A DNA stretch of 64,000 nt from Candidatus Omnitrophota bacterium. Lineage in GTDB: Bacteria > Omnitrophota > Gorgyraeia > Gygaellales > Profunditerraquicolaceae. The first letter of the stretch is position 1. The number at the start of each line of letters is the position of its first letter. Shown here piece after piece: positions 1 to 64,000 of this stretch. The notes beneath the pieces are model-generated. The model ran no database searches and was not told the origin of the DNA. It saw nothing but the letters and a program-made list of their open reading frames with translations. The DNA lies in contig JALOQK010000006.1 of the NCBI GenBank assembly GCA_025453395.1, positions 22,539 through 86,538 on the forward strand. Reading direction: 5' to 3'. A program made the position numbers and the translations under genes.

Positions 1-376
1 CTGAGAAACGTTCCGATAGGCGCACAATACTTGAGATATGCTCTAATTGCTGGTCTATTTCGTTTACTTTAACAATAAAGCCCGAAGCTTTCAGGTTATT
101 AGCGCTTCTGAAGTTTTCATCATTAGTAAGGCCGGTAAGCATGAAAACCGGCAGATTCTGGTCGCCCTGGCGGATACGCCTTAAAGTTTCTATACCGTCC
201 ATCTGCGGCATCATAATATCCAAAAGCACCAGATCCGGCTTCTCCTGCTCGATCTTATCTAACGCTTCCTGACCGCTGTTTGCGATAACAACCTGAAAAT
301 CGCGCTCCTTAAGCTTAGGCTCAAGCATGCGAATAAAAAGCTTCTCGTCATCAACCAACAAAACTTTCTTGGGCAT
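1..376 (-). CDS. CheY-like response regulator receiver domain protein (partial, C-terminus beyond window start)
   Basis: Reverse-strand translation from ATG at 376..374 gives MPKKVLLVDDEKLFIRMLEPKLKERDFQVVIANSGQEALDKIEQEKPDLVLLDIMMPQMDGIETLRRIRQ... The acidic pocket DD, the phospho-acceptor D in LLDIMMP and the conserved T/K positions are typical of REC domains. The frame stays open to position 1. Confidence 0.7.
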   Translation of the reverse strand, partial: MPKKVLLVDDEKLFIRMLEPKLKERDFQVVIANSGQEALDKIEQEKPDLVLLDIMMPQMDGIETLRRIRQGDQNLPVFMLTGLTNDENFRSANNLKASGFIVKVNEIDQQLEHISSIVRLSERFS

Positions 377-380
377 AAAT

Positions 381-674
381 TTATTTCTGCTCAGGCACAG
401 GCACCTTGGGCGCTTGCGGAACCTGCTGCTGCATAGGCGCGGGCCTTCTTTGCATTGTCTTATCCTGCTGATAAGAAGCTCGCGGCGCGAACGCCTGAAT
501 AATACTTGCCGCAAAAAGGACAACTGACATACCGATAAAAACAACAGACACAATGCCTAAAACTTTTAACCTTTTATCTTCGGTCTTGCTTAAAGCAACT
601 AACACCAGAAATAAAACAGATAAAATTATTGTTGTAGGCAGCATCAAAGACATTATTATCCCCAGTATAGCCAT
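381..674 (-). CDS. small membrane protein (2 TM helices, Q/P-rich C-terminal tail), hypothetical
   Basis: 97-aa ORF with two hydrophobic helices and a MQQQVPQAPKVPVPEQK tail. RBS AAAGGAG lies 7 nt upstream of the ATG. Its stop is 5 nt from the CheY start, so the two are probably co-transcribed. Confidence 0.4.
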   Translation of the reverse strand: MAILGIIMSLMLPTTIILSVLFLVLVALSKTEDKRLKVLGIVSVVFIGMSVVLFAASIIQAFAPRASYQQDKTMQRRPAPMQQQVPQAPKVPVPEQK

Positions 675-697
675 TTGTTTCTCCTTTCGTTCTTAGT

Positions 698-725
698 ATT
701 ATAGCAAAAAAAACGGATTCCACAA
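698..725 (-). promoter_or_regulatory. putative sigma70-type promoter for the small membrane protein/CheY pair
   Basis: Minus-strand reading: TTGTGG-16nt-TGcTATAAT (extended -10), then AAAGGAGAAACAA ATG. The -35 match is weak. Confidence 0.3.
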
Positions 726-740
726 TAATTATTGTAAAAA

Positions 741-3700
741 CTAAGATTGTTTCTTCTTCTCTCTATCCTCTATTAATTTGGCGGCGATTTCCTGCGGGGC
801 CTGCATATAACATTTAAATTCCATAGAGCTGTTGGCCCTGCCGCTTGATAAAGAACGAAAGGCTGTGGCATAACCAAACATTTCCCCTAATGGGACATCC
901 GCGGAAATCAACTTTTGTTTACCCTTGGCATCCATATTCAGGATCTTGCCTCTTCTGGAGCAGATATAGCCGATAACACTATTAGTGTACTCATCAGGAG
1001 TAGAGACTTGAAGCGACATATAAGGCTCCAATAACACCGGCTTTGAGTGCATCACCGCGTCTTTGAAAGCCATGCTGGCGGCAATCTTAAAAGCAAGCTC
1101 CGAAGAATCTACCTCATGGAAAGAACCGTCCACTAAGGTAATTTTGATATCAACAACCGGATACCCCACATAAACGCCCTTGAGCATTGCCTCTTTCACG
1201 CCCTTCTCTACCGACGGAATAAAAGATCTTGGGATCGCCCCGCCTTTTATGGCGTCCACAAATTCAAAACCTCCTGCCGGACCCAAGGGAGCTATTTCAA
1301 TAACTACATGCCCATACTGGCCGCGGCCTCCGGTTTGACGGATGTATTTGCCTTCGGCCTTAAAGGTTTCAGTAACAGTCTCCCGATAAGCAACCTTCGG
1401 CTGGCCCACAATAGCGTCCACGCCAAATTCTACTTTAAGCCGGTCCACAATAATCTCAAGGTGCAATTCCCCCATGCCGGTAAGAAGCGTCTCTTGAGTT
1501 TCTTCATCGCTGGATACGATAAAAGTTGGGTCTTCATCGGACAAACGAGCCAAAGCCCTGCCAAGCTTATCCTGGTCTGCCCGGGTTTTGGGAGAAATAC
1601 TCAAAGAAACAACTGGGATAGGAAATTGTATCGCCTCCAGAAGCACGGGATTCTTAGGGGCACAAAGAGTGTCTCCGGTTGTGGCATCTGATAAACCGAT
1701 CAAGGCCACTATCTCGCCGGCGTAGGCATAATCAATATTTTCGCGCTGATTAGCGTGCATGCGCACAATTCTTCCCACGCGCTCTTTTTTATCTTTGCGC
1801 ACGTTTAATATATAAGTGCCGGTTCGCAAGACCCCTGAATACACGCGCACATAAACTAATTTTCCCATGTGCGGATCAGACTGGATCTTAAATGCCAAGC
1901 CTGTAAACGGCTCTTCAAAATCCGGATGGCGCTCTATAAGAGTTTCCGGGTTAGAAACATCATGCGCTTTAACCGCAGGCAGATCTAAAGGGGAAGGTAA
2001 AAACATCCCCACAGAATCAAGCAGTTTCTGTATCCCCTTATTCTTAAAAGCTGCTCCGCACAAGACTGGAATTAGTTTATTGGCAATGGTGGCCTTACGA
2101 ATAACTTTGATCAGCTCGTCATTAGTAATGCTTTCTGCATTCTCCAGATATTTTTTGGTCAATTCTTCGTCACAGGTAGAAACTTTTTCCAACAAAATAT
2201 GGCGGTATTCTTTGGCCTTTTCTTTATATTCCTCGGGGATTTCTTCAATATTGAAATTCTTACCCTGCGCGTCTTGCTCTTTATAAACATAGGCCTTCAT
2301 CTCTATCAAATCAATAATGCCTTTAAAATTATCTTCCGCTCCCACAGGCAAAACAATCGCCACCGCATTTGCTTCCAAATCTTCTTCTATTGCCTTTAAC
2401 ACCGCGTAGAAATCAGCGCCTGTCCTGTCCATCTTATTTACAAAAGCTAACTTCGGAACATTATATTTATTAGACTGCCTCCAGACGGTTTCTGACTGAG
2501 GCTCTACCCCTCCTACGGCGCAGAAAACCGCAACCGCCCCGTCTAATACGCGCAGTGACCGCTCCACCTCTACTGTAAAATCCACATGGCCGGGAGTATC
2601 AATAATGTTAATCCGGTTTTTATTCCAGTAACAAGTAGTCGCCGCTGCGGTAATGGTAATGCCTCTTTCCTGCTCCTGCTTCATCCAATCCATCTGGGCC
2701 TTACCATCATGCACTTCTCCGAGCTTATGAGATCTGCCGGTATAAAAAAGAATGCGCTCCGTAAGGGTAGTCTTGCCAGCGTCAATATGCGCCATGATCC
2801 CAATATTTCTTAGATCTTCTAATTTAAAATTTGGTTCCGGAATTAAAACATCTTCTTCAGAAACAGCTTCTTGCGGCTTTACAGGGGAATCTTCTTGCGT
2901 TTCCTCTGGCCGCACAACCGGCTCTTGCGGCTTGGCAGGTTCAACATCAACTTGCCTGATATTCTCTTGGCCGGCCGGGCTTTCTTCTTTAGCTGCTTGC
3001 TCGCAAGAGATCTCTTGTTTTAGGGGCTCTTCCTGCGGCGCTTCAAACTGGGCGCGGCTATTCAATTGATTTTTAAGCGCCATTATTTCGTCAACCAGTT
3101 TCTTGATCTTTTCTTCTTTAGCATCAAGCTCTTTCTCAAGGCCGGTATATTCCTCATTAAGATTATTAAAATCCTGCTTGGGCACCCATTCGCTTAACTT
3201 TTCCCTCTCCCGAAGCTGCGAAATTAATATATCTTTTTCCTTGATCGTCTTGGCATGCCGCTCTATCTGATGTTTCATAGATTCAATCTGGTCGGATTTA
3301 TTCTTATTATCTTTAACAAGCGAGTTCATATCCAAACTCATATCATTCATCTGGCGGCTTAACTCTACATTGCGGGTAAAATTATCCTGAAGCTCTTTTT
3401 CTCTATCGGTAAACTTTTTCTTTACCGACTGATTTTCTTCCTGAAGGCGTGTTATCTCTTCCCCTTCTTTCTTGATCCACTCTTCCCTGCGTTTAATCTC
3501 TATATTCATCTGGGATTCAACCGTCTGAAGGCGATCAAGATTAGCCTGCATAGAAAGAAAATTAGTATTAGATTTATCAAGCTCTGAGCGGGTTTTATCC
3601 AATTCCTCCTGAAGGCGCAATATTTTCTGCTCTTTAGCGATAATGCCGTCTTCAACGCTTTTTTCGCGCCGCGCCTTTTTTACAGATGCTTTGCCGGCAG

Positions 3701-3767
3701 GCATCATTAACCCGTAGATTGCCAAGCCTACGCCGAAAACAAAAATTGAAATCAAGAAAATTAACAT
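741..3767 (-). CDS. elongation factor G paralog with N-terminal transmembrane helix + ~290 aa coiled-coil/acidic linker extension (1008 aa)
   Basis: Residues ~320-1008 align along their whole length with EF-G ([127 protein letters not shown]). Residues 1-22 are hydrophobic ([22 protein letters not shown]). Residues ~25-230 are K/E/Q-rich heptad-like coiled coil. Residues ~230-315 form a P/E/Q-rich acidic linker. The frame is continuous with no stop. Confidence 0.85.
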
Positions 3768-4832
3768 CTATTTAATCTCCGCTAATTCATAATCAAGGCT
3801 GCCAAGCCCGAGCTTTTGGGCATATTCCAATTGCCGCAAGGCGTCTCTCTCGGGATGGGCCTTTTTAAAAACATCTTCTCCGGATTTCTTCAAAACTGAA
3901 TCAAAACAGGCCTTATCTATTGCTACCGGATCACTTGAAGCAAATATCCCTACGTCCGGACAGATGCTGGGGTCATCCTTGGCCAGGCAATCACATTCCT
4001 TGGTGATCTTTAAAGCAAAATTAATAAAACACGCCGGTTTAGACATTCCCTTAAGCAACGCGAAGGCATATTCTACCATCTTTTCCTGGATTGTGGAACT
4101 GCCAGATTCCCATTTCACATCAATGGCTTTTTTAGGGCAAACCGCGATACAACTGGCGCAGCCAATGCAAAGCTTCTGATCTATAACAGCCGAATCTTTA
4201 TTTAAGCTTATTGCCTTGACAGGGCAGACATCTACACAATGTCCACAAACAATACAAGAATCTTTATGCACCACAGGGCACAAATCTGAATGCTGCGCTA
4301 ATTTCCCCTCTCGAGAAGCGCAGCCCATGCCGATATTTTTCAAGGCCCCGCCAAAACCAGTCATAATATGCCCCTTAAAATGCGCGATATCCACTAAGGC
4401 ATCCACATCATTAAAAAATGAGGAAATTTTTGCCTCTTTGACATATTTTTTGTTAATAACAACCTCTGTGCTTTTATCGCAGCCTATTTCAACAGGGGCA
4501 TGGATATTTTCCAGAAAGAAGCCGTGTTCTCTGGCCAGCAACAGATGCTCTTCGGATTTCACTCTTCTTCCGCAATAAAGGGTATTGGTATCAACCGCCA
4601 CCGGCAGGGCTTTCTTTTCTTTGATCATATCAGAAACCGCGCGCACATATTCCGGCTTAACAAAACCAGTATTGCCTTCTTCGCCAAAATGCAGTTTTAA
4701 CGCTACTTTCGCGCCTGAACGGATAAAATCCAAAACCGCGCTGGCTTTAAGCAAACGGTTAAATTTGGCCAGAATATCCCGCTTTTCCTGTTTATCTAAC
4801 ACTGAAACAAAATATACTTTGCTTTTTTCCAT
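3768..4832 (-). CDS. DUF362-family iron-sulfur protein with two 4Fe-4S ferredoxin motifs
   Basis: CIVCGHCVDVCPVKAI and CIGCASCIAVCPKKAI are CxxCxxCxxxCP motifs. The N-terminal region resembles DUF362. Its start abuts the EF-G fusion stop (0-bp gap). Confidence 0.65.
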   Translation of the reverse strand: MEKSKVYFVSVLDKQEKRDILAKFNRLLKASAVLDFIRSGAKVALKLHFGEEGNTGFVKPEYVRAVSDMIKEKKALPVAVDTNTLYCGRRVKSEEHLLLAREHGFFLENIHAPVEIGCDKSTEVVINKKYVKEAKISSFFNDVDALVDIAHFKGHIMTGFGGALKNIGMGCASREGKLAQHSDLCPVVHKDSCIVCGHCVDVCPVKAISLNKDSAVIDQKLCIGCASCIAVCPKKAIDVKWESGSSTIQEKMVEYAFALLKGMSKPACFINFALKITKECDCLAKDDPSICPDVGIFASSDPVAIDKACFDSVLKKSGEDVFKKAHPERDALRQLEYAQKLGLGSLDYELAEIK

Positions 4833-4835
4833 GGG

Positions 4836-7337
4836 CTACTGGGATTTAAAGAATATGTCCGTAAAACTTTTAATTATTGATCCGACTGCCGGCTTAAACT
4901 TATATTTTGGCTCTTTGAGCGTTCCGCCTATAGTAATCAAGCCAAAACGCGTAGCCTGCCCTAATATCGCGGTAGTAATATCGCGTATGCCGCCGGTTAA
5001 GGGGGCATCGGGAGAAATCTCCACATTTAAAGAAGCATCCAGGGAGGAATCAAAGCCAATCAGGGCATTTCCTTTAATTGTAGCCAAATTACTGATAAGG
5101 ATCAAATTATCCGTTGATATCTTTTGTTTACCCACGATAAAATCACATCCGCCTTGGGTAAAAACTACGTTCGTAAAATCAGTGGTAAATAAAAGCTTGC
5201 CTATGCCCTTAAGCAAATTTAGATTCCAAAGTTTACCGTTATAGACTAAAACCCTTCCCGCGCCTTCTATATTTTGCAGATCATTGCCTTTTCCGGCCAA
5301 TTCAAACTGAGCGGATAAAAGCCCGGACAGGTCAGAATCCTTGGCTTGGGTGTCCATCTTTAAACGCTCAAGCTTTACATTATCAATAACTGCGCGCAAA
5401 GAAAACGGCATGGATGCCTCACGCAAATCTACTGTTGCCGTGCCAGTTATTTTACCTTCGTATAGAAAAGCTACGAGGTCAGAAAACTTTCCCATACCGG
5501 AATTTTGAGCATAAACTGCCTGCAGGCCATCTAATTTTATTCCATAAAGAGAAACTGGAGAAGTTTTTATATCCATTTTAAGGGAAGCTTTGGGCAGGGC
5601 ATTTAAATAGCCGTTTAACTCAAACAATACCTCTGCCTTGCCATTTAAAGAGGCTTTTTCAAGCTGCGGCTTTAATGCAAGCGGAACAACATTAATTATA
5701 TCTTTTAAATCTACCGAAGCTGTTGCTCTTACTCCGGCAAGGGCAACCGCCTGAGAAAGATCAAATGAGCCAGAAGCTGATACCTCAGAATTAGAATACC
5801 GGGCTTTGAATTTTGACAAAACCAAAACCTTGCCGCTGGAAGCAAATTCTGCGACTGCCGACAGATCCGCAGATGATATTGATATAATTCCCGACGGGCT
5901 TGACAGGCTTAAGATTGAACCCGAAGACTGACAGGCCTTATTCATATAGCCGAATCTTAAATTATCCCATTGCAGGCTATCCCGCGTAAAATTTATCCTG
6001 CCATTTACTTTTTCAATAGCAGCTGGCAGCTTTTCTTGCTTGATGTTCACATCCTTTAAATCTAAAGCGCCGGTTACTTTAAGCCTGTCTAAAGAAAGCG
6101 GCAGCACAGATGACACTTGACAGGCCAATACCGCATCGCCATCCATTTTATAAATAGCGGTAATCTTAAATTTATTGTTTAAAGCGTCCTGCAATAGCGC
6201 CATGCCAAAAGAAGAATTAAGCTTTAAATCAAAAGCTGGCGCCTGAAGGCTATTATCCAGTTTTAACTCTGCCTGAAAAGGAACACCCGAAACAGAAGCA
6301 TTAATGCCTTTTAATACCGCCTGCTTATCATCAAATTGGGCGTTACAAGAAAAGTTATCCAAACGGCCTATATGGTCTATACCGGTAATACTGGCATCCT
6401 GGATGCGCGCCTTACCGGCATAGCTTAATTGTTTATCTGCAAGGCCGTATTTAATGCTGGTATCCCCGGAAAAAGACGCGTCAAAACCCAGTTTATCTTT
6501 AATAAAATTAAACTTAGCCGCAGAGAAATTTAAATTGGCGCTTAAAATCCCTTCTTTAAACTGCAGGTCTGCCTTTGAGCTTAAGATGCCGTTTTTAAGC
6601 TTGATACCCAAGGCATCCATGTAAACAGCAAATTGCGCAAGGTCAAAATTATCTAAATCAACATGCGCGGATAGATCTTTCTGCGGGATGCGGTATTGCC
6701 CGGAAAAGGAGACCAAAGATGAAATTACCGCCTGCCCGCGAAATTTAACGCTTGCCGGAAGGGACAGGTAAACGGTTAAATCTAAATCTTCGATTTGCTT
6801 ATTGAACACGGGCTGAAACATATTGTCTTTAAAATCAACCCGCGCTTTAGAAATAACCATTTTCCGCACTACAAAATTAAGCGCGCTCGAAGAAAATTTA
6901 TTTGCTGAAGCATTTGTGAATAAAGATAAAATATCGATGCCGCCGAACTTATCGCGAGAAACCCATATTTGCGGATTAAGAAGATGCACCGAAGAAATAA
7001 CGATTCTCTTTTGGATAGGAAAGATAAAAAAGCTTATATAGGTTTTGGGAAGATATATATAGGTGCGGCTGTCATCAAATATCTTAAAATCCGTTAAAAC
7101 TATCCCTCTAAAAATATTAAGCTTTAACGAACTTAAGCTTACTTTTTTCCCGGTTACGTTTTGGCTGGCTTCAATAATGGCGGATTTTATTTTGGTAGGC
7201 AGGTACACCCTATCCAGGTAAAAAAAACAAAAAGTTAAGGCAAGAATAACGGCCAGTAAAAAAATAAGCGCCAGTTTGATCTTTTTGAACATAAATTTTT
7301 TTGGAAAACTAAAGAATGAATTCCGGCTTCTTGACAA
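4836..7337 (-). CDS. AsmA-family outer-membrane biogenesis protein
   Basis: 833 aa with an N-terminal TM anchor (IKLALIFLLAVILALTFCFFYL) and a long beta-rich periplasmic region with repeated DLK/DF motifs, the typical AsmA/TamB-like architecture. Confidence 0.55.
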   Translation of the reverse strand: MSRSRNSFFSFPKKFMFKKIKLALIFLLAVILALTFCFFYLDRVYLPTKIKSAIIEASQNVTGKKVSLSSLKLNIFRGIVLTDFKIFDDSRTYIYLPKTYISFFIFPIQKRIVISSVHLLNPQIWVSRDKFGGIDILSLFTNASANKFSSSALNFVVRKMVISKARVDFKDNMFQPVFNKQIEDLDLTVYLSLPASVKFRGQAVISSLVSFSGQYRIPQKDLSAHVDLDNFDLAQFAVYMDALGIKLKNGILSSKADLQFKEGILSANLNFSAAKFNFIKDKLGFDASFSGDTSIKYGLADKQLSYAGKARIQDASITGIDHIGRLDNFSCNAQFDDKQAVLKGINASVSGVPFQAELKLDNSLQAPAFDLKLNSSFGMALLQDALNNKFKITAIYKMDGDAVLACQVSSVLPLSLDRLKVTGALDLKDVNIKQEKLPAAIEKVNGRINFTRDSLQWDNLRFGYMNKACQSSGSILSLSSPSGIISISSADLSAVAEFASSGKVLVLSKFKARYSNSEVSASGSFDLSQAVALAGVRATASVDLKDIINVVPLALKPQLEKASLNGKAEVLFELNGYLNALPKASLKMDIKTSPVSLYGIKLDGLQAVYAQNSGMGKFSDLVAFLYEGKITGTATVDLREASMPFSLRAVIDNVKLERLKMDTQAKDSDLSGLLSAQFELAGKGNDLQNIEGAGRVLVYNGKLWNLNLLKGIGKLLFTTDFTNVVFTQGGCDFIVGKQKISTDNLILISNLATIKGNALIGFDSSLDASLNVEISPDAPLTGGIRDITTAILGQATRFGLITIGGTLKEPKYKFKPAVGSIIKSFTDIFFKSQ

Positions 7338-8778
7338 GCGGGTTATTTCTTATCTGTTCTTTAACCGCCTCACAAAGCCCTGGTTTGTCCAATTTAAAAT
7401 ACATATAATTCTTATAGCCCTCTACCCCCGGTTGGTCAAAGGCATTGATACCCAGAAGCTCTGCTTCAAAAGCAATTGAAATCTGAAAGAAGGCCAGCAG
7501 CGCCCCCCAATAATATGGGGTTATCTCAGGTAAAATAACCGTGCAATTCGGGCGCTTTTCTCTCACCAGCGCCCACTGGGTAGCTTCCTGCGCCAAAGAG
7601 AGAAGGCTGCCATAAGATTTTCCATCAAGGATATCCTTATTCACGGGAAGCTTAATATCATTCTTAAAACGCTCTATTTTGATAAAAGTAACCGCTTTAT
7701 CGTTTCTGCCCTCTATATTATTCTGCTGTATGGAATGCAAGTCATTGGTCCCGCGGCAAGAAACAGGAGTCCTGCCCACATTCACCAGTTTGTCTTTATC
7801 CATCTGCCAGTTTTCCGTGCCGTCATTATTCACAATTATCTTACGCGCGTATTTTTTACCCAGGCTTTCGCCTAAAAGCTGGCTATACCAATCAGCGGTT
7901 GATTTCAAAGTCTCGGCAAATGGCATCATAATAGCGATAAACTTATCCTTCTTTTTGTAAAGTATATAATGCAAAAGCGCGTACATGTAGGCGGGATTCT
8001 GTAAAACTTGCTTATTCTGGCAGCGCTTGAACATATCCCTTGCTCCAGATAAAACTTCTTCCATATTTATCCCGCAAACCGCCAAATGCAACAAACCCAT
8101 GTTAAACTCCGAGAATCTTCCTCCCACGCCTTTTAACAAGTCTAAGCTTCTGAAACTATCCGGATCTTTCTGATTAGCCATATCTGCTTTCTTGCGCAAT
8201 GCCCCGGATGAAGGGTCAGTAATAGCCACGATCTGCCGGAGGTATTTAGGGCCGGCATTCTTCTTTAACCACGCCTGCACCACAGAAAAAGCGGCCTTGG
8301 TTTCCGTAGTCTCTCCAGACTTGGAGATAACTACCACAAAGGTCTTCTTGGCCTTAAGGCTTTTTAATAAAACGCTTAAAGTCTGGGGGTCGAGATTATT
8401 GCCTTCAAAATATACCCGGGGTTTTTTCTTTCTTAAAGAAGAGAAATCATTGTAATAAGCGCTTGTAAGCGCGTCAGAAGCAGCTTTCAGGCCCAGATAT
8501 GACCCTCCAATGCCTAAGAAAATAACATTTTCGTATTTTTTATTGATTTCTGCTGCCAGCTTCTTGGTCTTGGCAATAATTTCAGCTGATTGACAAGGAA
8601 GATCAATCCAGGCAAGCGAGAGATTAAGCTTATCTTGAGGATTCAAAAAAACTTTATCCAAATGCCGAACAGCTTGCTGGCAAGCCTCTTTTAATTCTTC
8701 TATGTCGCCAAGGCCAACTCCGTGTTCACCAACATTTATTTCAAACATATTGTTAAAATCAAACTTAATATTTTCCAT
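7309..8778 (-). CDS. pgi: glucose-6-phosphate isomerase
   Basis: FLGIGGSYLGLKAASDAL (SIS motif), plus conserved PGI segments around GRTPVSCRGTNDLHS and the C-terminal region. The length, 489 aa, fits. Confidence 0.85.
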   Translation of the reverse strand: MENIKFDFNNMFEINVGEHGVGLGDIEELKEACQQAVRHLDKVFLNPQDKLNLSLAWIDLPCQSAEIIAKTKKLAAEINKKYENVIFLGIGGSYLGLKAASDALTSAYYNDFSSLRKKKPRVYFEGNNLDPQTLSVLLKSLKAKKTFVVVISKSGETTETKAAFSVVQAWLKKNAGPKYLRQIVAITDPSSGALRKKADMANQKDPDSFRSLDLLKGVGGRFSEFNMGLLHLAVCGINMEEVLSGARDMFKRCQNKQVLQNPAYMYALLHYILYKKKDKFIAIMMPFAETLKSTADWYSQLLGESLGKKYARKIIVNNDGTENWQMDKDKLVNVGRTPVSCRGTNDLHSIQQNNIEGRNDKAVTFIKIERFKNDIKLPVNKDILDGKSYGSLLSLAQEATQWALVREKRPNCTVILPEITPYYWGALLAFFQISIAFEAELLGINAFDQPGVEGYKNYMYFKLDKPGLCEAVKEQIRNNPLVKKPEFIL

Positions 8779-8847
8779 GATTGCTCATCCCCTGTTTATT
8801 AAAAAAAATGTTCCCGATATTTTCCTAATTTTATCACATCCGACAGC

Positions 8848-10524
8848 TTATGCAACATTTCTTCTTGGGAAATAGAATGCTGAAAGCCCAAGAATAAAAA
8901 TAAATATAAGCGCTAAACAGGAAACTGTTACAGCTATGGCGCGCACCGGAGTATAGCCGAATTTTATCCTGATGCTATGAACCCCTGCGGGGATCATAAA
9001 TTCAATAAGCCCGTTGGGAGAGCTTGCCCAAACTTCTGTTTTTGCCCCATCTATCCAAACCTGCCAGCCGGGAAAATAAAAAACATCATAATAGGCGTTG
9101 GTTTTTGAAGCGCAGGATACTGAAAATAATTTCTCAAGAGAAGAAATGCCCTGCTTGTCCAAAACCTGTAAGTTTGCCTGCCCGGAAGAAGAAAATATGG
9201 AATCCTGATGCGGTTTCCTGGGCATCTGTTTTACCCAGATAGGAGTATATTCCTTGGCATCGGGAAGATGCATGTAATCCAAAAGCTCTCTTACATCACC
9301 AACATTAAGCCAATCACTGTTCCATAAAGGCTTGGTAGTGTTTACCTGGCAATAAAAAATATTAGCCACAACCACAAGAACCGCTAAGAATATATTTACA
9401 AAGCGCATAATCCTGTTTTGGGCGATCAAAGACACGCCGGCGGCTAAAAAAGACGCGCTTAAAGTAACAAGGGTTAAAAAACGCCAGGGAAATTGAACAT
9501 ATGAAAGCATGGGTATTTTCTCCCAGAAGAAAGAAGAGGCAGTCAGAGTAAAAAAACATGATACTAACATAAGGCCAAGGAAAAATAAAACCTGCCTGAA
9601 GGTTTCCCGATAGACACGGTAGATCCTTAAAAGCATAAAAACTGCCACAGTTGAGAAAATAAGATGCAAGGGGCCAATTTGGAAAGACATCCCGTCGTAT
9701 GGCCCGGATAGAGAATCTCCATAACCCCATTTAGAATAAATAAGCTGCCAGGGATAAACAAAGTGGTTAATATACTGCCAGCGCCCGCCGATCATATTAT
9801 GGATCTGAACAAAATTCTTCTCAAGGATCGCCGGAAGCCAAAAAAACGCGCCTAAGGATAAACCGGTAATCATGCTGGACAACAAGTAAAAGATATTCTT
9901 TCGGCATAAAACGATTGCGTAAACAAAAGCTACCGGAAAAAACAGCATGCACATAATATTGTGCGACAGGCTTAAAGCAGCCACCGATAAAGCGGCCAGG
10001 ATAAAATACCCCTTGGAGGATTTAAGGCTTAAGCGATACAGCGATAAAAGAATAAAAGGAAACACGGCAAAAGAACTAAATTCCGCAAACGCCCCTCTGA
10101 CATAGATATCCACGATATGATACGGGGCAAAGGTATAACAGACACCGGCTAAGAAAGCGCCTGTCTTAGGGAAAAATTCCCGCGCGAATAAATACATCCC
10201 CACAGCGGAAACAATCCAGAAAAATACAGCAGCAATATTTAAAGAGGCGACCACCCCTACGCCTAAAAGGACGAATGCGTGCGCGGCGTAATAAAAAAGC
10301 GGCGGATAGAAATTAAAAAGCGGATACCCGAAACCAAAATTAAAATTACCCACCCACCTGACCATAAATTGCCCGTCGCCAAAACAACGGTATAGCGACA
10401 CCTGGCGGATAAAACCCGCGGCAGAATCATGCCCCAGATTTAATTTATCATTTAATAAGCCCCGGCAGGCCAACAAAGATGCCAAAACAAGAACAGCCAG
10501 TAAAATCCAATCATTTCTTTTCAT
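8848..10524 (-). CDS. polytopic membrane protein with C-terminal soluble domain, putative GT-C-type glycosyltransferase (ArnT/PMT/YfhO-like)
   Basis: There are about 11 predicted TM helices followed by a ~150-aa hydrophilic domain. I recognise no diagnostic motif, so the call rests on architecture only. Confidence 0.3.
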   Translation of the reverse strand: MKRNDWILLAVLVLASLLACRGLLNDKLNLGHDSAAGFIRQVSLYRCFGDGQFMVRWVGNFNFGFGYPLFNFYPPLFYYAAHAFVLLGVGVVASLNIAAVFFWIVSAVGMYLFAREFFPKTGAFLAGVCYTFAPYHIVDIYVRGAFAEFSSFAVFPFILLSLYRLSLKSSKGYFILAALSVAALSLSHNIMCMLFFPVAFVYAIVLCRKNIFYLLSSMITGLSLGAFFWLPAILEKNFVQIHNMIGGRWQYINHFVYPWQLIYSKWGYGDSLSGPYDGMSFQIGPLHLIFSTVAVFMLLRIYRVYRETFRQVLFFLGLMLVSCFFTLTASSFFWEKIPMLSYVQFPWRFLTLVTLSASFLAAGVSLIAQNRIMRFVNIFLAVLVVVANIFYCQVNTTKPLWNSDWLNVGDVRELLDYMHLPDAKEYTPIWVKQMPRKPHQDSIFSSSGQANLQVLDKQGISSLEKLFSVSCASKTNAYYDVFYFPGWQVWIDGAKTEVWASSPNGLIEFMIPAGVHSIRIKFGYTPVRAIAVTVSCLALIFIFILGLSAFYFPRRNVA

Positions 10525-10544
10525 ATTTTCTTCGGGCCTTAGGA

Positions 10545-11468
10545 TTATTGAAGATTCGCGTAATAATTATACGCCTTTAAAGCAACCTCAGCAATAAGCC
10601 TTTTGGCTTCTTTGGCAGGGCCAGAATGTTTTACCAAGACGCTGATCAAAAAATCTCCGTATGGCGTAAAAACTATCCCTACGTCATGGCAGACATTTCT
10701 TTCTAATCCGGTTTTATGCGCCACTTTAACATCAGAAGGAAGCCGCGCGGGAATACGGTCATTTATTTTCTGGCGAGCCAATAACTGAAGCGATTGCCTG
10801 GAGACAGCCTCATTAATAAGCCTTCTTCTGTACATTAGTTCCAAAATGCGCGCCATATCATAAGCGGTAGTATAATTTTCTATGCCTCTTCTTCTTTTAC
10901 TAAAATCCATCATCTTGCGTGAAATATTAGTCCCGGATAAACCGATGCTTTTAAAATAACTATCCAAATAATCCATGCCCAGCTTATCAATAATAATGTT
11001 GCTTGCGGTATTATCGCTTTGGGTGATCATATATTCCATTAACTGCCAAAAATTATAAGAAGAGCCATTGGGCATCTGCTTTAACGCTCCGGAACCGTTT
11101 GTCTTGAATCTGCCCTCAAGCGTGATTTTTTCTTCAGGGTTGACCTTGCCCTGCTGTATGGCCTGAAAACAAGCGGCCATAATCGGGACCTTAACCAAGC
11201 TTGCCGAAGCGAAATTATGATCGGCATTAACGCTTATTACCCAATTATATTCTAAATCCTTAATAAATACCCCTTCTTTGCCGTTAAATCGGCGCAATGA
11301 ATCTTGGATATCAGATTCTAGCCTGTTCCATGCCTTTTGCCTTAATATCAAAACCTGCTTAACCCTGCAAGCTTCCCGATATTGTTGATAATAATATACG
11401 GAACAAACCAAGAACAAAGCCGACATCAAACAGAAAACAATGAGGATATTTCTTTGTAATCTCTTCAT
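10545..11468 (-). CDS. class A beta-lactamase-related serine hydrolase
   Basis: S-x-x-K (SASLVK), SDN (SDNTASN) and KTG (HKTGLERN) motifs appear in the canonical order and spacing, after an N-terminal signal/anchor. Confidence 0.65.
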   Translation of the reverse strand: MKRLQRNILIVFCLMSALFLVCSVYYYQQYREACRVKQVLILRQKAWNRLESDIQDSLRRFNGKEGVFIKDLEYNWVISVNADHNFASASLVKVPIMAACFQAIQQGKVNPEEKITLEGRFKTNGSGALKQMPNGSSYNFWQLMEYMITQSDNTASNIIIDKLGMDYLDSYFKSIGLSGTNISRKMMDFSKRRRGIENYTTAYDMARILELMYRRRLINEAVSRQSLQLLARQKINDRIPARLPSDVKVAHKTGLERNVCHDVGIVFTPYGDFLISVLVKHSGPAKEAKRLIAEVALKAYNYYANLQ

Positions 11469-11500
11469 AACTTTATCTTTTTATTTTTGTTGCGGGTTTA

Positions 11501-12283
11501 TTATTGTATTTGCCTTTTAAACTCTCGCCAAGGAAAATAATTTCCCGGACATTCAGTCCGGGCGCCAGGGACCTGACGATGCCCCAGGATATTGCGGTAA
11601 GGGATATTGTAATAGCGCTTCAAGGTGTTAACTAAATACACCAAAGAAGCAAGCTGCTCGGATGAAACCTTCTCTCTGCTGAAGTTGCCTACTAAACAAA
11701 TGCCGATCCCCCGCGAATTCATATTGTTGGCGCGGCAATGCGCCCCATCCTGCTGTTTGATCCAGCGGGGCGCAACTTCAATCTGCCCGTTTTTCTTGCC
11801 ATAGGTGCCGTTGTCAATAACAAAATGATACCCTAAACCGGCAAAACCTCTTTTGTTGTGGATATTGTTTAAAGAAAGCGCGTTTCCAGAATCCGTGGCG
11901 CTGTGATGCACAATAATATAATGCCATTTATGCGAAGGATATAGCGGGACAACCGGCCTGATGGCTCTTGGAAGAGGAATATACAGACGGGCCCCCACAG
12001 CCAAACCTTGCGCGGACTCAATATTGTTGGCGCGCATAATCTCTGATACTGAGGCGCCGTACATTTTACTGATCCGCCACAGGGTTTCCCCTGGCGCTAC
12101 AACATGAAATAACGCGCCTGTCCCCTGCGGTATAGCAGTAGGCAAAGAAACAAAATTTCCTCCGGGCCCAATAGGAGAATTATTTCTTACCGGAACAGCC
12201 GCGCAGGAAGACAATAAAACCGCGCAAATTAATAAAACAATAAGCCTCATATTATCCGATCGCCTCAACTGCCGCCACAACAA
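11501..12283 (-). CDS. LysM domain-containing N-acetylmuramoyl-L-alanine amidase (Amidase_2/PGRP type)
   Basis: Signal peptide. LysM segment HVVAPGETLWRISKMYGASVSEIMRANNI. Amidase_2 segment IVHHSATDS...GYHFVID...AHC...GIGICLVGNF carrying the zinc ligands. Confidence 0.75.
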   Translation of the reverse strand: MLWRQLRRSDNMRLIVLLICAVLLSSCAAVPVRNNSPIGPGGNFVSLPTAIPQGTGALFHVVAPGETLWRISKMYGASVSEIMRANNIESAQGLAVGARLYIPLPRAIRPVVPLYPSHKWHYIIVHHSATDSGNALSLNNIHNKRGFAGLGYHFVIDNGTYGKKNGQIEVAPRWIKQQDGAHCRANNMNSRGIGICLVGNFSREKVSSEQLASLVYLVNTLKRYYNIPYRNILGHRQVPGARTECPGNYFPWREFKRQIQ

Positions 12284-13277
12284 GCTCTATTGCGCAATTG
12301 ACATCCTTTAAACTAAAAACCGCGGAAGGCGCATGCACATAACGCGTTGGAACGCTTAAGACGCCAGTTACCACGCCTTCCCTGTTCATATAGATCATTG
12401 CCCCGTCGGTCATGCCTGCATCTAAAATAGACATTTGGTATTTAATATTTTTATCTTTAGCGGTGTTTACCAAAAGCTCTTTCATTTTCTCGCTGACAAT
12501 AATCCCTCTTCCAGAGGCCTCAATCAAAGTAATCGCCACACCTTCTCCCAATTTAAGCTCTGTCTCGTTTTCTTTGACCTGCGGGGTATCTCCAGCGATA
12601 GTTGTATCTATGGCAATAGCATAATCCGGGTCAATCCTGAATGAAGAGGTGCGCGCGCCTTTTAAACCGACTTCTTCCTGCGCGGTAGCTACAGCATAAA
12701 CCTGGCAACGCGGATTAATCCTCTCAAAAGCCTTAAGAAGAATATAGCAACCCACGCGATCATCAACTGCTTTCCCGTAATAAATATCTTCCCCTAAACA
12801 TCCGCAGTTAGGCTCAAAGATGATCTGATCCCCCAAACTAACTTTGCCTAAAGCATCATCTTTATTCTTAGCGCCGATATCTATAAACATATCCTCATGC
12901 TTCAGAGGGGATTTCTTTTCTTCTTCCTTCTGTAAATGCGCAGGGCGCGTGCCGATAATACCTGTGATATCGCCCTTTTTGGACTTAATAACCACTCTCT
13001 GCCCGGGCAAGATCCGGTCGTCAAATCCGCCGATCTTAATAAAATAAATAAATCCTGAATTATCTATATACTTTGCCATCAACCCTATCTCGTCCATATG
13101 CGCGGCCAACATGATCTTTGTCTTACCGCTTCCTTTAACCGCGATCACATTGCCGAAATTATCAATTTGTACGTTTTGAGAGCTTTTCTTAAAATATTCC
13201 TGCATAAGCAAAGAGACTTCTTTTTCGCATCCAGAAACTCCTGATGCGCTTAATAATTTTGCTAATAACTGATCCAT
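12252..13277 (-). CDS. M42 family metallopeptidase (glutamyl aminopeptidase/FrvX-like)
   Basis: HMDEIGLM, the DDRVGC metal-binding motif and an overall M42 layout at 341 aa. Confidence 0.8.
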   Translation of the reverse strand: MDQLLAKLLSASGVSGCEKEVSLLMQEYFKKSSQNVQIDNFGNVIAVKGSGKTKIMLAAHMDEIGLMAKYIDNSGFIYFIKIGGFDDRILPGQRVVIKSKKGDITGIIGTRPAHLQKEEEKKSPLKHEDMFIDIGAKNKDDALGKVSLGDQIIFEPNCGCLGEDIYYGKAVDDRVGCYILLKAFERINPRCQVYAVATAQEEVGLKGARTSSFRIDPDYAIAIDTTIAGDTPQVKENETELKLGEGVAITLIEASGRGIIVSEKMKELLVNTAKDKNIKYQMSILDAGMTDGAMIYMNREGVVTGVLSVPTRYVHAPSAVFSLKDVNCAIELVVAAVEAIG

Positions 13278-13291
13278 ATATCTTATCCCTC

Positions 13292-14329
13292 CTATATCTT
13301 AGCGATTCTCTCTGCGATATCTAAAATCAACTTTTCAGAATCCTTCCAGCCCAAACACGGATCCGTAATAGATTGGCCCTTTACTTTTCCAGCCGGGCTT
13401 TGAGAGCCTTCTTCAAGGTAACTCTCGATCATCAAGCCCTTAATGATATCCCTTAAAGAAGATGAATTTTGCATGCTATGCAAAACCTGCTTGGCGATAC
13501 GCGGCTGCTCACGAAAATCTTTACCGGAATTAGCATGGTTGGTATCTATGATCATCCCCGGATTAACAAGCCCTCTTTTACGGTAAGCTTCTGCTACTTG
13601 CATCAAACTTTCATAATGATAATTGGGGATGTTCTGGCCGTACTGGTTCACTGCCCCCCGCAATATGCAATGCGCGAATGGATTACCGGCAGTTTTTACC
13701 TCCCAGCCGTTATAGATAAAGATGTGCGGCTTTTGCGCGGCGTAAACTGAATTTAACATTACCCCGATATCCCCGCTTGTGGGATTTTTCATGCCTGCCG
13801 GTATATCCAGCCCGCTGACGGTCAGGCGGTGCTCTTGATTCTCCACAGAACGCGCTCCAATAGCCACATAGCTTAAAAGGTCTTCCAAATAAGGGTAATT
13901 ACCCGGATAAAGCATCTCATCGGCAGAGCTTAAACCCGTATGATCTAAAACATGCATATGCATCTGGCGAATGGCTTTTATGCCTTCAACAATATTGGGC
14001 TGATCGCAAGGATCCGGCTGATGCACCATGCCTTTGTACCCTTCGGCAGTGGTGCGCGGTTTATTCGTGTAAATACGCGGCACCAACACAAGCACGTGCT
14101 TAACTTTTTCCTGCACCAAAGACAAACGCAGGGCATATTCATAAATAGCATCTTTATCATCGGCAGAACAAGGCCCGATAATCAAAAGAAATTTCTTAGA
14201 ATCTTTTCTAAAAATATCTTTTATTGTTTTATCACGCTTTTCTTTAAGAGAAGCCAACCGCGACGGCAAAGGCATCTGCTTAAGAATGTCTTGGGGCTTT
14301 GGTATTTTTCTTAAATTAGTGAAACTCAT
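13292..14329 (-). CDS. aroG: 3-deoxy-7-phosphoheptulonate (DAHP) synthase, class I
   Basis: KDSKKFLLIIGPCSADDKDAIYEYALRL, VPRIYTNKPRT and KGQSITDPCLGW are conserved AroF/G/H blocks. The longest ORF starts at 14431 with a K/R-rich leader and overlaps purH by 44 nt, so I favour the start at M35 (14329). Confidence 0.8.
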   Translation of the reverse strand: MSFTNLRKIPKPQDILKQMPLPSRLASLKEKRDKTIKDIFRKDSKKFLLIIGPCSADDKDAIYEYALRLSLVQEKVKHVLVLVPRIYTNKPRTTAEGYKGMVHQPDPCDQPNIVEGIKAIRQMHMHVLDHTGLSSADEMLYPGNYPYLEDLLSYVAIGARSVENQEHRLTVSGLDIPAGMKNPTSGDIGVMLNSVYAAQKPHIFIYNGWEVKTAGNPFAHCILRGAVNQYGQNIPNYHYESLMQVAEAYRKRGLVNPGMIIDTNHANSGKDFREQPRIAKQVLHSMQNSSSLRDIIKGLMIESYLEEGSQSPAGKVKGQSITDPCLGWKDSEKLILDIAERIAKI

Positions 14330-14387
14330 CTTACGTCTTCTGCCTTTCTTCTTTAAACCTTCATCTTTCTTCCCGGGCCTTTTTTCA

Positions 14388-15908
14388 TTAATGCCGGCAA
14401 AATCCCCGGAACTCTTTGGGGATAAAGCCAACTTGTATTCTATTATCTATAAAATATTTTTCAACTAAATTCTCCCGTTTTCCCCCTTCCGGGACAACTC
14501 CTGCTAAAACACCGCTTTTACAAAGAAGCTGCACAGCATCCAGAAACGGGAAAAAGGCGTCAGCGGCAAAAACCGCCCTCCTGGGATTATGGGCGTTTGA
14601 AGAAGCCCTGGCTAAAGCAATGCTGGCGGCATCAAAAGTAGAAGGCCCTCCTCCTATAGACAGAAGCGCTGCGTCCTTGGCCAGGGCGACTTCGTTACCT
14701 CCTAAGTTAGAGGTATAGCAAGCGGCCCAGGCAATGGCTATATCAATAACCCGACGGTAATCTTTTAGCGGCACCACCCAGCGTAAAGAATGCAAATCTA
14801 AAATATAGTCCGCATAAGGTTGAGACAAAAACCCGCAACGCACCATGCGAAGAGACTGCTTGTGATGGCGCAAAAAAGGCTCTCTCAACGAAGGATTGAT
14901 AAAAATTTTTCTATTAGTATTCGCAGAAAGAACCTCTAAGGCCGCAGGATTTATTTGCGGGCAGGCGATCAAATCAAGCATCCAGCTTCCCGAGCCGTAT
15001 TCTTTTTTTCTATGCAGGCTGTTTTTCATAACCTTTGCCAGATCAGGGGTGATAGTGAAATTAACGATAAGCTCCCCTCCCCAGATCGCCCTGGGGTTAC
15101 CCCACAAGGCGCAGGCAAGCGCCTTTAACGGATCATTTCTGCTTACCCCTATCCCGCAGGGATTGCCATGTTTAGCAGCAACGCAAATAAAAGGTTTCTC
15201 CACGGAATTTAGCACTAAACAGCTATAAAGCCTGGAAATAGTCTCAAGGATAGCATCAAAATCCGCCAGATTAGTAAAACAGGGGCTTTCTCCATGGATT
15301 TGTTTAAAAGCGCCTAAGCCTAAAGGGTCATGATCCGCGATAGAATATAAATATGCCGGCGACTGATACGGGTTTTCTCCGTTTGAAAGCTGGTATTTCT
15401 TTACCCCTTGGAGCACCTGCACGTCTTCACTGTTGTTAACTATCTTCAGATAATGCGCGCTTATGGCAAGATTGGCTTGCACCTGCAGTTCATGCACAAC
15501 ATCATGCGGGACTTTGCCTTTTTTCTCTAATAAGGAAACTACCCTTTCCATGTCCGAAAGATGCATTACGGGAATTCTATTTCCTTTAACCGCCAAGGCC
15601 AACAACGCTAACCCCCCAACATCATTACCCGCGCTCAAACTGTAAGGGATATCATAAACTAAATCTATGCGCTGGTCAGAATCCTGGGTGAGCGCTTTTT
15701 CGATTAAAGGATGCAGTGTCGCCGGAAAATTAAGATCGTATCTAAAATCAACAAAATCCTCAACCTGAACAACCGGTATTTTCTTGGATCTTAAGAAATC
15801 ACAGGCATCCTTAGTGGAGACAATCTCCCAGCCGGCCCTGGAAAGCCGCAGAGATAAATCCTCTAATCCAGGGTGGACATTCACAGAAATAAGGGCGCGT
15901 TTTCTCAT
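14388..15908 (-). CDS. purH: bifunctional AICAR formyltransferase / IMP cyclohydrolase
   Basis: AICARFT core CVAAKHGNPCGIGV, the C-terminal FAADAFFPF...VVPEGGKRE...FRGFCRH and the N-terminal MGS-like ALISVN segment match PurH. Confidence 0.8.
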   Translation of the reverse strand: MRKRALISVNVHPGLEDLSLRLSRAGWEIVSTKDACDFLRSKKIPVVQVEDFVDFRYDLNFPATLHPLIEKALTQDSDQRIDLVYDIPYSLSAGNDVGGLALLALAVKGNRIPVMHLSDMERVVSLLEKKGKVPHDVVHELQVQANLAISAHYLKIVNNSEDVQVLQGVKKYQLSNGENPYQSPAYLYSIADHDPLGLGAFKQIHGESPCFTNLADFDAILETISRLYSCLVLNSVEKPFICVAAKHGNPCGIGVSRNDPLKALACALWGNPRAIWGGELIVNFTITPDLAKVMKNSLHRKKEYGSGSWMLDLIACPQINPAALEVLSANTNRKIFINPSLREPFLRHHKQSLRMVRCGFLSQPYADYILDLHSLRWVVPLKDYRRVIDIAIAWAACYTSNLGGNEVALAKDAALLSIGGGPSTFDAASIALARASSNAHNPRRAVFAADAFFPFLDAVQLLCKSGVLAGVVPEGGKRENLVEKYFIDNRIQVGFIPKEFRGFCRH

Positions 15909-15914
15909 TAGAGT

Positions 15915-17645
15915 TTACTTGTGTTTTTTCTTTTTATAAATATGCTGCTGGGCAAAAAGTTCCTGAAGCGCCTGCCAAATTTCATGCTGGCTATCGGCAG
16001 CCAAGAATTTCTTGCGGTTATTCTGATCGGACATAACACGCGCGATAATGCCTAATATCTGGACCTGCGCTTCGTCATCCTGCTTTGGAGTCAGGATAAG
16101 AAAAATAAACTTTGCAGGATTACCGTCTGGAGAATTCCATTCAATCCCGGATTTTGCCCGGCCGAGGATGACTCTTGAGTGCATCAAAAAATTAATCCGC
16201 GCGTGCGGAAGAGCGATGCCCTCTTCTATTGCGGTGCCCATCATGTTTTCTCTTGCTAAAACAGGCGCATATATCCTTTCAGCATCAGGCATGTTGCCCT
16301 GCTCTGATGCAAGAGAACATAATTCGTATATGGCGCTGTCCCGGTCTTTGGCTTTCATATCAAGGATAATTTCTTTATGGGAAAAACACTCCATCACGCT
16401 TATTTTCTTTCTTAACATAAGCGAATACTTTAAGAGCGGGCCCAATAAAGTTGCTGAAGTCACCCCGCTTGCCACAATTGCCACAAACATCTGCTCAGTA
16501 ATAAGATTATACTGCAAGGCTAAAATGCCAATAACAATCTCCATGGAGCCTCCGGGAGTATGCGCTACCGCCACAGAAAGCCGATTAGCCCGGGAAAGCT
16601 TGGTAAAAATAACCCCGATCCATGCCCCGATAAATTTGCCGAAGAAACTTACAAAGGTGATAAAAATAATTAACTTAAGATTAAAGTTATGCAAGAAATC
16701 AATATTCAGACCAATGCTGGCAAAGAAAAGCGGGACAAAAATAGCATAGACCATCTGGGAGATCACCTGACGGGTGCGCTCAGGAAGCGCCTTTGCTTCT
16801 CCCGCCATTACCCCGGCGGCAAAAAATCCCAGCATCGCGCTTATGCCTATTCTCTGAAACAGCGCCCCGCAGAAAAAACCGGCCAAACAAAGAAAAGTAA
16901 GCGAACTTGCCGGTTCGGGCATTTCAGACTTCTTGATAAAATTAATCACCTTCTCAGATAAGCGCCTGCCGTAACTTAAACAAAAAACCACCAGGATTAT
17001 AGCCGACGCCAAAACCATAACAAGCTTAATAAGATGCACATTGGTGTTAGTAAAGACAGCTAACACCAGCGTAAAAATAACCCAACCGATTATTTCATTG
17101 ACCGATAAGGCCGACATAATCAAATATCCCAAATCAGTCTTAGAGATATTTAAATCATTTAGAGCCCTGATTGTCACAGGCATGGCGCTTATGGTCATAA
17201 CTGTAGCCATAAAAAGGGCAAATATTATTCTTTGGGACGGATCAACCAGGAAGCTATCAGGTATAAAAAGGCTTAAAACAAAACCCATGAACATCGGGAA
17301 AATAATATCGCTTGAGGCTATTTTTAAGGCATTGCCGCGATGGCGCCAGGCAGCGGAAAAATCCATGCCTAATCCGGTCTCAAGAAGAAAAAACAAAAGG
17401 CCCATCAAAGCGACAGTCTCAAGCATATAAAGCTGCGCCGGATCCTGCGGAAAAACAAAATTATATGCCTTAGGAAAAAACCTTCCGAAAACTGTCGGCC
17501 CGAATAAAATCCCCACGAGTATCTCTGCAGTTAAAGTTGGCTGCTTAAACCTGCGGAAAATCTCGCCTAATAGCCTGGCAAAACCTAAAAGCAAGAAAAC
17601 CTGCAGCAAAAAGATAAAAATATTGTCCTGAGCGAACATGATCAT
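15915..17645 (-). CDS. cation:proton antiporter (CPA2/Kef-type) fused to C-terminal PTS EIIA(Fru/Ntr)-type regulatory domain
   Basis: The N-terminal ~400 aa form a polytopic Na+/H+-exchanger-like membrane domain. The C-terminal ~150 aa carry the PTS_EIIA_2 signature, including GIALPHARIN with the phosphorylatable His. Confidence 0.75.
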   Translation of the reverse strand: MIMFAQDNIFIFLLQVFLLLGFARLLGEIFRRFKQPTLTAEILVGILFGPTVFGRFFPKAYNFVFPQDPAQLYMLETVALMGLLFFLLETGLGMDFSAAWRHRGNALKIASSDIIFPMFMGFVLSLFIPDSFLVDPSQRIIFALFMATVMTISAMPVTIRALNDLNISKTDLGYLIMSALSVNEIIGWVIFTLVLAVFTNTNVHLIKLVMVLASAIILVVFCLSYGRRLSEKVINFIKKSEMPEPASSLTFLCLAGFFCGALFQRIGISAMLGFFAAGVMAGEAKALPERTRQVISQMVYAIFVPLFFASIGLNIDFLHNFNLKLIIFITFVSFFGKFIGAWIGVIFTKLSRANRLSVAVAHTPGGSMEIVIGILALQYNLITEQMFVAIVASGVTSATLLGPLLKYSLMLRKKISVMECFSHKEIILDMKAKDRDSAIYELCSLASEQGNMPDAERIYAPVLARENMMGTAIEEGIALPHARINFLMHSRVILGRAKSGIEWNSPDGNPAKFIFLILTPKQDDEAQVQILGIIARVMSDQNNRKKFLAADSQHEIWQALQELFAQQHIYKKKKHK

Positions 17646-17668
17646 GCAAAACTCCTTTTCTATCTATT

Positions 17669-19135
17669 TTAACGCGGAACAAGCCTCATCAATTCTTCTT
17701 TTAAAAGATGTTTCCTGATCGCGCAATCCTGATGCCAATTCTCATTCAAAAGCACAAACTGCCTTTGCAGAAAGAAATTATTCTGTATAAAGTTAAATAA
17801 AACGCGGCAGGGATCATAAGAAAGCCCGGATGAGACAAGATACAGGGGCCTGCCGCTTTGATAATGTTTACGAAGCTGCGATAAAAAATCTGTCCACTTA
17901 TTTACGTCACAATCAGAAGGAGGCACCAGTGCTTCTCTTTTAGTGTAATACTTCAGGAATATCCATTCATCCTGGGTAATAATCAAGCTGTTGGGCTGGG
18001 TAAAAGCTTCAATATTCTTGGCAAAATCCACCTGATAGGCATGCAGGTGCCTTTGCCACAAAAGAGGATATATGTATAAAAACATGGGGATAATAAATAA
18101 AAATGTTAGCGCCCCTGAAAGAAAAAGCCTCTCCCGAGATAAATAAGCGATCCCCCGCGCGGCGTAATAAAAAAGAAAAAACACAGGCACAATAAGGTAA
18201 CGCGGGGTGTCCGCTTCACGGTTAACCACATAGACAAAAGGCACTAAAAACGCTATAAAGAAAAACAGATTTAATTTAAGATTTTCTTTTTTCATCCACA
18301 AATAAAGCCCTACCAGGCAGGCTAATATGCTAACACGCAAAGTCTGGCCCAACATCACAAACCCTTGGGCAATGTGCGCGAAGGTAAATTCCCAGACGAT
18401 TAAAAATTGATCCGGTTTCTTAATAAAAAAACGCTGGACTATTTCCGGCATAATAAAATTATCTACCCACCCCTTCCTTGCAGCTAAAAGGCTTATAAGC
18501 GCCCACAGCCCTAAGGAAAACAATGAAAATAAAAACACGCAGCGCAAGGCATAAAGGATATTCTCCCGTTTCTGAATAATAAGCCAAAAAAGCATAGCCG
18601 GAATAACAAGGGCGCATTCGCCCCGGGAAGCAATGGCTAAACCAGCGAAAATAGAAGATTTTATCCATGACAACTCAAATAAATAAAACAGGCAGATTGG
18701 CAGCAGCAACGAAGCCAAAGCATGATCGATCCTGCCAAATGTAGTTACGGAAAGAAAAGCGGGATAAAAAGAAAACAAAAGAAAAAGGGCAAAACTGGAA
18801 GCATCCCCTATTCTCTTCCTAAATAATAAATAGCCTAACATCTGGCCCAATGACGAAAATAAAACCGTAACGAACATCAATAGATTCAGGTCATCAAGGT
18901 TTTTCAAAAAAAGGGATTTAATCCAGGAAAGAAATATCACAAAAACAGAGGCCAACGGCATATAAATACCATGCTCGCTGATAGAATGTTCCCGCATTTG
19001 GATCAAAAAATCCACGGTATCGTAATGGAACGGCCCCTTGCTTAAAAGAAGCCATCTTACCCAAAAAGACACAGCAAAAATAAAAAGCCCATAATAAATA
19101 ACCCTGCTTGAGGAAGCTTTGTCGCGGTTTTGCAT
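17669..19135 (-). CDS. polytopic membrane protein with C-terminal soluble domain, putative GT-C-type glycosyltransferase
   Basis: About 12 TM helices and a ~120-aa hydrophilic C-terminus. No diagnostic motif found, so the call rests on architecture only. Confidence 0.3.
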   Translation of the reverse strand: MQNRDKASSSRVIYYGLFIFAVSFWVRWLLLSKGPFHYDTVDFLIQMREHSISEHGIYMPLASVFVIFLSWIKSLFLKNLDDLNLLMFVTVLFSSLGQMLGYLLFRKRIGDASSFALFLLFSFYPAFLSVTTFGRIDHALASLLLPICLFYLFELSWIKSSIFAGLAIASRGECALVIPAMLFWLIIQKRENILYALRCVFLFSLFSLGLWALISLLAARKGWVDNFIMPEIVQRFFIKKPDQFLIVWEFTFAHIAQGFVMLGQTLRVSILACLVGLYLWMKKENLKLNLFFFIAFLVPFVYVVNREADTPRYLIVPVFFLFYYAARGIAYLSRERLFLSGALTFLFIIPMFLYIYPLLWQRHLHAYQVDFAKNIEAFTQPNSLIITQDEWIFLKYYTKREALVPPSDCDVNKWTDFLSQLRKHYQSGRPLYLVSSGLSYDPCRVLFNFIQNNFFLQRQFVLLNENWHQDCAIRKHLLKEELMRLVPR

Positions 19136-19175
19136 TCTTATGAATTAAGCTATTTTTATAATTGGTATTTCGGTA

Positions 19176-19646
19176 TTATCTTGATATCCCGGTAATTTTA
19201 TATTGTAAAACTCCCGCGGGAACCTTGATCTGCACTACCTGGCCTATTTTATGGTTTAACAATGCCGAACCTACAGGAGAAGAAACGGAAATCTTATTCA
19301 GATTGTAATCGGCCTCTGCCTCAGAAACAAGCATGTATTCCAACTCTTCTTCGGTGTCTAGATCCTTTAATTTCACGGTTGCCCCAATCAACACTTCATC
19401 CTTGGGGATATTAGTATTATCTAAAATACGCGCACAGCTTAACTTTTCCTCGATCTGGGAAATTCTTAACTCATTATGCGCTTGGGCGTCTTTGGCTGCA
19501 TCGTATTCAGCATTCTCACTTATATCTCCTTGGGCACGCGCCTCACCAATCGCCTTAGATAATTCCCTGCGCTTCACAGTCTTTAGCTTCTCTAACTCTT
19601 CTTCTAATTTCTGATAACCTTCTTTAGTAAGATAAATTGGTTCCAT
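19176..19646 (-). CDS. greA: transcription elongation factor GreA
   Basis: MEPIYLTKEGYQKLEEELEKLK...RELSKAIGEARAQGDISENAEYDAAKDAQ is a coiled-coil N-domain with the acidic tip DISENAEYD, followed by an FKBP-like C-domain. Confidence 0.9.
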   Translation of the reverse strand: MEPIYLTKEGYQKLEEELEKLKTVKRRELSKAIGEARAQGDISENAEYDAAKDAQAHNELRISQIEEKLSCARILDNTNIPKDEVLIGATVKLKDLDTEEELEYMLVSEAEADYNLNKISVSSPVGSALLNHKIGQVVQIKVPAGVLQYKITGISR

Positions 19647-19662
19647 TGTTTCTCCTTTGATA

Positions 19663-20442
19663 TTACATGTTTATCAAATCTTTTAAATCTACTGCCGGAT
19701 TACGATAACGCTTCTTTCCAATGGTACTTTTACCGTATTGTATGGCTTCCACGGGGCACCACTGCAAACAAGCCATGCATTGCTGGCATTGCCCCAGCCA
19801 CTTAGGTTTACCCTGTTGAAGTTGTATGTTCTTAACCGGACAAACCTTAACGCAGGTACCGCAATGATTACATTTATCCTCTGCCCAAAAGCCTTTATCC
19901 ATTTTAGGGATCTTAGGAGAAGCTACTTTATATAAAAATGAAAAAAGAAATCTTAAAGCGCCCATGTCCTTTTCAACCGGCAAAATCTTTCGGTCTTTTA
20001 TCAAAGAGGAGATCTCCTTTACTCTTTTATCGGCTTTAACAAACATCTCATCCTGTTCGTCCTGTTTTATTGCCCCATAAAGAGCAGTATAATTACCGGG
20101 CATTCTTATTAAGAAAGCAGAAGATAATTCAAGGTTTCGTTTCTCAAATAAATTCTTGCACATACCTAAGGCATTACCAGCCTTCCCGCCATAAGTAGCA
20201 ACTGCAAAAATATATGAACCCTTAGTCACTTCTAGCCTATCAATAAAATCCCTAACTAATAGAGGCAAACCAAACATATACACCGGAAATACTATCCCTA
20301 TACAGGACGAACTTACGCTTACAATATCTTCCCGGAAAGTTGCGATAGGGCAAAGTTGAGTATCGCCTAATTCCTTGGCTAAACTGCGGGCGACTTCCAA
20401 AGAATTTCCTGTGCCGGTAAAATAAAAAATCATGTTATTCAT
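19663..20442 (-). CDS. flavodoxin-like domain protein with C-terminal 4Fe-4S ferredoxin domain
   Basis: N-terminal FYFTGTGNS flavodoxin/FMN-binding loop. C-terminal CNHCGTCVKVCPV and CQQCMACLQWCP are Cys clusters. Confidence 0.6.
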   Translation of the reverse strand: MNNMIFYFTGTGNSLEVARSLAKELGDTQLCPIATFREDIVSVSSSCIGIVFPVYMFGLPLLVRDFIDRLEVTKGSYIFAVATYGGKAGNALGMCKNLFEKRNLELSSAFLIRMPGNYTALYGAIKQDEQDEMFVKADKRVKEISSLIKDRKILPVEKDMGALRFLFSFLYKVASPKIPKMDKGFWAEDKCNHCGTCVKVCPVKNIQLQQGKPKWLGQCQQCMACLQWCPVEAIQYGKSTIGKKRYRNPAVDLKDLINM

Positions 20443-20451
20443 CTAGACCCC

Positions 20452-21408
20452 CTATTCTTTCTTAAAAATACTTTTTACAATATATCTGGGGCGCTGTTTA
20501 ACTTCTTCAAATATCTTGCCGATATACTGCCCTAAAACGCTTATCCCTAAAAGCTGGATGGAGCCAATAAAAAGCACTACCACCAAAACTGTTGTAAAAC
20601 CCTGCGGGGCACTGGGAGTAATAATCTTTATAATAATCTGCGCGATGATACCGATCATAGATAAGAAAAATGTTACAAGCGAAAGCAAGGTCATTAATTC
20701 AAGCGGGACATAAGTAAAAGAGAATATTCCTTTCATCGCCCAGCTAAAATTCTTTAAGAAATTATTGGTTGATTTGCCAAACATACGTTCCGGCCTAACA
20801 TAAGAAACACCTGTCTGCTTAAAACCTGCCCAAGCGCGCAAGCCCCTAATAAACCTATCGCGCTCTGGCATATTTTTTAACACCTCTACCGCCTTCTTGT
20901 CTATCAAAGAAAAATCTCCGGCATTAAGCGGAACCTGCACATAAGAGATCTGGTGAAACAGGCGGTAAAAAAGCTTGTAGGCTATCTGCATAAAAATTGG
21001 CGCTTCACGTTTTATGCGCACTCCGTAGATTACGTCAAACCCTTCCAGCCATTTATTATAGAATTGCTCGATTAGCTCAGGGGGGTCCTGCAGGTCACCG
21101 TCAAGAAGCACTACCCCGTCGGAACTTGCGATGTCCATGCCGCTTGTAAACGCCATTTGGGAGCCGAAATTACGCGAATGGTTAACCGCTACCACATGGG
21201 CGTCCTTATTCACAAGCTGTTTTAATACAGCTTCGCTGTTATCAGGGCTGCCATCATTAATAAAAATAATCTCATAGCCACAGCCTATCTTATTAAAAAC
21301 ATCTGTTAGCCGCTTATGCATAATCGGGATTGCCTGTTCGTCTTTATAACAGGCAATAATCGCGGATATCTTTTTCATAAAACCTCCATTTAAATAACCA
21401 ATAATCAA
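20452..21408 (-). CDS. GT2-family glycosyltransferase, polyprenyl-phosphate sugar transferase type (DPM1/ArnC-like) with C-terminal TM helices
   Basis: ISAIIACYKDE...IIFINDGSPDNS (DxD-like) and LLDGDLQDP, plus two C-terminal TM helices. Confidence 0.8.
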   Translation of the reverse strand: MIIGYLNGGFMKKISAIIACYKDEQAIPIMHKRLTDVFNKIGCGYEIIFINDGSPDNSEAVLKQLVNKDAHVVAVNHSRNFGSQMAFTSGMDIASSDGVVLLDGDLQDPPELIEQFYNKWLEGFDVIYGVRIKREAPIFMQIAYKLFYRLFHQISYVQVPLNAGDFSLIDKKAVEVLKNMPERDRFIRGLRAWAGFKQTGVSYVRPERMFGKSTNNFLKNFSWAMKGIFSFTYVPLELMTLLSLVTFFLSMIGIIAQIIIKIITPSAPQGFTTVLVVVLFIGSIQLLGISVLGQYIGKIFEEVKQRPRYIVKSIFKKE

Positions 21409-21520
21409 ATCTCAATCACCAAATAATAACCAATTACCAATGCCTCAATAACCAAACGAATTTGGTAAATTGGTTATTGATTATTGGATTTTATTTGGTT
21501 ATTGGTGCTTAGTTATTGAT
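21393..21520. repeat. A/T-rich imperfect long palindrome built from repeated CCAAT/ATTGG-containing units
   Basis: Left arm aaataaccaataatcaaatctcaatcaccaaataataaccaattaccaatgcctcaataaccaaa. Centre cgaa. Right arm tttggtaaattggttattgattattggattttatttggttattgg. The arms are approximate reverse complements. It fills the gap between the transketolase C-subunit stop and the GT2 start. Confidence 0.5.
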
Positions 21521-21533
21521 AAATTGCATATGT

Positions 21534-22085
21534 CTATTTTATTAAGTTTATATAATACGGCTTTGGGTTATTCGCCATTTCCTCAACCATACTTAAGATT
21601 TGGCTATTATCTTCCGGCCAAAGGCCTGTGATGTTTGAAAATATCTGCATCACCTTTTTATCTTCTTCTGCCCAATGAGAGAAGCCGTCATGCAAATAAT
21701 CTTTATTTCTCCCAGAAGCAACCAGTTTCACCGGGATCATTTCATTATTTATGTAATTACGGATAGTTTCAAACGGGCGGTATAATAAAAATGGAGTTAT
21801 AGAATAAACAAACGGTATCTTTCCCGATAAAGCAAGCCCCACGGAAATATCCATCATCGCCTGTTCAGCGGCTCCGGTATTAATAAATCTTCCCGGATAA
21901 TCAGCGCGTATCTTATCCCACATTTTGTACCCTAAGTCTCCTGTAACAACCCAAATCTTATCATTCCGGGACATTTTATCATGCAGGGCATCAGCAAAAC
22001 ACCTGCGCATCTTTACAGCAGAAATTTCTTTCATACCCCACCCTCTCTTCCCACTCTCATTCCAACCACACAACTCACAACCCAC
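21534..22085 (-). CDS. transketolase-like protein, C-terminal (pyrimidine-binding) subunit, truncated form (183 aa)
   Basis: GRFINTGAAEQAMMDISVGLALSGKIPFVYSITPFLLYRPFETIRN matches the transketolase Pyr domain. It is much shorter than the canonical ~310-aa split-Tkt C subunit, with no C-terminal TKC domain. Confidence 0.7.
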   Translation of the reverse strand: MGCELCGWNESGKRGWGMKEISAVKMRRCFADALHDKMSRNDKIWVVTGDLGYKMWDKIRADYPGRFINTGAAEQAMMDISVGLALSGKIPFVYSITPFLLYRPFETIRNYINNEMIPVKLVASGRNKDYLHDGFSHWAEEDKKVMQIFSNITGLWPEDNSQILSMVEEMANNPKPYYINLIK

Positions 22086-22113
22086 AACTCATAACCCATA
22101 GCCCACCCCCTCT

Positions 22114-22842
22114 TCAACTCAATATCTCCATAGCAAACTTAAAATCTTTTTCGCTCATAACATAGTAATGCGCGTCAAGCCCTTTCAAAAAAGGCATCTG
22201 CTCTGATTTGGTCTTTATTAACAAAAGCAACGGGACACTTTTTGTGCCTGCGTTTCTGGATAATGCCTTAACAATATCATCCGGATCACAAGTATTAATG
22301 CTTACCGGATTTAAACCAAACCCCTTGAACTTACGCAATAAACTGCTTATGTCTACCTTCTTATACGCTGCCCAGCCATTAGCATTAACTAAAATATTAA
22401 GATTAGAAAGCTTGTTTTCCACGGCGATGTTTAAAGCCTCCCAGATACTTCCCTCAGCGCATTCTCCGTCAGATATAAGGCAATAAACATTTTTCTTTCT
22501 ATCGCCCAAGGCCATGCCTGTGGCAATACCTAAGCCATGGCCTAAGCTGCCGCTTGAAACATCTATGCCATAGCTTGCATTACGATCAGGATGAATATTC
22601 AACTGCATCAGGGAATCTTCTCTTAAAGACCCTTGTTTTTCTAATACTGCGTACAAGGCAACTGCGGCATGTCCGCTTGAAAGGACAAACGGCTCATCCT
22701 TTTTCTTCGCCTGATAGACTGCGCCTATAATGTCCACGGCCGTCAAGCAGGAGCCCAAATGCGATAAAGATTTTTTATGGCTTATTTCAATGATTCTGCG
22801 GCGCAGATGTTTATGCTCGTTTTTCAGTTTCTTAAAATCCAT
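22114..22842 (-). CDS. transketolase-like protein, N-terminal (thiamine-diphosphate-binding) subunit
   Basis: SSGHAAVALYAVL and GSLGHGLGIATGMALGDRKKNVYCLISDGECAEGSIWEA form the ThDP-binding GDG...N fold of the transketolase N domain. The 242-aa length suggests a split-enzyme half. Confidence 0.75.
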   Translation of the reverse strand: MDFKKLKNEHKHLRRRIIEISHKKSLSHLGSCLTAVDIIGAVYQAKKKDEPFVLSSGHAAVALYAVLEKQGSLREDSLMQLNIHPDRNASYGIDVSSGSLGHGLGIATGMALGDRKKNVYCLISDGECAEGSIWEALNIAVENKLSNLNILVNANGWAAYKKVDISSLLRKFKGFGLNPVSINTCDPDDIVKALSRNAGTKSVPLLLLIKTKSEQMPFLKGLDAHYYVMSEKDFKFAMEILS

Positions 22843-22844
22843 GA

Positions 22845-23765
22845 TTAGCCTTCCTCTGCAGGCTTAATTGCTATAATACACAAATTGCCCAATCTTAAGC
22901 TAAAGTTTAAAGATAAGAACCAATTCAAAAAACCTGACCTTGCTTTTAAAATATACTCTTTGAATCTTTTTCCAAGCGGTAGCAGCCATAAAAAATAGCT
23001 TAAAGAAATCCTATTATATGGGGAATATATCTTTAAAGTGACAAACCCGCGCGCTTCAAATATTTTCTTTATAGTTTTCTTACTGTATAAAAAAGGATGC
23101 TCGATATCCACAATCGGGCTTTTTTCGCCTAAGAGTTTACTGGAAAGGCTTTCTGCGTCGTGGTTAAAACACAAGACATACCCTCCGGGCACAAGCAGAT
23201 CATAACAAGTCTGCAAGAATTCAACTGGCGCATCAACGTGGTCAAAAGTCTGGAAGAAAAAAATAAAATCAAAACAGCCTTTTTCAAATATGCCGGGTGT
23301 CAAAAAACTTGTTTTAATGCTTGCTTGAAGCGATCCATCGGCCTTAAGTACCGCTTGCTTGCTTGGCTCAATGCCAAAAATATTTTTATAGCCTCTTTTT
23401 AAAAGCTCTGTAAGCAGAAATCCATTGCCGCAACCAATCTCAAGGATCCTGGCGTTCTGGTTTAACCTTTTTAACACCTGCTCCAGCGCTTGCATATAGG
23501 AGCTGGTTAAATTCTTGATTTGCTTTTCGTAATTAAATTTACTCTTACTATAAAAATCTTCTACGGTTGTTTTATCTAAAACAGGATCAGCGCGCAATAA
23601 CCCGTCTTTATTGCATTTCACAATCCGGTAATGCACCCTATCGGGAAGTCGGCGTGCAGAAAAAGTATCTACATTAATATCTGCAGTTTCAAAATTTTGA
23701 TCATAGATTACTTTATAATCGCCAAGGCTGCCGCACAAAGGGCAAGATGTATGCACAAGTTTCAT
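22845..23765 (-). CDS. class I SAM-dependent methyltransferase with N-terminal Cys4 zinc-ribbon (sugar C-methyltransferase-like)
   Basis: N-terminal CPLCG...VKCNKDG is a zinc-ribbon-like element. ARILEIGCGNGFLLTELLKRGYKNIFGIEPS is Rossmann motif I. Confidence 0.7.
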   Translation of the reverse strand: MKLVHTSCPLCGSLGDYKVIYDQNFETADINVDTFSARRLPDRVHYRIVKCNKDGLLRADPVLDKTTVEDFYSKSKFNYEKQIKNLTSSYMQALEQVLKRLNQNARILEIGCGNGFLLTELLKRGYKNIFGIEPSKQAVLKADGSLQASIKTSFLTPGIFEKGCFDFIFFFQTFDHVDAPVEFLQTCYDLLVPGGYVLCFNHDAESLSSKLLGEKSPIVDIEHPFLYSKKTIKKIFEARGFVTLKIYSPYNRISLSYFLWLLPLGKRFKEYILKARSGFLNWFLSLNFSLRLGNLCIIAIKPAEEG

Positions 23766-24700
23766 TTATATATAGAGTGATTTCTTTTAAACCATTCCCA
23801 AGTCAAACTCAAACCTTTTTCTAAGCTGACTTGCGGCTTAAAACCTAAGAGTTTCTTTGCCTTAGAAATATCCGCCACCCAGCAGGAAGTATCCCACTGA
23901 CGCATCGGCATCTTGCCCCATCTAAAAGAAGTAGTTTTGCCGGTTACCTTGACTGCTTTTTCTACAATATCCTTAATTGAAGACTGTTTGCCGGTTGCGA
24001 TATTAAAGATTTCACCGGGGAATAATTTTAGCCGAGATATATTCATATAAGCGCTGACCATGTCATCAACATATATGTAATCGCGCGCGATATCCGGATT
24101 TACCAAATCCATGGCTTTCTTAAAATACAAACAACGCATCAGTGTTGGGACAAAGCGCGAAGGCTGTTCATAGGCCCCATAAACCGAAAACGGCCGAAGC
24201 GTAACAACGGGTTTTTTTTCTTTGCGCGCGAAATACGAGCATAAAAGTGACGCTGAAGACTTACTGACTGCATAATAACTTGTTGGTTCTAAACAATCAT
24301 CTTCGCGCATGGGCTTATCTTTAAACCCATATTCCGAAGAGCTTCCAGTATTAACCAGCAACTCGTAATCAATGCAGGATGCAGCCTTTAAAATATTCCA
24401 TGTGCCGGAAAGATTAACCTTGAATGCTAAATCTGAATCAGTCTGCTCTGGATAAGCTCCATAAGCGGCAAGATGGTAGATTACAGTGGGTTTTGCTTTA
24501 AAGAAAATCTTCTTTAACTCTTGAAAAGAAGTTAAATCTGAACAATGAACTTTTGTTTTCTTAAGAATATCTTTGATGCGCCAGACTTGAGCTTCTTTTC
24601 TTAAGATTATATGGACATCTTCTTTATTTTCAACAAGATGCCTTAATAGGCAAGAGCCCACAAATCCGCTAGCCCCAGTAATAAGATAAACCCTTTTCAC
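23762..24700 (-). CDS. NAD-dependent epimerase/dehydratase (extended SDR)
   Basis: VYLITGASGFVGSCLLRHL (GxxGxxG) and YYAVSKSSAS (YxxxK catalytic dyad) over 312 aa. Confidence 0.8.
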   Translation of the reverse strand: MKRVYLITGASGFVGSCLLRHLVENKEDVHIILRKEAQVWRIKDILKKTKVHCSDLTSFQELKKIFFKAKPTVIYHLAAYGAYPEQTDSDLAFKVNLSGTWNILKAASCIDYELLVNTGSSSEYGFKDKPMREDDCLEPTSYYAVSKSSASLLCSYFARKEKKPVVTLRPFSVYGAYEQPSRFVPTLMRCLYFKKAMDLVNPDIARDYIYVDDMVSAYMNISRLKLFPGEIFNIATGKQSSIKDIVEKAVKVTGKTTSFRWGKMPMRQWDTSCWVADISKAKKLLGFKPQVSLEKGLSLTWEWFKRNHSIYK

Positions 24701-24727
24701 ATACCTCTCCTTGGAGGGTATTTTAGC

Positions 24728-24778
24728 ACAAAAAACACAGGGACGGTTCTATTTTTTTTGAAGAATAGAACCGTCCCT
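24728..24778 (-). terminator. Rho-independent terminator after lipA
   Basis: Minus strand: AGGGACGGTTCTATT-loop-AATAGAACCGTCCCT (15-bp perfect stem) followed by GTGTTTTTTGTG. Confidence 0.65.
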
Positions 24779-24787
24779 CATATTTAC

Positions 24788-25627
24788 TTATTCCTTAAGA
24801 TACTCATGCGCCATGTAGGAACTGCGCGTGTAGGGTGAGCTTTGAACATGCAAAAAACCTAACTTCATGCCTTTTTCTTTATAAAAGGCAAATTTCTCGG
24901 GAGTAACATATTCCTTCACCGGATAGTGTTTAATGCTTGGGGCAAGATACTGGCCAATGCTTAAAAAATCACAGGATGCATGACGCAAATCTGACATAGC
25001 GCAGGCGACTTCTTCTTCTTTCTCGCCCATACCCAGCATAATCCCGGATTTGGTTTTAATCTCTGGCGCAATTTTCTTAATAAATCTTAAAACATCAAGC
25101 GACCTCTGGTAACTTGCGCCTTGACGCACCAAACTGTAAAGCGAAGGCACAGTCTCAATATTATGCGCGATAATATCAGGATAAGAATCTGCGACTGTAG
25201 CTAACGCTTCATCTGAAAGTTTAAAATCCGGAATTAAAATCTCAATTTTTGCTCCTGGCGATAATTTTCGTATGGATAAAACAGTACCCGCAAAAATCTT
25301 TGCTCCTCCATCAGGCAAATCATCCCGGGTTACACTTGTAATTACTACATGAGACAAATTTAATTTCTTTACTGCCTCTGCCACACGCATCGGCTCTTCC
25401 TGATCAACCGCCTCTGGAGTATTGTTCTGAACATTACAGAATTTACAGCCCCTTGTGCAATATTTACCTAAAATCAAAAATGTCGCCTGGTTATGGCTAA
25501 AACACTCTGCAATATTAGGGCAAGAGGCTTGTTCGCAAACCGTATTTAGCTTACTTTCCCGCAGCAATCTCTTCATGTCGGAACAAGCATTAAGATTTAT
25601 TTTCTTATTTAACCAAACTGGTTTCAT
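24788..25627 (-). CDS. lipA: lipoyl synthase
   Basis: CEQASCPNIAEC (auxiliary cluster) and CTRGCKFCNV (radical-SAM CxxxCxxC) over 279 aa. Confidence 0.9.
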   Translation of the reverse strand: MKPVWLNKKINLNACSDMKRLLRESKLNTVCEQASCPNIAECFSHNQATFLILGKYCTRGCKFCNVQNNTPEAVDQEEPMRVAEAVKKLNLSHVVITSVTRDDLPDGGAKIFAGTVLSIRKLSPGAKIEILIPDFKLSDEALATVADSYPDIIAHNIETVPSLYSLVRQGASYQRSLDVLRFIKKIAPEIKTKSGIMLGMGEKEEEVACAMSDLRHASCDFLSIGQYLAPSIKHYPVKEYVTPEKFAFYKEKGMKLGFLHVQSSPYTRSSYMAHEYLKE

Positions 25628-26330
25628 AAAATTCTACTCCAAAATTATCGGAAAAAGAATCAATAAGCTTATCCTCTAAAATATTCCTCTCTGGCAAACT
25701 TGAAAACTGTTCGGATAGACTAGTTACATTTTCTTTTATGCCAAGCGGCATTTTCTTTAAATAACTCTCTAAAAGCTTCCAATCAATACTAAAAGGAATG
25801 CTTCCATGTTGAAAGATGCAATCCCTTTTTCTTTTTTGGGCATTGCCGCCAATCTTCTTCCCGGAAATAGTAACATCATATTTCTCATGGGATGCGCAAC
25901 ACAATTCATGGGGAAAATTTTTATTAAGGAAGCTATCAAGCTCTACAGAAAATTTTGCCTCTAGATTAAGTTTTTTATAAAAATCTAAAAGAAATCGGCA
26001 AATACTGCGATACCCCACAAGCAGGCCCTCTGGCTCATTGATATCCTCTTTAGAACAAGCAAAGCTATAGGTAATCTCATGCCAATGAAAAAGTATCCCG
26101 CCGCCAGTAATTCTTTTTACCACCTCTACATTACAAGCTATGCACCTATCAAGATTAATTTCATCATCGGGAGTTTGAGAGAATCCATAAGTAAAAGAAG
26201 GATTCTTCCATCCATATACACGGAATACTGGGATACGATCTTCTAGATATTGATTAAAGATCTTTTCATCAAGCGCCATATTAAAACTGGCACTTTGTAA
26301 ACCCGACCTTATTAATTTAAATTTTTTCAT
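25605..26330 (-). CDS. lipoate-protein ligase / octanoyltransferase family protein (BPL_LplA_LipB domain)
   Basis: The N-terminal region carries the LplA/LipB catalytic fold signatures (MALDE, RVYGW, GGGILFH, HGS). Its position between gcvP and lipA fits a lipoylation role. Confidence 0.65.
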   Translation of the reverse strand: MKKFKLIRSGLQSASFNMALDEKIFNQYLEDRIPVFRVYGWKNPSFTYGFSQTPDDEINLDRCIACNVEVVKRITGGGILFHWHEITYSFACSKEDINEPEGLLVGYRSICRFLLDFYKKLNLEAKFSVELDSFLNKNFPHELCCASHEKYDVTISGKKIGGNAQKRKRDCIFQHGSIPFSIDWKLLESYLKKMPLGIKENVTSLSEQFSSLPERNILEDKLIDSFSDNFGVEFYETSLVK

Positions 26331-27784
26331 ACAAAACGCAGATTTGGTTCGCGCGCGGCTTTTGTTTCATCAAGGCGCCTAACAGGGGTATTAACTGGAG
26401 CTTGTGTAATAGCAGTTGGATTATCTTGGGCAAGTTTCGCGATTTCAATCATTACATCTATAAACTCATCCAAGGTTTCTTTGGATTCGGTTTCTGTAGG
26501 CTCAATCATTAAGGATTCTTTGACAATTAACGGGAAATAAATCGTGGGAGGATGATAACCTTTATCAATTAAGTACTTGGCAATATCCAAGGCATGCACC
26601 CCAGTTTGCGCCTGGCGCGAGGCTGAAAAAACACACTCATGCATACAGGGTTTATCAAAAGCTGACTGGTAATAATCTTTAAGCTTCACCCGGCAATAGT
26701 TAGCATTTAAAACTGCCATTTCCGAAGCCCTGATCAAACCCTCTTTACCTAAACGTAACATATAAGCGTAAGCCTTTAAGATAACCCCAAAATTTCCGTA
26801 AAAAGGCGCGATATAACCAATAGATTTATGGCGGTGATAATCCAAGGCATAGGTGGCATCACTTCTTTTAATCACTCTTGGGTTGGGCAGGAATTCAACT
26901 AACTTCTCCCCTACGCCTACTGGCCCTGCTCCCGGACCTCCTCCTCCATGAGGAGTGCCAAAGGTTTTATGCAAATTTATATGCACTACATCAAAGCCCA
27001 AATCTCCGGGACGGGCCTTGCCTAAAACTGCGTTTAGATTAGCTCCGTCATAATACATCAATGCCCCTGCCTCATGCGCCATATCAGAGATTTCTTTAAT
27101 GCGCGGATTAAAAATCCCTAAGGTATCCGGACAAGTAAGCATTACCGCGGCAACTTCTTTATTTAATTGCTTTTTATACTCCGCTAAATCCATATAACCG
27201 TCGGGACCAGTGGGAATAACAATAACTTTGTATCCGGCAATAGCCGCGCTTGCGGGATTAGTGCCATGCGAAGAATCCGGCACGATTATATACTTACGCC
27301 TGTCGCCTTTATCCTTGTGATACGCGGCAATCAGCATTACTCCGGTTAACTCACCATGCGCTCCGGCTAAAGGCTGTAAGGTAAAGCCATGCATCCCGGT
27401 AATTTCGCAAAGAAGTTTTTTTGTCTCAAACAAAACTTCTAAAGACCCTTGAGTCAACATCCCGCCTCCGGCAAGTTGCGGCAATAATGGATGCACATGG
27501 GTAAAGCCTTCAAGAGAAGCCACCCGCTCGGTAAACTTAGGATTATATTTCATGGTGCAGGAGCCCAAAGGATAAAAATTACCATCCACAGAAAAATTCA
27601 TCTGTGACAAGTTTGTATAGTGGCGCACTACGTCCAGCTCGCTTAAAGACGGCAATTTTGCTTCTTGCTTGCGGCAATATTTATCTGGCAAGCTCTTAGC
27701 TTCCGGCACATCAGAAGAAGCGTAAGAAAATCCGCGCCTTGCGCTTTTATGCTTTTCAAAAATAAGTTTCATGGGAAATCTCAT
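26327..27784 (-). CDS. gcvPB: glycine dehydrogenase (aminomethyl-transferring) subunit 2
   Basis: PLP-dependent P-protein C-terminal half, with HINLHKTFGTPHGGGGPGAGPVGV containing the PLP-binding Lys region. Confidence 0.9.
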   Translation of the reverse strand: MRFPMKLIFEKHKSARRGFSYASSDVPEAKSLPDKYCRKQEAKLPSLSELDVVRHYTNLSQMNFSVDGNFYPLGSCTMKYNPKFTERVASLEGFTHVHPLLPQLAGGGMLTQGSLEVLFETKKLLCEITGMHGFTLQPLAGAHGELTGVMLIAAYHKDKGDRRKYIIVPDSSHGTNPASAAIAGYKVIVIPTGPDGYMDLAEYKKQLNKEVAAVMLTCPDTLGIFNPRIKEISDMAHEAGALMYYDGANLNAVLGKARPGDLGFDVVHINLHKTFGTPHGGGGPGAGPVGVGEKLVEFLPNPRVIKRSDATYALDYHRHKSIGYIAPFYGNFGVILKAYAYMLRLGKEGLIRASEMAVLNANYCRVKLKDYYQSAFDKPCMHECVFSASRQAQTGVHALDIAKYLIDKGYHPPTIYFPLIVKESLMIEPTETESKETLDEFIDVMIEIAKLAQDNPTAITQAPVNTPVRRLDETKAAREPNLRFV

Positions 27785-29112
27785 AATACAGCCTCCAGAG
27801 CATCCACAAAGGAATTTATCTGCTCTTTGGTTCTTTTTTCAGTTACCGCTACCAGCAAATAATTATCCATACCCTTATAAAACCTGCCCAAAGGAAAACC
27901 ACAGGCAAATCCTTTTTCTATCATCCGGTGCACCACATCATCCGCGTCACGCGGCAACAAAACTGTAAACTCATTAAAAGTAGATGAACTTTTCTTTACC
28001 TGAACCGAAGAAACTCTGGATAAAACATTTTTAGCGTATTCAGATTTCTGATAATTAAGCTGGGCTAATTCTTTTAGGCCATCTCTACCCAAAAGCGCAG
28101 CAAATACCACCGCGCGCAAAGCGCATAAGGCCTCGTTAGAGCAGATATTGGAAGTAGCTTTTTCCCGACGGATATGCTGTTCGCGGGTCTGAAGGGTCAA
28201 AACAAAAGCGCGTTTACCTTGGCTATCAACAGTTTGCCCCACAATTCTTCCGGGCATCTGGCGCACAAGCCCTTTTTTTGCTGACATAAATCCTAAATAA
28301 GGGCCCCCAAAAGATAAGGGAATCCCTAAACTCTGGCCTTCGCCGGTTGCAATATCAAATCCCATCTCACCGGGAGATTTCAGCATCCCTAAAGATACCG
28401 GATATACCGAGGCAATTGCCAAAGCGCCAAACTTATGCACCTGTTCTACTACATCGCTGTAATCATCCACTACCCCAAAGAAATTTGGATTTTGTATAAT
28501 TACCGCCGCAGTTTTGTCATCCAGGTGCTTTGAAAAATCTGACCGCGAGCTTTTTCCATGCTCAATGGGGATCTCTACAAATTCAATAGAAAGATTAGAA
28601 GTATAGGTATAAAGCATGGTGCGGTAAATTAAATTAACCCCGCTATCCATAATAATTTTATTGCGCCCGGTCAGGCGAATCGCCATCATCAAGGCTTCAT
28701 AAAGCGCGGTTCCTCCGTCGTATAAAGAAGCATTGGAAACATCAAGCCCTGTTAATTCGCAGATAATCGTCTGATATTCGTATATTGCCTGCAGCCACCC
28801 TTGTGAACACTCTGGTTGATAAGGAGTGTAAGCCGTATAAAATTCCGGGCGGTTAACAATGGCATCAACTGCCGCTGGGATAAAATGATCATAGAATCCA
28901 GCACCCACAAAATTAATTAAATTGGTCGCGTTTTTAGTAGCAAGCCTGTGCAGGTGTTTGGTTACTTCAAACTCTGATTTACCTGGCGGGATATTAAAAG
29001 ATTTGGGCCTTAAGGCAGGCGGAATATCACCAAAAAGCTCATCAATGCTTGAAACTCCAATAACCTTAAGCATTTCCTGAATATCTTCTTTGGTGTGTGG
29101 CACATAACTCAT
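27781..29112 (-). CDS. gcvPA: glycine dehydrogenase (aminomethyl-transferring) subunit 1
   Basis: P-protein N-terminal half (FIGAGFYDHFIPAAVD, YTPYQPECSQG), translationally coupled to gcvPB by a 4-nt overlap. Confidence 0.9.
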   Translation of the reverse strand: MSYVPHTKEDIQEMLKVIGVSSIDELFGDIPPALRPKSFNIPPGKSEFEVTKHLHRLATKNATNLINFVGAGFYDHFIPAAVDAIVNRPEFYTAYTPYQPECSQGWLQAIYEYQTIICELTGLDVSNASLYDGGTALYEALMMAIRLTGRNKIIMDSGVNLIYRTMLYTYTSNLSIEFVEIPIEHGKSSRSDFSKHLDDKTAAVIIQNPNFFGVVDDYSDVVEQVHKFGALAIASVYPVSLGMLKSPGEMGFDIATGEGQSLGIPLSFGGPYLGFMSAKKGLVRQMPGRIVGQTVDSQGKRAFVLTLQTREQHIRREKATSNICSNEALCALRAVVFAALLGRDGLKELAQLNYQKSEYAKNVLSRVSSVQVKKSSSTFNEFTVLLPRDADDVVHRMIEKGFACGFPLGRFYKGMDNYLLVAVTEKRTKEQINSFVDALEAVL

Positions 29113-29498
29113 TTTGAAAGACCCTCTAGATAAACTTGATAAGCGTTATTATCCATAAGCTTGGCTTTTTCTTGCTCATTATCAAGCTGGATCACAAAGA
29201 AAAAACCTTTTTCATAGCAAGACTTGTTAACTAATTCAGGATGGCTGGCCAATTCTGGATTAACAGATAAAACTGTGCCGGAAAATGGGCTATAAACGTC
29301 CGATGCCGCCTTAACCGACTCTACAACCGCCGCCGGATCAGCTTGTTTTAATGCTTTCCCGACTTTTGGTAAATCTACAAATGTAATATCTCCCAATGAA
29401 CCCTGGGCATAATCAGTAATACCGACATAAGCGGTTTTACCTTCTACGCGCGCCCATTCATGATCTTTGGTATAAAGAAGATTTTCTGGAATATTCAT
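29109..29498 (-). CDS. gcvH: glycine cleavage system H protein
   Basis: MNIPENLLYTKDHEW...VESVKAASDVYSPFSG contains the lipoyl-lysine motif. I prefer the start at M16 (29498), which has AGGAGG 7 nt upstream, over the upstream ATG at 29543. Confidence 0.9.
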   Translation of the reverse strand: MNIPENLLYTKDHEWARVEGKTAYVGITDYAQGSLGDITFVDLPKVGKALKQADPAAVVESVKAASDVYSPFSGTVLSVNPELASHPELVNKSCYEKGFFFVIQLDNEQEKAKLMDNNAYQVYLEGLSK

Positions 29499-29543
29499 CA
29501 AACTTGATCCTCCTGTTATAGCATTATTTTGTCGCCCCACCAT

Positions 29544-30626
29544 TTAATTTGGACGGGCTCCAGAATAAAAAGGTTTTTCAACTATTACTACCGGAATTTC
29601 TATATTATCCTCTTTTATTAATAATTGATCGCCTATTTTATGATTGCCCCTTATATATCCCATGCCGATACTTACACCTAAGCTTGGAGAAAAAGACCCG
29701 CTTGTTACCGTACCGACTCTTTTACTTTGAGAATATATTCCAAATCCGTGACGCGCGCTGCGACGCGAATCAGACTTGAAATAAATCAATCTTTCTTTAG
29801 GGCCGGATTCTTTTTCTTTTAATAGGGCTTGTTTACCGATAAAATCCTTGGAATAATCTACGAATTTATCAAGGCCTGCTGAAACAGGTGAATACTCTAA
29901 ATTAATATCATGTCCGTAAAGCGGATACCCCATTTCAAGACGCAGGGTATCGCGACAGCCTAACCCCGCAGGTTTAACACGGCTGTCTTCTAAGAGCCTT
30001 GCCCATAAACTAGCCACATGTTCAGAAGGAACATATATTTCATAGCCTAATTCACCAGTATAGCCGGTACGGCTTATTATACACCTTTGAGAACTAAAAT
30101 CAAATTCACCAAAAGTATAGTAACTAAGCATTTCTACCTTAGAGCCAAAAATACCCCTTATCGCCTCAAGAGATCTTGGCCCCTGCAAATCAAGCTTGCC
30201 GGTTATGTTAGATACATTATTGAATGTAAATTCTCCGGTTAAATTATTCTTAAGATTATCTTCATCCGAACGGATGGTCGCAGCATTAACCACGATCATC
30301 CAGGATTTCTCTTTTAGGCGATAAACAATAAGGTCATCAATGATCCCTGCTTTATCATTAAGCATGTGCCCGTAACGGCAAGTACCAGGCGGCATACCGG
30401 TTATATTTTGGGTTACAACCCGATCAAATCCGCTTGAAAACGCATCGGCTTCTAAAATAAACTCACCCATATGACAAATATCAAACACCGATACTTGATT
30501 TCTGGTATGGGCATGCTCTGCTAATATCCCTTCATACTGGATAGGCATCAGCCATCCGCCAAAAGGGGCCATTTTAGCGCCTAAAGCAACATGATATGAA
30601 TAAAGAGGTGTTTTTTGGTTTTCCAT
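29544..30626 (-). CDS. gcvT: glycine cleavage system aminomethyltransferase T
   Basis: 360 aa with typical GcvT blocks (TPLYSYHVALGAKMAPFGGWLMPIQY, DICHMGEF, SRTGYTGELGYEI). Confidence 0.9.
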   Translation of the reverse strand: MENQKTPLYSYHVALGAKMAPFGGWLMPIQYEGILAEHAHTRNQVSVFDICHMGEFILEADAFSSGFDRVVTQNITGMPPGTCRYGHMLNDKAGIIDDLIVYRLKEKSWMIVVNAATIRSDEDNLKNNLTGEFTFNNVSNITGKLDLQGPRSLEAIRGIFGSKVEMLSYYTFGEFDFSSQRCIISRTGYTGELGYEIYVPSEHVASLWARLLEDSRVKPAGLGCRDTLRLEMGYPLYGHDINLEYSPVSAGLDKFVDYSKDFIGKQALLKEKESGPKERLIYFKSDSRRSARHGFGIYSQSKRVGTVTSGSFSPSLGVSIGMGYIRGNHKIGDQLLIKEDNIEIPVVIVEKPFYSGARPN

Positions 30627-30647
30627 GGAAATGATTTTTAGATTGTA

Positions 30648-31358
30648 CTACAAAAGATTACTTTGGGAAAGCAAATTCTTATCACTTAGGATGTTTTGGG
30701 CCGATCCGTCAGCAAGGACTTGCCCTTTGTGAAGGACAATAATGCGATTACACAAATCACGCGCCATATCCAGATCATGGGTAGCGATAATCTTAGTATG
30801 CTTAAAACCCTTGAGTAATTCTATCAAGAGCCTGCGCGAACGCGGGTCAAGGCTGGAACTTGGCTCATCCATAACCAAGATATCCGGAGACATCGCCAAC
30901 ACGACAGCTATTGAAACAGCGCGTTTTTCGCCTTGAGAAAGTTTATAGGGCGGCCTTTTAGAAAGATGCTCTGCCCCTACTTGACCAAGAGACTCCTCTA
31001 CTTTTCTTTCTGCTTCCTCTTTAGTTAAACCTAAATTTAACGGGCCAAAAGCCACATCATCAAAAACTGTGGGCATAAAAAGCTGATCATCGGGATTCTG
31101 GAATATCATGCCTACGGCCTTACGCACATCTTTCAAGTTATCTTTGGTAATCGGATAATCCCCTATTCTTACGGAACCTTTTGTAGGGGTTAAATAGCCG
31201 TTTAAATGCAAGAGAAGCGTGGATTTACCTGCGCCGTTTTCTCCCACAACTGCCACAGACTCTCCATGGGTAATGCGAAAAGATACCCCCTTTAAAACAC
31301 AAGTACCGTCGGGATAAGAATAATGCAAATCAGCCGCTTCTACAATATGATGGCTCAT
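30648..31358 (-). CDS. cbiO: ECF/cobalt-nickel ABC transporter ATP-binding protein
   Basis: Walker A GENGAGKST, signature LSQGEKRAVSIA and Walker B ILVMDEP. Confidence 0.8.
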   Translation of the reverse strand: MSHHIVEAADLHYSYPDGTCVLKGVSFRITHGESVAVVGENGAGKSTLLLHLNGYLTPTKGSVRIGDYPITKDNLKDVRKAVGMIFQNPDDQLFMPTVFDDVAFGPLNLGLTKEEAERKVEESLGQVGAEHLSKRPPYKLSQGEKRAVSIAVVLAMSPDILVMDEPSSSLDPRSRRLLIELLKGFKHTKIIATHDLDMARDLCNRIIVLHKGQVLADGSAQNILSDKNLLSQSNLL

Positions 31359-32201
31359 CTAACCTTTTATGATAAAATTGCCCAGATATAAAGATAAATC
31401 AAAAGATCTTAAGAAAATAAATAGCGCAAGCCACAAGAATAGAAAAATAAATCCATCAATGCCAAATTTCATACTACGCATAACATGCATATTGCCGTCA
31501 AAACCCCGGCAGCACATGGCCAGGTATATGCGTTCCGCCCTCTGAAATGTGCGCAGCAATAGATTCCCCAAGAACGGCCCGGATATCTCTAGTGACATAA
31601 GATCGCGCTTAAAGGACCTGAAAGATGCCGCCCTTATCATCCCGGATACCTGATCAATCAAAACAAATATATAGCGGTAAAGAAACAACAACTGTTGCAC
31701 AAAAACCCTGGGCAAGCCTAATTTTGCCAAAGCATTACAAATAGCATTAAAACCAGTTAAAGAAATCAGAATAAACGCGGCGCTTGCCGTCAGAATAAAG
31801 CGCATGATTATGGAGAGAAAAGAAACCCATCCCGCGCTGACACCTATCGGACCCAGCTGCATAAAAACTTTTGTATCTACAATCGGGTTAAATATCCCTA
31901 TAAATACAGCGAAAGGCAAAAGCAATAATACCCTATTGAGTAAATACCCGGCAGGCAACCCTCCCAGAGAAATTAAGAACACAGGGTAAATAAAAAACGG
32001 CATTAACTGCCAAAGCGCGTATTTATCAAAAGAAATTACTGTGATAATAAAGGCCAAGGTAGCGATCAACTTCGCTCTAGGGTCAAGACGATGCAAAAAG
32101 CTGTTACCGCAAGATAATTCATCAAGATAATTTATATCTAACGAGCTTTTACCGATATTATTCACTTGTAACCTTGCGCCTACGTAAAACCAGCCCCGCA
32201 A
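31359..32201 (-). CDS. cbiQ: ECF transporter transmembrane (T) component CbiQ
   Basis: Polytopic 280-aa protein with CbiQ-type layout, sitting between cbiMN and cbiO. Confidence 0.7.
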   Translation of the reverse strand: MRGWFYVGARLQVNNIGKSSLDINYLDELSCGNSFLHRLDPRAKLIATLAFIITVISFDKYALWQLMPFFIYPVFLISLGGLPAGYLLNRVLLLLPFAVFIGIFNPIVDTKVFMQLGPIGVSAGWVSFLSIIMRFILTASAAFILISLTGFNAICNALAKLGLPRVFVQQLLFLYRYIFVLIDQVSGMIRAASFRSFKRDLMSLEISGPFLGNLLLRTFQRAERIYLAMCCRGFDGNMHVMRSMKFGIDGFIFLFLWLALFIFLRSFDLSLYLGNFIIKG

Positions 32202-33171
32202 TTACCGCGACAGACAAAACTAACGTTCCTCCCACCAACCCTGAAACAGATGTGCCTAAGCTTACCGCGGGGTATGAGGAAGATCCTTGGTGATTCTTAA
32301 AACCATAATCCGGCAAGACCGCGATTTTTTCCTGAATACTGGCTAAAGATGAGCCGATGCCCTCGCTTACCTCTAATTCTTCCTTACCGGAAGCCTTAAA
32401 CATTGCCCACTCCAAACCGTCGGGATTGCTGGAAGCAAACCAACTTAGTATAGCGGCGGTTACCAAACTAACCGCCAATAAACCTAAAAGCACTTTTCGC
32501 ATATCCACTTTTCCAATAGGGCGATTATTCACCGTGGCGTTAATGATTTCCGGACGCGCCTTCCAGACAAAAGCAACTACCGAAGCGGTAACCAAACCCT
32601 CTACTATTCCAATCGCCAAATGTATCGGCTGCATCAAAAGCACAAAACTTTTAAAAGGCAATTCTGATATCCCGGAAAATACTGTCTCCAGAACTACACC
32701 GAACGCCCCCAGCTGTAAACCAATAATCGCCGACAAAATAGAACCAACGATAATTTTGCCGCGCGTGAGATTATCACCAACTATTTTCTTGTAAATCATA
32801 GGATAAGCAATGAAGCTTGTGAAAAACCCCAGATTAAAGATATTGCACCCTAAGGCAAGAAGCCCACCGTCGGCAAATAAAAACGCCTGAACCGTTAATA
32901 TAGAAGCCATAACTAAAAATGCAGCGTATGGCCCTAAAAGAATACTTAGGATCATGCCTCCACCCAAATGCCCGCTAGAACCAGTAGCAGGAATGCTAAA
33001 ATTGATCATCTGAGCGGCAAAAATAAACGCGCCCAACACCCCCATTAAAGGGACTTTACGCTGATCTGACTCGTTTTTGACCTTCTTTGCGCTGTAAGCG
33101 ATAAGACTTGCGCTTGCCGCCCACATCACGCCACCTACTACCGGAGATAACAACGCATCTGCCATATGCAT
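32158..33171 (-). CDS. cbiM: cobalt/nickel ECF transporter substrate component CbiM fused with CbiN-like C-terminal extension
   Basis: N-terminal MHMADALLSPVVGG is the CbiM/NikM signature with N-terminal Met-His metal ligands. The 337-aa length and the extra C-terminal TM segments suggest a CbiMN fusion. Confidence 0.75.
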   Translation of the reverse strand: MHMADALLSPVVGGVMWAASASLIAYSAKKVKNESDQRKVPLMGVLGAFIFAAQMINFSIPATGSSGHLGGGMILSILLGPYAAFLVMASILTVQAFLFADGGLLALGCNIFNLGFFTSFIAYPMIYKKIVGDNLTRGKIIVGSILSAIIGLQLGAFGVVLETVFSGISELPFKSFVLLMQPIHLAIGIVEGLVTASVVAFVWKARPEIINATVNNRPIGKVDMRKVLLGLLAVSLVTAAILSWFASSNPDGLEWAMFKASGKEELEVSEGIGSSLASIQEKIAVLPDYGFKNHQGSSSYPAVSLGTSVSGLVGGTLVLSVAVIAGLVLRRRKVTSE

Positions 33172-33189
33172 AATTTATGCCTTTCTTTA

Positions 33190-34542
33190 TTAGAAGTCTA
33201 CTTGTGCCCTAACTCCGCCAATAAATATACCCGCTGTATCACCAGACACATCTTTTCCAAAAGGATTCCAGATATACTGCAAATCCGGGCTTACTGATAA
33301 ATACTTATTCAAGAAGATTTTATAGTAAGTCTCAAAATGCCCCTCGGGTTTAGCCAAATAATTATTTCTCTTCTTATATTTTACAGACGGGAATATTTGC
33401 CCCACAGCAATTCCCAAAACATCATTATCCCTTCCCCAGGGTTTACCTTCAAGTTGAAGCCCTGCGCTCCAGGATTGCCCAAGAGAATAATTTATATTCC
33501 CTGTTGCAAGCGTATCCGGGTTATATACCTTTGGATACTGCCAGCCATAACGAGTAAAAACTGTAGCCATATCATTTAATCTTTGATCAAAACTCAAACC
33601 CGCTCCGTAAGAATTCTCTTTTGTCTTGTCCGTATCTGTCCACTTAGTGTGGTACGCATTATTATTCCAGGCATAAAAACGATAATTACCGTCTAGATTG
33701 AAAAGCTTTGGCTTAAAATTGATTTCTCCCATATTAAATAAATTATCGCCTAACTTTTCCCAATCACTATTTGCGTCAAGAACCTCATAACCCAACTCCA
33801 CCCAATCTTTGGGCATATAAGCAACACGGATAGCCGCTGAATTACCAGGAAATTCTACAACTGGATTATTTACAAACATACCACTTAAGAATTGTGCTGT
33901 CTCATCATTAGCTGCCTGGTTATTATCAAAATATGCCGTAGGATCTAATTTCCCAACTGTTAAGGCAAGCTTACCATTTAAAAGCATCTGCTCATACCAG
34001 GCTTCAGTTAAATGCGCGTCCTCATTGTTATCTGGATCATTGTTTACATTGGAATATAATGTTAAGTCATCGTTCAGGCCATCACCTTTACCCGCCTCAA
34101 GATGCACAAAGGCCCTGGAATTAGCGTCCTGGAATTCCTTGATCAAAATTATATCTGTTGAATACGAAGCATCTGTGCGGTCAGACTTCTTCTCTACGCC
34201 CGAAGTAGCGTTATTCACGTTGCTGGTTCCTTGAGCGATCGCGGTAATGCCAACGCTTATATCCAAACCTTTGGCAAGCTCTACCGGAGAGATTTCTTTG
34301 CGGGTTATTTTCTCATCAAGCTGTGATAATCTTAACTCATAATCGCTTATTTTAGCCTGCTGGGCAGATGATTCATTCTTCTGACTTGCGATATATGCAT
34401 CCTGCTGGGAGAGTTTTTGCTCTAAAATTTCAATGCGTTTCTGCAATTGCCTAACCACATCTTCAATTGGTGTTTGATCTGCAAAAATTTGTGAAACGGA
34501 TAAAAATAAGAAACATAACCCCAAGCACATCCTTAGTAACAT
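33190..34542 (-). CDS. outer-membrane porin with N-terminal coiled-coil segment
   Basis: Signal peptide, a ~70-aa coiled coil (QLQKRIEILEQKLSQQ), then an amphipathic beta-strand-rich domain ending in a C-terminal Phe (...RAQVDF). Confidence 0.5.
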   Translation of the reverse strand: MLLRMCLGLCFLFLSVSQIFADQTPIEDVVRQLQKRIEILEQKLSQQDAYIASQKNESSAQQAKISDYELRLSQLDEKITRKEISPVELAKGLDISVGITAIAQGTSNVNNATSGVEKKSDRTDASYSTDIILIKEFQDANSRAFVHLEAGKGDGLNDDLTLYSNVNNDPDNNEDAHLTEAWYEQMLLNGKLALTVGKLDPTAYFDNNQAANDETAQFLSGMFVNNPVVEFPGNSAAIRVAYMPKDWVELGYEVLDANSDWEKLGDNLFNMGEINFKPKLFNLDGNYRFYAWNNNAYHTKWTDTDKTKENSYGAGLSFDQRLNDMATVFTRYGWQYPKVYNPDTLATGNINYSLGQSWSAGLQLEGKPWGRDNDVLGIAVGQIFPSVKYKKRNNYLAKPEGHFETYYKIFLNKYLSVSPDLQYIWNPFGKDVSGDTAGIFIGGVRAQVDF

Positions 34543-34574
34543 AAAACTCCTCCTTTTTATTATATATGTTATTC

Positions 34575-34988
34575 CTATATGCCTTTTCCGGTAGTAGACA
34601 TACTTAAAGAGGCGTGCCGTACCCCTTTTACAGACTTTAAAACATCAGCTAATTCTTGGGCCTTAGAAGAAGCGCCTTTGACAATGATCACTTCAAGACA
34701 ATTATGATGATCCAAATGCACATGTTGGGTAGAAATAATAAAATCTCCGAAATCATGTTGTATATCCATAAGCTTATTTACAAGCTGCCTTTCATGGTGG
34801 TCATAGATAATAGTAACTGCACCGGCTACTTCTTTTCCTTCCTGCCATTGTTTCTTTACTAAATCTTCCCTGATAAGATCCCGAATAGCTTCGGAACGAT
34901 TGGTATATTTCTTGTTCTTGATGTGACGGTCAAATTTCTCAAGCAGGTTATCTTCCAGAGAAATGCCGAATCTGACTAAACCGGACAT
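34575..34988 (-). CDS. nikR: nickel-responsive transcriptional regulator NikR
   Basis: N-terminal ribbon-helix-helix RFGISLEDNLLEKFD. C-terminal nickel-binding domain with HxxxxH...C (HVHLDHHNCLEV). Confidence 0.85.
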   Translation of the reverse strand: MSGLVRFGISLEDNLLEKFDRHIKNKKYTNRSEAIRDLIREDLVKKQWQEGKEVAGAVTIIYDHHERQLVNKLMDIQHDFGDFIISTQHVHLDHHNCLEVIIVKGASSKAQELADVLKSVKGVRHASLSMSTTGKGI

Positions 34989-35009
34989 ATGGCAGGCCTT
35001 TCTTATCTA

Positions 35010-35054
35010 GTGTTACTTTTTTATAGATTGTAACACCAGTATTAAGATTGTCAA
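35010..35054 (-). promoter_or_regulatory. putative promoter with overlapping NikR-type operator upstream of nikR
   Basis: Minus strand: TTGACA-16nt-TACAAT. The perfect inverted repeat GTGTTAC-N13-GTAACAC (35010..35036) overlaps the -10 element and the predicted TSS. Confidence 0.5.
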
Positions 35055-35066
35055 GGCCTTTAAATT

Positions 35067-37037
35067 TTATTCGTAACGCAGCGCTTCGATAGGATTAAGC
35101 TGTGACGCCTGGCGTGCTGGCCATAGGCCAAAAACTATGCCTACAGCAAGAGAAAAAACCGTGGAGAGAATAATTGAAAATAAAGATACTTTTACTGCCC
35201 ATCCGGCAAACATTGTTATCAACACAGAAATACCGCTTCCCAATAATACCCCTGCCAAGCCCCCAATAAAAGACATCAAAACCGCCTCGATCAAAAACTG
35301 GGTCATAATATCTTTATTATTAGCTCCAATAGCCTTACGCAGCCCTATCTCCCGAGTGCGCTCGGTCACTGAAACAAGCATTATATTCATTATGCCAATG
35401 CCTCCCACCAAAAGCGAGATTGCAGCAATTGAACCTAAAAGTAGCGACATAGTTTGTGTAGTAGCAGTCAAGGCATTCTTAATATCAGCCATATTCCTAA
35501 TTTGAAATGAATCTTCCTGGGTTTTAGTTATTAAGCGATGCTGTTTTATGATAAGCTTGCTTATGGCTTCTTGCGCCTGATCAATAAGATTAGCGTCTTT
35601 TGCCTGAACATATATAGAATCAACATACTCTTTTCCCATGACCCTGTACATTGCGGTAGTTATAGGAATAATCACCGTGTCATCCTGATCGCGCGGGCCG
35701 CTTGAGCCCTTGACCGGAAGTATGCCGATTACCTTGAAATTTATCAGGTTTATTTTTATTGTTTCGCCTATCGGGTTAGTCTCGCCAAAAAGTTCCCTTA
35801 CTACAGTTGCTCCCAGCAAGACAACTTTACTTCGGGAACGGACTTCCTCCGGGTTAAAAAACCTTCCAATTTCCGGCACAGCAGCGCGCAATTGCGCGTA
35901 ATCCACATCCACGCCCTCAACCTGCGTATTCCAATTCTGATTCGTATAGACTATTTGCGCCCGGGATGTTACCGAGGGGCTGGCGCTTTTAACATAATCG
36001 GTTAAACCCTTAATATCCTTTACATCTTCAAGCGTAAAACGCGTCACTGTCCCGGATTCTAATGAGACTCCCATCATCCTTTGCGCTGCTGGCCTGATCA
36101 TAAGAAGATTAGACCCTAAAGACGATAACTGTTTTTCTATGGATTCTTTAGCGCCTTGGCCCACGGCAAGCATGGCGATAACCGCGGCTACCCCGATAAG
36201 AATGCCTAAGATAGACAAGAACGCGCGCATCTTATGCGAAAGCATAGCAAAAATTGCCTGGCGCAGATAATCCAAAAACTCCATGCCCTTTACAGAAGAA
36301 ACCTTATGTTCTAAAAGGGCTTCTTTAACCAGCCCGCTTGAATACCCTATGGCTTTATTGGATTGATTAGAAATATTTTTATCGGAAATGACCTTTCCAT
36401 CACGCATAGTAATAATGCGCTTGGCACAGGAAGCTACTTCATTCTCGTGAGTAACAATAACAACGGTTTTACCTTTCTGGTTTAAATTCTTTAAAATATC
36501 CAGGATTTCGGCTTTACTTTTAGAATCAAGATTTCCTGTTGGTTCATCCGCTAATATTATCAACGGTTGATTGACCAATGCCCTTGCTATAGCTACTCGC
36601 TGCTGCTGGCCTCCGGAAAGCTCATTTGGCTTATGGAACATCCTTTCTTTTAAGCCAACGGCCTCAATCTCCTTTTGCGCCAGTTCTTTTATGTGCCTTT
36701 TCCCGCAATACACTAACGGCAATTCTGCGTTCTCCAAAGCGCTCATGCGCGCCAAAAGATGAAACTGCTGAAAAATAAAACCCACCAGCTTATTCCTGAT
36801 CTTAGCCTGCCTTTCTTGCGGCAAGCCGCTTAATTCCTGGCCCTCTAAAAGATAAGAGCCTGAATCCGGGCTGTCTAAAAGCCCCAGAATATGCATAAGG
36901 GTAGATTTTCCCGAACCCGAAGCGCCCATAATCGCCACGAATTCCCCCTCGGCAATCTCAAGAGAGACGCCGTCCAGGGCTTTTACCTTTATCTTGCCCA
37001 TCTGATAAGTTTTATAAATATTCTTTAATTCTATCAT
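35067..37037 (-). CDS. macB: MacB-type ABC transporter, fused ATPase-permease
   Basis: N-terminal ABC domain (GASGSGKST, LSGGQQQRVAIARAL, ILADEPTGNLD), a large periplasmic domain and a C-terminal FtsX-like 4-TM permease. Confidence 0.85.
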   Translation of the reverse strand: MIELKNIYKTYQMGKIKVKALDGVSLEIAEGEFVAIMGASGSGKSTLMHILGLLDSPDSGSYLLEGQELSGLPQERQAKIRNKLVGFIFQQFHLLARMSALENAELPLVYCGKRHIKELAQKEIEAVGLKERMFHKPNELSGGQQQRVAIARALVNQPLIILADEPTGNLDSKSKAEILDILKNLNQKGKTVVIVTHENEVASCAKRIITMRDGKVISDKNISNQSNKAIGYSSGLVKEALLEHKVSSVKGMEFLDYLRQAIFAMLSHKMRAFLSILGILIGVAAVIAMLAVGQGAKESIEKQLSSLGSNLLMIRPAAQRMMGVSLESGTVTRFTLEDVKDIKGLTDYVKSASPSVTSRAQIVYTNQNWNTQVEGVDVDYAQLRAAVPEIGRFFNPEEVRSRSKVVLLGATVVRELFGETNPIGETIKINLINFKVIGILPVKGSSGPRDQDDTVIIPITTAMYRVMGKEYVDSIYVQAKDANLIDQAQEAISKLIIKQHRLITKTQEDSFQIRNMADIKNALTATTQTMSLLLGSIAAISLLVGGIGIMNIMLVSVTERTREIGLRKAIGANNKDIMTQFLIEAVLMSFIGGLAGVLLGSGISVLITMFAGWAVKVSLFSIILSTVFSLAVGIVFGLWPARQASQLNPIEALRYE

Positions 37038-38011
37038 TTCGCGCTTTGAGTAGCCCTGTTCTGCCTATTTCGAAACGGCATAAAAGGATTGGTCCCTGAA
37101 TTATCTTTGGGAAGGGAATATTTCACAGATTGAACCAAAACCGTGTCTGCGGCGGATATTCCGGAAACAACTTCATAGTTCTTATCATCTGATAAGCCCA
37201 GTTTGATTTCCCTTTTCTCCGGCTGGGAATCGGCGGTTTTAACAAAAACATAGGCTTTATCGCCTTTCTTAAACACCGCGTCCTGCTCAATAATCAAGGC
37301 ATTATCTTTTTGCGCGATAATAAAATCAATAGAAGCGTTCATTCCGGAACGAAAAGAATCAGGGATATTTTCAGGCACCAAATCAACCTTATAGATTGTA
37401 ACGTTGTTTTCTGTGGTGGATTCATAATATATGTGGTTAACAAAAGCCTTCACCTTGATATCCGGATAGGCGTCCAATGTGATGACTGCCTTCTGCCCCA
37501 ATTTAAGCTTACCGATGTCGGTTTCATCGGCTTGCGCGCGCACGATCAACTGGTCGGATAAAACCACAACCGCGTCACTTGTAGTCACAGTCTGCCCGGG
37601 CTGGGTGGTCTGCACGATTACTTCCCCGTCAATAGGCGAGACAAGCGGGATTGCCTTATAAACTTCCTGCCAATATTTTAATTTTTCTTCGCCCTGCCCG
37701 CGCGCCACATCCAAAAGCGCGGCCCTCTCGGTTGAGCTCATCCAGCCCAAGGTTTGCCCTGTCTTTACCTGCTCTCCCTCCTTAACTAAAATCTGCTCTA
37801 CCCTGCCGTTTACCGGAGGTTTTACTTCTAACCTGTTTCTGGGAAGCACTGTGCCTGTAGTAGACACAGTATTCTGGATATCCCCGATAAAAGGCCGGAT
37901 TTCTTTGCCCGCTTCCTGCTGTTTATCGCCGCGGCTTACCTTAAATAGATATACCGCAAGTACTGCCGCCAGAATAAGAATACCGGATATTAATTTTGTT
38001 TTATTGCGCAT
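37034..38011 (-). CDS. macA: efflux transporter periplasmic adaptor subunit (MacA/RND-MFP family)
   Basis: N-terminal anchor, then alpha-hairpin, lipoyl and beta-barrel regions. 4-nt overlap with macB. Confidence 0.75.
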   Translation of the reverse strand: MRNKTKLISGILILAAVLAVYLFKVSRGDKQQEAGKEIRPFIGDIQNTVSTTGTVLPRNRLEVKPPVNGRVEQILVKEGEQVKTGQTLGWMSSTERAALLDVARGQGEEKLKYWQEVYKAIPLVSPIDGEVIVQTTQPGQTVTTSDAVVVLSDQLIVRAQADETDIGKLKLGQKAVITLDAYPDIKVKAFVNHIYYESTTENNVTIYKVDLVPENIPDSFRSGMNASIDFIIAQKDNALIIEQDAVFKKGDKAYVFVKTADSQPEKREIKLGLSDDKNYEVVSGISAADTVLVQSVKYSLPKDNSGTNPFMPFRNRQNRATQSAK

Positions 38012-39287
38012 ATTCTAATGTTTCTCCTTTCGCGTTTACCCAACTGGCCTGACTGGATAAAGCATCTGCCTGCGCCTGTAAATAAGATTTCTTGGCGCTT
38101 ACCAAATCATTCTGGATAATGATCCAATCGTTAAAACCAATAAAACCTGTGGAATATTGCGCCTCGGCGATTTTTGAACGCTCTAAAGAAGCGTTTAACA
38201 ATTTCAGCTTAACATTTACCGTATCCAAAGCATCCAATAAATTAACCCATGCCTGTTGCAAATTCACAAAAGCCTGGTCGCTAACGCTTCTTTGATTTGC
38301 CTGCGCCTGGTTGTATAATGCCTTAGCTTGAGCAACTTGCGCAGACCTTAGGCCACCTTCAAAAATAGGCAAATCTATTCCCAGGCCCAACTCCCAGACC
38401 TTATCCTTTGCCGGTAGATGCTCGCCTGAACGATTAGCGCCCGCGGTTGCGGAAACCTGCGGATAAAATTGCGAATAAGTAGACCTTAAATTAAACGATG
38501 CCGCGTTTACCTGGCTTTGCGCCTCTAACACCGAAGGATGTTTTTTAAGGATGCCCTGAAAATCAGGCGGCGTATCGGTATTTTCTGTAACAGAAAAATC
38601 CCCTGTTACTTTAAACGGTTTAAATTCAGCTCTGCCCATCTGCCGGCTTAGATTTATTTGCGCGAATTGCATATCCCTTTTAGCGCTTGCTAAATCCGCC
38701 TGCGCCTGCATAAGGTTAGCCTCGGCAGTCAATAACGCGCCCCTATGTTCCAAGCCAGAATAATAACGCAAGGTAATTAATTCCAGGTTATCCCTTCTTA
38801 TCTTCAGGATTTCTTCTATTACCGTGACTAATTCTTGCGCTTTTAATAAGCCCACAAAGCCGCTACGTAAACCTAGCCTGACGCTTGAAGAAGCAAAACG
38901 GTAATTTTCCCTGGCAGATTTAATATTTTCCGCGGCTTCCTTCAGGTTATCAACAGTTTTAAAACCATCAAAAACTAACTGCGTGGCGCTTAAGCCGTAG
39001 GAATATGAATCTTTGGTGGCTTTAGTAGTTAAACCAGAGCTATTTGTAGTCTTAGTCCTTGCGGTAGAAGCATTAAAGCTTGCGTCAACTTGGGGATAAA
39101 GTCCGCTTGCGGAGATGCCCTTAGCAGCTTCTTTCTGATTCACGCCTTCAAAAGCGTAAATTAATTCCGGGTTATTCTTTTTGGCCTCGCGGATACAATC
39201 CTGCCAGCTAAGCGAATCTTGGGCAAAAAGACTGGGAATAAAAATACTAAACAATATAATCAAACAAAAATATATTCTTAAGCTCAT
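38001..39287 (-). CDS. TolC-family outer membrane efflux protein
   Basis: Signal peptide and two OEP repeats over 428 aa. Overlaps the macA start. Confidence 0.75.
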   Translation of the reverse strand: MSLRIYFCLIILFSIFIPSLFAQDSLSWQDCIREAKKNNPELIYAFEGVNQKEAAKGISASGLYPQVDASFNASTARTKTTNSSGLTTKATKDSYSYGLSATQLVFDGFKTVDNLKEAAENIKSARENYRFASSSVRLGLRSGFVGLLKAQELVTVIEEILKIRRDNLELITLRYYSGLEHRGALLTAEANLMQAQADLASAKRDMQFAQINLSRQMGRAEFKPFKVTGDFSVTENTDTPPDFQGILKKHPSVLEAQSQVNAASFNLRSTYSQFYPQVSATAGANRSGEHLPAKDKVWELGLGIDLPIFEGGLRSAQVAQAKALYNQAQANQRSVSDQAFVNLQQAWVNLLDALDTVNVKLKLLNASLERSKIAEAQYSTGFIGFNDWIIIQNDLVSAKKSYLQAQADALSSQASWVNAKGETLEYAQ

Positions 39288-39343
39288 GGCTTCATTCTTT
39301 AAGATTAACCGCGCTTGTTGAATAAAGTTATATGCGCCTTCCT

Positions 39344-40879
39344 CTAATGCAATGGTACAGATAAATTCTCAGAATGGACCGGACGTTTCAAAAGAAAAAC
39401 CAATGGTAAAACACAAAGCATGGCTATCGCCCCTACATAAAAAGCGTCATTAAAAGAAAACAAGTTGGCCTGCCGCAGCAACTGCTGATGGATTAATCCA
39501 TTTGCCGCGTGAGAAGAATACGCGCCGTTCTGCGCTAAAATCGAACCCGCCTTATCCAAGGCTATCTGGTAACGCTGGTCAAACACATTCAGTTTCTCAG
39601 AAAGAATAAACTGATGAAACTGTGACCTGCGGGCAAGGATTGTGGTCATAAAGGCAATCCCGAAACTTCCCGCAATATTCCTCAAGAGATTAAAAATGCT
39701 TGTAGCGTTACCCATCTCTTCTTTATTTATAGTGGTAAAAGCCATGGTCGTCAACGGGATAAAGATCATGCCCATGCCTACGCCCATGACAATCCTTGAC
39801 CAAAGTATAATATTATAATCAACATAAAGATTAAAGTTTGACATAACAACCATGGAATACGATAAAACAATAACCCCCGTAAAAAGGATAAATTTCGGGT
39901 TTATCCTAGTTACCAACCTGCCAACCATAGGCATCATCAAAAGAGTCGCCAGGCCGCCAGGGGCGATAACAAACCCGGCAAGAAACGCGTTATACCCTAA
40001 TAGCTGTTGGACAAAAAGCGGCAAAATAACAATACTTCCGAAAAGCCCGAAAAAAGCGACAAATTGAATAGCATTGGCGCTGGCGAAAGAGATATTTTTT
40101 AACTGCCGGATATTTAACACTGGCGATTTAACCCGCAGCTCAATGATAATGAATAAAATAAACGAAATTACACTTACTACCGATAAGCGGGTTATAAAAG
40201 CAGAGGCAAACCAATCTTCACGCTGCCCCTTATCCAATATAACCTGAAGGCTTCCTACCGCTAAAACAATAAACGCCAGGCCCCAATAATCGATCTTTTC
40301 TTTTATCCTGGTTAAATACGGAGGGTCTTTTATAAAGATAGACACCATTATTATAGAAAGTACTCCTATCGGAATATTTATGTAGAAAATCCAATTCCAT
40401 GACCAATTATCCGTGATCCATCCGCCTAAAAGCGGGCCGATGATCGGCCCGAATAAAACCCCCACGCCAAATATAGCCATTGCCATACCGTATTGCGCCG
40501 GAGGAAATGTTTCAAACAGTATCGCCTGCGAAATAGGCTGCAAGCCCCCGCCTCCTATTCCCTGCAGGACCCTGAAGAAAATAAGCATAGACAAGCTTTT
40601 AGCGCTTCCACACATAAAAGAACTTACGGTAAACAATGTTATTGAAAACAAAACATAATTCCTCCTGCCAAAAACACGGCTTAGCCAACCGGTAAGAGGG
40701 ATAACTATGGCGTTAGCTACAAGATACGCGGTAATCGCCCAGGTAGCTTCATCTACCCCTGCGGATAAACTGCCGCGGATATGATCAAGCGACACATTAA
40801 CTACCGAAGTATCTATTACCTCAATAAGAGTGGGGAATATGACTGTTAAGGCAATGATCCATTTGTTTACTTTATTCAT
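39344..40879 (-). CDS. MFS transporter, DHA2 (EmrB/QacA) family, 14 TMS
   Basis: 511 aa with 14 predicted TM segments and MFS motif A-like GRLVTRINPK. Confidence 0.8.
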   Translation of the reverse strand: MNKVNKWIIALTVIFPTLIEVIDTSVVNVSLDHIRGSLSAGVDEATWAITAYLVANAIVIPLTGWLSRVFGRRNYVLFSITLFTVSSFMCGSAKSLSMLIFFRVLQGIGGGGLQPISQAILFETFPPAQYGMAMAIFGVGVLFGPIIGPLLGGWITDNWSWNWIFYINIPIGVLSIIMVSIFIKDPPYLTRIKEKIDYWGLAFIVLAVGSLQVILDKGQREDWFASAFITRLSVVSVISFILFIIIELRVKSPVLNIRQLKNISFASANAIQFVAFFGLFGSIVILPLFVQQLLGYNAFLAGFVIAPGGLATLLMMPMVGRLVTRINPKFILFTGVIVLSYSMVVMSNFNLYVDYNIILWSRIVMGVGMGMIFIPLTTMAFTTINKEEMGNATSIFNLLRNIAGSFGIAFMTTILARRSQFHQFILSEKLNVFDQRYQIALDKAGSILAQNGAYSSHAANGLIHQQLLRQANLFSFNDAFYVGAIAMLCVLPLVFLLKRPVHSENLSVPLH

Positions 40880-41828
40880 CTTTGGCGATAATACTCGATG
40901 TACAGGACATGCCTATGCGCAATATATGTCCGGCGTCGGATGTTTTATCAAAAACTATCTTTACTGGTATTCTCTGCACGACTTTAACATAATTGCCTAA
41001 CGCGTTCTCCGGAGGAAAAAGCGAAAATGCAGCCCCTGTCCCGGGCATAATACTATCCACTTTTCCGGTAAAAACTTTTCCCGGATAAGTATCCACTTTT
41101 ATTTTTACCTTCTGCCCTGGCTTAACATTTTTAAGCTGGGTTTCTTTGTAATTGGCAACCACCCATATATCATCAAGCGCAACCACCGCCATCAAAGGCT
41201 GGCCTGCCTGTATCTGATTGCCGGTTTCAACGGCTTTATTGGCAATATATCCTTGGCTGGGAGAGTATATTTTAGTATACCCTAAATTCACCTGCGCTGT
41301 TTTAAAAGCTGTCTGTTTCTGTTTCACAAGCGCCTCTTCAAGAAGCTTATTATCTTGTGCGGCCTTAAACTGCTCTATGGCCAATTTATATGCGGTAACG
41401 GATTTTTCATATTTTTCTTTAGGTAAAACTTTTTCCTTAAAAAGGCTGTCCGCTCTTTGCTTATCTTTTGCCGCCTGCAGAAGAGATATCCGGGCGGACC
41501 TTATGCGCGAAAGGGAATCGCTTAATCTTGCCGCTTCAGCTTCAAAGGCTGCCATGGCAGAGTTTACCTGCAGCTTATAATCTACAGGGTCAATATCCAA
41601 AAGCGCCTGATCTTTCTTAACGGCCTGGTTATCATTTGCATATACGAAAGCTACCGTTCCGGGAACTTTAGAGGCTATGCTATGGACCCTGCCGGCAATA
41701 TAAGAATCATCTGTATCAACAAAATTAAGGTTTGATATTAAATAAAACGCCAAACTTACAGCGCCTAATAACGCCAGCACGATCAATAAAATAATAATTT
41801 TCCCCTTCTTCGTATTTTGTATGCTCAT
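40872..41828 (-). CDS. HlyD-family secretion/efflux adaptor (EmrA-like)
   Basis: N-terminal TM anchor, long coiled coil and a C-terminal beta domain. Overlaps the MFS pump start. Confidence 0.75.
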   Translation of the reverse strand: MSIQNTKKGKIIILLIVLALLGAVSLAFYLISNLNFVDTDDSYIAGRVHSIASKVPGTVAFVYANDNQAVKKDQALLDIDPVDYKLQVNSAMAAFEAEAARLSDSLSRIRSARISLLQAAKDKQRADSLFKEKVLPKEKYEKSVTAYKLAIEQFKAAQDNKLLEEALVKQKQTAFKTAQVNLGYTKIYSPSQGYIANKAVETGNQIQAGQPLMAVVALDDIWVVANYKETQLKNVKPGQKVKIKVDTYPGKVFTGKVDSIMPGTGAAFSLFPPENALGNYVKVVQRIPVKIVFDKTSDAGHILRIGMSCTSSIIAKDE

Positions 41829-41832
41829 TTTA

Positions 41833-43335
41833 TTATTTCTCCATTCTCTCGTAAACTAATGATAAATCTATCCCCATGGAATACAGATATTTCGCGTATC
41901 CCCGTTTAAGCTGGTAATCACTATTATAATAATTTGCCTGAGCGGTAGTTTCCTGAGTTATTGCCTCAAGCACCTCCGTGGGATTAGCGCTTCCGGCTTC
42001 ATATTTCGCGCGGTAAAAACGCACATTCTCTTCTGCCTGTGCCAGCGCGTCTTTGGCAACTAACATTGTCTCTCTGGCATTCTCAAGGCCATAATAACTT
42101 TCTTCGATCTCAAAGCGGATATCTTCAAGCAGTTTTTCCTTTTGCTGGCCCAGTTGCTGCCTGTGTAAACGCTCTTTTAAAAGTTGGGCTCTTGCCAAAC
42201 CGCCATCATAGAGGTCCATCTTCGCCCCCAGCACAGTTGAGAAATTATCCTGATGCGCCTGATATTGGTTTTGTTGGTATGCATACCCGGCCTGAGCAAA
42301 AATAACCGGCAGGTTTCCCGCAGCCTTAGATCTTTCGGCTGATATTGAAGCCTGCATTTGCTGATTGTAGAATATTACTTCCGGCCTATTTGTTTTTGCC
42401 ATATCCCAAGCCCTGTCCATTTCAGGGAAACTAACCGGATAGCCTGGAATATCCCGTACAATAATAGCCTGCCTTAAAGGAAAAGATAAAATATTATTCA
42501 GCCTTGCCACGGCCAACTGCCTGGAATTACGCGAACTAATCAGTTTCTGCTTTACGTCAGCTAATCGCACTTTGGCAGGAAGCACATCGTTTTCAACCAC
42601 TACCCCCTGCTGGTAAAGATGCTCTATATCATTAAGGTAAGAGACCAGGCTTTTAACTTCATCTTCAAATACCGCGATCATTTTCTCCGCCTCTAAAAGG
42701 TCAAAATATGAAGCAATAAACTCCAAGACCGCTACTCTTTTGACGCTTTCGGTGCGGGCTTCCTGGGCCTTGGTTTTCTCCCGCGAGGCCATATAACTTG
42801 AGAGGTTCTTCCCAAAATCAAACAAAGTCTGATAAACATTAAAACCGTAAGAGTATGAATCCTTTTGGGCAGTATTGACTATCTGGGAATTTAATCTTGA
42901 CGCCGGCTGAAATCTTAAGAATGAGCGCGAGGCATCAAGGCTTACCTGCGGGAGAAGCACCGAGCGGCTCAAAAGCGAATCTTCATACGAGATCTCATTA
43001 TCCAAAAGGGATATTTTTATTAAGCGGTTATCCGAGAGGACGATTTTTATGCCTTCTGACAGAGTAATAACCTTCTCTTTGGGCTGTTGAGGACCAGCCC
43101 AAACAGAACCGAACCAACAGGCGCAAAATGTTGCGAAAATAACCGCTTTAAGCAGGTCATCAACTTTAACATCAAAAACTTTGGCGATTTTAACCAATGT
43201 TTTTATCGTGGGATTAGGATTTGCCCCTGACTCCACTTTAACAATAGTATTAAGCGATAAATCCGACAACTTAGAAAGCCTGTCCTGTGAAATACCTGTT
43301 CTAGACCTTAGTTTCCTGATATTTGCGCTTATCAT
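41833..43335 (-). CDS. XRE-family HTH domain fused in-frame to hydrophobic segment and TolC/OEP-family outer-membrane efflux domain
   Basis: Residues 1-62 MISANIRKLRSRTGISQDRLSKLSDLSLNTIVKVESGANPNPTIKTLVKIAKVFDVKVDDLL form a classic HTH_XRE. Residues 64-80 AVIFATFCACWFGSVWA look like a signal-peptide or TM segment. The remaining ~420 aa show OEP-type repeats. No ATG/GTG/TTG lies in frame between the HTH and the hydrophobic segment. Confidence 0.6.
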   Translation of the reverse strand: MISANIRKLRSRTGISQDRLSKLSDLSLNTIVKVESGANPNPTIKTLVKIAKVFDVKVDDLLKAVIFATFCACWFGSVWAGPQQPKEKVITLSEGIKIVLSDNRLIKISLLDNEISYEDSLLSRSVLLPQVSLDASRSFLRFQPASRLNSQIVNTAQKDSYSYGFNVYQTLFDFGKNLSSYMASREKTKAQEARTESVKRVAVLEFIASYFDLLEAEKMIAVFEDEVKSLVSYLNDIEHLYQQGVVVENDVLPAKVRLADVKQKLISSRNSRQLAVARLNNILSFPLRQAIIVRDIPGYPVSFPEMDRAWDMAKTNRPEVIFYNQQMQASISAERSKAAGNLPVIFAQAGYAYQQNQYQAHQDNFSTVLGAKMDLYDGGLARAQLLKERLHRQQLGQQKEKLLEDIRFEIEESYYGLENARETMLVAKDALAQAEENVRFYRAKYEAGSANPTEVLEAITQETTAQANYYNSDYQLKRGYAKYLYSMGIDLSLVYERMEK

Positions 43336-43454
43336 ATAATAATATATTGCTTTTCTTATATTACTTTTCCCATAATACTACTATTATAATATAATAAACG
43401 GCAAATAGTCAAGTAAAAAATACCTATATTATTCTTTGGAATTAACGGCGAGTC

Positions 43455-44729
43455 TTAGAACTTCTTGCGGAAATGGCGGTAGTTACTGGTGCTGCGTTGC
43501 TTATTGCGAAAGAAATTCTTTTGTTGATGCTTTTGCTGATGCTTTTGTTTTTGCGCTGCCCCGGAAACGGCTTGGTCAAACTCTTCCTGCGGAACTTCCG
43601 GATGTTTGGCGATCGGCAAAGAGGAGCGGATAATCTTCTCAATATCGCGCACATCACGGGACTGATCAGGGGTGGCAAATGAAATAGCGTGCCCCTTATG
43701 CCCGGCTCTGGCGGTGCGCCCAATGCGGTGCACGTAATTTTCCGCGTCATCCGGCAGGTCGTAATTGATTACAAGCTGAATCCCCTTTACATCCAGCCCG
43801 CGCGAAGCGATATCAGTAGCAACCAACACCTTGAATCTGCCGGATTTGAAACCATCAAGGGCGTCTTTACGCTGGCTTAAAGAACGGTTAGAATGGATCT
43901 CTGCCGCGCTATAACCCATATCCCGTATAGAATTTGTGATCTTCCTGGCATTGTGTTTAGTGCGGGAGAATAAAATCACCGGGCCGTGATACTGCGCTAA
44001 GATTTTACCTAAAAGGCGGTTCTTTGCCTCTTTTCTTACAATAAAAAGCTCTTGCGTCACGTTTTCAGCGGTAGTCCCCGAAGGAGCGACCTCCGCGGAA
44101 ACCGGAAGCTTCATGTATTTAGCCGCCAAAGCCATAATTTCTTTAGGGATAGTCGCGGAAAAAAGCATAGTCTGCCTATCCTTGGGCACAAAACGTAAGA
44201 TTTTCTCTATCTGCGGAGCAAAACCCATATCAAGCATGCGGTCAGCTTCATCAAAAACAAGCATTTTTAAATCATCCAATACCACATTCCAATGCGACAT
44301 GTGGTCAATCAACCTGCCGGGAGTAGCAATTACAATCCGGGGATTCTTGCGCAAGGCCTGAACTTGCCTGTCCATAGGAGCCCCTCCGATAAGGCAGGCA
44401 GTATTTATAGAAAAGGCCTGCGCCAAAGGATGGAAATTTTCGCTAATCTGCATGGCAAGTTCTCTTGTGGGAGCAAGCACTAAACCCATGGCATCGGTTT
44501 TTTGCGCCAGCAGCTGGCACATGGGCACAGCGAATGAATGCGTTTTACCAGTCCCTGTCTGGGCAATACCAATGACATCTTTACCTTCAAGAGCCAAAGG
44601 AATTACTTTCTCCTGAATGGGAGTAGGCACCTTAAATTTAAGGCGCTCTAAGATATCAAGGATTTTAGGCGCAATACCTAAACCATAAAAACCTTGCTGC
44701 TGGGATGGCGCTATTTGTCTATGCGGCAT
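43455..44729 (-). CDS. DEAD-box ATP-dependent RNA helicase (RhlE-like) with basic C-terminal tail
   Basis: Q motif, motif I AQTGTGKT, Ia, DEAD (VFDEAD), SAT, and motif VI HRIGRTARAG. Confidence 0.9.
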   Translation of the reverse strand: MPHRQIAPSQQQGFYGLGIAPKILDILERLKFKVPTPIQEKVIPLALEGKDVIGIAQTGTGKTHSFAVPMCQLLAQKTDAMGLVLAPTRELAMQISENFHPLAQAFSINTACLIGGAPMDRQVQALRKNPRIVIATPGRLIDHMSHWNVVLDDLKMLVFDEADRMLDMGFAPQIEKILRFVPKDRQTMLFSATIPKEIMALAAKYMKLPVSAEVAPSGTTAENVTQELFIVRKEAKNRLLGKILAQYHGPVILFSRTKHNARKITNSIRDMGYSAAEIHSNRSLSQRKDALDGFKSGRFKVLVATDIASRGLDVKGIQLVINYDLPDDAENYVHRIGRTARAGHKGHAISFATPDQSRDVRDIEKIIRSSLPIAKHPEVPQEEFDQAVSGAAQKQKHQQKHQQKNFFRNKQRSTSNYRHFRKKF

Positions 44730-44757
44730 AATATTTTTGCAACCTTTCTTTGATCTA

Positions 44758-45825
44758 TTAAAGGGCTTCCTGCGCTTGGCTGACTAACTGATCAATTAAT
44801 TCTTTGACCGAAACAATCTTGTCAATACGATAGGCATTCGTCCCGCACATGGCAAACCCATGCTCTAAATCTCCTCTATAGGCATTTACTAAAGCCTTGG
44901 CAATGCAATAATTTACTTTCCGTGGGTCACAGGTAATCAAACATTTATAAAAACACTGAAAATCTATCTTTTCTCCGCTTTCTATGCGCTCTACAAATTT
45001 ATTGCGGATGACCCTGCCCGGCATGCCTACTGGGCTGTTGATAACCACAATATCCTCTTTCTTAGAGCTAAGATAGAGCTTTTTATATTCTAGCGAAGCA
45101 TCACATTCATTGGTACAGACAAAACGCGTAGCCATCTGTACAGCGCTGGCGCCGATTTTAAGCATTTTGGCGATATCCGCTCCGGTATAGATGCCGCCTG
45201 CGGCAACAACCGGGATACGCGGCGTGTATTTGCCGGCTACTTCTAAAACATCTTTGAGTATATTCTCAAGTGAAAAATGCTCTGGATCTTTCAGCTCTTC
45301 CCTGCTATAACCTAAATGCCCGCCTGCCAAGGGGCCTTCAACAACAATAGCATCAGGAAGCCGCGCGTAGCGCCTCTTCCAAGTGCTACAAATAATATTG
45401 GCTGCCCTTCCAGAAGAAACAATAGGGAAAAGTTTTGTCCTTTTATTCTTGATTAAAGCCGGCAACCCTAAAGGCAGCCCTGCTCCAGAAATAATCACAT
45501 CTATGCCTTCGTCCTGCGCGGCAGAAACCAAATTATCATAATTAGTCAACGCGCACATGACATTTACCCCGATAGGATTTGAAGTTAAACTCCGAGCTTG
45601 ACGGATAGTATCTATAAATGATTGCGTGGAACGCTGGGCATAATTTAAACCGTTGTCGTTATCTTCTTCGCCTAAACCCACGGCGGCAATAACCCCCAAA
45701 GCACCCTGGTTAGAGACCGCGGAAGCCAAAGATGACGCGGACACCCTTACTCCCATTCCGCCCTGAATAATCGGCAATTTAATTTTTAGATCTCCGATAA
45801 TAAGACTTTCTAACTTGCCGCTCAT
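44758..45825 (-). CDS. nitronate monooxygenase family FMN-dependent oxidoreductase (NPD/FabK-like)
   Basis: PIIQGGMGVRVSASSLASAVSNQGALGVIAA matches the NMO FMN-binding N-terminus. I chose the start at M23 (AAGAAAGAGG RBS) because the upstream ATG at 45891 lies inside the csp terminator hairpin. Confidence 0.7.
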   Translation of the reverse strand: MSGKLESLIIGDLKIKLPIIQGGMGVRVSASSLASAVSNQGALGVIAAVGLGEEDNDNGLNYAQRSTQSFIDTIRQARSLTSNPIGVNVMCALTNYDNLVSAAQDEGIDVIISGAGLPLGLPALIKNKRTKLFPIVSSGRAANIICSTWKRRYARLPDAIVVEGPLAGGHLGYSREELKDPEHFSLENILKDVLEVAGKYTPRIPVVAAGGIYTGADIAKMLKIGASAVQMATRFVCTNECDASLEYKKLYLSSKKEDIVVINSPVGMPGRVIRNKFVERIESGEKIDFQCFYKCLITCDPRKVNYCIAKALVNAYRGDLEHGFAMCGTNAYRIDKIVSVKELIDQLVSQAQEAL

Positions 45826-45861
45826 TCTTTTATACCTCTTTCTTATCTGCTGTGGCCTCTT

Positions 45862-45905
45862 GCAAAAAAAATAGCCCGGCCTCTTGTTCATCGATGCCGG
45901 GCTAT
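45862..45905 (-). terminator. Rho-independent terminator downstream of csp (bidirectional-looking)
   Basis: Minus strand: ATAGCCCGGC-15 nt loop-GCCGGGCTAT followed by TTTTTTTT. The plus strand also has a T-run after the same hairpin. Confidence 0.7.
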
Positions 45906-45924
45906 TATCCTTTGTTTTTTAGGT

Positions 45925-46125
45925 TTATAATTTCACTACTTTCGTAGCCTGCTCACCTTTAGGTCCTTTTTCGATCTCGAACTCGACTTCCTGTCCTTCG
46001 TCTAAGGATTTATAGCCTTCACCTTGGATAGCGGTATGATGCACAAATACATCACTGCCATTTTCAGGGGTAATAAACCCATAACCTTTTTGGTTGCTGA
46101 ACCACTTTACTTTGCCCTTTGCCAT
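45925..46125 (-). CDS. cspA: cold-shock protein (CspA family)
   Basis: [34 protein letters not shown] contains the RNP1 (KGYGFI) and RNP2 (VFVHH) motifs. Perfect RBS AAGGAGG 7 nt upstream. Confidence 0.95.
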
Positions 46126-46311
46126 CTTTGTTTCCTCCTTTTCTTAAGAATTGTAGCAATAATCCATTGGGAATCCGAGCAAACAATGCCTTGCATTCTA
46201 TCTACACCCCGCGCTTATCTTACCTGGCCTAAATTGCTGGGCCAGTATCCGCCTTTTTGGCGGAGAATTGCCTGCCTACCGGCAGGCAGGCGCGGGTGTG
46301 TTGCCTTCTGC

Positions 46312-46351
46312 AACAAAAAACCGCAAGGTTAGAACACCTCTTCCCTTGCGG
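46312..46351 (-). terminator. terminator-like hairpin within the csp leader (possible attenuator)
   Basis: Minus strand: CCGCAAGG-15nt-CCTTGCGG followed by TTTTTTTG. It lies ~30 nt downstream of the predicted csp promoter and ~190 nt upstream of the csp ATG. Two further GC-rich hairpins occur in the leader (CCTGCC-tacc-GGCAGG near 46271-46286, and CTGGCC...GGCCAG). Confidence 0.5.
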
Positions 46352-46388
46352 CTTAAGATTTCTAATCCCCTCATTTACTACGTTAACA

Positions 46389-46416
46389 AATATAGCATAT
46401 TTCTTTTTATTGTCAA
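46389..46416 (-). promoter_or_regulatory. near-consensus sigma70 promoter, candidate csp promoter giving ~256-nt 5' UTR
   Basis: Minus strand: TTGACA (46416..46411), 16-nt spacer, TATATT (46394..46389), immediately after the DUF2339 gene stop. Confidence 0.5.
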
Positions 46417-46417
46417 C

Positions 46418-49021
46418 TTATTTTTTTAGGTTTAATTTATCCGCTGTATACTTAGTGTAAACAAAAGATACCCCTAAAAATAACAAGCCTAAAACAATGA
46501 AGCTTATGATTTTATAAATAATCGGCAGCCCTGCTAAATCCACGAATATTATCCGTCCGACGGTAAACCCAAAAACAATAAAACCGCCCTTGCGGAATAT
46601 CTTCTCTTTTATCAAAAACCCTATTGCAAAAAGAACCACTCCCGCTAAGCCCCAAGAAAGCGAAATCCAAATACTTCTTACATGCTGAAAAATAGCAACA
46701 AGCATTAAAGCGGCACTTGCATAAAAAAGAACGCTGATAAGCGGCTTCTCATTTTCATCAATAAGTGATTTCTTATTTAAATTGCGATAAATAAAATATG
46801 CCGCCCAGGCGCAGGCCAGCTTAACCGATATAAGAGCCCATTGGAATACCGGATTAAGATTATAGTACTTATCGATAAAAATAAATCTGACTGCTGCCAG
46901 CAATAAAACAAGAAGCGAATATACGCGGATATGCCTGTCTTCTGCCTTAACAGCCCAAATTAACGCCATAAGCGAAACTATGGCAATGCTTAAGGTAATC
47001 CACACCTGCTGGACATAAACAATAATCGCGAAAATCAATAACGACGAGGAAGCAAAGAAAAGTAATTTAGGAAGCAAAATCTCCCTCTGTCCTTCCAGGG
47101 CATTCCTATTGGATATCCTGTACAAAATATATTCTGCGAAGAAACAGCAGGCTGGCCCATAGATAATAAATAACTGCTGAAATTCGCTTATATTGCTATA
47201 ATTATTCCAAAAACAAAATCTTAAGCCCGCCCAGGCTAAAACAACCAAGGCATACCAACGGATATATTTATCCAATAACAAAACCCCGACAGCAAAAATC
47301 AATACCGACTCCACCGATAATCCAAAGGTAAGCCACATTGGCTTTATTAATTCAATCACATACGCAGTCAAATACACCACAGAAAAGCCTGAATAAGCCC
47401 TTTTGGCTAACTGATCGAAATATGACAACCCGTCTTTTTCTCTAAAGAAGCGGTGCAAACCAAAGCAGGCTGCGGTTGAAATAAACCCCAGTAAGGACAG
47501 AAATTCCTTCCAGCTTATCTTAAAACCTGCCAGGGACAAATCGCCTGAGGGCCCGTAAAATACAAATTGCAAGAATAAAACTATTGATAACCCCACAGCC
47601 AGATAACGGTAGATGCCCCGCTTAAAGATAAAACCCACATATAGCAAAAACGGCAATTCTATCAACCAAACAACCAGGCTATGATAGGCAGCAAATTTTA
47701 ACGGCACCGACAGGGTTATCAAAGAAACCGCGATAATTATGTCAGAAATAAAGAGCTCTTTCCTCTTTAGTAATTCCATAAACATGGCTAGAACAAAATA
47801 CGCTAACCCCATGCCTAAAACCGCGCTAAACTTATAATCGGGATAGAAGAAATAGAACTTAGGATACGCCATAGCAAAAAAGAATATGAAGTTAGCAAAA
47901 TTAGCTGCGGAAAGCTTCCGGTAAACTTGGGCCTGCTTGTCATTCTTTATCAAATGCGCGGCGGCAGTAAAAAGAACCAGATATACGCATAAAAACCCTG
48001 CGTCAAAATGAAAATAAATATTTTCTACGTTTAAATTTCCTGCGGGCACAAAAGAGAATGAGATTTGTTTTATTACCCAAACCAAATGCGTAAGGTAAGT
48101 CAATGCAATGCTGACGAAAATAAAACGCACCCACTGCATTTTATATATTACCACTAATGCCACAACTGCAAGCAGGCTTGCGTTTATAAGCGAAAAATAC
48201 CCCACATCTGCCAAAACTGAAGTAAAATACCCCACAAAAAGCGCTATTGCGGTTAAGCCTTCAGATTTATAACGCAACGAATGCGCGATAATCCCCAAAG
48301 CCACAACAGATAAAAGTAATAGATCTAAAACTTGGCTATTAATTACTTTTGCCGCTTCAAAGTGATACATCGCATAAGTGGTAAAATAGGCGATCGCCCA
48401 ACCGCCGCCTAAAAGCACTCGCCCATAATTAACAAATTTATCTTTCTTCTCTAACTTTAAACCTATAACTAAAAGGCCTGCCGCAATAGCATACCCAAGC
48501 AATACCTTGGCCAATGCGCCGAATAAGAAACCAAAACGGGCAACTGTATAAGTCAATAAAAACGCTACCCCTAAAGAAAAAACTATTATCCCTATTTTAT
48601 TTAACCAGAATTTCCCTAAGTCCATCTCCAGGTCAGTTTTCTTTATAATAACTGCGGCGGGTTTTTCTATAGCAGTAATAGCAGGCTTTATTTCTTTAGG
48701 GGATGGAACTTCTTTTTTCTCTTCTAAGGTTAAGACAGATATTTTTACTTCCAAATTCCTGATCCTATCGCTTAAAGCGTTAAAATCATCCTGAATTGCT
48801 TTAAACTCATCTTTGATCTGGTTAAAAGAGGTTCCCGGGTTAATTGTTTGCGCATTAGAATTATCACTACCCGCTTTAGGCAAAATTGAAACTATTAACA
48901 ATGCCACCGGCCCCAAGGAAAACCCTAAGAAAAACCATGTCAGGCAGCTTCTGTTCTTAAGTTTAGCGACATAAACACTTGCGGCAAAACACGCCATCCA
49001 TATCAAGAAGCCATTAAACAT
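46418..49021 (-). CDS. large polytopic membrane protein, DUF2339-like (867 aa)
   Basis: N-terminal 2 TM helices, a coiled-coil stretch (IKDEFKAIQDDFNALSDRIRNLEVKISVL) and more than 20 further TM helices. The size and layout resemble the DUF2339 family. Confidence 0.5.
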   Translation of the reverse strand: MFNGFLIWMACFAASVYVAKLKNRSCLTWFFLGFSLGPVALLIVSILPKAGSDNSNAQTINPGTSFNQIKDEFKAIQDDFNALSDRIRNLEVKISVLTLEEKKEVPSPKEIKPAITAIEKPAAVIIKKTDLEMDLGKFWLNKIGIIVFSLGVAFLLTYTVARFGFLFGALAKVLLGYAIAAGLLVIGLKLEKKDKFVNYGRVLLGGGWAIAYFTTYAMYHFEAAKVINSQVLDLLLLSVVALGIIAHSLRYKSEGLTAIALFVGYFTSVLADVGYFSLINASLLAVVALVVIYKMQWVRFIFVSIALTYLTHLVWVIKQISFSFVPAGNLNVENIYFHFDAGFLCVYLVLFTAAAHLIKNDKQAQVYRKLSAANFANFIFFFAMAYPKFYFFYPDYKFSAVLGMGLAYFVLAMFMELLKRKELFISDIIIAVSLITLSVPLKFAAYHSLVVWLIELPFLLYVGFIFKRGIYRYLAVGLSIVLFLQFVFYGPSGDLSLAGFKISWKEFLSLLGFISTAACFGLHRFFREKDGLSYFDQLAKRAYSGFSVVYLTAYVIELIKPMWLTFGLSVESVLIFAVGVLLLDKYIRWYALVVLAWAGLRFCFWNNYSNISEFQQLFIIYGPACCFFAEYILYRISNRNALEGQREILLPKLLFFASSSLLIFAIIVYVQQVWITLSIAIVSLMALIWAVKAEDRHIRVYSLLVLLLAAVRFIFIDKYYNLNPVFQWALISVKLACAWAAYFIYRNLNKKSLIDENEKPLISVLFYASAALMLVAIFQHVRSIWISLSWGLAGVVLFAIGFLIKEKIFRKGGFIVFGFTVGRIIFVDLAGLPIIYKIISFIVLGLLFLGVSFVYTKYTADKLNLKK

Positions 49022-49102
49022 TATTCCGCTCCTTTTTTATAAGATCGACATTACAGTTAATGCTCCTATTTTAAAACACAAGGATAAAATAGCAAGTATT
49101 CT

Positions 49103-49630
49103 TTAAGATTTTTGCTTTAAGAATGAAATAAGATTGTGCAGGATAATAATAGGCTCTGGAGGGCAACCGGGAATATGAAGAACTACCGATCCCGTGATAG
49201 ATTGGATATCGCCTATGGCGTAATAGGAATCGCGGAAGATCCCTCCTTTTAACGCGCAATCTCCGACAGTTATGACAAATTTTGGCTCAGGCATGGAATT
49301 AAATGTTTTCTTAAGCGCAAGCGCCATATTTCTGGATACAGGCCCAGTTACTACAAGCGCATCCGCGTGACGGGGAGAAGCCACAAAATCTACGCCAAAA
49401 CGCTGAATATCATATATAGGATTGCTCAAGGCAATAAGCTCTGATTCACACGCCCCGCAGGAACCGGTATCCACTTCTCTTAAATGCAAAGACCTGCCAT
49501 AAAGTTTATGGATAATCTTCTTCAGCTGTTCCCCTGCAGAATCAATCTGGCGGCTTGATTCATCCTGCGGAAGGATAAACTTCTCTGTAAGCAGCCCCTT
49601 TTTAAAACTATTATTAATAATGTCAAACAT
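49103..49630 (-). CDS. NuoB / group-4 hydrogenase small-subunit-like Fe-S protein
   Basis: GSCGACESE, VGDCALKGG and IPGCPPEP provide the four Cys for a proximal-type [4Fe-4S] cluster. 175 aa. Confidence 0.8.
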   Translation of the reverse strand: MFDIINNSFKKGLLTEKFILPQDESSRQIDSAGEQLKKIIHKLYGRSLHLREVDTGSCGACESELIALSNPIYDIQRFGVDFVASPRHADALVVTGPVSRNMALALKKTFNSMPEPKFVITVGDCALKGGIFRDSYYAIGDIQSITGSVVLHIPGCPPEPIIILHNLISFLKQKS

Positions 49631-49635
49631 AGGAT

Positions 49636-51201
49636 TTATAAATCGTTACCCGCGTAAGATAAGTCAAAACTTTTGTTGCACACGGGGAAATCCGGGACAA
49701 TGTTTCCTAATACGGAAATTGAAAGCCCTTGCCAATTCTGAAAAGAAGGATCAACAATTTTACAGCGTTCTATTTTACCATCTGAAACCTCCAGCCAATA
49801 GATAACCGGCCCCCGAGCGCCTTCTACAGCTCCAAGAGCATGGCCCTGAACAGGAAAATTAATCTTAGGGCTTTCTAAAACGTCTGTTTGTTTAGCAAAA
49901 ACATCTATTAAGCGCAAAGACTCCTCTATTTCGTCAAGCCGCACGATTAATCGCGATAGCACATCACCTCTATCTTTTTTAACCAAGCGAAAACCTGCCT
50001 GCAGATAACCTTCAGGAAATACGCGCCTTAGATCCAAAGAAACCCCGGATGATCTGCCAGCTAAACCAACCACTCCAAAGTCCTCGGCGGTTTTCTTGCG
50101 CAATATGCCGGTTTCATCAACCCTGTCCATAAAAGACACACTGCCGTAGAGTATACCCTGCGCCTCTTTTATGTCGCGCTTAATAAGCTTTAATTCATCA
50201 AGCATATACGCGACAGCCTCTTTGTCAAAAATATTGCGCGCAAAACCCAAAGATAAAACTCCTTTAAGATACCTATGCGCTGAAAGCTTTTTATTTAATC
50301 GCAATACCCTTTCTTTAAGAACAGATATAAATTGCGCGGGAAAGCTAAAACCTACATCTAGGGCAATGCCGCTTATAGCGGTAAAGTGATTATAAATTCT
50401 TTCCAATTCTAAACAAATCGCTCTTGTGTTAAATACGCCTGATGCGATTTTAACCCCTAAGATCGCTTCAGCTGCGCGGCAGAAAGCCCAAGAATAGCCT
50501 ATTACCGAATCACCAACCACACATTCAGACAACTTTAATCCCTGCTCAAGAGTTTTTCCTTCAAAAAGTTTTTCTACTCCCCGGTGAGTAAATCCAAGGC
50601 GAAGCTCTAAGTTCACAATCGGCTCTCCGGCAACGCTAAAATGAAAGTGCCCGGGGCCGATGATCCCGGCATGCACCGGGCCAACAGGAATTTCAAATAT
50701 CCCATCGCCTTCAACCTTATTAAATTGATATTCTTTTTTAGAAACAGCTTGAACAGGCGTAAAATCTTTGCGCAAAGGCAATGTTCCTTCGGGGCAAACT
50801 TCTTCATGCAAAACAAGCGATCTTTGATCGGGATTTCCTTCTGGGATAATCCCAAACATCTCTTTTATTTGCCGCTCAAATAGCGCAGAAGAATAGATAT
50901 CACAAGCCAAAGAATCAAAACTTAAAAAGCCCTCTGCAACAGAAATAACAATAGAAACCCACAGGGGAATTTCCTTAGCCAAGAACACGCATCTTATTTC
51001 AAAATTTCCGTTTACCTGCCTTTTGTCAACGGCAAAAAGCGCCATAACCGAAGAAGAAAGCTTTGTGTGCATAAAAAGGCAGGCGGCCTTAAAATCCTCT
51101 TTGTTTATGCGCACCTCTATTTCCATGCTATTTAAAAACAATACCTCAATCGGGTTAATGTTTTTTGCGCGCAAATCCCGGATGATATTTTCTGCCTGCA
51201 T
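49636..51201 (-). CDS. fused NuoC-NuoD / hydrogenase large-subunit-like protein lacking [NiFe]-binding cysteines
   Basis: N-terminal ~150 aa are NuoC-like (30 kDa subunit). The remainder is NuoD/HycE-like (ELRLGFTHRGVEKL, VEGARGPVIYW). The N-terminal CxxC position reads LSECVVGDS, with only one Cys. The C-terminal DPCxxCxxH position reads DPSFQNWQG, with none. Confidence 0.8.
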   Translation of the reverse strand: MQAENIIRDLRAKNINPIEVLFLNSMEIEVRINKEDFKAACLFMHTKLSSSVMALFAVDKRQVNGNFEIRCVFLAKEIPLWVSIVISVAEGFLSFDSLACDIYSSALFERQIKEMFGIIPEGNPDQRSLVLHEEVCPEGTLPLRKDFTPVQAVSKKEYQFNKVEGDGIFEIPVGPVHAGIIGPGHFHFSVAGEPIVNLELRLGFTHRGVEKLFEGKTLEQGLKLSECVVGDSVIGYSWAFCRAAEAILGVKIASGVFNTRAICLELERIYNHFTAISGIALDVGFSFPAQFISVLKERVLRLNKKLSAHRYLKGVLSLGFARNIFDKEAVAYMLDELKLIKRDIKEAQGILYGSVSFMDRVDETGILRKKTAEDFGVVGLAGRSSGVSLDLRRVFPEGYLQAGFRLVKKDRGDVLSRLIVRLDEIEESLRLIDVFAKQTDVLESPKINFPVQGHALGAVEGARGPVIYWLEVSDGKIERCKIVDPSFQNWQGLSISVLGNIVPDFPVCNKSFDLSYAGNDL

Positions 51202-51202
51202 A

Positions 51203-52660
51203 TTAAACCCCTCTTATGATGTCTGTTGCCTTATTAAGCAACACCTGTGCCTGCGGCAACAAACCCAATCCGAATAAAACAAGATACAAAGATAAAATAA
51301 TGAAAACTATTTTTACACTTAGCGCATCTTGAGAAGGTTCAATGGTTTTTGGCTTATTACCAAAAACTACTCTACCCAAATGCAGCAACAACCCCGCGAA
51401 TACAATTGCCATGGATAAAAGAAATAGCGCGGTCAACAGAAAATACTTTTGCGCTAAGGCAGCAACTAATATGGTGATTTTACTAGCAAAAATCGCAAAT
51501 GGCGGCATGCCAATGATAGCAAACATTCCGATTAAAACCACTACTCCTGTAAAAGGCATCACCTCAAGAACCCCTTGTATCAAGTTCATATTATGCGTCT
51601 TGTATTTCTTAACAATATTTCCGGCAGAAAAGAATAAAAGCGACTTAGCGCAGGCATGGTTAAAACAGTGAAACAAAGCCCCCAGAATCGCAAGCGGTGT
51701 CCCTATCCCAAAGCCAAAAACAATGATCCCGACATTTTCTATACTACTATAGGCTAAAAGCCGCTTGATATCTTTTTGCGCCAGCATAAATAGGCTTGCC
51801 ACAGCTATGGAAAATATTCCCGCGTAGAGCATCACCGTAAAAGCAAAATTTACCTCTAATGATTTATCCACGATGATCACAAAGCGCAAGATAGCGTAAA
51901 TAGATGTCTTTAGCAAAACGCCTGACAATAACGCGCTAATAGGGGTCATGGCTTGGCTATGCGCGTCCGGAAGCCATGTATGCATGGGAACTAATCCTGC
52001 CTTAGTGCCATAACCCACAAAGACAAATAAAAACGCAACCACTAATAATCTATGGTCAAGCTGAGCGGCAACGCTTACTATATCAGACCAATTCAAGCTT
52101 CTTATTCCGGCATGAAGCACCACATTGTAATACAATAATACTGTACCTAAGAGAGCGATAGTAATACCCACCGAACAAATAATAAGATACTTCCATGCTG
52201 CTTCCACTGAAGTTTTATTATTATAAAATCCTACCAGAAACGTAGAGGCAAGTGTCGTCATTTCAATGGCCACCCAAAGATGCCCCAGATTATCTACTAA
52301 AGTGGCAACAAGCATGCTAAAGACAAAAATATGGAAGAAGAAATAATATAAAGACTTCTTACGGGCGCTTAACTCTCCTTCTTCGGTATGCTCAAGATAA
52401 CCTTTAGAGTAAACAAGCGCCCAAAGGCTAACCCAGGTGATCAACAAAACAAAAAACACGCTTAACGCGTCGGCGCGCAGTAATCTTTCAAACACCACAA
52501 CCGGTTGCTTAACACAAATAGTATAGGCAAGGCCCATGCCCAATGCCAACATGGCCGCGTATAAAAAAACATTTATTAGCGCCAGCAAGCGTTTATTACG
52601 CAAAACCAATGAAAAGCATGCTGCCAAGAAAGGAAACGCTATTAAACAAACAAGTAACAT
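51203..52660 (-). CDS. NuoM/HyfF/MrpD-like antiporter-type membrane subunit
   Basis: KRLLAYSSIENVGIIVFGFG and the conserved TM core of complex-I antiporter-like subunits, 485 aa. Confidence 0.8.
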   Translation of the reverse strand: MLLVCLIAFPFLAACFSLVLRNKRLLALINVFLYAAMLALGMGLAYTICVKQPVVVFERLLRADALSVFFVLLITWVSLWALVYSKGYLEHTEEGELSARKKSLYYFFFHIFVFSMLVATLVDNLGHLWVAIEMTTLASTFLVGFYNNKTSVEAAWKYLIICSVGITIALLGTVLLYYNVVLHAGIRSLNWSDIVSVAAQLDHRLLVVAFLFVFVGYGTKAGLVPMHTWLPDAHSQAMTPISALLSGVLLKTSIYAILRFVIIVDKSLEVNFAFTVMLYAGIFSIAVASLFMLAQKDIKRLLAYSSIENVGIIVFGFGIGTPLAILGALFHCFNHACAKSLLFFSAGNIVKKYKTHNMNLIQGVLEVMPFTGVVVLIGMFAIIGMPPFAIFASKITILVAALAQKYFLLTALFLLSMAIVFAGLLLHLGRVVFGNKPKTIEPSQDALSVKIVFIILSLYLVLFGLGLLPQAQVLLNKATDIIRGV

Positions 52661-52665
52661 CTTAC

Positions 52666-53301
52666 TTAACCCCTAAGCTGCGTTAAACGATTAACATCAA
52701 TATGGGTAAAAAGCCTATTTATCCGGTATAAAAATATCCCGGTAATAATAACACAAACAAATACGTCAAAGAATATGGCGATCTCCACGAAAAATGGCAT
52801 ACCGTCGGTAATTGCCGCGGCCAGAAGAAAGATCCCATTCTCCATGGTAAGTAACCCCACGATCTGAGTAATCGCCTTGGCTCTAAAGACCATAATAAAG
52901 AATCCAATAAACATAGTGACCATGGCAATAATAAGCGATATGCAGATAAGCGGGTCCTGATTGCGCAAAACTATTATCGCGAATAAAGAAGATACGAATG
53001 TAAACAATAACGCTGCCACCAAAGAAAGAAGCGGATTCATAAATAACCCCAAAGACTCATCAATATTTATTTTTTCCATAAGCCTTCTTAAATAATACGG
53101 AATGCCAAGCACTTTTATCATGACCAATAATACCGAGACAATATAAATCTCTAAATTCGCCGCTTTATAGGCAAAGGAAAAAGTTACAAGCGCCAAAAAC
53201 AATGATTGCAGGCGGAAACTTCTTATTAAGGCAGTTACCCTGCGGGTAATTACCATAGAATAAGCAAACATCATCATCCCCAATAAAAACGCATACATCA
53301 T
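52666..53301 (-). CDS. HyfE/NuoK-class small polytopic membrane subunit
   Basis: 211 aa with 6-7 TM helices. Assigned by position and size within the operon. Confidence 0.45.
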   Translation of the reverse strand: MMYAFLLGMMMFAYSMVITRRVTALIRSFRLQSLFLALVTFSFAYKAANLEIYIVSVLLVMIKVLGIPYYLRRLMEKINIDESLGLFMNPLLSLVAALLFTFVSSLFAIIVLRNQDPLICISLIIAMVTMFIGFFIMVFRAKAITQIVGLLTMENGIFLLAAAITDGMPFFVEIAIFFDVFVCVIITGIFLYRINRLFTHIDVNRLTQLRG

Positions 53302-53303
53302 CT

Positions 53304-54224
53304 TTATACTCCAAGCCTTGCCATGACTAACGCTAAAATAGAAAGCAAGAAACTAAAGCCTAAGAAATCTACCGCCCTAAAAAGGCGCATCTTGGCAAGC
53401 ATGATCTCTAATACGCTTATCGCAAAACCAATGCAAAATATTTTACCCATAAACCAAACAGCGGAAACAAGATAAACCTGCAAAGGATCCTGTAAAGAAA
53501 CCGGAAACGGCCAAAGAATACTAGCTAGCACAGAAAAGAAAAGCATCTGTTTTATATGCGCGCTTAATTCTAAGATGGCAAGAGACCTTCCCGAATACTC
53601 AAGAAGCATCGCTTCATGTATCATGGTCAATTCAAGATGAGTTTCTTGATTATCAACCGGAATCCGCGAAGTTTCCGCGATCACCACCAACAATAAAGAA
53701 ACAGAAGCAACTAATATCGATACAGGAGTATTTACCAAACTAAGCGCGGACGGTAAATTAAGGCTTCCGGATTTTAACCCCACTACCGCTATCGCGCTAA
53801 TCGCTACTGGTTCAGCTAAACTAGATATAAACATATCTCTGGAAGAACCCATTCCACCAAAAGAACTACCGGTGTCAAGGCCTGCTAAAACAAGAAAAAA
53901 CCTCCCTAGGGAAAGAAAAAAGAAAAGCGCCAACACTCCTCCAATAGCCGAAATCCCGCAAGAAAAATGAAACACCGGCACAAACAAAAACGCAGTTACA
54001 ACAGACGCCAGGACTATATAAGGAGAGGCGCGGAAAATAACAGAAGCATGCTGGGGGATTACCTCTTCTTTGGCAAAATACTTAAACATATTATAGTAAG
54101 GCTGTAAGACAGGGCTTCCTTTACGCATGTGAAGCGAATTCTTTAGCTTTCGCATAATCCCGCTTAAAAAAGGCGAAATCACGATAAGAATAATGATCTG
54201 CAGGAAGAAAAATAAAATTTCCAT
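53304..54224 (-). CDS. NuoH/HycD-like membrane subunit
   Basis: PVLQPYYNMFKYFAKEEV matches the conserved NuoH/HycD loop (Q-P-x-x-D/N-x-x-K-x-x-x-KE). 306 aa. Confidence 0.8.
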   Translation of the reverse strand: MEILFFFLQIIILIVISPFLSGIMRKLKNSLHMRKGSPVLQPYYNMFKYFAKEEVIPQHASVIFRASPYIVLASVVTAFLFVPVFHFSCGISAIGGVLALFFFLSLGRFFLVLAGLDTGSSFGGMGSSRDMFISSLAEPVAISAIAVVGLKSGSLNLPSALSLVNTPVSILVASVSLLLVVIAETSRIPVDNQETHLELTMIHEAMLLEYSGRSLAILELSAHIKQMLFFSVLASILWPFPVSLQDPLQVYLVSAVWFMGKIFCIGFAISVLEIMLAKMRLFRAVDFLGFSFLLSILALVMARLGV

Positions 54225-54227
54225 ATT

Positions 54228-56090
54228 TTATCTTGTTAAAATAAAGACCATGACCCCGATAAACATAACTAAGATATACCCCAAATACCAATGGACGCTG
54301 CCCATCTGAAACAATTTAATGCGCTTAGCCGCTAGGAAAAACCCCCTTACTAAAGGCAGATAAAAATATTCCTTAAATACAGGGATAGTGCCTACTTCAT
54401 ATTTAAAACTTTTCACGTGATAATATGATTCCCTTAACTTCTCCACTTTTCTCTGGGGCAAGAAAAAGAAACTAAAGGCAATCCTAAAAGGCTTGGAAAA
54501 AGCTGTGGCAGTGTATTCGTTGCGCGCGGTCAACTTATAATAACCGCAATCCCAGGTTGAAGCGCGGGTCACCTTTGAAGGGCCAGCCAATATTCTGATT
54601 AAAAAATACACAAATAATAAAACCCCAATAAAAACGCCACCAATTAGCGGCATATTCAATAATGTTCCGGAAACTAAAATATTTTGCGTATCCACAATAG
54701 GCTGAGACGCTGTACCAATAATTCCTTGCGCTACCTGATTTAGGATTTGCCAAACAAAAGACGCAAACAGGCTCAAAACCAAAATCCCAACTGCCAATAT
54801 CCCCATTCCAATTTTCATACTCAAATTAATTTCCGCGGCTTGCTGGGCGCGCGCACTGCGTGGCATAGCTAGAAACCCAATACCAAAACATCTTACAAAA
54901 CAAGCTGCGGCCAAACCGCCTGTAACCGCTAAGCAGGCCATCATCATCACAAAAAATATTTTATACGCTCCAGTCAAAGAAACTGCCGCGCCAAAAAGGC
55001 TCTGCAATATCAACCATTCGCTGACAAAACCATTAAAAGGCGGAATCCCGGATATGGCAAGCGCGCCAACCAAGAAAAATCCGGCAGTCCAAGGCATAAG
55101 TTTTATCAAGCCGCCCATTTTCTCCAAGTCGCGCGTTCCGGTTGCTTTATAGACACTACCCGCGCCTAAGAAAAGAAGCCCCTTAAATACCGCGTGATTT
55201 AATAAATGAAATAACCCTGCGGCGCAGGCAATTACTGCAAGGACGTTTTGCTGTTTATACATAAGGACCATACTTGCGCCGATACCCAAAAGGATGATCC
55301 CTATATTCTCAACGCTTGAATAGGCCAATAATTTCTTGATATCGCGCTCCAAAAGAGCGTACATGACGCCTACTAAACAAGTTAATCCTGCCAAAAATAA
55401 AACACTTACTCCCCACCAAACTTGCGGCACTCCTAACATCCCTAAGGCTATTCTTAAGAAACCATAGATCGCAACTTTAATCATAACTCCAGACATAATA
55501 CTTGAAATATGCGACGGGGCTTGGGGATGTGCCAGGGGCAACCAGATATGAAGCGGAACAATCCCGGCTTTAGTTCCAAAACCAATCAGGAAGAATAGAA
55601 AAAGTATATTTTTAACGCCTAAAGGGATCAGGGGAATGCAATTTTTTACTGCAGTAAAATCAAACGACCCGGCGTAACCATAGATGATGATAAAACCTGC
55701 TGCTAAGAATGCAGTACCCACATGCGTCATTAGTAAATAAACCAACCCTGCGTCAACAGACTGATGGTGCTGGTGGTCAAAAACTACAAGAAAATATGAA
55801 ACTAACGACATTAATTCCCAAGCAAAAAGAAAAGCTAACAGATTAGAGACACATACAACTAGGGCCATGGATAAAATAAACAAAAGCGCCAACACAGTTA
55901 TCACAAATAACCGCATAGGCGCGTAATGTCCTTTTAAATACCCATAAGAATAGACTAAGGCTGGAACCGATACGATGGATAATACGGACAGAAATAGTAC
56001 AGAAAGAAAATCTATATGGAAGCTAATGTTATTTAATAGCCACATGATATTAAAAGCATAAGCGGGTGGCTTTGGGGATTCCATAACCAC
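54228..56090 (-). CDS. NuoL/HyfB/MrpA-like antiporter-type membrane subunit
   Basis: LFAWELMSLVSYFLVVF, KKLLAYSSVENIGIILLG and AVFKGLLFLGAGSV over 620 aa. Confidence 0.8.
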   Translation of the reverse strand: MVMESPKPPAYAFNIMWLLNNISFHIDFLSVLFLSVLSIVSVPALVYSYGYLKGHYAPMRLFVITVLALLFILSMALVVCVSNLLAFLFAWELMSLVSYFLVVFDHQHHQSVDAGLVYLLMTHVGTAFLAAGFIIIYGYAGSFDFTAVKNCIPLIPLGVKNILFLFFLIGFGTKAGIVPLHIWLPLAHPQAPSHISSIMSGVMIKVAIYGFLRIALGMLGVPQVWWGVSVLFLAGLTCLVGVMYALLERDIKKLLAYSSVENIGIILLGIGASMVLMYKQQNVLAVIACAAGLFHLLNHAVFKGLLFLGAGSVYKATGTRDLEKMGGLIKLMPWTAGFFLVGALAISGIPPFNGFVSEWLILQSLFGAAVSLTGAYKIFFVMMMACLAVTGGLAAACFVRCFGIGFLAMPRSARAQQAAEINLSMKIGMGILAVGILVLSLFASFVWQILNQVAQGIIGTASQPIVDTQNILVSGTLLNMPLIGGVFIGVLLFVYFLIRILAGPSKVTRASTWDCGYYKLTARNEYTATAFSKPFRIAFSFFFLPQRKVEKLRESYYHVKSFKYEVGTIPVFKEYFYLPLVRGFFLAAKRIKLFQMGSVHWYLGYILVMFIGVMVFILTR

Positions 56091-56165
56091 CCGCTTATAT
56101 TAGTATTTAATTTTGTTGCCTTTATTATACCGCCGGAGAAGATTTTGTCAAGTAGGATCCCTAAA

Positions 56166-56465
56166 CTAATTTGGCATCTTGTGTTTCATCGGGCTTTCTG
56201 GCATAGGCATATTGTTTTGCCTATTCACATCCGTTTTTGAACACCCTATCTGCCCCATAGAAGCCTTGTTAAAATGATAAAATGTCTTTACTACTTTGAA
56301 AAATACCCCTGCCGCGCACAGCCACAAAAGCACCGCTATTGTATAACCGAATGCCTTCATTGCTTGCGCGTCCTGTTTTCGGGCAACCACAAGCACAAAG
56401 AAACTTACCGCCAAAATCACCACCGTATGAAGAAATAAAAATGTTCCGCTTTGTGTCATGCACAT
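56166..56465 (-). CDS. small 2-TM membrane protein, hypothetical
   Basis: The ORF is open to 56570 but overlaps the upstream nuclease gene, so I place the start at MCMTQ. Two hydrophobic helices and a His/Met/Pro-rich C-terminus (MPMPESPMKHKMPN). Confidence 0.35.
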   Translation of the reverse strand: MCMTQSGTFLFLHTVVILAVSFFVLVVARKQDAQAMKAFGYTIAVLLWLCAAGVFFKVVKTFYHFNKASMGQIGCSKTDVNRQNNMPMPESPMKHKMPN

Positions 56466-56482
56466 TTCTTCGCCCCTTTCTC

Positions 56483-57238
56483 TTAACTGCCAACTTCTTT
56501 TAAAGATCTTTGATAAGTACAAAAGTCGCAATCCGCGCTGTATGTAGGCAAAACTCCACTTGTTAAACATTCACGCATCTTAAAGATCACCGGCTCAACC
56601 CAAGCATCATTACCTTCATAAGGAATAATCTTGATATCAAATTCTAATTTTGCGTCAAATGTATCCTTGCCGGTATTGCCATTACAATAAACAAAATATC
56701 CGGTTGGAGAAACTTTAAAGTTATTCTTTCGGAACAACCACTGATAAATTTCCATCTGCCTTTTATAGGAAATCTGCCAATCCGCATCTAAAGTTACCTC
56801 TTCATCCTTAGAAGTACTTTTGTAATCAACGATAAATAATTCTCCTGCAGGCCCCACCCAGACATCATCAATACCGCCGCCGATCAAAAGATTAGTTGGC
56901 ACATGCAAATATTCTATCCCGCCGCGCAGCGCATCTCGCCATAAATCCAGATCTTTATGCTGAAAGGGAATCGCTCTTACCCCAAATTTATCCATCAGAG
57001 GATGAACCTTCTTTTGCCCCCGGTAAAGATCAAATTCTTTTTTTAAAAGCTTATCTACCGCGGAATTCAAAGCAAACGGATACCCCGGAGGCTGGCCCAA
57101 ACCCAATCTTCTATCCAGATAAAAACAACGCGGGCAATTCACAAAAAGCTCTACCTTGGAACGGCTAAGCCGAAAAGGATATTTACTTTGCGGATCAAAT
57201 AAATTCTTAGTCCTTCTTCCGGTATAATATTTAGACAT
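56483..57238 (-). CDS. PD-(D/E)xK nuclease, Cas4/RecB-family with Cys cluster
   Basis: Motif II GGIDDVW, motif III IVDYKST (D-x-K), a QxxxY motif (YKRQMEIYQW), an N-terminal CPRC and a C-terminal C...CDFC. This is the Cas4-like Fe-S nuclease arrangement. Confidence 0.6.
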   Translation of the reverse strand: MSKYYTGRRTKNLFDPQSKYPFRLSRSKVELFVNCPRCFYLDRRLGLGQPPGYPFALNSAVDKLLKKEFDLYRGQKKVHPLMDKFGVRAIPFQHKDLDLWRDALRGGIEYLHVPTNLLIGGGIDDVWVGPAGELFIVDYKSTSKDEEVTLDADWQISYKRQMEIYQWLFRKNNFKVSPTGYFVYCNGNTGKDTFDAKLEFDIKIIPYEGNDAWVEPVIFKMRECLTSGVLPTYSADCDFCTYQRSLKEVGS

Positions 57239-57241
57239 GCG

Positions 57242-57679
57242 TTATTTTTGCACTTTCTCCCAAAGCTCTATGCCACCTGGGATTTGATCAAATAAAGGAT
57301 TTAACTTTATTCGTTTAACTTTTAAAATTTCCTTAAAGCGGGCCTTATCTCTTTTCTTTGATTTAACTGCAAAATGCCTTAATTCAAAAACAACCTGCCC
57401 ACGTAAAACTTTTATTGGCTTAACCCTTTTATTAGGCTTAAATATCTTATCCTTCTGAAAATTATAACCTCTTAAGGTTGCTTCCTTATATATATTGTAT
57501 AGATAAAATCCGATTGCCTCAAGAGGTTTCGCATGCTGACGAAATCTTATAAGCTGGGGATGATTCTTATAACCTTTGGTCTTGCCAGAAAGGACCTTTT
57601 GCGCAAGAAGCGCTTCTCTCCATACGGCAAGTAATCCCTTTGTATCAAGATATTCCGGATGAATACTCCATAATCGCAT
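57242..57679 (-). CDS. pyrimidine dimer DNA glycosylase / endonuclease V-like (Pyr_excise family)
   Basis: N-terminus MRLWSIHPEYLDTKGLLAVWREALLAQKVL matches the conserved start of the T4 endoV-like Pdg family. 145 aa. Confidence 0.65.
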   Translation of the reverse strand: MRLWSIHPEYLDTKGLLAVWREALLAQKVLSGKTKGYKNHPQLIRFRQHAKPLEAIGFYLYNIYKEATLRGYNFQKDKIFKPNKRVKPIKVLRGQVVFELRHFAVKSKKRDKARFKEILKVKRIKLNPLFDQIPGGIELWEKVQK

Positions 57680-57710
57680 GTTGATATTATAAAGCTGGAT
57701 GGAACAGGCA

Positions 57711-58202
57711 TCAAGAAGATTTGGCAGGAAGAAATTTACTTAAAGCATAGAACAGTAAAACCAGCACTAAAGAATAAACTGCGATGTTAACTTTTTTTCT
57801 ACTTAAAGGATGAGTAATCGGGCTACCGGAAGCTATTTTTATTATCCCTGAAGCATGAATATCCAAATCTCCTCCATGCTCCCGGCAGGCTCGGTGAAAC
57901 GTTCCGGAAACTTCTACGATATCGCCTTTTTTCTGATAATCCCCTGCAAATTGAATGTTCTGAACCATTGCCTTGGGAACCCAAATACCAATGGCGATAA
58001 CGCCATCGTTTACATGCACCCAAGCGTAATCTTTGCGGATCATTATATCGCCTATAACTTCTCCTTTATAACTAACTATTTTACCCTCGTACTCTTTAGC
58101 ATTATTTATCAAATCCATACTTGTGAGTACCTGGGCATAACAATCAGCGCAAAGAACAGCCAGCATTAAACATAGCATCATAAAAAAGAGATAATTTTTC
58201 AT
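57711..58202 (-). CDS. secreted protein with C-terminal membrane anchor, hypothetical
   Basis: Start taken at MKNYLFFMMLCLMLAVLCADCYA (signal peptide), which abuts the trkH stop. C-terminal TM VNIAVYSLVLVLLFYAL. Confidence 0.4.
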   Translation of the reverse strand: MKNYLFFMMLCLMLAVLCADCYAQVLTSMDLINNAKEYEGKIVSYKGEVIGDIMIRKDYAWVHVNDGVIAIGIWVPKAMVQNIQFAGDYQKKGDIVEVSGTFHRACREHGGDLDIHASGIIKIASGSPITHPLSRKKVNIAVYSLVLVLLFYALSKFLPAKSS

Positions 58203-59710
58203 TTTCTCTTGCCTTTCACAATCGCCACGCAAAAACCAACAAGCGCGAAAACCGAAATCAACTCCAGTCTCCCCGCCCACATTTCAATAATATAGGTCAC
58301 CTTTAATATGGATGGCATACTTGTATCAGTTATGCCGCAGGAAAGCCCAACGTTAGCGGCAGCAGATGTTGACTCAAAAAGAGCCTCTAAGAAAGGATAG
58401 CCTAATGCTACACCTACAAGAGTGCCTAATCCATAAAGAAAGAAATACCCGAGGGTAACAATGAAAACCGCGCGCACTTGTTTATCTTCAATAAACACAG
58501 TTTTTATGTGATGGAACTTCTCTACGACAATCGCGCTTGAAGAAAGCATAGTTCTTTTTATGTCCTGCCGGAATGCTTTATAAATAATCCCCACGCGCAG
58601 CATTTTAACACCGCCTGCCGTAGAACAGACACAGCCGCCCAAGGCCATACTAAGAATTATCCCGGTTAAGGCTAAATCCCCCCATTCTTTAATAAACTGT
58701 TGGGCATATATAGTCATATAGCCAGTTGTGGTTTGACCTGAAATAACCTGAAAGAACCCTTTACGAAAAAGCACCATACCGTCAGAATAAACACCAAATC
58801 TTTCCAAACCAGCCAGAGTGATCAAAGTAACGATCATCGCGACAAACAATAAAGTCCGCATTTCAATATTTTTACATATTTCCTTAAAATTCCCTCTCCA
58901 GATCTGATAATGCAGGTTAAAATTAAATGAACCAATAACCATGAAGAAAATCGTAACAATCTCAAACATGAGGCTGTGATAATAAAGTATGTTCGGGGAT
59001 TGCGGAGAAAAACCAGCGGTATCAAATCCGGCCATAAAAATACAAACTGCGTGAAAAAAAGCGCTTTGCGGTTTTAGGCCAATAGATATTCCCACTAGGC
59101 CTAAAATAATTGCGCCTAAGATTAAATACGCTATGCTAATAACCCAGATAAAACGCGCTGTACCAATAACATTGGGAACCAATTTCTCATCGCGCGCCTC
59201 ACCAAAATATAGATTTAATGACCCACCTGCGCCGCTAACCAAAAATGAAATCGCAACAATAGCAATACCCTGCCCTCCAAGAAAGGGCCCTAAGTGCCGC
59301 CACAAATTGTGCGTTCGTGACAGGTGGTCTAAATCCTGTACAAGCGTCAAGCCTGTTGTAGTAAAACCAGACATAGTTTCAAAACAAGCATCAAGAAAAG
59401 ATTTATAATGCCCGCTTAGTAATAAAGGGATAGCGCTAAGCGCCATTGCCAAAAGCCACGAAAGAGCAATAACTACCATTGCCGGACCAATATGCAAATT
59501 CTTATTAGTTTTGCATAGCCAGCTTAAAACTAAACCAATAAATATCGCTATATTAGCGCTTATTAAGAAATCCAAAGCCGGATCAGGCTCATGGAATAAA
59601 ATAACTCCGGCAATAAATGGTAAAAACATGGTCAAACCAATACCGAGAATTATTCTCCCCAGATAATAGCAAATATTCTTAATATCGTTTAGTTCGGGCT
59701 TGAGTATCAT
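58199..59710 (-). CDS. trkH: Trk/Ktr-type potassium uptake membrane subunit
   Basis: 503 aa with repeated M-P-M modules and selectivity-filter-like glycines (TTTGLT, TTTGY, GLSCG), as in the TrkH/KtrB family. Confidence 0.8.
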   Translation of the reverse strand: MILKPELNDIKNICYYLGRIILGIGLTMFLPFIAGVILFHEPDPALDFLISANIAIFIGLVLSWLCKTNKNLHIGPAMVVIALSWLLAMALSAIPLLLSGHYKSFLDACFETMSGFTTTGLTLVQDLDHLSRTHNLWRHLGPFLGGQGIAIVAISFLVSGAGGSLNLYFGEARDEKLVPNVIGTARFIWVISIAYLILGAIILGLVGISIGLKPQSAFFHAVCIFMAGFDTAGFSPQSPNILYYHSLMFEIVTIFFMVIGSFNFNLHYQIWRGNFKEICKNIEMRTLLFVAMIVTLITLAGLERFGVYSDGMVLFRKGFFQVISGQTTTGYMTIYAQQFIKEWGDLALTGIILSMALGGCVCSTAGGVKMLRVGIIYKAFRQDIKRTMLSSSAIVVEKFHHIKTVFIEDKQVRAVFIVTLGYFFLYGLGTLVGVALGYPFLEALFESTSAAANVGLSCGITDTSMPSILKVTYIIEMWAGRLELISVFALVGFCVAIVKGKRK

Positions 59711-59828
59711 AATAAAGTCCCAATAAACAGATGCCAGAGCATAAAATACTCTGGCGCTTAAATAAATCTAACCTATCTTTGTATTTGTTCTATTAAATTA
59801 CGATACGCTTGGCAAGCTAGAAAGACAA

Positions 59829-59846
59829 GTCAAAAAAAGGTCAAAA
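59829..59846 (-). promoter_or_regulatory. direct repeat TTTTGAC x2 with 11-bp periodicity upstream of trkH (candidate OmpR/KdpE-type binding site)
   Basis: Minus strand: gTTTTGACcttTTTTTGACttg, ~120 nt upstream of the trkH ATG. A 7-bp hairpin GCCAGAG-9nt-CTCTGGC sits between this repeat and the ATG. Confidence 0.3.
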
Positions 59847-59853
59847 CCAGCAG

Positions 59854-60555
59854 TTAATCATCAAAATGCAGGCGGTAGCCTATGCCGGGCTCAGTAAGAA
59901 TATAGGTTGGCCGGTCCGGGTTAGGTTCAATTTTACCGCGCAGATTACTCATTGTTACGCGCAAAAGATGCAGGATCCCTTCGTAATCTTCTGTTTTATC
60001 CCACACCTGACGCAGAATCTGTTTATGGGTAAGGACTTTACCAATGTTTAAAAAAAGAAGTTTTAAGATATCATATTCAGTGGGAGATAAATTGATTTCT
60101 TTACCTTCAACTGTTACTCTGCGGCTTATAACATCCATAACAAGTTTACCCAAGCGCAAAGTTTCCTCCTCTTCTAAAGGCAAAAGCCGGCGCATCACTG
60201 CTTTTAGGCGCGCCAGCAATTCTCCAACAGAGAAAGGTTTGGTTAAATAATCATCTGCTCCGGCATCAAGTGCGGCAATCTTCTCAAGAGGGTCATCTCT
60301 TACTGATAACACAATGACTGGGATTTTCGCGCGTTTGCGGATCTTCGTTATAACTTCCCTCCCATCAATATCAGGAAGCCCCAAATCAAGAATAATAACA
60401 TCCGGATGCGCGCTAACTGATTCGGTTAACGCATCTTTACCTGTCTGCGCTTCAAAAACGCTGTACCCGTAAGCACCAAGAGACGCCTTAAGAAAACTGC
60501 GTATGGATTTCTCATCATCTACCACAAGAATTCTTAAATTATTCTGTTCTACCAT
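59854..60555 (-). CDS. kdpE: OmpR-family response regulator, KdpE-like
   Basis: REC domain (ILVVDDE, IILDLGLPDIDG, KPF) plus a winged-helix output domain. Similar to KdpE across the whole length. Confidence 0.8.
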   Translation of the reverse strand: MVEQNNLRILVVDDEKSIRSFLKASLGAYGYSVFEAQTGKDALTESVSAHPDVIILDLGLPDIDGREVITKIRKRAKIPVIVLSVRDDPLEKIAALDAGADDYLTKPFSVGELLARLKAVMRRLLPLEEEETLRLGKLVMDVISRRVTVEGKEINLSPTEYDILKLLFLNIGKVLTHKQILRQVWDKTEDYEGILHLLRVTMSNLRGKIEPNPDRPTYILTEPGIGYRLHFDD

Positions 60556-60562
60556 TATATTT

Positions 60563-61588
60563 TTACTCCAATGGAAGCTCTATAATAAATGTTGTACCTT
60601 TACCAAAGACGCTTTCCGCACTAATATGCCCGCCATGGGCCTCAATAATATTCTTTGAAATACTCAAACCTAAGCCCGTCCCCGAGATGTTTTGCACGCT
60701 CTGGATCCGGTAAAATTTATCAAAAATGCGTCCCAAGTCTTCGCTAGGGATACCGCATCCATAATCTTTTATCGAAACACGTACTTTATCACCCATGCAA
60801 AAAGCCTCAATTTCAATAAGAGAGCCATCTGGAGAATATTTTAAAGCATTATCAATAATATTTAATAAGGCCTTTAACATATACGGAAAATCCACTGCCA
60901 CTTCGGGCATATCCTTAGGGATGTTTATTTTTATCTGACGGCTGGCTATCTTATCTTTTAACTGTTCAAGACAGGAGCCGATAAAATCCCGTAAATCACA
61001 GGGCTTCTTAGAAATCCGCAGCACTCCGGATTCTGTCCGGGCCATATCCAAAAGGTTATTTACAATATGATTTAACCTGCCGGATTCGCTATGGGCAGTT
61101 TCCAAAAGTTCATTTTCTTGCTGTGGGGAAAGATTTGATTTATTATCTAAAAGCGCGCTTAAGGTTCCGGTAATAGAAACAAGCGGAGTTTTTAGATCAT
61201 GTGAGATTGAGTTCAAAAGCGCTGTATGAAGCTTTTCCGTCTGACGTTGGATAATATGCGATCTTACTTTTGAAGCAAGTGTGCTTACGGTAAGCCCGAC
61301 TGCTAAAAAAGCTGCAAAGGTAAAAAGATACTCTATATCGTGGACATTCAGAGTAAGATACGGCGGGATCAAAAAGAAATCAAAAACAAGAACACTTAAT
61401 ATTGAAGTTAATATAGCCGGCCCTTGCCCCCAACGAATGGCAACTATTACTACCGCCAGAAGATAAAACATCACTATATTAGTCGGCTCAAGCCTTCTTT
61501 TAACAACTTCACCCAACAAGGTTATGATAAAAACAAGGCTCACGCTTATAAGATAGGGATAAATCTTACTACGCAAATTCTTTTGCAT
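60563..61588 (-). CDS. sensor histidine kinase corresponding to the C-terminal TM + kinase core of KdpD (no N-terminal KdpD/Usp/GAF sensor domains)
   Basis: TM region FYLLAVVIVAIRWGQGPAILTSILSVLVFDFFLIPPYLTLNVHDIEYLFTFAAFL matches the last TM helices of KdpD. HisKA follows directly (SISHDLKTPL), then HATPase (GTGLGLSISKNIIEAHGG). 341 aa. Confidence 0.75.
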   Translation of the reverse strand: MQKNLRSKIYPYLISVSLVFIITLLGEVVKRRLEPTNIVMFYLLAVVIVAIRWGQGPAILTSILSVLVFDFFLIPPYLTLNVHDIEYLFTFAAFLAVGLTVSTLASKVRSHIIQRQTEKLHTALLNSISHDLKTPLVSITGTLSALLDNKSNLSPQQENELLETAHSESGRLNHIVNNLLDMARTESGVLRISKKPCDLRDFIGSCLEQLKDKIASRQIKINIPKDMPEVAVDFPYMLKALLNIIDNALKYSPDGSLIEIEAFCMGDKVRVSIKDYGCGIPSEDLGRIFDKFYRIQSVQNISGTGLGLSISKNIIEAHGGHISAESVFGKGTTFIIELPLE

Positions 61589-61625
61589 GTATTACGGTTA
61601 GTTTTGTTATTTTTATACTGCCTTT

Positions 61626-62258
61626 TTAATGCACTAAGTGTTTAATCATCATATAACCACCAACAAGCGCGACGACAAATAAAATAGATATCAAATCAAA
61701 ATATTTCTCTATAAATTTACTTATTTTCTCTCCAAAGATACGCAACATCCCTGCTACTAAGAAAAACCTCCCTGCCCTGCCCAAAATAGAAGCGACAACC
61801 AAAATAGTAAGGGAAATCCTGAAAACCCCCGCGGCAATAGTGAAAACTTTATAAGGAATAGGCGTAAAGGCAGCCGAAAAAATAGCCATAAAGGCATTAT
61901 CAGCGTACATCTTGCCAACGGCCTCAAACTGCCTCTCAAAGTGATAAAATGATACGATCCATTTACCTATGGTTTCAAACAAGCTCCAGCCGATAAAATA
62001 ACCCAATAGCGCTCCCGATATTGAGCCAATAGTGCAGATAAGAGCGTAGCTAAACCATCTCTCTCTTCGGGAAATTACCATCGCGATCAACAAAACATCA
62101 GGAGGGATAGGAAAAAATGAGCTCTCGATAAATGCTATAGCAAATAAGGCAACTGGCGCCTGCGGTGTTTTGGCCCAATGCAAGGTCCAATCGTAAAGCC
62201 TGCGTAATAACTTTAATGGGAACAACACAATAGCCTTTACTGAATCAACAAAATTCAT
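61626..62258 (-). CDS. DedA/YqaA-family membrane protein
   Basis: IAFIESSFFPIPPDVLLIAMV is the YqaA/DedA signature. Start taken at MNFVDS. Confidence 0.6.
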   Translation of the reverse strand: MNFVDSVKAIVLFPLKLLRRLYDWTLHWAKTPQAPVALFAIAFIESSFFPIPPDVLLIAMVISRRERWFSYALICTIGSISGALLGYFIGWSLFETIGKWIVSFYHFERQFEAVGKMYADNAFMAIFSAAFTPIPYKVFTIAAGVFRISLTILVVASILGRAGRFFLVAGMLRIFGEKISKFIEKYFDLISILFVVALVGGYMMIKHLVH

Positions 62259-62274
62259 TTTTTCCCTTTCTTTT

Positions 62275-62511
62275 TCAATAATTAAATAGGTCATCAATGC
62301 GATATTGCTTGCACGTTGCCTTATTAAGCGCGTTAAGAACCTTCTTTTTAGTGTTTGGGGTCAAGCGCCTGCCCTTGACTGCGCGGCTGACCATCTTATG
62401 AGTCAACTGATCAGTTGAATTACTCACCAGATCCGACGGCTTAAATCCATGCTCAAACATAATCTTAGCAATCGGCTGTTCACCCAAATCTCTTTTAATA
62501 TCGTCATTCAT
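62275..62511 (-). CDS. small XRE/HigA-like HTH protein, hypothetical
   Basis: The segment LTHKMVSRAVKGRRLTPNTKKKVLNALN follows the pattern of an XRE-type recognition helix and turn. 78 aa. Confidence 0.35.
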   Translation of the reverse strand: MNDDIKRDLGEQPIAKIMFEHGFKPSDLVSNSTDQLTHKMVSRAVKGRRLTPNTKKKVLNALNKATCKQYRIDDLFNY

Positions 62512-62522
62512 TAGTTACCCTT

Positions 62523-62915
62523 TTATTCACGCGCTATTTCATTTACCGCAAACATTCCCGGGACTGAATCTTTATCTACTATGTATGCGCAGGCAATTCT
62601 TTCTTCGCAGCTAAATACAACAATGTTGAATTGTTGATCAGTAATATTCTCAATCGGCAGGTTTACTGTCATGGCTTTCTTACCGGCATAAGAAGAAATA
62701 TCATACCCTCCCTGCTGACAAACACTCTTCAGAATTGCTTCATACTGCCCGTTAAATTCTGTTGGGATTTTGGTTTCGTATGGCTGAATATCCGTGGAAA
62801 TTTGTATATTTAATCTTTCCAGCTCCGCGAGAATCACATCTTTATCCGAAGCTAACAATAAACTTATTGGCATCAACATAAACACTAATATTGCTGTTAT
62901 CCAAAGTTTTTTCAT
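62523..62915 (-). CDS. secreted hypothetical protein
   Basis: Signal peptide MKKLWITAILVFMLMPISLLLA. 130 aa. No recognisable domain. Confidence 0.4.
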   Translation of the reverse strand: MKKLWITAILVFMLMPISLLLASDKDVILAELERLNIQISTDIQPYETKIPTEFNGQYEAILKSVCQQGGYDISSYAGKKAMTVNLPIENITDQQFNIVVFSCEERIACAYIVDKDSVPGMFAVNEIARE

Positions 62916-62932
62916 ACATCCTCCCGAAGTTA

Positions 62933-63295
62933 CTATTTTAATATTTCTTCATCCTTCTTCTCCCACGCCGGGTCTACAATACATAAAAATTCCAACATCT
63001 TTTTCCCTGTATTCTTAATATATTGCACCGCATGCGGCCGGATATAGACTGAATCTCCTGGTCCGACGACGCACGATTTGTTATCTATATGCATCAATGC
63101 TTTACCTTTTATTATGTAATAAACTTCACTATGCTTAAGCCGGTGTGGAGAGCTTGCCCTGCCTGAAGGTAGCTTTGCATGCGCAAGGCTATAACGAAAA
63201 GTAAAATCCCCTTTATCCCGATGCAACAACTCTCGCAATATAACTCCATCACCAGAAATAAATTCCGGGCAATCTTTTAATTTCTTCACAAACAT
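62933..63295 (-). CDS. cupin domain protein
   Basis: Cupin_2-like core with HRLKHSEVYYIIKGKALMHID...GPGDSVYIRPHAVQYIKNTG (two His-containing motifs). Confidence 0.7.
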   Translation of the reverse strand: MFVKKLKDCPEFISGDGVILRELLHRDKGDFTFRYSLAHAKLPSGRASSPHRLKHSEVYYIIKGKALMHIDNKSCVVGPGDSVYIRPHAVQYIKNTGKKMLEFLCIVDPAWEKKDEEILK

Positions 63296-63336
63296 ATTCT
63301 TGCTCCTCTATTTATCTAACCCATTATGCCTTTATT

Positions 63337-64000
63337 TCAATACGGCCATTTCCAACTGCGGATTTCTGGCAAATCTTGACCGCTGGTAGTTATATACTGC
63401 CTGTGTTCAATAAGTTTATTATGCAGCCAATCTTTAACATGGGCAGCTTTATTCTTGAGGCTTTCCACACGGTCGATCACGTCGTCAGCCAAATTAAAAC
63501 GATCAAGTTCATTTAATACTGCCATATCAAATGGGGTAGTGGTCGTGCCCTCTTCTTTATAACCGCGCACATGCACATTATTGTGATTAGTGCGCCGGTA
63601 AATCAAACGATGCACCAGCCACGGATAACCATGAAAGGCAAAGATCACCGGCTTATCAATTGTAAACAAACTGTCAAAATCTTTATCCGAAAGCCCATGC
63701 GGATGCTCACTCTGCGGCTGAAGCGTCATCAAATCAACTACGTTCACAACGCGAATCTTTAGATCCGGGAATTTCTGCCGTAAAATATCTACTGCCGCCA
63801 AAGTCTCTAAAGTCGGCACATCACCGGCGCAAGCCATAACCACATCCGGCTCTTGGCCATGGTCATTACTTGCCCAATCCCAAATGCCTATACCTTTAGT
63901 GCAATGCTGGATCGCGGAATCCATATCCAAATACTGCAATCCGGGATGTTTTCCGGCGATTATCACATTTACATAATTACGGCTTTTCAAACAGTGGTCT
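63337..64000 (-). CDS. xfp: phosphoketolase (Xfp), C-terminal part; N-terminus beyond window end
   Basis: [43 protein letters not shown] and the C-terminal WKWPY match the phosphoketolase C-terminal domain. The frame stays open to position 64000. Confidence 0.8.

Follow-up and report, generated by a model that had tools for sequence, protein, structure and literature searches.

The gene at positions 741 to 3767 of the window (minus strand; the window is the whole 64,000-nucleotide stretch of Omnitrophota DNA analysed here) encodes a complete, canonical EF-G that is fused at its N-terminus to a predicted membrane anchor, a long coiled coil and an acidic linker. We consider it reasonably likely that this EF-G is held at the cytoplasmic membrane, probably as a dimer, and acts there as a tethered translocase. 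Its architecture, conservation, origin and taxonomic range are treated here as established. EF-G is among the most conserved and best-studied proteins and is invariably regarded as a soluble factor that diffuses through the cytosol; in this phylum as a whole, a fully canonical EF-G would be covalently attached to the membrane through a stalk that resembles a ruler. A reading of this stretch from the sequence alone (the sequence-only reading) had proposed a membrane-tethered translational GTPase of an undescribed kind, and the predicted features fit such a tether, while no membrane-anchored coiled-coil EF-G is described in the searchable literature.

Reading frame and annotation

The gene is a single open reading frame of 1008 codons on the minus strand, as are all features described below, running from an ATG at 3767-3765 to a TAG at 743-741. 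The frame had been described as uninterrupted, and it contains neither a stop nor a frameshift in any of three independent assemblies, which agree letter for letter (the NCBI MAG, JGI contig Ga0392394_0000096 and Logan SRR12684589). JGI calls the gene at 1008 aa, while NCBI (MCU0666678.1) gives 684 aa by starting at codon M325 (2793..2795), which lies within a 14-residue stretch of the protein. The corresponding NCBI-type record (P0001, 684 aa) aligns to 68% of the ORF at 100% identity. A second lineage (L109) has an NCBI record of 697 aa, and such calls come to 684 or 697 aa as compared with 1008 or 1036 aa. In this way the extension is systematically trimmed by NCBI-style annotation, leaving the architecture invisible in public protein records and marker-gene sets.

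These short records are what speaks for an artefact, in which the true product would be an ordinary soluble EF-G of about 684-697 aa and the 312 codons upstream either would not be translated or would belong to another gene fused to it by mistake. We give this explanation next to no probability and regard it as already effectively refuted. The same unbroken frame is found in the three assemblies and in more than 100 orthologues at 50-66% identity, and the extension is conserved as protein, with a coiled coil that is free of indels and shows the heptad repeat, and with a TM helix that follows the positive-inside rule. A start at M325 would, moreover, remove strand beta-1 of the G domain, and the position at which short forms of EF-G begin has no start codon: close to where the EF-G body begins, M325 is the only in-frame ATG, GTG or TTG, and where short forms have MAR, long forms have P.P. 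An internal start giving a soluble form was rejected on the same two grounds. A Shine-Dalgarno-like GGAG of putative function (3777..3780) falls within the last part of the upstream gene, 9 nt before the ATG, and scans for promoters and terminators gave nothing above shuffled expectation.

Genomic context

The upstream neighbour (3768..4832) encodes a DUF362 protein with two [4Fe-4S] clusters by Pfam, and its stop codon TAG (3770-3768) abuts the EF-G ATG with a 0-bp gap, as first reported. This neighbour lies outside the conserved feature, since DUF362 adjoins the long EF-G in just 3 of 80 relatives' loci. The pgi-asmA-DUF362-EF-G operon that had been proposed thus does not hold up as a unit, and DUF362, AsmA and PGI were rejected as functional partners because their adjacency is not conserved. 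The commonest neighbours of the long EF-G are MgsA, a PPIase and UvrD, and across the 80 loci no partner is conserved that would suggest a link to the machinery of secretion or insertion.

The gene does not occupy the str-operon position between rpsG and tuf; the 64-kb window has no gene for S12, S7, EF-Tu or S10, and none lies within 10 kb of any of the 81 loci with a long form. The sequence-only reading had set its location against the str operon of canonical fusA, yet location outside the str operon fails as a marker, because the canonical short EF-G of the phylum is likewise free-standing in all of the approximately 20 populations examined. In L097 and L103 the short EF-G lies upstream of gcvT of the glycine-cleavage cluster, while the window has unrelated genes there. 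A metagenome scan also gave genuine str-operon EF-Gs at about 60% identity; the flanks of their contigs had no informative genes in common with 2.8 Mb of Omnitrophota DNA, and a search of viral contigs for an Omnitrophota str operon gave no matches. According to a preprint, several complete chromosomes of Omnitrophota contain S12-S7-EF-G-EF-Tu operons (bioRxiv 10.64898/2026.06.07.730766).

Conservation and taxonomic range

Whether relatives carry the same fusion, a question raised at the outset, is answered by the more than 100 orthologues: at least 119 other protein clusters at 90% identity carry an extension of 281-369 aa, and the long form is present in 80 of the 80 best GTDB-genome loci. 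All named loci belong to the Omnitrophota, falling in Velamenicoccia and Gorgyraia (GTDB c__Koll11). When the N-terminal module was searched alone against 1.84 billion (1.84e9) representative proteins, 100 matches were returned, every one a fragment or full copy of the long EF-G family, and the module has no relative in Pfam or the PDB. A module standing alone or fused to other domains was rejected on this basis, and across these searches the long EF-G family is specific to the phylum. Four apparently short matches in the genome scan were rejected, having proved to be long forms or truncations at contig ends, as were L124, L138 and L160 in the metagenome scan, which are truncated long forms.

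The EF-G body

The EF-G body occupies aa 313-1008 (744..2831) and is complete by Pfam, TIGR00484, PDB matches and motifs, in keeping with the five-domain EF-G with intact GTPase motifs that had been described. Pfam models follow in order at aa 318-996 (GTP_EFTU, EF-G_D2/GTP_EFTU_D2, EFG_III, EFG_IV and EFG_C), which places the G domain with G′ at 1995-2816, domain II at 1659-1910, domain III at 1404-1625, domain IV at 1044-1400 and domain V at 780-1037. The TIGR00484 equivalog scores 1053.3 bits against a cutoff of 659.4, with aa 314-1003 covering model positions 5-690 of 691, and the best PDB matches are EF-G from T. thermophilus (872 bits) and E. coli (840 bits). The GTPase motifs are intact (P-loop AHIDAGKT, switch II DTPGH with its catalytic His, and NKMD), as is the His at the tip of domain IV. 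Across 101 relatives, no variation occurs in a 17-residue P-loop segment or in the domain-IV loop GGRGQYGH, and A326-T334, D390-H394, N444/K445/D447 and G813-H820 are likewise invariant among 101 family members. None of the curated cutoffs for EF-G2 or EF-G-like proteins is reached (NF009377, 513.7 vs 890; NF058620, 469.5 vs 1000; NF009892, 186.7 vs 640), nor is that for tetracycline ribosomal protection (NF012153, 389.9 vs 775), where the subfamily scores are also far below their cutoffs. On TIGR00484, long forms score 1053-1077 bits and short forms 1067-1095, with both under every EF-G2 and Tet cutoff. By these profile scores the body is a canonical EF-G, and not EF-G2 or Tet. Where it departs from the typical soluble shape of about 700 aa starting just before RNIGI is in the 312 extra N-terminal residues with their predicted TM helix.

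Anchor, stalk and linker

The anchor is a single TM helix at aa 2-22 (21 residues; 3702..3764), for which hydropathy, AF2 and the charge pattern predict an N-out/C-in orientation. Its Kyte-Doolittle 19-residue mean is 2.45-2.55, and an N-terminus of TM grade (KD(19) >=1.6) is found in 108 of 120 relatives, with a median of 2.32. Across 108 relatives there is a median of 2 residues ahead of the helix, with K+R of 0.11 before it and 3.56 in the 15 aa after it, which is the pattern predicted for an N-out/C-in anchor of about 19-21 hydrophobic residues with positive charges on the cytoplasmic side. By this helix the long EF-G would insert into the membrane. It is followed by a basic, disordered juxtamembrane segment of low conservation (aa 23-42, 3642..3701; AF2 pLDDT <50 for aa 22-42).

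An AF2 run with a 101-sequence alignment, a check that had been suggested, agrees with the layout of helix, disorder and EF-G: helix at 2-20, disorder at 22-42, helix at 43-191, a break at 192-196, helix at 197-237, disorder at 238-315 and then the EF-G fold, mostly at pLDDT >85. Segment 1 of the coiled coil (aa 43-191, 3195..3641; 149 residues, ~22 nm) is a single AF2 helix with the conserved motifs RREEW (93-97), KEKELQ..F..NV (122-134) and QIE..KHQIE (160-169). In the family-averaged hydrophobic profile, one heptad register runs through 21 heptads (aa 43-190). A helix break with register shift, SEWVP (aa 192-196, 3180..3194), marked by a block of ~70% identity, separates it from segment 2 (aa 197-237, 3057..3179; 41 residues, ~6 nm), which carries the motif K.-FN.LNEEY..LEKEL and in which L203 is invariant. 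Power at period 3.5 exceeds that of shuffles at z=21.9 for aa 43-191 and z=8.0 for aa 197-237, and core-hydrophobic residues fill 61% of a/d positions in segment 1 and 88% in segment 2, as compared with 6-10% elsewhere (10% in segment 1). Sustained 3.5 periodicity within a continuous predicted helix identifies a left-handed heptad coiled coil. The block has zero gaps across 119 relatives, such that its length is fixed. The anchor, long coiled coil and acidic linker of the sequence-only reading are therefore recovered as a coiled coil of ~195 aa and a linker of ~75 aa, and its ~30-nm stalk as one of ~22 + 6 nm (~28 nm). From its coiled coil, the long EF-G is most likely a parallel dimer; the parallel arrangement is proposed because both anchors must share one membrane.

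Many of the residues conserved in the stalk fall outside the heptad core (invariant W97 at g, F130 at e, K107 at c and H166 at f), on a conserved surface that also takes in K122-E125 and S192-K197, and because of this the stalk probably binds a partner, in which case the real function may differ from that of a tethered translocase. The stalk plus leash is also longer than reaching a translocon-bound ribosome requires. One such function would be that of a scaffold, where the EF-G head is a ribosome-binding handle that docks idle, hibernating or special-pool ribosomes to a membrane structure bound by the coiled-coil surface, with GTP turnover regulating attachment. The partner implied by the non-core residues is consistent with this, as is the fixed stalk length, which suggests a spacer or ruler, and eukaryotic eEF2 is reported to be able to act as a hibernation factor (PMC13541302). 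Nonetheless, the family shows no variation in any of its catalytic motifs or in the tip of domain IV on which translocation depends, and the body is constrained as tightly as the canonical copy, with only 15 fixed differences, none in the G motifs, a constraint beyond what docking alone would call for. We hold this alternative to be highly improbable.

The acidic linker (aa 238-312, 2832..3056) is rich in Pro, Glu and Gln (23% E, 15% P, 12% Q) and disordered (AF2 pLDDT 25-36), with a net charge of -13 and a family median charge of -10. It is variable, spanning 44-110 aa across the family with 19% identity and 36% gaps, while prolines P310 and P312, just ahead of the EF-G body, are conserved. 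The position of an intact EF-G immediately after a long disordered linker that proteases could reach, together with these two prolines, could also be read as the mark of a pro-form. Here, EF-G would be stored inactive or unavailable at the membrane of predatory or parasitic cells until, on a signal such as host contact, a protease cut in the linker or near the conserved P.P.F.LEK junction and released soluble EF-G. The ribosome content of V. archaeovorus rises when it is attached to prey (PMC10066038), which would suit such a switch. Yet the variability of the linker leaves no conserved sequence for specific cleavage, a storage anchor would not need a fixed 195-residue stalk with conserved surface residues, and no protease gene occurs among the conserved neighbours, making storage and release improbable.

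Origin and the question of a second EF-G

In a tree rooted on str-operon EF-Gs, the long forms group as sister to the phylum's free-standing EF-G family of ~698 aa, and the split between long and short has 100/100 bootstrap. The bodies of the two are 63-73% identical, without family-specific indels and with equal conservation within each family, and most of their 15 fixed differences are located in domains II, IV and V. In five deep lineages, one of them represented by a closed chromosome, a short and a long copy are no more than 10 kb apart. On this phylogeny the long form is a paralog by origin. The description of the gene as a paralog thus stands at the family level, but in the window's own clade (a large Koll11 group including Gygaellales and some Gorgyraia) the searches turned up no second EF-G, and all five lineages with both copies are deep branches outside it.

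This leaves room for a reading in which the short copy was lost in the window's clade and the anchored form is the sole housekeeping EF-G, carrying out all translocation and recycling from an essential, general gene. No second EF-G is found within 10 kb beyond the window edge, and in a metagenome scan with a short-form query, six large contigs of the clade (1,873,723, which is JGI contig Ga0209340_1000001; 646,801; 357,304; 295,182; 285,210 and 233,399 bp) gave, among the matches listed, the long form only. Any short-family gene would have outranked the long form, and a scan pattern is present in 86% of known short forms; were a short copy present in every genome, such a result would have a rough probability of P~0.07. 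In two lists of the best 120 matches, long forms of the window's clade sit on contigs of up to 1.19 Mb, 714 kb and 647 kb, and none of the clade's contigs also carries a short form. Conservation of the long body to the level of the short family and the lack of an internal start codon are in line with a sole EF-G, as is arithmetic on the reach of the tether, which covers 66-97% of the cytoplasm in cells of 0.2-0.3 µm. Against it, the scan rests on the 600 matches listed and on exact 8-residue patterns, and a divergent copy such as the str-operon EF-Gs reported by preprint from several chromosomes would escape the searches used. Parsimony also argues for retention, given an ancestor with both copies, and Susulua, of the same class (Velamenicoccia), retains both. 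We therefore regard a sole EF-G as possible, though unlikely. What "specialised" means for the long form changes with the presence of a soluble EF-G in the window's clade.

Were the short copy lost, the only EF-G of the clade would be anchored, unable to diffuse freely and probably dimeric, with translation organised as a membrane-proximal shell, a picture we put forward tentatively and hold as doubtful. Every elongation and recycling event in cells of ~0.2 µm would then be driven by a factor tethered to the inner membrane. We know of no precedent for a cell without freely diffusing EF-G.

Proposed function

Returning to the tethered translocase that we favour, what we infer is membrane insertion, dimerisation, translocase activity and purpose. 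The family arose by duplication of the phylum's free-standing canonical EF-G, one of the two copies gaining an orphan anchor and stalk module by fusion. In the proposed scheme, the N-terminal helix would insert N-out/C-in, followed by the fixed coiled coil of 149 + 41 residues, a leash of 44-110 aa and the cytoplasmic EF-G. Ordinary EF-G chemistry is most likely, because every GTPase and ribosome-contact motif is kept and the body evolves as slowly as the canonical copy; the long EF-G would carry out GTP-driven translocation of tRNA and mRNA and, with RRF, subunit splitting. Its action would be limited to ribosomes no farther than about 30-55 nm from the membrane, where it may make EF-G locally more concentrated for polysomes bound there, such as those that synthesise the very long membrane proteins typical of the phylum. 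Cells of the uncultured Omnitrophota are 0.2-0.3 µm across and have giant, mostly membrane-anchored proteins (PMC10066038; bioRxiv 10.64898/2026.06.07.730766), and the tie between tether and giant proteins is a correlation at the level of the phylum only. The long EF-G would offer a natural tethered factor for studying how translation is limited by the local concentration of a factor, how membrane proteins of 10,000-150,000 aa are made and what is different in ultra-small cells, and it makes testable an old question, namely whether bacteria spatially organise elongation beyond targeting and insertion.

Comparison with known systems

The long EF-G shares its five domains, G motifs and GGRGQYGH with canonical FusA (TIGR00484; Thermus thermophilus 1DAR/4V5F, E. 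coli 4V7D), and presumably its chemistry. It differs in a 312-aa module of TM helix, coiled coil and acidic linker that is found in none of the described EF-Gs, in having no Met at the canonical start, and in being predicted to be membrane-bound and probably dimeric. The short EF-Gs of Omnitrophota and Aureabacteria (P0121; P0213, Ca. Susulua stagnicola; P0355, Ca. Kappaea frigidicola) form the sister clade and are also encoded outside the str operon; they start MAR..LEK.RNIGI, without the extension, and are set apart by the 15 fixed differences.

Paralogous EF-Gs provide a precedent for dividing the labour of translocation and recycling. EF-G2 of Thermus and Mycobacterium, EF-G1/EF-G2 of spirochaetes and mitochondria, and Tet(M)/Tet(O) resemble the present case in being a second EF-G-type gene per genome. 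The window protein fails the curated cutoffs of these paralogs (EF-G2, 514 vs 890; Bacteroidota EF-G2, 470 vs 1000; Tet, 390 vs 775), and at 493 bits against mitochondrial EF-G2 and 384 bits against Thermus EF-G-2 it is far closer to canonical EF-G. While those paralogs diverge in the body, the window protein diverges by its added N-terminal module.

In overall design, the nearest bacterial parallels are RNase Y, with an N-terminal TM helix and coiled coil, and FtsY, with an acidic A domain and a membrane-binding helix before its GTPase. Both share the order of anchor, coiled-coil or acidic region and cytoplasmic catalytic domain acting on ribosome or mRNA substrates, but their catalytic domains are different ones and their anchor regions are not homologous, with no match to Pfam RNase_Y_N or SRP54_N. 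Kinectin and p180/RRBP1 of the eukaryotic ER likewise have an N-terminal anchor and a long coiled coil, with kinectin binding EF-1delta and p180 binding ribosomes and polysomes. By analogy, the window protein would join them in using a membrane anchor and a very long coiled coil to hold translation machinery. There is no sequence relation between them, and whereas kinectin and p180 recruit their factors non-covalently, the EF-G of the window is itself fused to the stalk.

Open reading frame and annotation

The long EF-G gene occupies the minus strand of the window from an ATG at 3767 to a TAG at 741-743, bearing out the unbroken 1008-codon frame described in the sequence-only reading. The 1008-aa protein is identical in the NCBI MAG, in JGI contig Ga0392394_0000096 (metagenome 3300037461) and in the Logan assembly of SRR12684589, and is called at full length by JGI. 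The NCBI record (MCU0666678.1) holds 684 aa, its start being placed at M325 (2793-2795, minus strand), inside a 14-residue motif; in MAG JAQVMQ01 (L109, 5032-7125), NCBI annotates 697 aa against an open frame of 1046 codons. NCBI annotation systematically cuts long EF-Gs to such canonical-looking lengths by picking an internal Met, and public protein records thus hide the N-terminal module (aa 1-312). No in-frame ATG, GTG or TTG was found around the beginning of the EF-G body (aa 313-1008) in the window ORF, and where the short EF-Gs begin MAR..LEK.RNIGI, the long forms read P.P..LEK.RNIGI, both of which make it unlikely that a soluble form is translated from an internal start.

N-terminal module

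The proposed sequence of hydrophobic helix, coiled coil and acidic linker is recovered by prediction. A TM-grade segment spans aa 2-22 (Kyte-Doolittle 19-mer mean 2.45-2.55), and AlphaFold2, given a 101-sequence alignment, places helices at 2-20, 43-191 (one continuous) and 197-237, with a break at 192-196, disorder at 22-42 and 238-315, and a confidently modelled EF-G fold thereafter. A single heptad register holds in the family-averaged hydrophobic profile between aa 43 and ~190 (z = 21.9 versus shuffles); the conserved SEWVP is the site of a register shift, with six further heptads beyond. These coiled-coil segments would span ~22 nm and ~6 nm, in keeping with the stalk of ~30 nm that had been estimated. 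Glu makes up 23% of the disordered linker, Pro 15% and Gln 12%, and the linker's net charge is -13. Among the 108 relatives whose TM helix could be recognised, the median number of residues ahead of it is 2, and mean K+R is 0.11 before the helix versus 3.56 in the following 15 residues, a bias that predicts an N-out/C-in topology with EF-G in the cytoplasm. No Pfam domain was found in aa 1-313, and the module has no significant PDB match. Searched alone, as had been suggested, aa 1-312 returned only 100 matches by phmmer against 1.84 billion representatives, all those inspected being fragments or full copies of the long-EF-G family.

Relatives do share the fusion. Among 5.8 billion clusters searched, at least 119 others (969-1059 aa) are 58-66% identical over ~100% of the query, and all 119 listed carry an N-terminal extension of 281-369 aa. 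Across these relatives, the coiled-coil block (aa 46-240) is gap-free; the linker shows 19% identity, 36% gaps and lengths of 44-110 aa. Conservation in the stalk peaks at RREEW, KEKELQ..F..NV, QIE..KHQIE and SEWVPK.-FN.LNEEY..LEKEL, with W97 and L203 invariant. Many conserved residues lie off the heptad core (W97 at g, F130 at e, K107 at c, H166 at f), which suggests that the stalk bears a binding surface. The best 80 GTDB loci (one genome per species) are all long forms or their contig-end truncations, and all seven named loci belong to GTDB c__Koll11, six to Velamenicoccia/Gygaellales and one to Gorgyraia (Seymour et al. table; PMC10066038). Records labelled Planctomycetales, such as SBBM01, are mislabelled Omnitrophota.

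EF-G body and origin of the long form

The body is a complete five-domain EF-G, as first read: Pfam places the five domains at aa 318-996, and TIGR00484, the NCBIfam canonical EF-G equivalog, scores 1053 bits over aa 314-1003 against a cutoff of 659, while the protein falls under every cutoff of the EF-G2, Tet and EF-2 models. Long forms score 1053-1077 bits with TIGR00484 and short forms 1067-1095. No indels distinguish the two bodies, which have only 15 fixed differences, none in the G motifs, and within-family conservation is equal.

The short family (~698 aa), found with a short copy as query, has members 75-94% identical to each other, many named Omnitrophica/Omnitrophota, plus Aureabacteria. 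NJ trees split long from short with 100/100 bootstrap, and the two are sister clades when rooted on genuine str-operon EF-Gs. Both forms share a contig or replicon in five lineages. On the closed chromosome CP070797.1 (L071) and on contig L076, a canonical EF-G of 697-698 aa lies directly upstream of a long form of 1051-1080 aa that groups within the long clade; in Ca. Susulua stagnicola (Velamenicoccia), the long form lies 9 kb downstream of the short P0213/P0214; and L110 and L114 hold further same-contig pairs. The long forms of all five cases are deep branches, 48-52% identical to the window protein. Trees and pairs together argue that the long form is a paralog by origin, through duplication and fusion before the lineages holding both copies diverged, so the paralogy first proposed stands at family level.

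Seven metagenome loci (L182, L184, L185, L187, L188, L189, L191; GC 36-38%) contain S12-S7-EF-G-EF-Tu(-S10) operons, their EF-Gs being ~60% identical to the Omnitrophota families. At L123 and L186, free-standing short-type EF-Gs diverge close to the base of the group formed by long and short forms.

Whether the window's own clade retains a second EF-G bears on the role of the anchored copy. Among the matches listed, none came to light on window-clade contigs, JGI metagenome contigs included. In two best-120 lists, with contigs up to 1.19 Mb, no short form sits on the same contig as a long form of the window's clade, and the six large window-clade contigs of the JGI scan (the largest, 1,873,723 bp, approximating a whole genome) gave the long form only among the matches listed. 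The query there was a short form, so any short-family gene would outrank the long form, and the scan pattern is present in 86% of known short forms; were a short copy in every genome, a long-form-only outcome would, by a rough estimate, be improbable. Several complete Omnitrophota chromosomes are reported to have S12-S7-EF-G-EF-Tu operons (2026 preprint, bioRxiv 10.64898/2026.06.07.730766), so some genomes may hold three EF-G genes. The window genome probably encodes a further EF-G of one type or another; it is rather unlikely that the anchored form stands alone there.

Gene neighbourhood

The upstream DUF362/ferredoxin gene ends in a stop codon that directly abuts the long EF-G ATG, confirming the 0-bp gap, and GGAG lies 9 nt upstream of that ATG. 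A conserved pgi-asmA-DUF362-EF-G operon is not upheld: only 3 of the best 80 GTDB loci have DUF362 next to the EF-G, and a few others have an AsmA-like gene upstream. The genes most often found beside it there are MgsA/RarA upstream (23 loci) and PPIase (10) and UvrD (11) downstream, a pattern that, judged by gene order, is family-level synteny and no functional operon.

The order MgsA/RarA, long EF-G, PPIase, UvrD is conserved in Gygaellales-type relatives, at L001 and 22 other long-form loci (e.g. L004, L006, L011-L014, L016-L019, L022, L023). Immediately before the short EF-G of L086, L097 and L103 sits a PPIase that is 65-72% identical; the shared PPIase may be a remnant of an ancestral EF-G locus. 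The AsmA/DUF748-like gene has its predicted start at TTG 7337, a 29-nt overlap with the PGI end (7309-7337), and its true start is uncertain because the JGI call is 15 codons shorter (818 aa).

No S12, S7, EF-Tu or S10 gene was found within 10 kb of any long-form locus, and absence from the str operon had been taken as the mark of a non-canonical copy. That argument fails: the canonical short EF-G is also free-standing in all ~20 populations examined, never adjoining S7 or EF-Tu (L071, L076, L082-L085, L086-L105, L109-L121 and L190, in Omnitrophota and Aureabacteria, none between rpsG and tuf), so this absence is uninformative in the phylum.

Directly past the EF-G stop lie a 66-nt AT-rich spacer and a gene for a two-TM, 97-aa protein with a weak UPF0114 match (381-740, minus strand). 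The spacer holds a promoter-like TTGTGG-17-TATAAT and a strong AAAGGAG RBS that would drive expression of this gene, and EF-G would thus end its transcription unit.

Other genes of the window

Co-orientation is extreme and uninterrupted through all 64 kb (1-64000): of 52 ORFs of at least 150 aa, 50 are encoded by the minus strand, and both plus-strand ORFs overlap minus-strand genes. All genes that follow are on the minus strand. An OEP/TolC-like outer-membrane efflux protein (41833-43335) has an apparent N-terminal Cro/C1-type HTH (aa 6-61), either an unusual fusion or the result of a wrongly joined start. A Na+/H+ exchanger bears a C-terminal PTS EIIA-2 fusion (15915-17645). NuoB-like, fused NuoC/D-like and NuoH-like genes with two Mrp/antiporter-like subunits (49103-56090) look more like a group-4 membrane-bound hydrogenase or Mrp-type complex than a full complex I. 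A glycine-cleavage cluster (24788-30626) comprises GcvT, a small ORF gap for GcvH, GcvP1 and GcvP2, then LplA and a LipA-like radical-SAM gene; in L097 and L103 this cluster comes directly after the short EF-G, but in the window a cobalt ECF transporter and porin precede it. For three ORFs of 488, 211 and 189 aa (17669-19135, 52666-53301, 57711-58280), Pfam gives no hit at E<=1e-5.

Proposed role and comparison with known EF-Gs

Beyond the architecture, conservation, origin and phyletic range established here, the long form would insert in the membrane with EF-G on the cytoplasmic side, dimerise through a parallel coiled coil and carry out normal EF-G chemistry on ribosomes in reach. That reach would typically be ~35 nm (22 + 6 nm of stalk and 5-9 nm rms of linker), with a maximum of ~55 nm; for cytoplasm radii of 80-150 nm, the computed shell in reach is 49-97% of the volume. 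Cells measure 0.2-0.3 um (PMC10066038), and 94% of the phylum's very long proteins have TM helices or signal peptides (PMC10066038; bioRxiv 10.64898/2026.06.07.730766). Very long membrane or exported proteins would hold ribosomes at the membrane for long times, and a tethered EF-G pool is plausible as an adaptation to them, on what is a correlation only.

In the full-text literature searched, no bacterial EF-G is described as membrane-anchored or as extended at its N terminus, agreeing with the novelty first claimed, and the Omnitrophota genome papers (PMC10066038; bioRxiv 10.64898/2026.06.07.730766) leave an anchored EF-G unmentioned. The protein fits best among the canonical EF-Gs, to which it adds a new anchoring module specific to the phylum.

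Follow-up and report, generated by a model that had tools for sequence, protein, structure and literature searches.

An XRE helix-turn-helix domain fused in frame to a TolC-like outer-membrane factor at the head of an EmrAB-like efflux operon in Candidatus Omnitrophota

In Escherichia coli, tolC lies apart from emrAB, and EmrR, the regulator, which belongs to the MarR family, has a separate gene. Signal peptides may have jobs after cleavage, as in the enterococcal pheromones, which derive from lipoprotein signal peptides, and in the Rem signal peptide of MMTV. Regulators that reside in the membrane make up the transmembrane transcription regulators (TTRs), such as ToxR, CadC and BcrR, and a census of this class counts 4523 TTRs with HTH_3 and finds 56% of all TTRs to be single-pass (PMC10269533). 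The fused gene described here lies in a window of 64,000 nucleotides, the whole stretch that was analysed, from a Candidatus Omnitrophota MAG (GCA_025453395.1 JALOQK010000006.1:22539-86538), and an identical protein is recorded on an 89-kb contig of a Candidatus Omnitrophica MAG. From N to C terminus the protein comprises a complete XRE HTH, the h/c-region of a signal peptide with its AXA site, and a full-length TolC-like OEP. The features of the locus are as follows.

43407..43412, minus strand: -35 hexamer TTGACT of the operon promoter (consensus scan)
43383..43388, minus strand: -10 hexamer TATAAT, inside the palindrome (consensus scan and locus alignment)
43380..43393, minus strand: candidate operator, 14-bp palindrome TATATTATAATAGT (consensus ACTATTA-TAATAGT); the conserved block runs on as AGTAG to 43378
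41833..43335, minus strand: fused HTH-OEP gene, a single ORF of 500 aa
43147..43335, minus strand: XRE/Cro-C1 HTH domain, residues 1-63 (Pfam HTH_3)
43096..43146, minus strand: signal-peptide h- and c-region, residues 64-80, AVIFATFCACWFGSVWA (alignment with unfused orthologs)
41833..43095, minus strand: predicted mature TolC-like outer-membrane factor, residues 81-500 and stop codon (two OEP matches, TIGR01844, fold)
40872..41828, minus strand: EmrA-like periplasmic adaptor (MFP; TIGR00998, HlyD_D23, HlyD_3)
39344..40879, minus strand: DHA2/EmrB-like MFS efflux permease (TIGR00711, 465 bits, cut-off 230)
35067..39287, minus strand: second efflux system, directly 3' of the EmrAB-like operon (TolC/MacA/MacB set)
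38001..39287, minus strand: TolC-like OEP of the second system
37034..38011, minus strand: MacA-like adaptor of the second system
35067..37037, minus strand: MacB-like ABC transporter of the second system

The order of HTH, hydrophobic stretch and OEP domain that an earlier note had read from this DNA was borne out. HTH_3 matches residues 6-61 (E 1.2e-10, 41.6 bits, cut-off 23), the only hydrophobic segment covers residues ~61-80, and OEP matches in two stretches (E 9e-45, 153 bits, cut-off 22), of which the first spans residues 94-283. TIGR01844 matches residues 91-488 with 123.7 bits, below its cut-off of 225, as the unfused OEP paralog in the window also does with 180 bits; the OEP part is, judged by these profiles, a divergent member of the TolC family. 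In a phmmer alignment it covers residues 16-392 of E. coli TolC. The AF2 model of the fused protein (pLDDT 85.5, with disorder at residues 79-83) retrieved TolC, ST50, CusC and OprM with Foldseek at E 1e-21 to 1e-17 over 410-440 columns, TolC and ST50 being the matches at E 1e-21 (~430 columns), and in this model the OEP half is a complete, TolC-like protomer fold of four beta-strands and long alpha-hairpins. Like the outer-membrane factors (OMFs; PF02321 OEP) of EmrAB-TolC-type pumps, the protein has two OEP repeats, alignment and fold over the full length of TolC, a signal-peptide core with AXA, and an EmrA-like adaptor and a DHA2/EmrB-like permease in its operon. Unlike them, it has a complete 63-aa DNA-binding domain in place of the signal-peptide n-region.

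The genes for the EmrA-like protein, whose best match is EmrA/EmrK (TIGR00998, 246 bits, under the cut-off of 391), and for the EmrB-like protein follow directly 3' of the fused OEP, and the order OEP-EmrA(-EmrB) is common to all fused loci (the window and L001-L004). Profile matches also agree with the earlier description of an EmrAB-like operon followed by MacAB-TolC. The idea that this second TolC had left the first OEP free to diverge was not supported, since the same six-gene synteny, second OEP included, is present in the unfused TetR-type locus L006, and the fused OEP has a dN/dS of 0.11 and 55-66% identity to unfused orthologs. The TetR-regulated OEP-EmrA-EmrB operons of other Omnitrophota share an orthologous OEP (48-61% identity), the same operon, the same MacAB-TolC downstream and a regulator gene that abuts the OEP start, but the regulator is a 220-aa TetR, found 5' of the OEP in 30 of 43 genomes, and not an XRE protein.

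The same fusion, with the HTH, is carried by orthologs on four further contigs from JGI, Logan and NCBI, and the five fused proteins share 60-66% identity. A local sequencing frameshift, named earlier as a possible refutation, is excluded because the four fused orthologs come from independent samples. Comparison of the loci shows a fusion that is real, old and selectively maintained, and no assembly artefact. Close unfused orthologs have a separate XRE gene of 63-71 aa that ends 2-6 nt 5' of the OEP start. In locus L005 the XRE gene (63 aa) ends with ...VKVDDLIK and a stop codon, the OEP ATG follows 6 nt further on, and it is precisely at this end that the sequence of the fused proteins passes into the h-region; on the P0044 contig an HTH gene of 71 aa lies 2 nt upstream of the OEP, and more adjacent unfused pairs of XRE and OEP are found in L069, L094, L134, L150 and L171. 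Judged from this arrangement, the fusion removed the XRE stop codon together with the start codon and the positively charged n-region of the OEP signal peptide. Separate upstream HTH genes, which had been expected to speak against the fusion, do therefore occur, and they explain its origin without refuting it.

In a neighbour-joining tree, a simple distance tree, P0001-4 group together with 95% bootstrap and P0005 groups with P0044 with 91%, while all five fused proteins form one group in only 6%. A truncated remnant of a fusion in L008-10 is joined to another OEP subfamily. The fusion seems, from these relationships, to have arisen at least twice, the alternative being fission of a fused ancestor. 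It is rare, with five full-length cases and one remnant; it was found in 0 of the 43 loci that one scan of a 185,579-species genome collection retrieved, and in none of the 150 best matches of a representative search. XRE takes the place of TetR in no more than a minority lineage, only part of which has it fused, and the fusion may be merely tolerated, without advantage.

The HTH of the fused protein corresponds to the whole of the separate XRE protein of L005, with 79% identity, and its free-standing relatives are 63-75 aa long. Its AF2 model has five helices (pLDDT 92.5) and is closest to C.AhdI, SinR and C.BclI (TM 0.87-0.95, rmsd 0.8-1.3 Å), while the domain resembles solved C proteins only weakly in sequence (E ~4e-3). 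The five-helix fold, the small free-standing relatives and a palindrome at the own promoter are shared with C proteins (C.AhdI, C.BclI, C.Esp1396I) and the DNA-binding domain of SinR, and homologs of ~70% identity in Patescibacteria head MTase/RE_BsaWI operons, as C proteins do. The HTH of the window differs in that it heads an efflux operon, not a restriction-modification operon, and is covalently joined to a secreted protein. Assignment as a restriction-modification controller protein was rejected, as the domain is fused and not a small free-standing gene upstream of R-M genes. Between L003 and L004 the dN/dS is 0.049 for the HTH and 0.114 for the OEP; in the other nine fused pairs the HTH pN (0.15-0.23) is not above the OEP pN (0.19-0.26), synonymous sites being saturated in most pairs (pS 0.72-0.91). 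These substitution patterns indicate that the HTH is translated and needed, under strong purifying selection.

The h-region and AXA site of the fused proteins match the signal peptides of unfused orthologs column for column. The residues at -3 and -1 are small in all five (VWA, VLA, SLA, SLA and AYA), and hydrophobicity does not differ from that of 88 unfused signal peptides (2.95 versus 3.03, p=0.63). The hydrophobic core of ~12-13 residues is followed by a G/S-containing c-region with AXA, and a signal peptidase I site is predicted after A80 (VWA/G), from where only ~8-15 residues lead to the first conserved OEP residue. A long N-terminal extension before an otherwise normal h/c-region is also known from the ESPR (extended signal peptide region) of autotransporters/TpsA, but here the extension is a DNA-binding domain of wide distribution that folds on its own, and the Pfam scan of the fused protein gave HTH families and OEP only, with no match to ESPR. 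It must be noted that a folded 63-aa domain before the h-region is unusual in a cleaved bacterial signal peptide and could slow or redirect targeting.

The operon promoter found by consensus scan is TTGACT-18-TATAAT, with 11 of 12 positions matched, and TTGAC(T/A) stands at the matching place in seven of the eight XRE-linked loci that were aligned (L003 has TTGCAT). The upstream region, where the earlier note had proposed that a palindrome be sought, does contain one, which lies over the -10 box and is shared between loci. The motif TATTATAA[TG]AGTAG precedes XRE in 10/10 XRE-linked loci as a single copy, L055 having an extra copy on the other strand, and in the same ten, fused or unfused, the centre of the motif ACTATTATAATAGT(AG) is the -10 box. 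No other occurrence was found in the 389 kb scanned, which held the 10 XRE-linked loci and 43 OEP loci without XRE (30 of the 43 being of the TetR type). Within the window, three matches to the palindrome with at most two mismatches were observed against 0.35 expected. The window's own copy has two mismatches to the consensus, both in the left arm, a point against the reading of the locus that is favoured below. Its conservation on the -10 box suggests that the palindrome is likely the operator.

The secreted channel and the regulator of that channel are probably both products of this one gene. The reading to which we lean, with slightly better than even confidence, is that the HTH extends a cleavable signal peptide on the cytoplasmic side, so that cleavage would free the channel and leave an autorepressor of ~80 aa, membrane-tethered or released. 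Among the three readings that had been offered for the fusion, a cleavable self-encoded regulator is the best fit to the h-region/AXA alignment and the purifying selection on the HTH, while an inner-membrane sensor and a non-canonical start fit less well. The HTH would fold in the cytoplasm, and the internal hydrophobic core would direct the chain to Sec for insertion with the N-terminus in and the C-terminus out. Signal peptidase I would then cut after A80, and the mature OEP would move on to the outer membrane and work there for the EmrAB-like pump. The peptide of ~80 aa, HTH and h-region, would stay at the inner membrane and act there, or do so once a signal-peptide peptidase or site-2 protease had released it; as a dimer it would bind the palindrome over the -10 box and repress its own operon. 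Repressor and channel would be made 1:1, with repressor output tied to channel export. One may speculate further, though we regard this as doubtful, that an export-coupled feedback circuit results: the repressor, being the n-region of the channel's signal peptide, would become an independent ~80 aa only after the signal peptidase cut and diffusible only after the h-region had been clipped by signal-peptide peptidase or site-2 protease, signal peptidase would be the 'site-1' protease of a pathway like regulated intramembrane proteolysis, and the cell would count exported channels and shut the operon off.

Alternatively, the hydrophobic segment could be an uncleaved signal anchor, which we consider improbable. 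The protein would then be a single-pass inner-membrane regulator with the HTH inside, its periplasmic OEP-like domain would be a sensor or a tethered pump partner, and the downstream TolC (39287..38001) would be the real outer-membrane channel. The sole hydrophobic segment does come right after the HTH, the AF2 model has a continuous helix over residues 58-77, and a second OEP gene is present within the gene cluster; that two-OEP synteny, however, is also found in unfused relatives, and a core of only ~12-13 residues with an AXA c-region is like the cleaved signal peptides of unfused orthologs. In OMF structures the mature N-terminus is near the outer membrane. As the linker of 8-15 residues is too short to span the periplasm, an anchored copy could not form a channel, yet the whole TolC fold is as constrained as in unfused orthologs. 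Single-pass HTH_3 membrane regulators are common, and like TTRs and RodZ-type HTH-TM proteins the fused protein has an N-terminal cytoplasmic HTH, one hydrophobic segment and a periplasmic part, HTH_3 being a common DNA-binding domain of the class (PMC10269533). Unlike theirs, its hydrophobic segment resembles a cleavable signal peptide and not a stable anchor, and outside the cytoplasm it has a complete OMF channel subunit with no recognised sensor domain. No OEP partner was found in the supplementary tables of the TTR census, as far as these are available (PMC10269533).

Equally unlikely, in our view, is that two products arise by internal initiation, with a start at near-cognate codon 61 (CTG, TTG or GTG), or re-initiation nearby, so that the OEP precursor would carry a short signal peptide of the normal kind (M-L-K-AVIF...VWA) and the full-length chain would serve mainly as regulator. 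As claimed earlier, there is no alternative canonical start between HTH and OEP, codons 47-80 of the window's gene being free of ATG, GTG and TTG; the in-frame TTG-46 and GTG-34 sit within the HTH and are not kept as start codons across the other fused genes. All five fused genes have NTG as codon 61 (CTG, TTG, CTG, GTG and CTG; CTG in the window), and a start there would give a signal peptide of textbook form, 20 aa long and with K at +3. But four of nine unfused XRE genes also have NTG at this conserved Leu/Val, and since 43% of the Leu codons in these genes are NTG, and L003 and L004 are closely related, five out of five is not significant. CTG is a very weak start codon in bacteria, which weighs against its use here, and no Shine-Dalgarno-like sequence lies 5' of codon 61 in any locus, although the ATG of the fused operon likewise has no strong one and the unfused OEP of L171 starts at TTG with almost no n-region. 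Moreover, the HTH is made only within the full-length chain, which Sec and signal peptidase must still handle. That a recent deletion or an assembly error joined two genes into a misfolded or degraded product is scarcely credible in spite of the rarity of the fusion and the truncated L008-10 relative, given five independent contigs with saturated synonymous divergence and intact frame, strong purifying selection on both parts, and retention of operon and conserved candidate operator.

The fusion is known from a few uncultivated Omnitrophota bacteria, most Omnitrophota orthologs having a TetR gene upstream instead. In the literature we found no described precedent for a fusion of HTH and OEP, and no bacterial transcription factor carried on a signal peptide. 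Read conservatively, the locus is a clean 'Rosetta-stone' fusion, linking a widespread XRE family of ~70 aa, elsewhere seen as C-protein-like genes in Patescibacteria, to a defined candidate operator and to the control of an efflux pump in Omnitrophota, an uncultivated phylum. If the feedback circuit were true, its repressor would be the first case in bacteria of a transcription factor that is delivered as a signal peptide. Should signal peptidase indeed release the HTH from a TolC precursor, it would follow that a cytoplasmic domain, folded and functional, can be carried by a bacterial Sec signal peptide; this would be a concrete, testable case of post-cleavage function for bacterial signal peptides and a natural regulator made in constant 1:1 proportion to the secreted protein that it controls, in step with export, a design that would be open to copying by synthetic biology.

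In the window, a small XRE-type helix-turn-helix (HTH) is continued in one reading frame by a TolC-like outer-membrane efflux channel (OEP), and the fused gene heads an efflux operon. The features of this region are as follows:

DEAD-box helicase gene, ending at 43455
43412..43383, minus strand, promoter TTGACT-18-TATAAT
43393..43380, candidate operator copy TATATTATAATAGT, with two left-arm mismatches
43335..41833, minus strand, fused HTH and OEP ORF, 500 aa
41828..40872, minus strand, EmrA-like adaptor, downstream of the fused ORF
40879..39344, minus strand, DHA2/EmrB-like MFS permease (TIGR00711, 465 bits, cut-off 230)
39287..35067, minus strand, TolC/MacA/MacB set, downstream of the EmrB-like gene

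With Pfam the protein gave an above-threshold HTH_3 match (residues 6-61, E 1.2e-10) and a pair of OEP repeats (E 9e-45), residues 91-488 match the NCBIfam TolC model, and the sole hydrophobic segment, at residues ~61-80, is AVIFATFCACWFGSVWA. The earlier note had described HTH, hydrophobic segment and OEP in one ORF, which the ORF and Pfam domains bear out, and an EmrAB-like operon followed by MacAB-TolC, which agrees with the Pfam and NCBIfam matches. The identical protein is already recorded from a Candidatus Omnitrophica MAG (89-kb contig), and a window-wide search found no XRE paralog or TetR elsewhere in the window. Directly downstream of MacB lies a NikR-type regulator (34988..34575; RHH and NikR_C by Pfam), followed by two further ORFs, one of 450 aa with a signal peptide and a porin-like look (34542..33190), the other for a multi-pass membrane protein (33171..32158); this cluster (32158-34988), in which the Pfam scan covered NikR, may be a nickel-related uptake locus.

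The HTH-OEP fusion is real and conserved. Four further proteins of 506-515 aa share the architecture at 60-66% identity; they are encoded on independent contigs (JGI, Logan and NCBI), in each case at the head of an OEP-EmrA(-EmrB) operon. Synonymous sites were saturated in most fused-gene pairs in a codon-level comparison (pS 0.72-0.91). In the closest pair, the fused loci L003 and L004, dN/dS was 0.049 for the HTH, 0.18 for the signal segment and 0.114 for the OEP, and in the remaining nine pairs pN of the HTH (0.15-0.23) was not above that of the OEP (0.19-0.26). These values indicate that the HTH is translated in this frame and is constrained at least as strongly as the channel. An assembly error or a frameshift, the latter considered in the earlier note as a possible break between HTH and OEP, is ruled out: the fusion is present on five independent contigs, its frame is intact in each, and the sequence is under purifying selection.

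The fusion is rare, limited to a single lineage and probably recurrent. The remaining close orthologs, of ~440-470 aa, all begin with an ordinary signal peptide, e.g. MKHKIIKISIFIFLVCFCRCAYA/EE, and have no HTH. The unfused locus L005, which encodes P0006, among the closest unfused relatives, has a separate 63-aa XRE gene ending ...VKVDDLIK-TAA, with the ATG of the OEP 6 nt further on; in the five fused proteins ...V(K/R)(V/I)Dx(L/V)(L/I)(K/R) runs directly into the hydrophobic core. This comparison indicates that the fusion cost the XRE gene its stop codon and the OEP gene its start codon and charged n-region, along with the spacer between the two genes; alignment with the unfused orthologs indicates that the entire XRE and the entire h/c-region were kept. 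On whether orthologs also carry the HTH, a question raised in the earlier note, the outcome is divided: it is fused in four others and forms a separate upstream gene with its own stop in L005. Further loci bear out separate neighbouring genes as the ancestral state: on the contig of another unfused ortholog, P0044, a 71-aa HTH gene lies 2 nt upstream of the OEP, and adjacent XRE and OEP genes involving several OEP subfamilies occur in metagenomes (L069, L094, L134, L150 and L171). In L171 (~962-1250) the XRE is separate, and a TTG located 5 nt past the XRE stop serves as the start of an OEP with almost no n-region (MLISAFLVLACIRMGYA/EE); it is plausible that this locus, one small indel short of fusion, represents a pre-fusion intermediate.

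In a bootstrapped neighbour-joining tree of the mature OEP, four of the fused proteins (P0001-P0004) grouped with 95% support, the fifth (P0005) joined the unfused P0044 with 91%, and all five as one group received 6%; P0006 and the unfused ortholog P0008 were neighbours of P0001-P0004. Two independent fusions are likely, fissions being the less parsimonious alternative. P0121 suggests a third event. This 123-aa protein (L008 1209-1580, identical in L009 and L010, three samples) consists of the same HTH, the h-region and just 40 OEP residues, which belong to a different subfamily; a porin-like gene comes after its stop codon, and the −10 palindrome promoter motif is retained upstream. It looks like what truncation has left of an independent fusion between XRE and OEP. 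When one genome per species was scanned, none of the 43 loci with this OEP family was fused and a ~220-aa TetR gene abutted the OEP in 30 of them (e.g. L006), so that the XRE-regulated form is a minority and the fused form a minority within it. The locus of P0008 (L054 1148-4374) has neither XRE nor TetR upstream, where a divergently transcribed MarR-family gene and a further OEP gene are found. Swapping of regulators (TetR, XRE, MarR) at the operon head seems to be frequent in Omnitrophota.

The 119-nt AT-rich promoter region between the helicase gene and the fused ORF was compared with those of other XRE-linked loci. Intergenic DNA of eight aligned loci was unalignable outside the shared promoter and operator elements: a −35 box in all eight (TTGAC in seven, TTGCAT in L003) and, after the spacer, the block (A)CTATTATAATAGTAG(T), a perfect 14-bp palindrome ACTATTA/TAATAGT with the −10 hexamer at its centre. 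An upstream palindrome, as envisaged in the earlier note, is therefore present on the −10 box and conserved across XRE-linked loci. The core TATTATAA[TG]AGTAG precedes the XRE in 10/10 XRE-linked loci and is absent elsewhere in the 389 kb of fetched sequence, including 43 genome OEP loci without XRE. Directly 5′ of the ATG a second partial site, (ACT)ATTATAAT, occurs in L001-L004, L008 and L055. Conservation of the −10 site with either a free or a fused XRE fits autorepression through putative binding of the HTH. A metagenome scan by the promoter and operator pattern gave at least 120 stretches, with an XRE downstream in 8 among the matches listed, which indicates that this AT-rich pattern alone is unspecific outside the lineage. 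A second palindrome copy in the window (41920..41933, minus strand, ATTATTATAATAGT, one mismatch) was rejected as an operator: it lies inside the OEP coding sequence, at the 3′ end, where it specifies the conserved motif NYYNS, and the other fused loci lack it. It is thus probably coincidence. The −10/operator and the stretch just 5′ of the ATG are bracketed by an imperfect 21-nt inverted repeat (43343-43363/43387-43407) whose arms lie 23 nt apart and are 76% complementary; since most of one arm precedes the likely start of transcription, the repeat is not obviously an RNA element.

The HTH alone is predicted as a confident five-helix XRE domain (pLDDT 92.5), resembling in fold the small dimeric regulators C.AhdI, the SinR DNA-binding domain and C.BclI (top structural matches, TM 0.87-0.95); a PDB sequence search gave no match at E≤1e-3, just weak generic XRE matches. 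Its closest sequence relatives are ~70-aa proteins, mostly of Patescibacteria, with 69-79% identity. One of these, the patescibacterial P0161 (~75 aa, ~70% identical), heads an operon of XRE, N6_N4 methyltransferase and RE_BsaWI, and in this one relative inspected the gene arrangement resembles that of a restriction-modification C protein, with an upstream ATCA-TTATAAT-TGAT element analogous to the efflux-operon motif. The operon (L056 2501-4676, also L057 and L058) adjoins a serine recombinase. The efflux regulator and C-like proteins of the P0161 type are one very conserved family. In L055 (4001-8216) the gene order is a 71-aa XRE, an 80-aa MazE/AbrB-like gene and OEP-MacA-MacB; this XRE shares 79% identity with the HTH of the window, and the same candidate operator is present twice. 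In this lineage the XRE family is therefore linked to efflux operons of several kinds.

In the full-length model (pLDDT 85.5), residues ~88-500 form a TolC protomer, a helix spans residues 58-77, and disorder at 79-83 coincides with the predicted cleavage place. The fused proteins have a hydrophobic core of ~12-13 residues, a G/S-containing c-region and small −3/−1 residues (VWA, VLA, SLA, SLA, AYA), which agree in both position and hydrophobicity with the signal peptides of their unfused orthologs. Their h-regions were not more hydrophobic, as SRP-type anchors would be (2.95 vs 3.03, p=0.63). Known OMF structures place the mature N-terminus close to the outer membrane; the linker of 8-15 residues in the fused proteins is too short to reach the inner membrane, and a functional channel would thus require cleavage.

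Both domains are encoded in one ORF and are under selection, the signal-peptide features are kept and the operator is conserved. The most economical reading, to which we give somewhat better than an even chance on these sequence features, has four steps. The HTH would remain in the cytoplasm, aided by the K/R directly before the core; the remainder of the chain would be translocated by Sec; signal peptidase I would cleave after A80; and the resulting ~80-aa HTH-plus-core peptide, either membrane-tethered or freed by signal-peptide peptidase or S2P, would repress the operon at the −10 palindrome. An uncleaved one-component regulator in the inner membrane is considered unlikely. In its favour, membrane-tethered HTH_3 regulators are common (PMC10269533); against it, the cleavage needed for a functional channel would be missing. 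Additional internal initiation at NTG-61 appears improbable too: this codon is found in 5/5 fused genes, but that is not significant against 4/9 unfused XRE genes, 43% of Leu codons being NTG, and no Shine-Dalgarno sequence precedes codon 61. A canonical internal start is excluded by the lack of ATG, GTG and TTG in codons 47-80, in line with the earlier note. A non-functional accident is barely credible in view of the intact frames and purifying selection in five contigs.

Each half of the fusion is a member of a well-known family, and long N-terminal extensions on signal peptides exist, e.g. the ESPR of autotransporters. A word-index search with residues 1-122 did not recover P0001-P0005 and yielded just small XREs and the 123-aa remnant; in an exhaustive search of residues 1-150 against 1.84 billion representative proteins, none of the best 150 matches had the fused architecture. 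The literature search gave no paper on such a fusion or on a bacterial regulator carried by a signal peptide, and the part of the supplements of the TTR census (PMC10269533) covered here holds no HTH joined to an OEP. In these literature and database searches we found no recorded precedent for the union of HTH and OEP, or for a bacterial transcription factor borne on a signal peptide, and the mechanism proposed for the fusion is of interest and directly testable.

Follow-up and report, generated by a model that had tools for sequence, protein, structure and literature searches.

The window analysed here, a 64-kb stretch of a Candidatus Omnitrophota contig, carries six intact ORFs on the minus strand between positions 49103 and 56084. 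These ORFs are predicted to form an operon of the ehrABCDLS (hyqBCEFGI) type, whose product would be a nickel-free complex of six subunits within the complex I/group-4 hydrogenase superfamily. They are ehrA (54228-56084; 618 aa from an ATG, or 620 aa from a GTG at 56090), coding for a HyfB/HycC/NuoL-like antiporter-like subunit; ehrB (53304-54224; 306 aa), for a HycD/MbhM/NuoH-like membrane anchor; ehrC (52666-53301; 211 aa), for a HyfE-like small membrane subunit; ehrD (51203-52660; 485 aa), for a HyfF/NuoM-like antiporter-like subunit; ehrL (49636-51201; 521 aa), for a fused NuoC-NuoD or HycE-like protein; and ehrS (49103-49630; 175 aa), for a NuoB/HycG/MbhJ-like protein. Four of the predicted subunits would reside in the membrane, and two, the NuoC-NuoD fusion and the NuoB-like protein, in the cytoplasm. 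The initial annotation had described six tightly packed genes with gaps of 2-5 nt. The tight packing stands, but the ORF coordinates give gaps of 3, 2, 5, 1 and 5 nt from ehrA to ehrS, the smallest being 1 nt. The subunit identities given there (NuoL-, NuoH/HycD-, HyfE-, NuoM-, fused NuoC-NuoD- and NuoB-like) agree with the Pfam and NCBIfam matches. The reported absence of NuoI/HycF, hyp, NuoEFG and formate dehydrogenase genes from the operon extends to the whole window, where Pfam searches of essentially every ORF of at least 110 aa found none.

Both antiporter-like subunits match Pfam Proton_antipo_M (EhrA, 2e-59; EhrD, 4.5e-53). Against the corresponding NCBIfam models they score under the cut-off: EhrA obtains 608 bits with HyfB (cut-off 667), the match beginning at model position 71, and EhrD 456 bits with HyfF (cut-off 610). 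Their top PDB matches are HycC (7z0s_C, 1e-67) and MbhH (6e-41), respectively. EhrA lacks the N-terminal TM1-2 that are present in HyfB, HyqB and the EhrA of Nitrospira and archaea, and this truncation, common to the whole clade of the window operon, sets that clade apart from other Ehr. EhrA E90, K172, K203 and E356 align with NuoM E144, K234, K265 and E407, and EhrD E133, K220, K251 and K394 occupy all four canonical relay positions; by these alignments, the Lys/Glu antiporter relays of both subunits are complete. EhrA C513 aligns with C537 of HycC in the ND3-like loop, a Cys kept in 56 of 57 sequences. EhrB (Pfam NADHdh, 5e-39) scores 111 bits with HycD and 100 bits with MbhM in the PDB, and only 29 bits with E. 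coli NuoH. Its TM5-6 loop motif, PVDNQETHLELTMIHEAMLLEYSG, has a 3-residue insertion, as in Rhizobium HyqC. EhrC has about 7 hydrophobic segments and matches NCBIfam HyfE at 2.9e-21 (76 bits, cut-off 136), with a weak match of its C-terminal part to Pfam Oxidored_q2 (NuoK). Its identity is 24% with E. coli HyfE and 29% with HyqE, and a sequence search found no relative in the PDB.

EhrL shares 100% identity with a JGI/NCBI Candidatus Omnitrophica protein. It matches Pfam Complex1_30kDa and Complex1_49kDa on one polypeptide, and its top PDB match is HycE (7z0s_E, 5.5e-46). In the alignment to E. coli HycE, the Ni ligands C241, C244, C531 and C534 correspond to V229, S232, S515 and G518. None of the four is a Cys in the window protein or in any of 82 relatives (82/82), confirming the loss of the [NiFe] ligands proposed earlier; across the family the positions hold Ser, Thr, Ser and Gly. 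Residues of the canopy and the proton path, mapped from HycE (PMC9474812), are all kept: HycE H188, H284, R395, E437 and R478 become EhrL H177, H272, R383, E424 and R463. All five, including H177 as the loop His, occur in 80-82 of 82 sequences. The exception is the acidic pair of the beta1-beta2 loop, D192 and E193, proton donors in HycE, which is replaced by I181 and G182 in the window clade; this Glu-to-Gly change also distinguishes the clade from other Ehr. The argument for proton-coupled chemistry at the pocket is therefore weakened for this clade. Among the 82 sequences, 89 large-subunit columns are at least 95% conserved. Twenty of the 89 are specific to the family and cluster in the beta1-beta2 loop and in the C-terminal strand lining the former active site. 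The cluster Cys, antiporter relays, coupling loops and HycE proton-path residues are conserved; the pocket has been remodelled and has not decayed.

EhrS (Pfam Oxidored_q6, 8e-25; PDB matches MbhJ, 1.3e-30, and HycG, 3e-29) has no ferredoxin-like domain. As stated in the initial annotation, it retains four Cys, at positions 58, 61, 125 and 156, which are kept in 77-79 of 79 relatives and are predicted to ligate one [4Fe-4S] cluster. C58-x-x-C61 follows the CxxC pattern of hydrogenases, whereas NuoB has tandem Cys. At the N-terminus, MFDIINNSFKKGLLT, there is a weak match to the HycF/NuoI N-terminal helix motif (7.6 bits, with a shuffle maximum of 4.1). Within the Ehr family the NuoI/HycF-like module can be missing, encoded separately or fused, and EhrS proteins without NuoI retain its N-terminal helix motif. 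This variation and the retained motif suggest a link to ferredoxin, although the weakness of the match in the window's EhrS speaks against it.

Using Ehr-specific peptide patterns, we found Ehr carriers in at least 596 species, among them Nitrospira, Saganbacteria and, with its hyq operon, Rhizobium, and fetched 80 loci. The gene order of the window recurs in nearly all of these loci, and the EhrL proteins share the signatures GPVHAGII(E/G)PGHFRF, E(R/C)xxGD(S/T) and FPxxNKSFxLSYSGND. A neighbour-joining tree, drawn without support values, groups Ehr with Hyq, beside E. coli HycE/HyfG as sister and apart from NuoCD as outgroup. With the Ni ligands gone, four Cys kept in EhrS and a gene order matching the descriptions of Ehr and Hyq, the original placement in the Ehr class, as neither a [NiFe] hydrogenase nor complex I, is upheld, and membership of the Ehr/Hyq family is close to certain. 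The kind itself is already known; publications have dealt with Ehr and Hyq since 2005-2013.

In the literature, the name Ehr (energy-converting or Ech-hydrogenase-related) has been given to complexes with this architecture from Geobacter, Nitrospira, Saganbacteria and Margulisbacteria, and Ehr is known from CPR too. The Geobacter sulfurreducens genes (Coppi 2005, Marreiros 2013, as cited elsewhere) are ehrA-1, A-2, B, C, D, L and S. By published descriptions the subunit set is that of the window operon: NuoL-, NuoH- and HyfE-like subunits, another antiporter-like subunit, a large subunit lacking CxxC, in which NuoC and NuoD are fused as in the window's EhrL, and a small Fe-S subunit. The Nitrospira and Saganbacteria loci are direct relatives of the window operon, with 39-52% identity and identical gene order. 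In Margulisbacteria and Firmicutes, EhrS carries a fused NuoI-like ferredoxin domain, in contrast to the window clade. The Hyq "endo-hydrogenase" is encoded by hyqRBCEFGI in Azorhizobium caulinodans and rhizobia (PMC2650096, PMC3357923). Its six structural genes follow the order seen in the window; in HyqG, NuoC and NuoD are fused and both CxxC motifs are lacking, and HyqI, like EhrS, has a CxxC and two further Cys. Order and motifs of the Rhizobium johnstonii hyq operon match those of the window, and Rhizobium HyqG, HyqC and HyqI carry its GD, NKSF..SYSG and TM(I/V)HEAM motifs. Identities range from 29% (HyqE) to 45% (HyqI). Unlike the window operon, Hyq has a full-length HyqB with TM1-2, an upstream regulator, hyqR, and the beta1-beta2 Glu. 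In aerobic diazotrophs, Hyq is nif-regulated.

A working member of the superfamily free of a NiFe site has a precedent in Pyrococcus MBS. The subunits of this sulfane reductase (6U8Y) are much weaker matches, at 70, 59 and 41 bits. The best solved relatives belong to E. coli Hyc (PDB 7Z0S), namely HycC for ehrA, HycD for ehrB and HycE for ehrL, with HycG second best for ehrS, just behind MbhJ. Order and homology also match hyfB-C-E-F-G-I. Hyc and Hyf, both group 4a [NiFe] hydrogenases, share with the window the canopy Arg, the proton-path His/Arg/Glu, the ND3-like loop Cys and the ND1-like loop, and their large subunits are 26-27% identical to EhrL over trimmed alignment columns. The window, however, has no [NiFe] site, HycF/HyfH, HycB/HyfA, HyfD, FdhF or maturation genes. 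From Pyrococcus Mbh (6CFW), MbhH, MbhJ, MbhL and MbhM are first- or second-best PDB matches, but Mbh possesses Ni ligands, the NuoI-like MbhN and a separate Mrp-type Na+ module.

As a whole, the locus is probably best explained as an Ehr/Hyq redox module coupled to ion translocation. The single EhrS cluster would undergo redox turnover at the remodelled pocket, which would replace the [NiFe] or quinone site, and by way of the conserved beta1-beta2, ND1-like, ND3-like and NuoB loops this turnover would drive the translocation of H+ or Na+ by EhrA and EhrD, or be driven by it. Electrons may pass in or out via a 2x[4Fe-4S] ferredoxin-type partner; elsewhere in the family, this partner is either a fused part of EhrS or the product of a gene lying between ehrL and ehrS. 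It has been lost in the window clade, so a soluble ferredoxin would have to dock directly. Ferredoxin-linked ion pumping is the likeliest function that we can propose for the window complex, but only tentatively and with less than even confidence. A second substrate would bind at the pocket, lined by Ser, Asp, Asn and Lys. The presence of just one cluster and the lack of a recognisable site for that substrate count against this explanation.

The only genetic data on Ehr/Hyq, those for Hyq, have been interpreted as hydrogenase activity. H2 would then be oxidised or evolved at an unconventional site in a cysteine-less large subunit, as proposed for Hyq. In A. caulinodans, diazotrophic growth was slower once hyqRBCEFGI had been deleted, and phenotypes in H2 uptake and H2 evolution were ascribed to Hyq. 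The window's signatures, shared with Rhizobium Hyq proteins, and the retained canopy Arg and proton path are consistent with such an activity. However, the family-wide replacement of all four metal ligands, the absence of hyp genes from the window and the missing Glu193 proton donor in the window clade make it very unlikely. Moreover, the extra Cys of Hyq are not family-conserved (the equivalents of C227 and C508 are mostly Arg and Ile), the H2 activity was claimed without purified enzyme or biochemical demonstration, and the Hyq authors themselves call the Ni,Fe site "uncertain, if not unlikely". A minimal complex I, acting as a ferredoxin (or H2):quinone oxidoreductase with quinone reduced at the NuoB-NuoD-NuoH interface, is unlikely. 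The quinone ligands of Thermus Nqo4 are gone (His38 is I181 and Tyr87 is G230), EhrS has CxxC in place of tandem Cys, EhrB is far nearer HycD/MbhM than NuoH, and 19 family-invariant EhrL columns are common to HycE alone against only 3 to NuoCD alone. In addition, every NuoD/NuoB NCBIfam score is under the cut-off, NuoA, E, F, G, I, J, K and N are missing as such, and some lineages with Ehr are reported not to synthesise quinones. In its favour are the homologues of core NuoB, C, D, H, L and M with the Lys/Glu antiporter relay of complex I (NDH-1), the matches of EhrL to Pfam PF00346 and NuoD NCBIfam models, and the modelling of Hyq as a "core L-type" quinone reductase.

The complex could also be redox-inactive, either an Mrp-like cation/proton antiporter with structural peripheral subunits or a non-functional hydrogenase leftover, the latter having been suggested for Geobacter KN400. 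Geobacter Ehr was treated as non-functional in a 2026 paper, and the window encodes two complete antiporter-like subunits with no electron-input module and no recognisable substrate site. On the other hand, all six ORFs are intact, and bacteria and archaea alike have kept the four cluster Cys, the remodelled pocket and the coupling loops, so relaxed selection is improbable. All Ehr subunits were abundant in formate-grown Geobacter; Mrp systems have no NuoB/CD homologues, and other Mrp subunits are absent from the window operon. A redox-inactive complex or relic is thus quite unlikely, and we retain the Ehr/Hyq redox module as the preferred reading.

Two further genes on the same strand adjoin the operon, each across a gap of 81 nt: one for a small 2-TM protein with a Met/Pro-rich tail (56166..56459; 97 aa, or 99 aa from 56465) and one for an 867-aa DUF2339 polytopic membrane protein (46418..49021; Pfam DUF2339, 2e-45). 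The initial annotation had their positions reversed; with transcription from the minus strand, the small ORF lies upstream and DUF2339 downstream. It had also suggested that both may belong to the module, where they could serve as accessory subunits replacing missing peripheral-arm parts. The single strand, the close spacing and the lack of a terminator-like hairpin in the gap after ehrS are consistent with an eight-gene module, and the last of these makes co-transcription of ehrS and DUF2339 possible in this one organism. Nevertheless, no DUF2339 homologue lies beside Ehr in any of 80 loci from other species or in the closest relatives (L003, L005), and a relative with 69% identity has a cold-shock gene directly after ehrS. 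On long contigs, the four orthologues closest to DUF2339 sit in unrelated neighbourhoods with no Ehr genes within 9 kb, and no neighbour gene is conserved family-wide around Ehr loci. Directly upstream of ehrA, in the interval from the small ORF's stop (56166) to the start of ehrA (56084), lies a promoter-like site, TTGACA-16-TATAAT (56124..56151, minus strand), identified by sigma-70 consensus match only (12/12); a scan of 11.6 kb showed no other perfect site on either strand. The two genes are chance neighbours outside the conserved module, and an eight-gene complex is highly improbable. The small ORF, annotated as a gene in two assemblies, has no Pfam match above threshold and was rejected as the missing TM1-2 of EhrA, to which it is not homologous (E 0.11). 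Its single weak relative is a small Met-rich 2-TM ORF (E 3e-5), likewise located upstream of an Ehr operon (L020).

The genes considered here all lie on the minus strand of the window. In the order of transcription they are a small ORF for a two-TM protein (56166-56459), ehrA (54228-56084), ehrB (53304-54224), ehrC (52666-53301), ehrD (51203-52660), ehrL (49636-51201), ehrS (49103-49630), a DUF2339 gene (46418-49021) and a cold-shock gene. The intergenic gaps from ehrA to ehrS are 3, 2, 5, 1 and 5 nt. Based on Pfam and NCBIfam, EhrA and EhrD are Proton_antipo_M proteins closest to HyfB and HyfF of hydrogenase-4 (Hyf), respectively, and EhrC is HyfE-like. In Pfam, EhrB matches NADHdh (NuoH/HycD) and the small subunit EhrS matches Oxidored_q6 (NuoB). 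The large subunit EhrL (521 aa) carries Complex1_30kDa (PF00329) and Complex1_49kDa (PF00346) in one protein, that is, a NuoC domain joined to a NuoD/group-4-type large subunit. None of the six operon proteins reaches the curated NCBIfam cut-off of any model (scores against cut-offs: HyfB, 608 against 667; HyfF, 456 against 610; NuoD, 168 against 360; NuoB subfamily, 112.5 against 116). Only these six genes lie between a promoter-like site at 56151 and the DUF2339 gene, and the flanking genes are unrelated.

Among proteins of solved structure, the best relative of EhrL is E. coli HycE of formate hydrogenlyase (FHL; 7z0s_E, 5.5e-46, residues 43-519), ahead of MbhL of the Pyrococcus membrane-bound hydrogenase (Mbh) and of Thermus Nqo4. 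Explicit alignments were made with the E. coli hyc, hyf and nuo operons and the Rhizobium hyq operon. The four nickel ligands of HycE, C241, C244, C531 and C534, align with V229, S232, S515 and G518 of EhrL. The two regions read ECVVGDSVIGY (L1) and DLSYAGNDL (L2), and the group 4 motifs L1 (RxCGxCxxxH) and L2 (DPCxxCxxR/H) with their four Cys ligands are absent from EhrL. The same cysteines are missing in all 120 closest database proteins (52-100% identity, mostly from Omnitrophota) and in 82 of 82 family members, where the four positions are now Ser in 67 of 82 (Val in the window), Thr/Ser/Asn/Glu, Ser in 82 of 82 and Gly in 80 of 82. The quinone ligands of Thermus Nqo4, His38 and Tyr87, are not kept in EhrL either, the corresponding residues being I181 and G230. 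EhrS retains four cysteines (C58-x-x-C61, C125 and C156), which correspond in alignment to the cluster ligands of HycG, HyfI and HyqI; 77-79 of 79 relatives have them too. Its cluster motif is of the hydrogenase CxxC type, SCGAC, in contrast to the tandem-Cys SCC of E. coli NuoB. Therefore, by sequence criteria, the complex qualifies neither as complex I nor as a [NiFe] hydrogenase, in agreement with the initial annotation; the alignments to HycE and to HycG, HyfI and HyqI bear out, respectively, the replacement of all four large-subunit cysteines and the four cysteines kept in the NuoB-like subunit. Three additional cysteines of EhrL, C227, C480 and C508, were considered as a new metal site and rejected, these positions being mostly Arg, variable and Ile, respectively, across the family.

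The gene content of the operon points to the Ehr/Hyq family. [quoted passage not shown] The hyq operon on pRL11 of Rhizobium johnstonii has the same annotated gene order, and HyqG, HyqC and HyqI carry the motifs found in the window. Two peptide patterns taken from the beta1-beta2 loop were used to scan one genome per species, giving at least 596 confirmed relatives, of which the best 80 were analysed; Ehr/Hyq is thus carried by at least 596 species. Carriers include Omnitrophota, Saganbacteria, Elusimicrobia, Nitrospira (N. moscoviensis among them), Methanoperedens, Methanomassiliicoccales, Thaumarchaeota, Bacillota, rhizobia and CPR; methanogens and ammonia-oxidising archaea are among the carriers. 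The order A-B-C-D-L-S is found in nearly all of the best 80 loci, and a Rokubacteria-type group has S first. All large subunits share the motifs GP(V/I)HAG(V/I)I(E/G)PGHFRF, E(R/C)xxGD(S/T/N/E) and FPxxNKS(F/L)xLSYSGND. In a neighbor-joining tree (519 columns, E. coli outgroups only, no bootstrap or other support values), HyqG and the other Ehr/Hyq sequences, 82 in all, fall into one group that is sister to HycE/HyfG, with NuoCD as the outgroup; in the same tree, again without support values, the window EhrL falls in a clade of Omnitrophota, Saganbacteria and Elusimicrobia. The Ehr-type assignment made in the initial annotation agrees with the gene set and order, the ligand losses, the four cysteines of EhrS and the grouping in the tree, the link to Ehr being drawn through Nitrospira, Saganbacteria and Hyq relatives, with the founding Geobacter sulfurreducens EhrL/EhrS (GSU0739-45) outside the loci compared. 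The window locus is a member of the Ehr/Hyq family with modest clade-specific variation. The kind is already known, as Ehr since 2005-2013 and as Hyq since 2009.

Several variants of the operon were seen among the fetched loci. One Nitrospirota genome carries a tandem pair of complete Ehr operons, a second EhrA-like gene lies upstream in Methanoperedens loci, and some Nitrospira operons contain an extra antiporter-like gene, giving seven genes. In Methanomassiliicoccales, the Ehr operons adjoin a second, more distant complex-I-like (Fpo-like) cluster. These variants come from loci L082:4823-19892; L040, L042 and L046; L030, L032 and L033; L047, L054 and L074.

The residues associated with ion translocation are well preserved. 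Residues E90, K172, K203 and E356 of EhrA and E133, K220, K251 and K394 of EhrD align with NuoM E144, K234, K265 and E407, and the four canonical charged residues are intact in both antiporter-like subunits. With the FHL structure paper (PMC9474812) as residue map, the canopy and proton path of HycE are kept in EhrL: R478 corresponds to R463 (82/82), H284 to H272 (80/82), R395 to R383 (81/82) and E437 to E424 (82/82). His188 in the beta1-beta2 loop of HycE is H177 of EhrL (82/82). In the ND3-like loop, Cys537 of HycC corresponds to C513 of EhrA (56/57), and EhrB has a conserved ND1-like loop with a family-specific insertion of three residues. Among the 82 large subunits, 89 columns are at least 95% conserved: both HycE and NuoCD have 47 of them, HycE alone has 19 and NuoCD alone 3, and 20 are family-specific. 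The family-specific columns are found mainly in two segments that line the former active site, the beta1-beta2 loop (165-189) and the C-terminal strand (501-518). As judged from this pattern of conservation, the former active-site pocket is remodelled and under purifying selection, not decayed.

The clade of the window is distinguished by several reductions. Its EhrA lacks the two N-terminal helices present in HyfB, HyqB and the EhrA of Nitrospira and archaea, and there is no room for them because of the position of the promoter. The proton donor E193 of HycE, in the beta1-beta2 loop, is Glu in 63 of 82 family members and Gly in 18, all of the latter from the window clade. Moreover, EhrS of this clade has no ferredoxin-like domain. 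The 2x[4Fe-4S] HycF/NuoI-like module is absent in the window clade and in Nitrospira. Methanoperedens and Methanomassiliicoccales encode it separately, in a gene located between ehrL and ehrS, and Bacillota, Methanocella, Ignavibacteria and one Omnitrophota genome have it as an N-terminal fusion to EhrS; in Thaumarchaeota it is apparently degenerate. EhrS proteins without the module start with MF.I(L/I)K...K.G..T, the extreme N-terminal amphipathic helix of HycF/NuoI (PMC9474812). A profile of this motif scored 26-36 bits in Nitrospira, 17.6 and 16.8 bits in two other Ehr loci (L003 and L007) and 7.6 bits in the window EhrS, as compared with at most 4.1 bits for shuffled sequences and at most 2.6 bits for EhrS proteins encoded just after a separate ferredoxin gene. 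We infer that module-less EhrS may descend from a fused ancestor that lost the cluster-binding core and kept the membrane-surface helix. In Velamenicoccus archaeovorus (L005, CP019384), ehrL and ehrS are separated by a non-coding gap of 343 nt (L005:11582-11924); at this place, archaeal relatives have a ferredoxin gene of equal length. The idea that the gap holds a decayed ferredoxin gene was rejected, as it contains no ORF of at least 40 aa and gives no tblastn signal.

The initial annotation had also pointed out that the operon lacks NuoI/HycF, hyp, NuoEFG and fdh genes, and the same is true of the entire 64-kb window, where no hyp, nuoEFG, fdh or nuoI/hycF genes were found. Specifically, there is no HycF/EchF/MbhN-type 2x[4Fe-4S] subunit in the operon or the 64-kb window, and no hyp maturation genes or C-terminal endopeptidase in the latter. 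Two tblastn matches were considered as a HycF/NuoI-like gene. The one at about 4.1 kb belongs to a DUF362-Fer4 protein (3768-4832) and the one at about 19.8 kb to an unrelated 259-aa Fer4 protein (19663-20442), both of unrelated architecture. The operon does not contain the set of at least 11 subunits of complex I (with NuoA, I, J, K and N, and with E, F and G in the 14-subunit form). Nor is it the MrpA-G set of Mrp: only MrpA/D-like Proton_antipo_M proteins are present, and the operon includes NuoB- and NuoCD-like subunits as integral parts.

The initial annotation had suggested that the DUF2339 protein and the small two-TM protein could belong to the module. Neither suggestion is upheld by comparison with other loci. 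No DUF2339 homologue lies beside the Ehr module in any other locus (best 80 of at least 596). DUF2339 orthologues are common in Omnitrophota, and no Ehr genes are found within 9 kb of the four closest ones on long contigs. In the closest relative (69% identity), a cold-shock gene directly follows ehrS, and in V. archaeovorus the neighbours of the Ehr genes are unrelated. Clustering of 656 flanking ORFs from 83 loci yielded no conserved partner gene, only generic families: response regulators (13 loci), an unannotated family of about 140 aa (12 mostly archaeal loci) and ABC ATPases. No terminator-like hairpin was found after ehrS, so read-through into DUF2339 may occur in this organism. A promoter-like site (46389-46416, minus strand; TTGACA-16-TATATT, 11/12, with an extended -10 TG) lies between the DUF2339 stop codon and the cold-shock gene.

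The only relative of the small ORF is a weak one and precedes the Ehr operon of another Omnitrophota genome (L020:4705-5103; phmmer 3e-5). The association is sporadic, seen in 2 of about 17 clade members, both Omnitrophota; most clade members have no small ORF upstream of ehrA. Both small proteins have a Met-rich C-terminal tail, NMPMPESPMKHKMPN in the window and long MMGGM/MQGM repeats in L020. The idea that the ORF is a split-off TM1-2 of EhrA, as in Geobacter EhrA-1/A-2, was rejected: against a profile built from the first 70 aa of full-length EhrA, the ORF gave E 0.11, as compared with 1e-11 for a genuine split EhrA piece in L047. Because a sequence matching the sigma-70 consensus at 12 of 12 positions (TTGACA-16-TATAAT, 56151-56124) separates the small ORF from ehrA, the operon most likely starts at ehrA.

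What can be established at the sequence level is the subunit set, one cluster motif, the ion-translocation residues, the coupling loops and the proton path, without nickel or quinone ligands. Since the pocket is conserved, the proton path and coupling loops are kept, and the ferredoxin-like module is variously absent, separate or fused, these data point to ferredoxin as one partner of Ehr/Hyq. In the proposed mechanism, the one cluster of EhrS would change its redox state at the remodelled pocket and so drive ion translocation by EhrA and EhrD, or be driven by it; coupling would proceed as in FHL, Mbh and complex I. Given the modular nature of the ferredoxin-like domain, the electron partner would be of the ferredoxin type, and in the window clade a soluble ferredoxin would dock directly. 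In the form found in Omnitrophota, Saganbacteria and Elusimicrobia there is a single [4Fe-4S] cluster, TM1-2 of EhrA is missing, and the NuoI module and both acidic proton donors of the beta1-beta2 loop are absent. It is possible, and we propose it only tentatively, that of all working machines in the complex I superfamily this form is the most reduced, and that in it soluble ferredoxin directly feeds a novel reaction at the conserved pocket lined by Ser, Asp, Asn and Lys, coupled to ion translocation. If true, this would be a new enzymatic activity for a family of at least 596 species.

Other explanations have to be weighed against a ferredoxin-linked, ion-translocating complex. A minimal quinone reductase seems rather unlikely, given that the quinone ligands are absent and that EhrB is much closer to HycD and MbhM than to NuoH. 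We also think it unlikely that the complex is a redox-inactive antiporter or a relic: the conserved, remodelled pocket is evidence against a decaying relic, and Geobacter expresses all Ehr subunits on formate. A hydrogenase without the cysteines, as claimed for Hyq, is quite improbable, that claim being based on genetics only. Finally, synteny speaks against an extended module including DUF2339, which is very unlikely.

In evolutionary schemes, Ehr/Hyq sit between hydrogenases and complex I. The window adds no new kind of system, and it is the comparative work that sharpens the question of what the family does. There is also a practical consequence for annotation. EhrL is 100% identical to a protein on an 89-kb Candidatus Omnitrophica metagenome contig, and the identical protein is already public under a generic complex I name (at NCBI, "NADH-quinone oxidoreductase subunit C"). 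It passes Pfam PF00346 with 100 bits against a cut-off of 24. A genome survey of Omnitrophota used PF00346 as a marker of 'respiratory complex I' and reported a '4g NiFe hydrogenase' for V. archaeovorus (PMC10066038), whose genome carries an Ehr operon annotated as 'formate hydrogenlyase subunit 5'. Because EhrL passes PF00346 and bears a complex I name at NCBI, such surveys may wrongly count Ehr as complex I or as a hydrogenase.

Elsewhere in the window, a minus-strand group of genes (30648-34988) encodes a NikR-type nickel-responsive repressor (34575-34988), an OprB-family porin, a CbiM-PDGLE fusion, CbiQ and an ABC ATPase, and is an ECF-type Ni/Co uptake cluster. It lies about 12 kb from the Ehr operon, itself without a nickel site; presumably, other Ni/Co enzymes are encoded elsewhere in the organism. 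On the same strand is a complete glycine cleavage cluster (25605-30626; GcvT, GcvH and split GcvP1/P2) with a lipoate-protein ligase. A Na+/H+ exchanger (PF00999; 15915-17645, minus strand) has a fused C-terminal PTS EIIA-2 domain, a fusion that suggests phosphorylation-controlled cation exchange. No Rfam RNA elements or tRNAs were found in the window. An EF-G-like GTPase of 1008 aa (741-3767, minus strand) has an N-terminal extension of about 315 residues ahead of GTP_EFTU, and a C-terminal fragment of phosphoketolase (63337-63990) runs off the window end.
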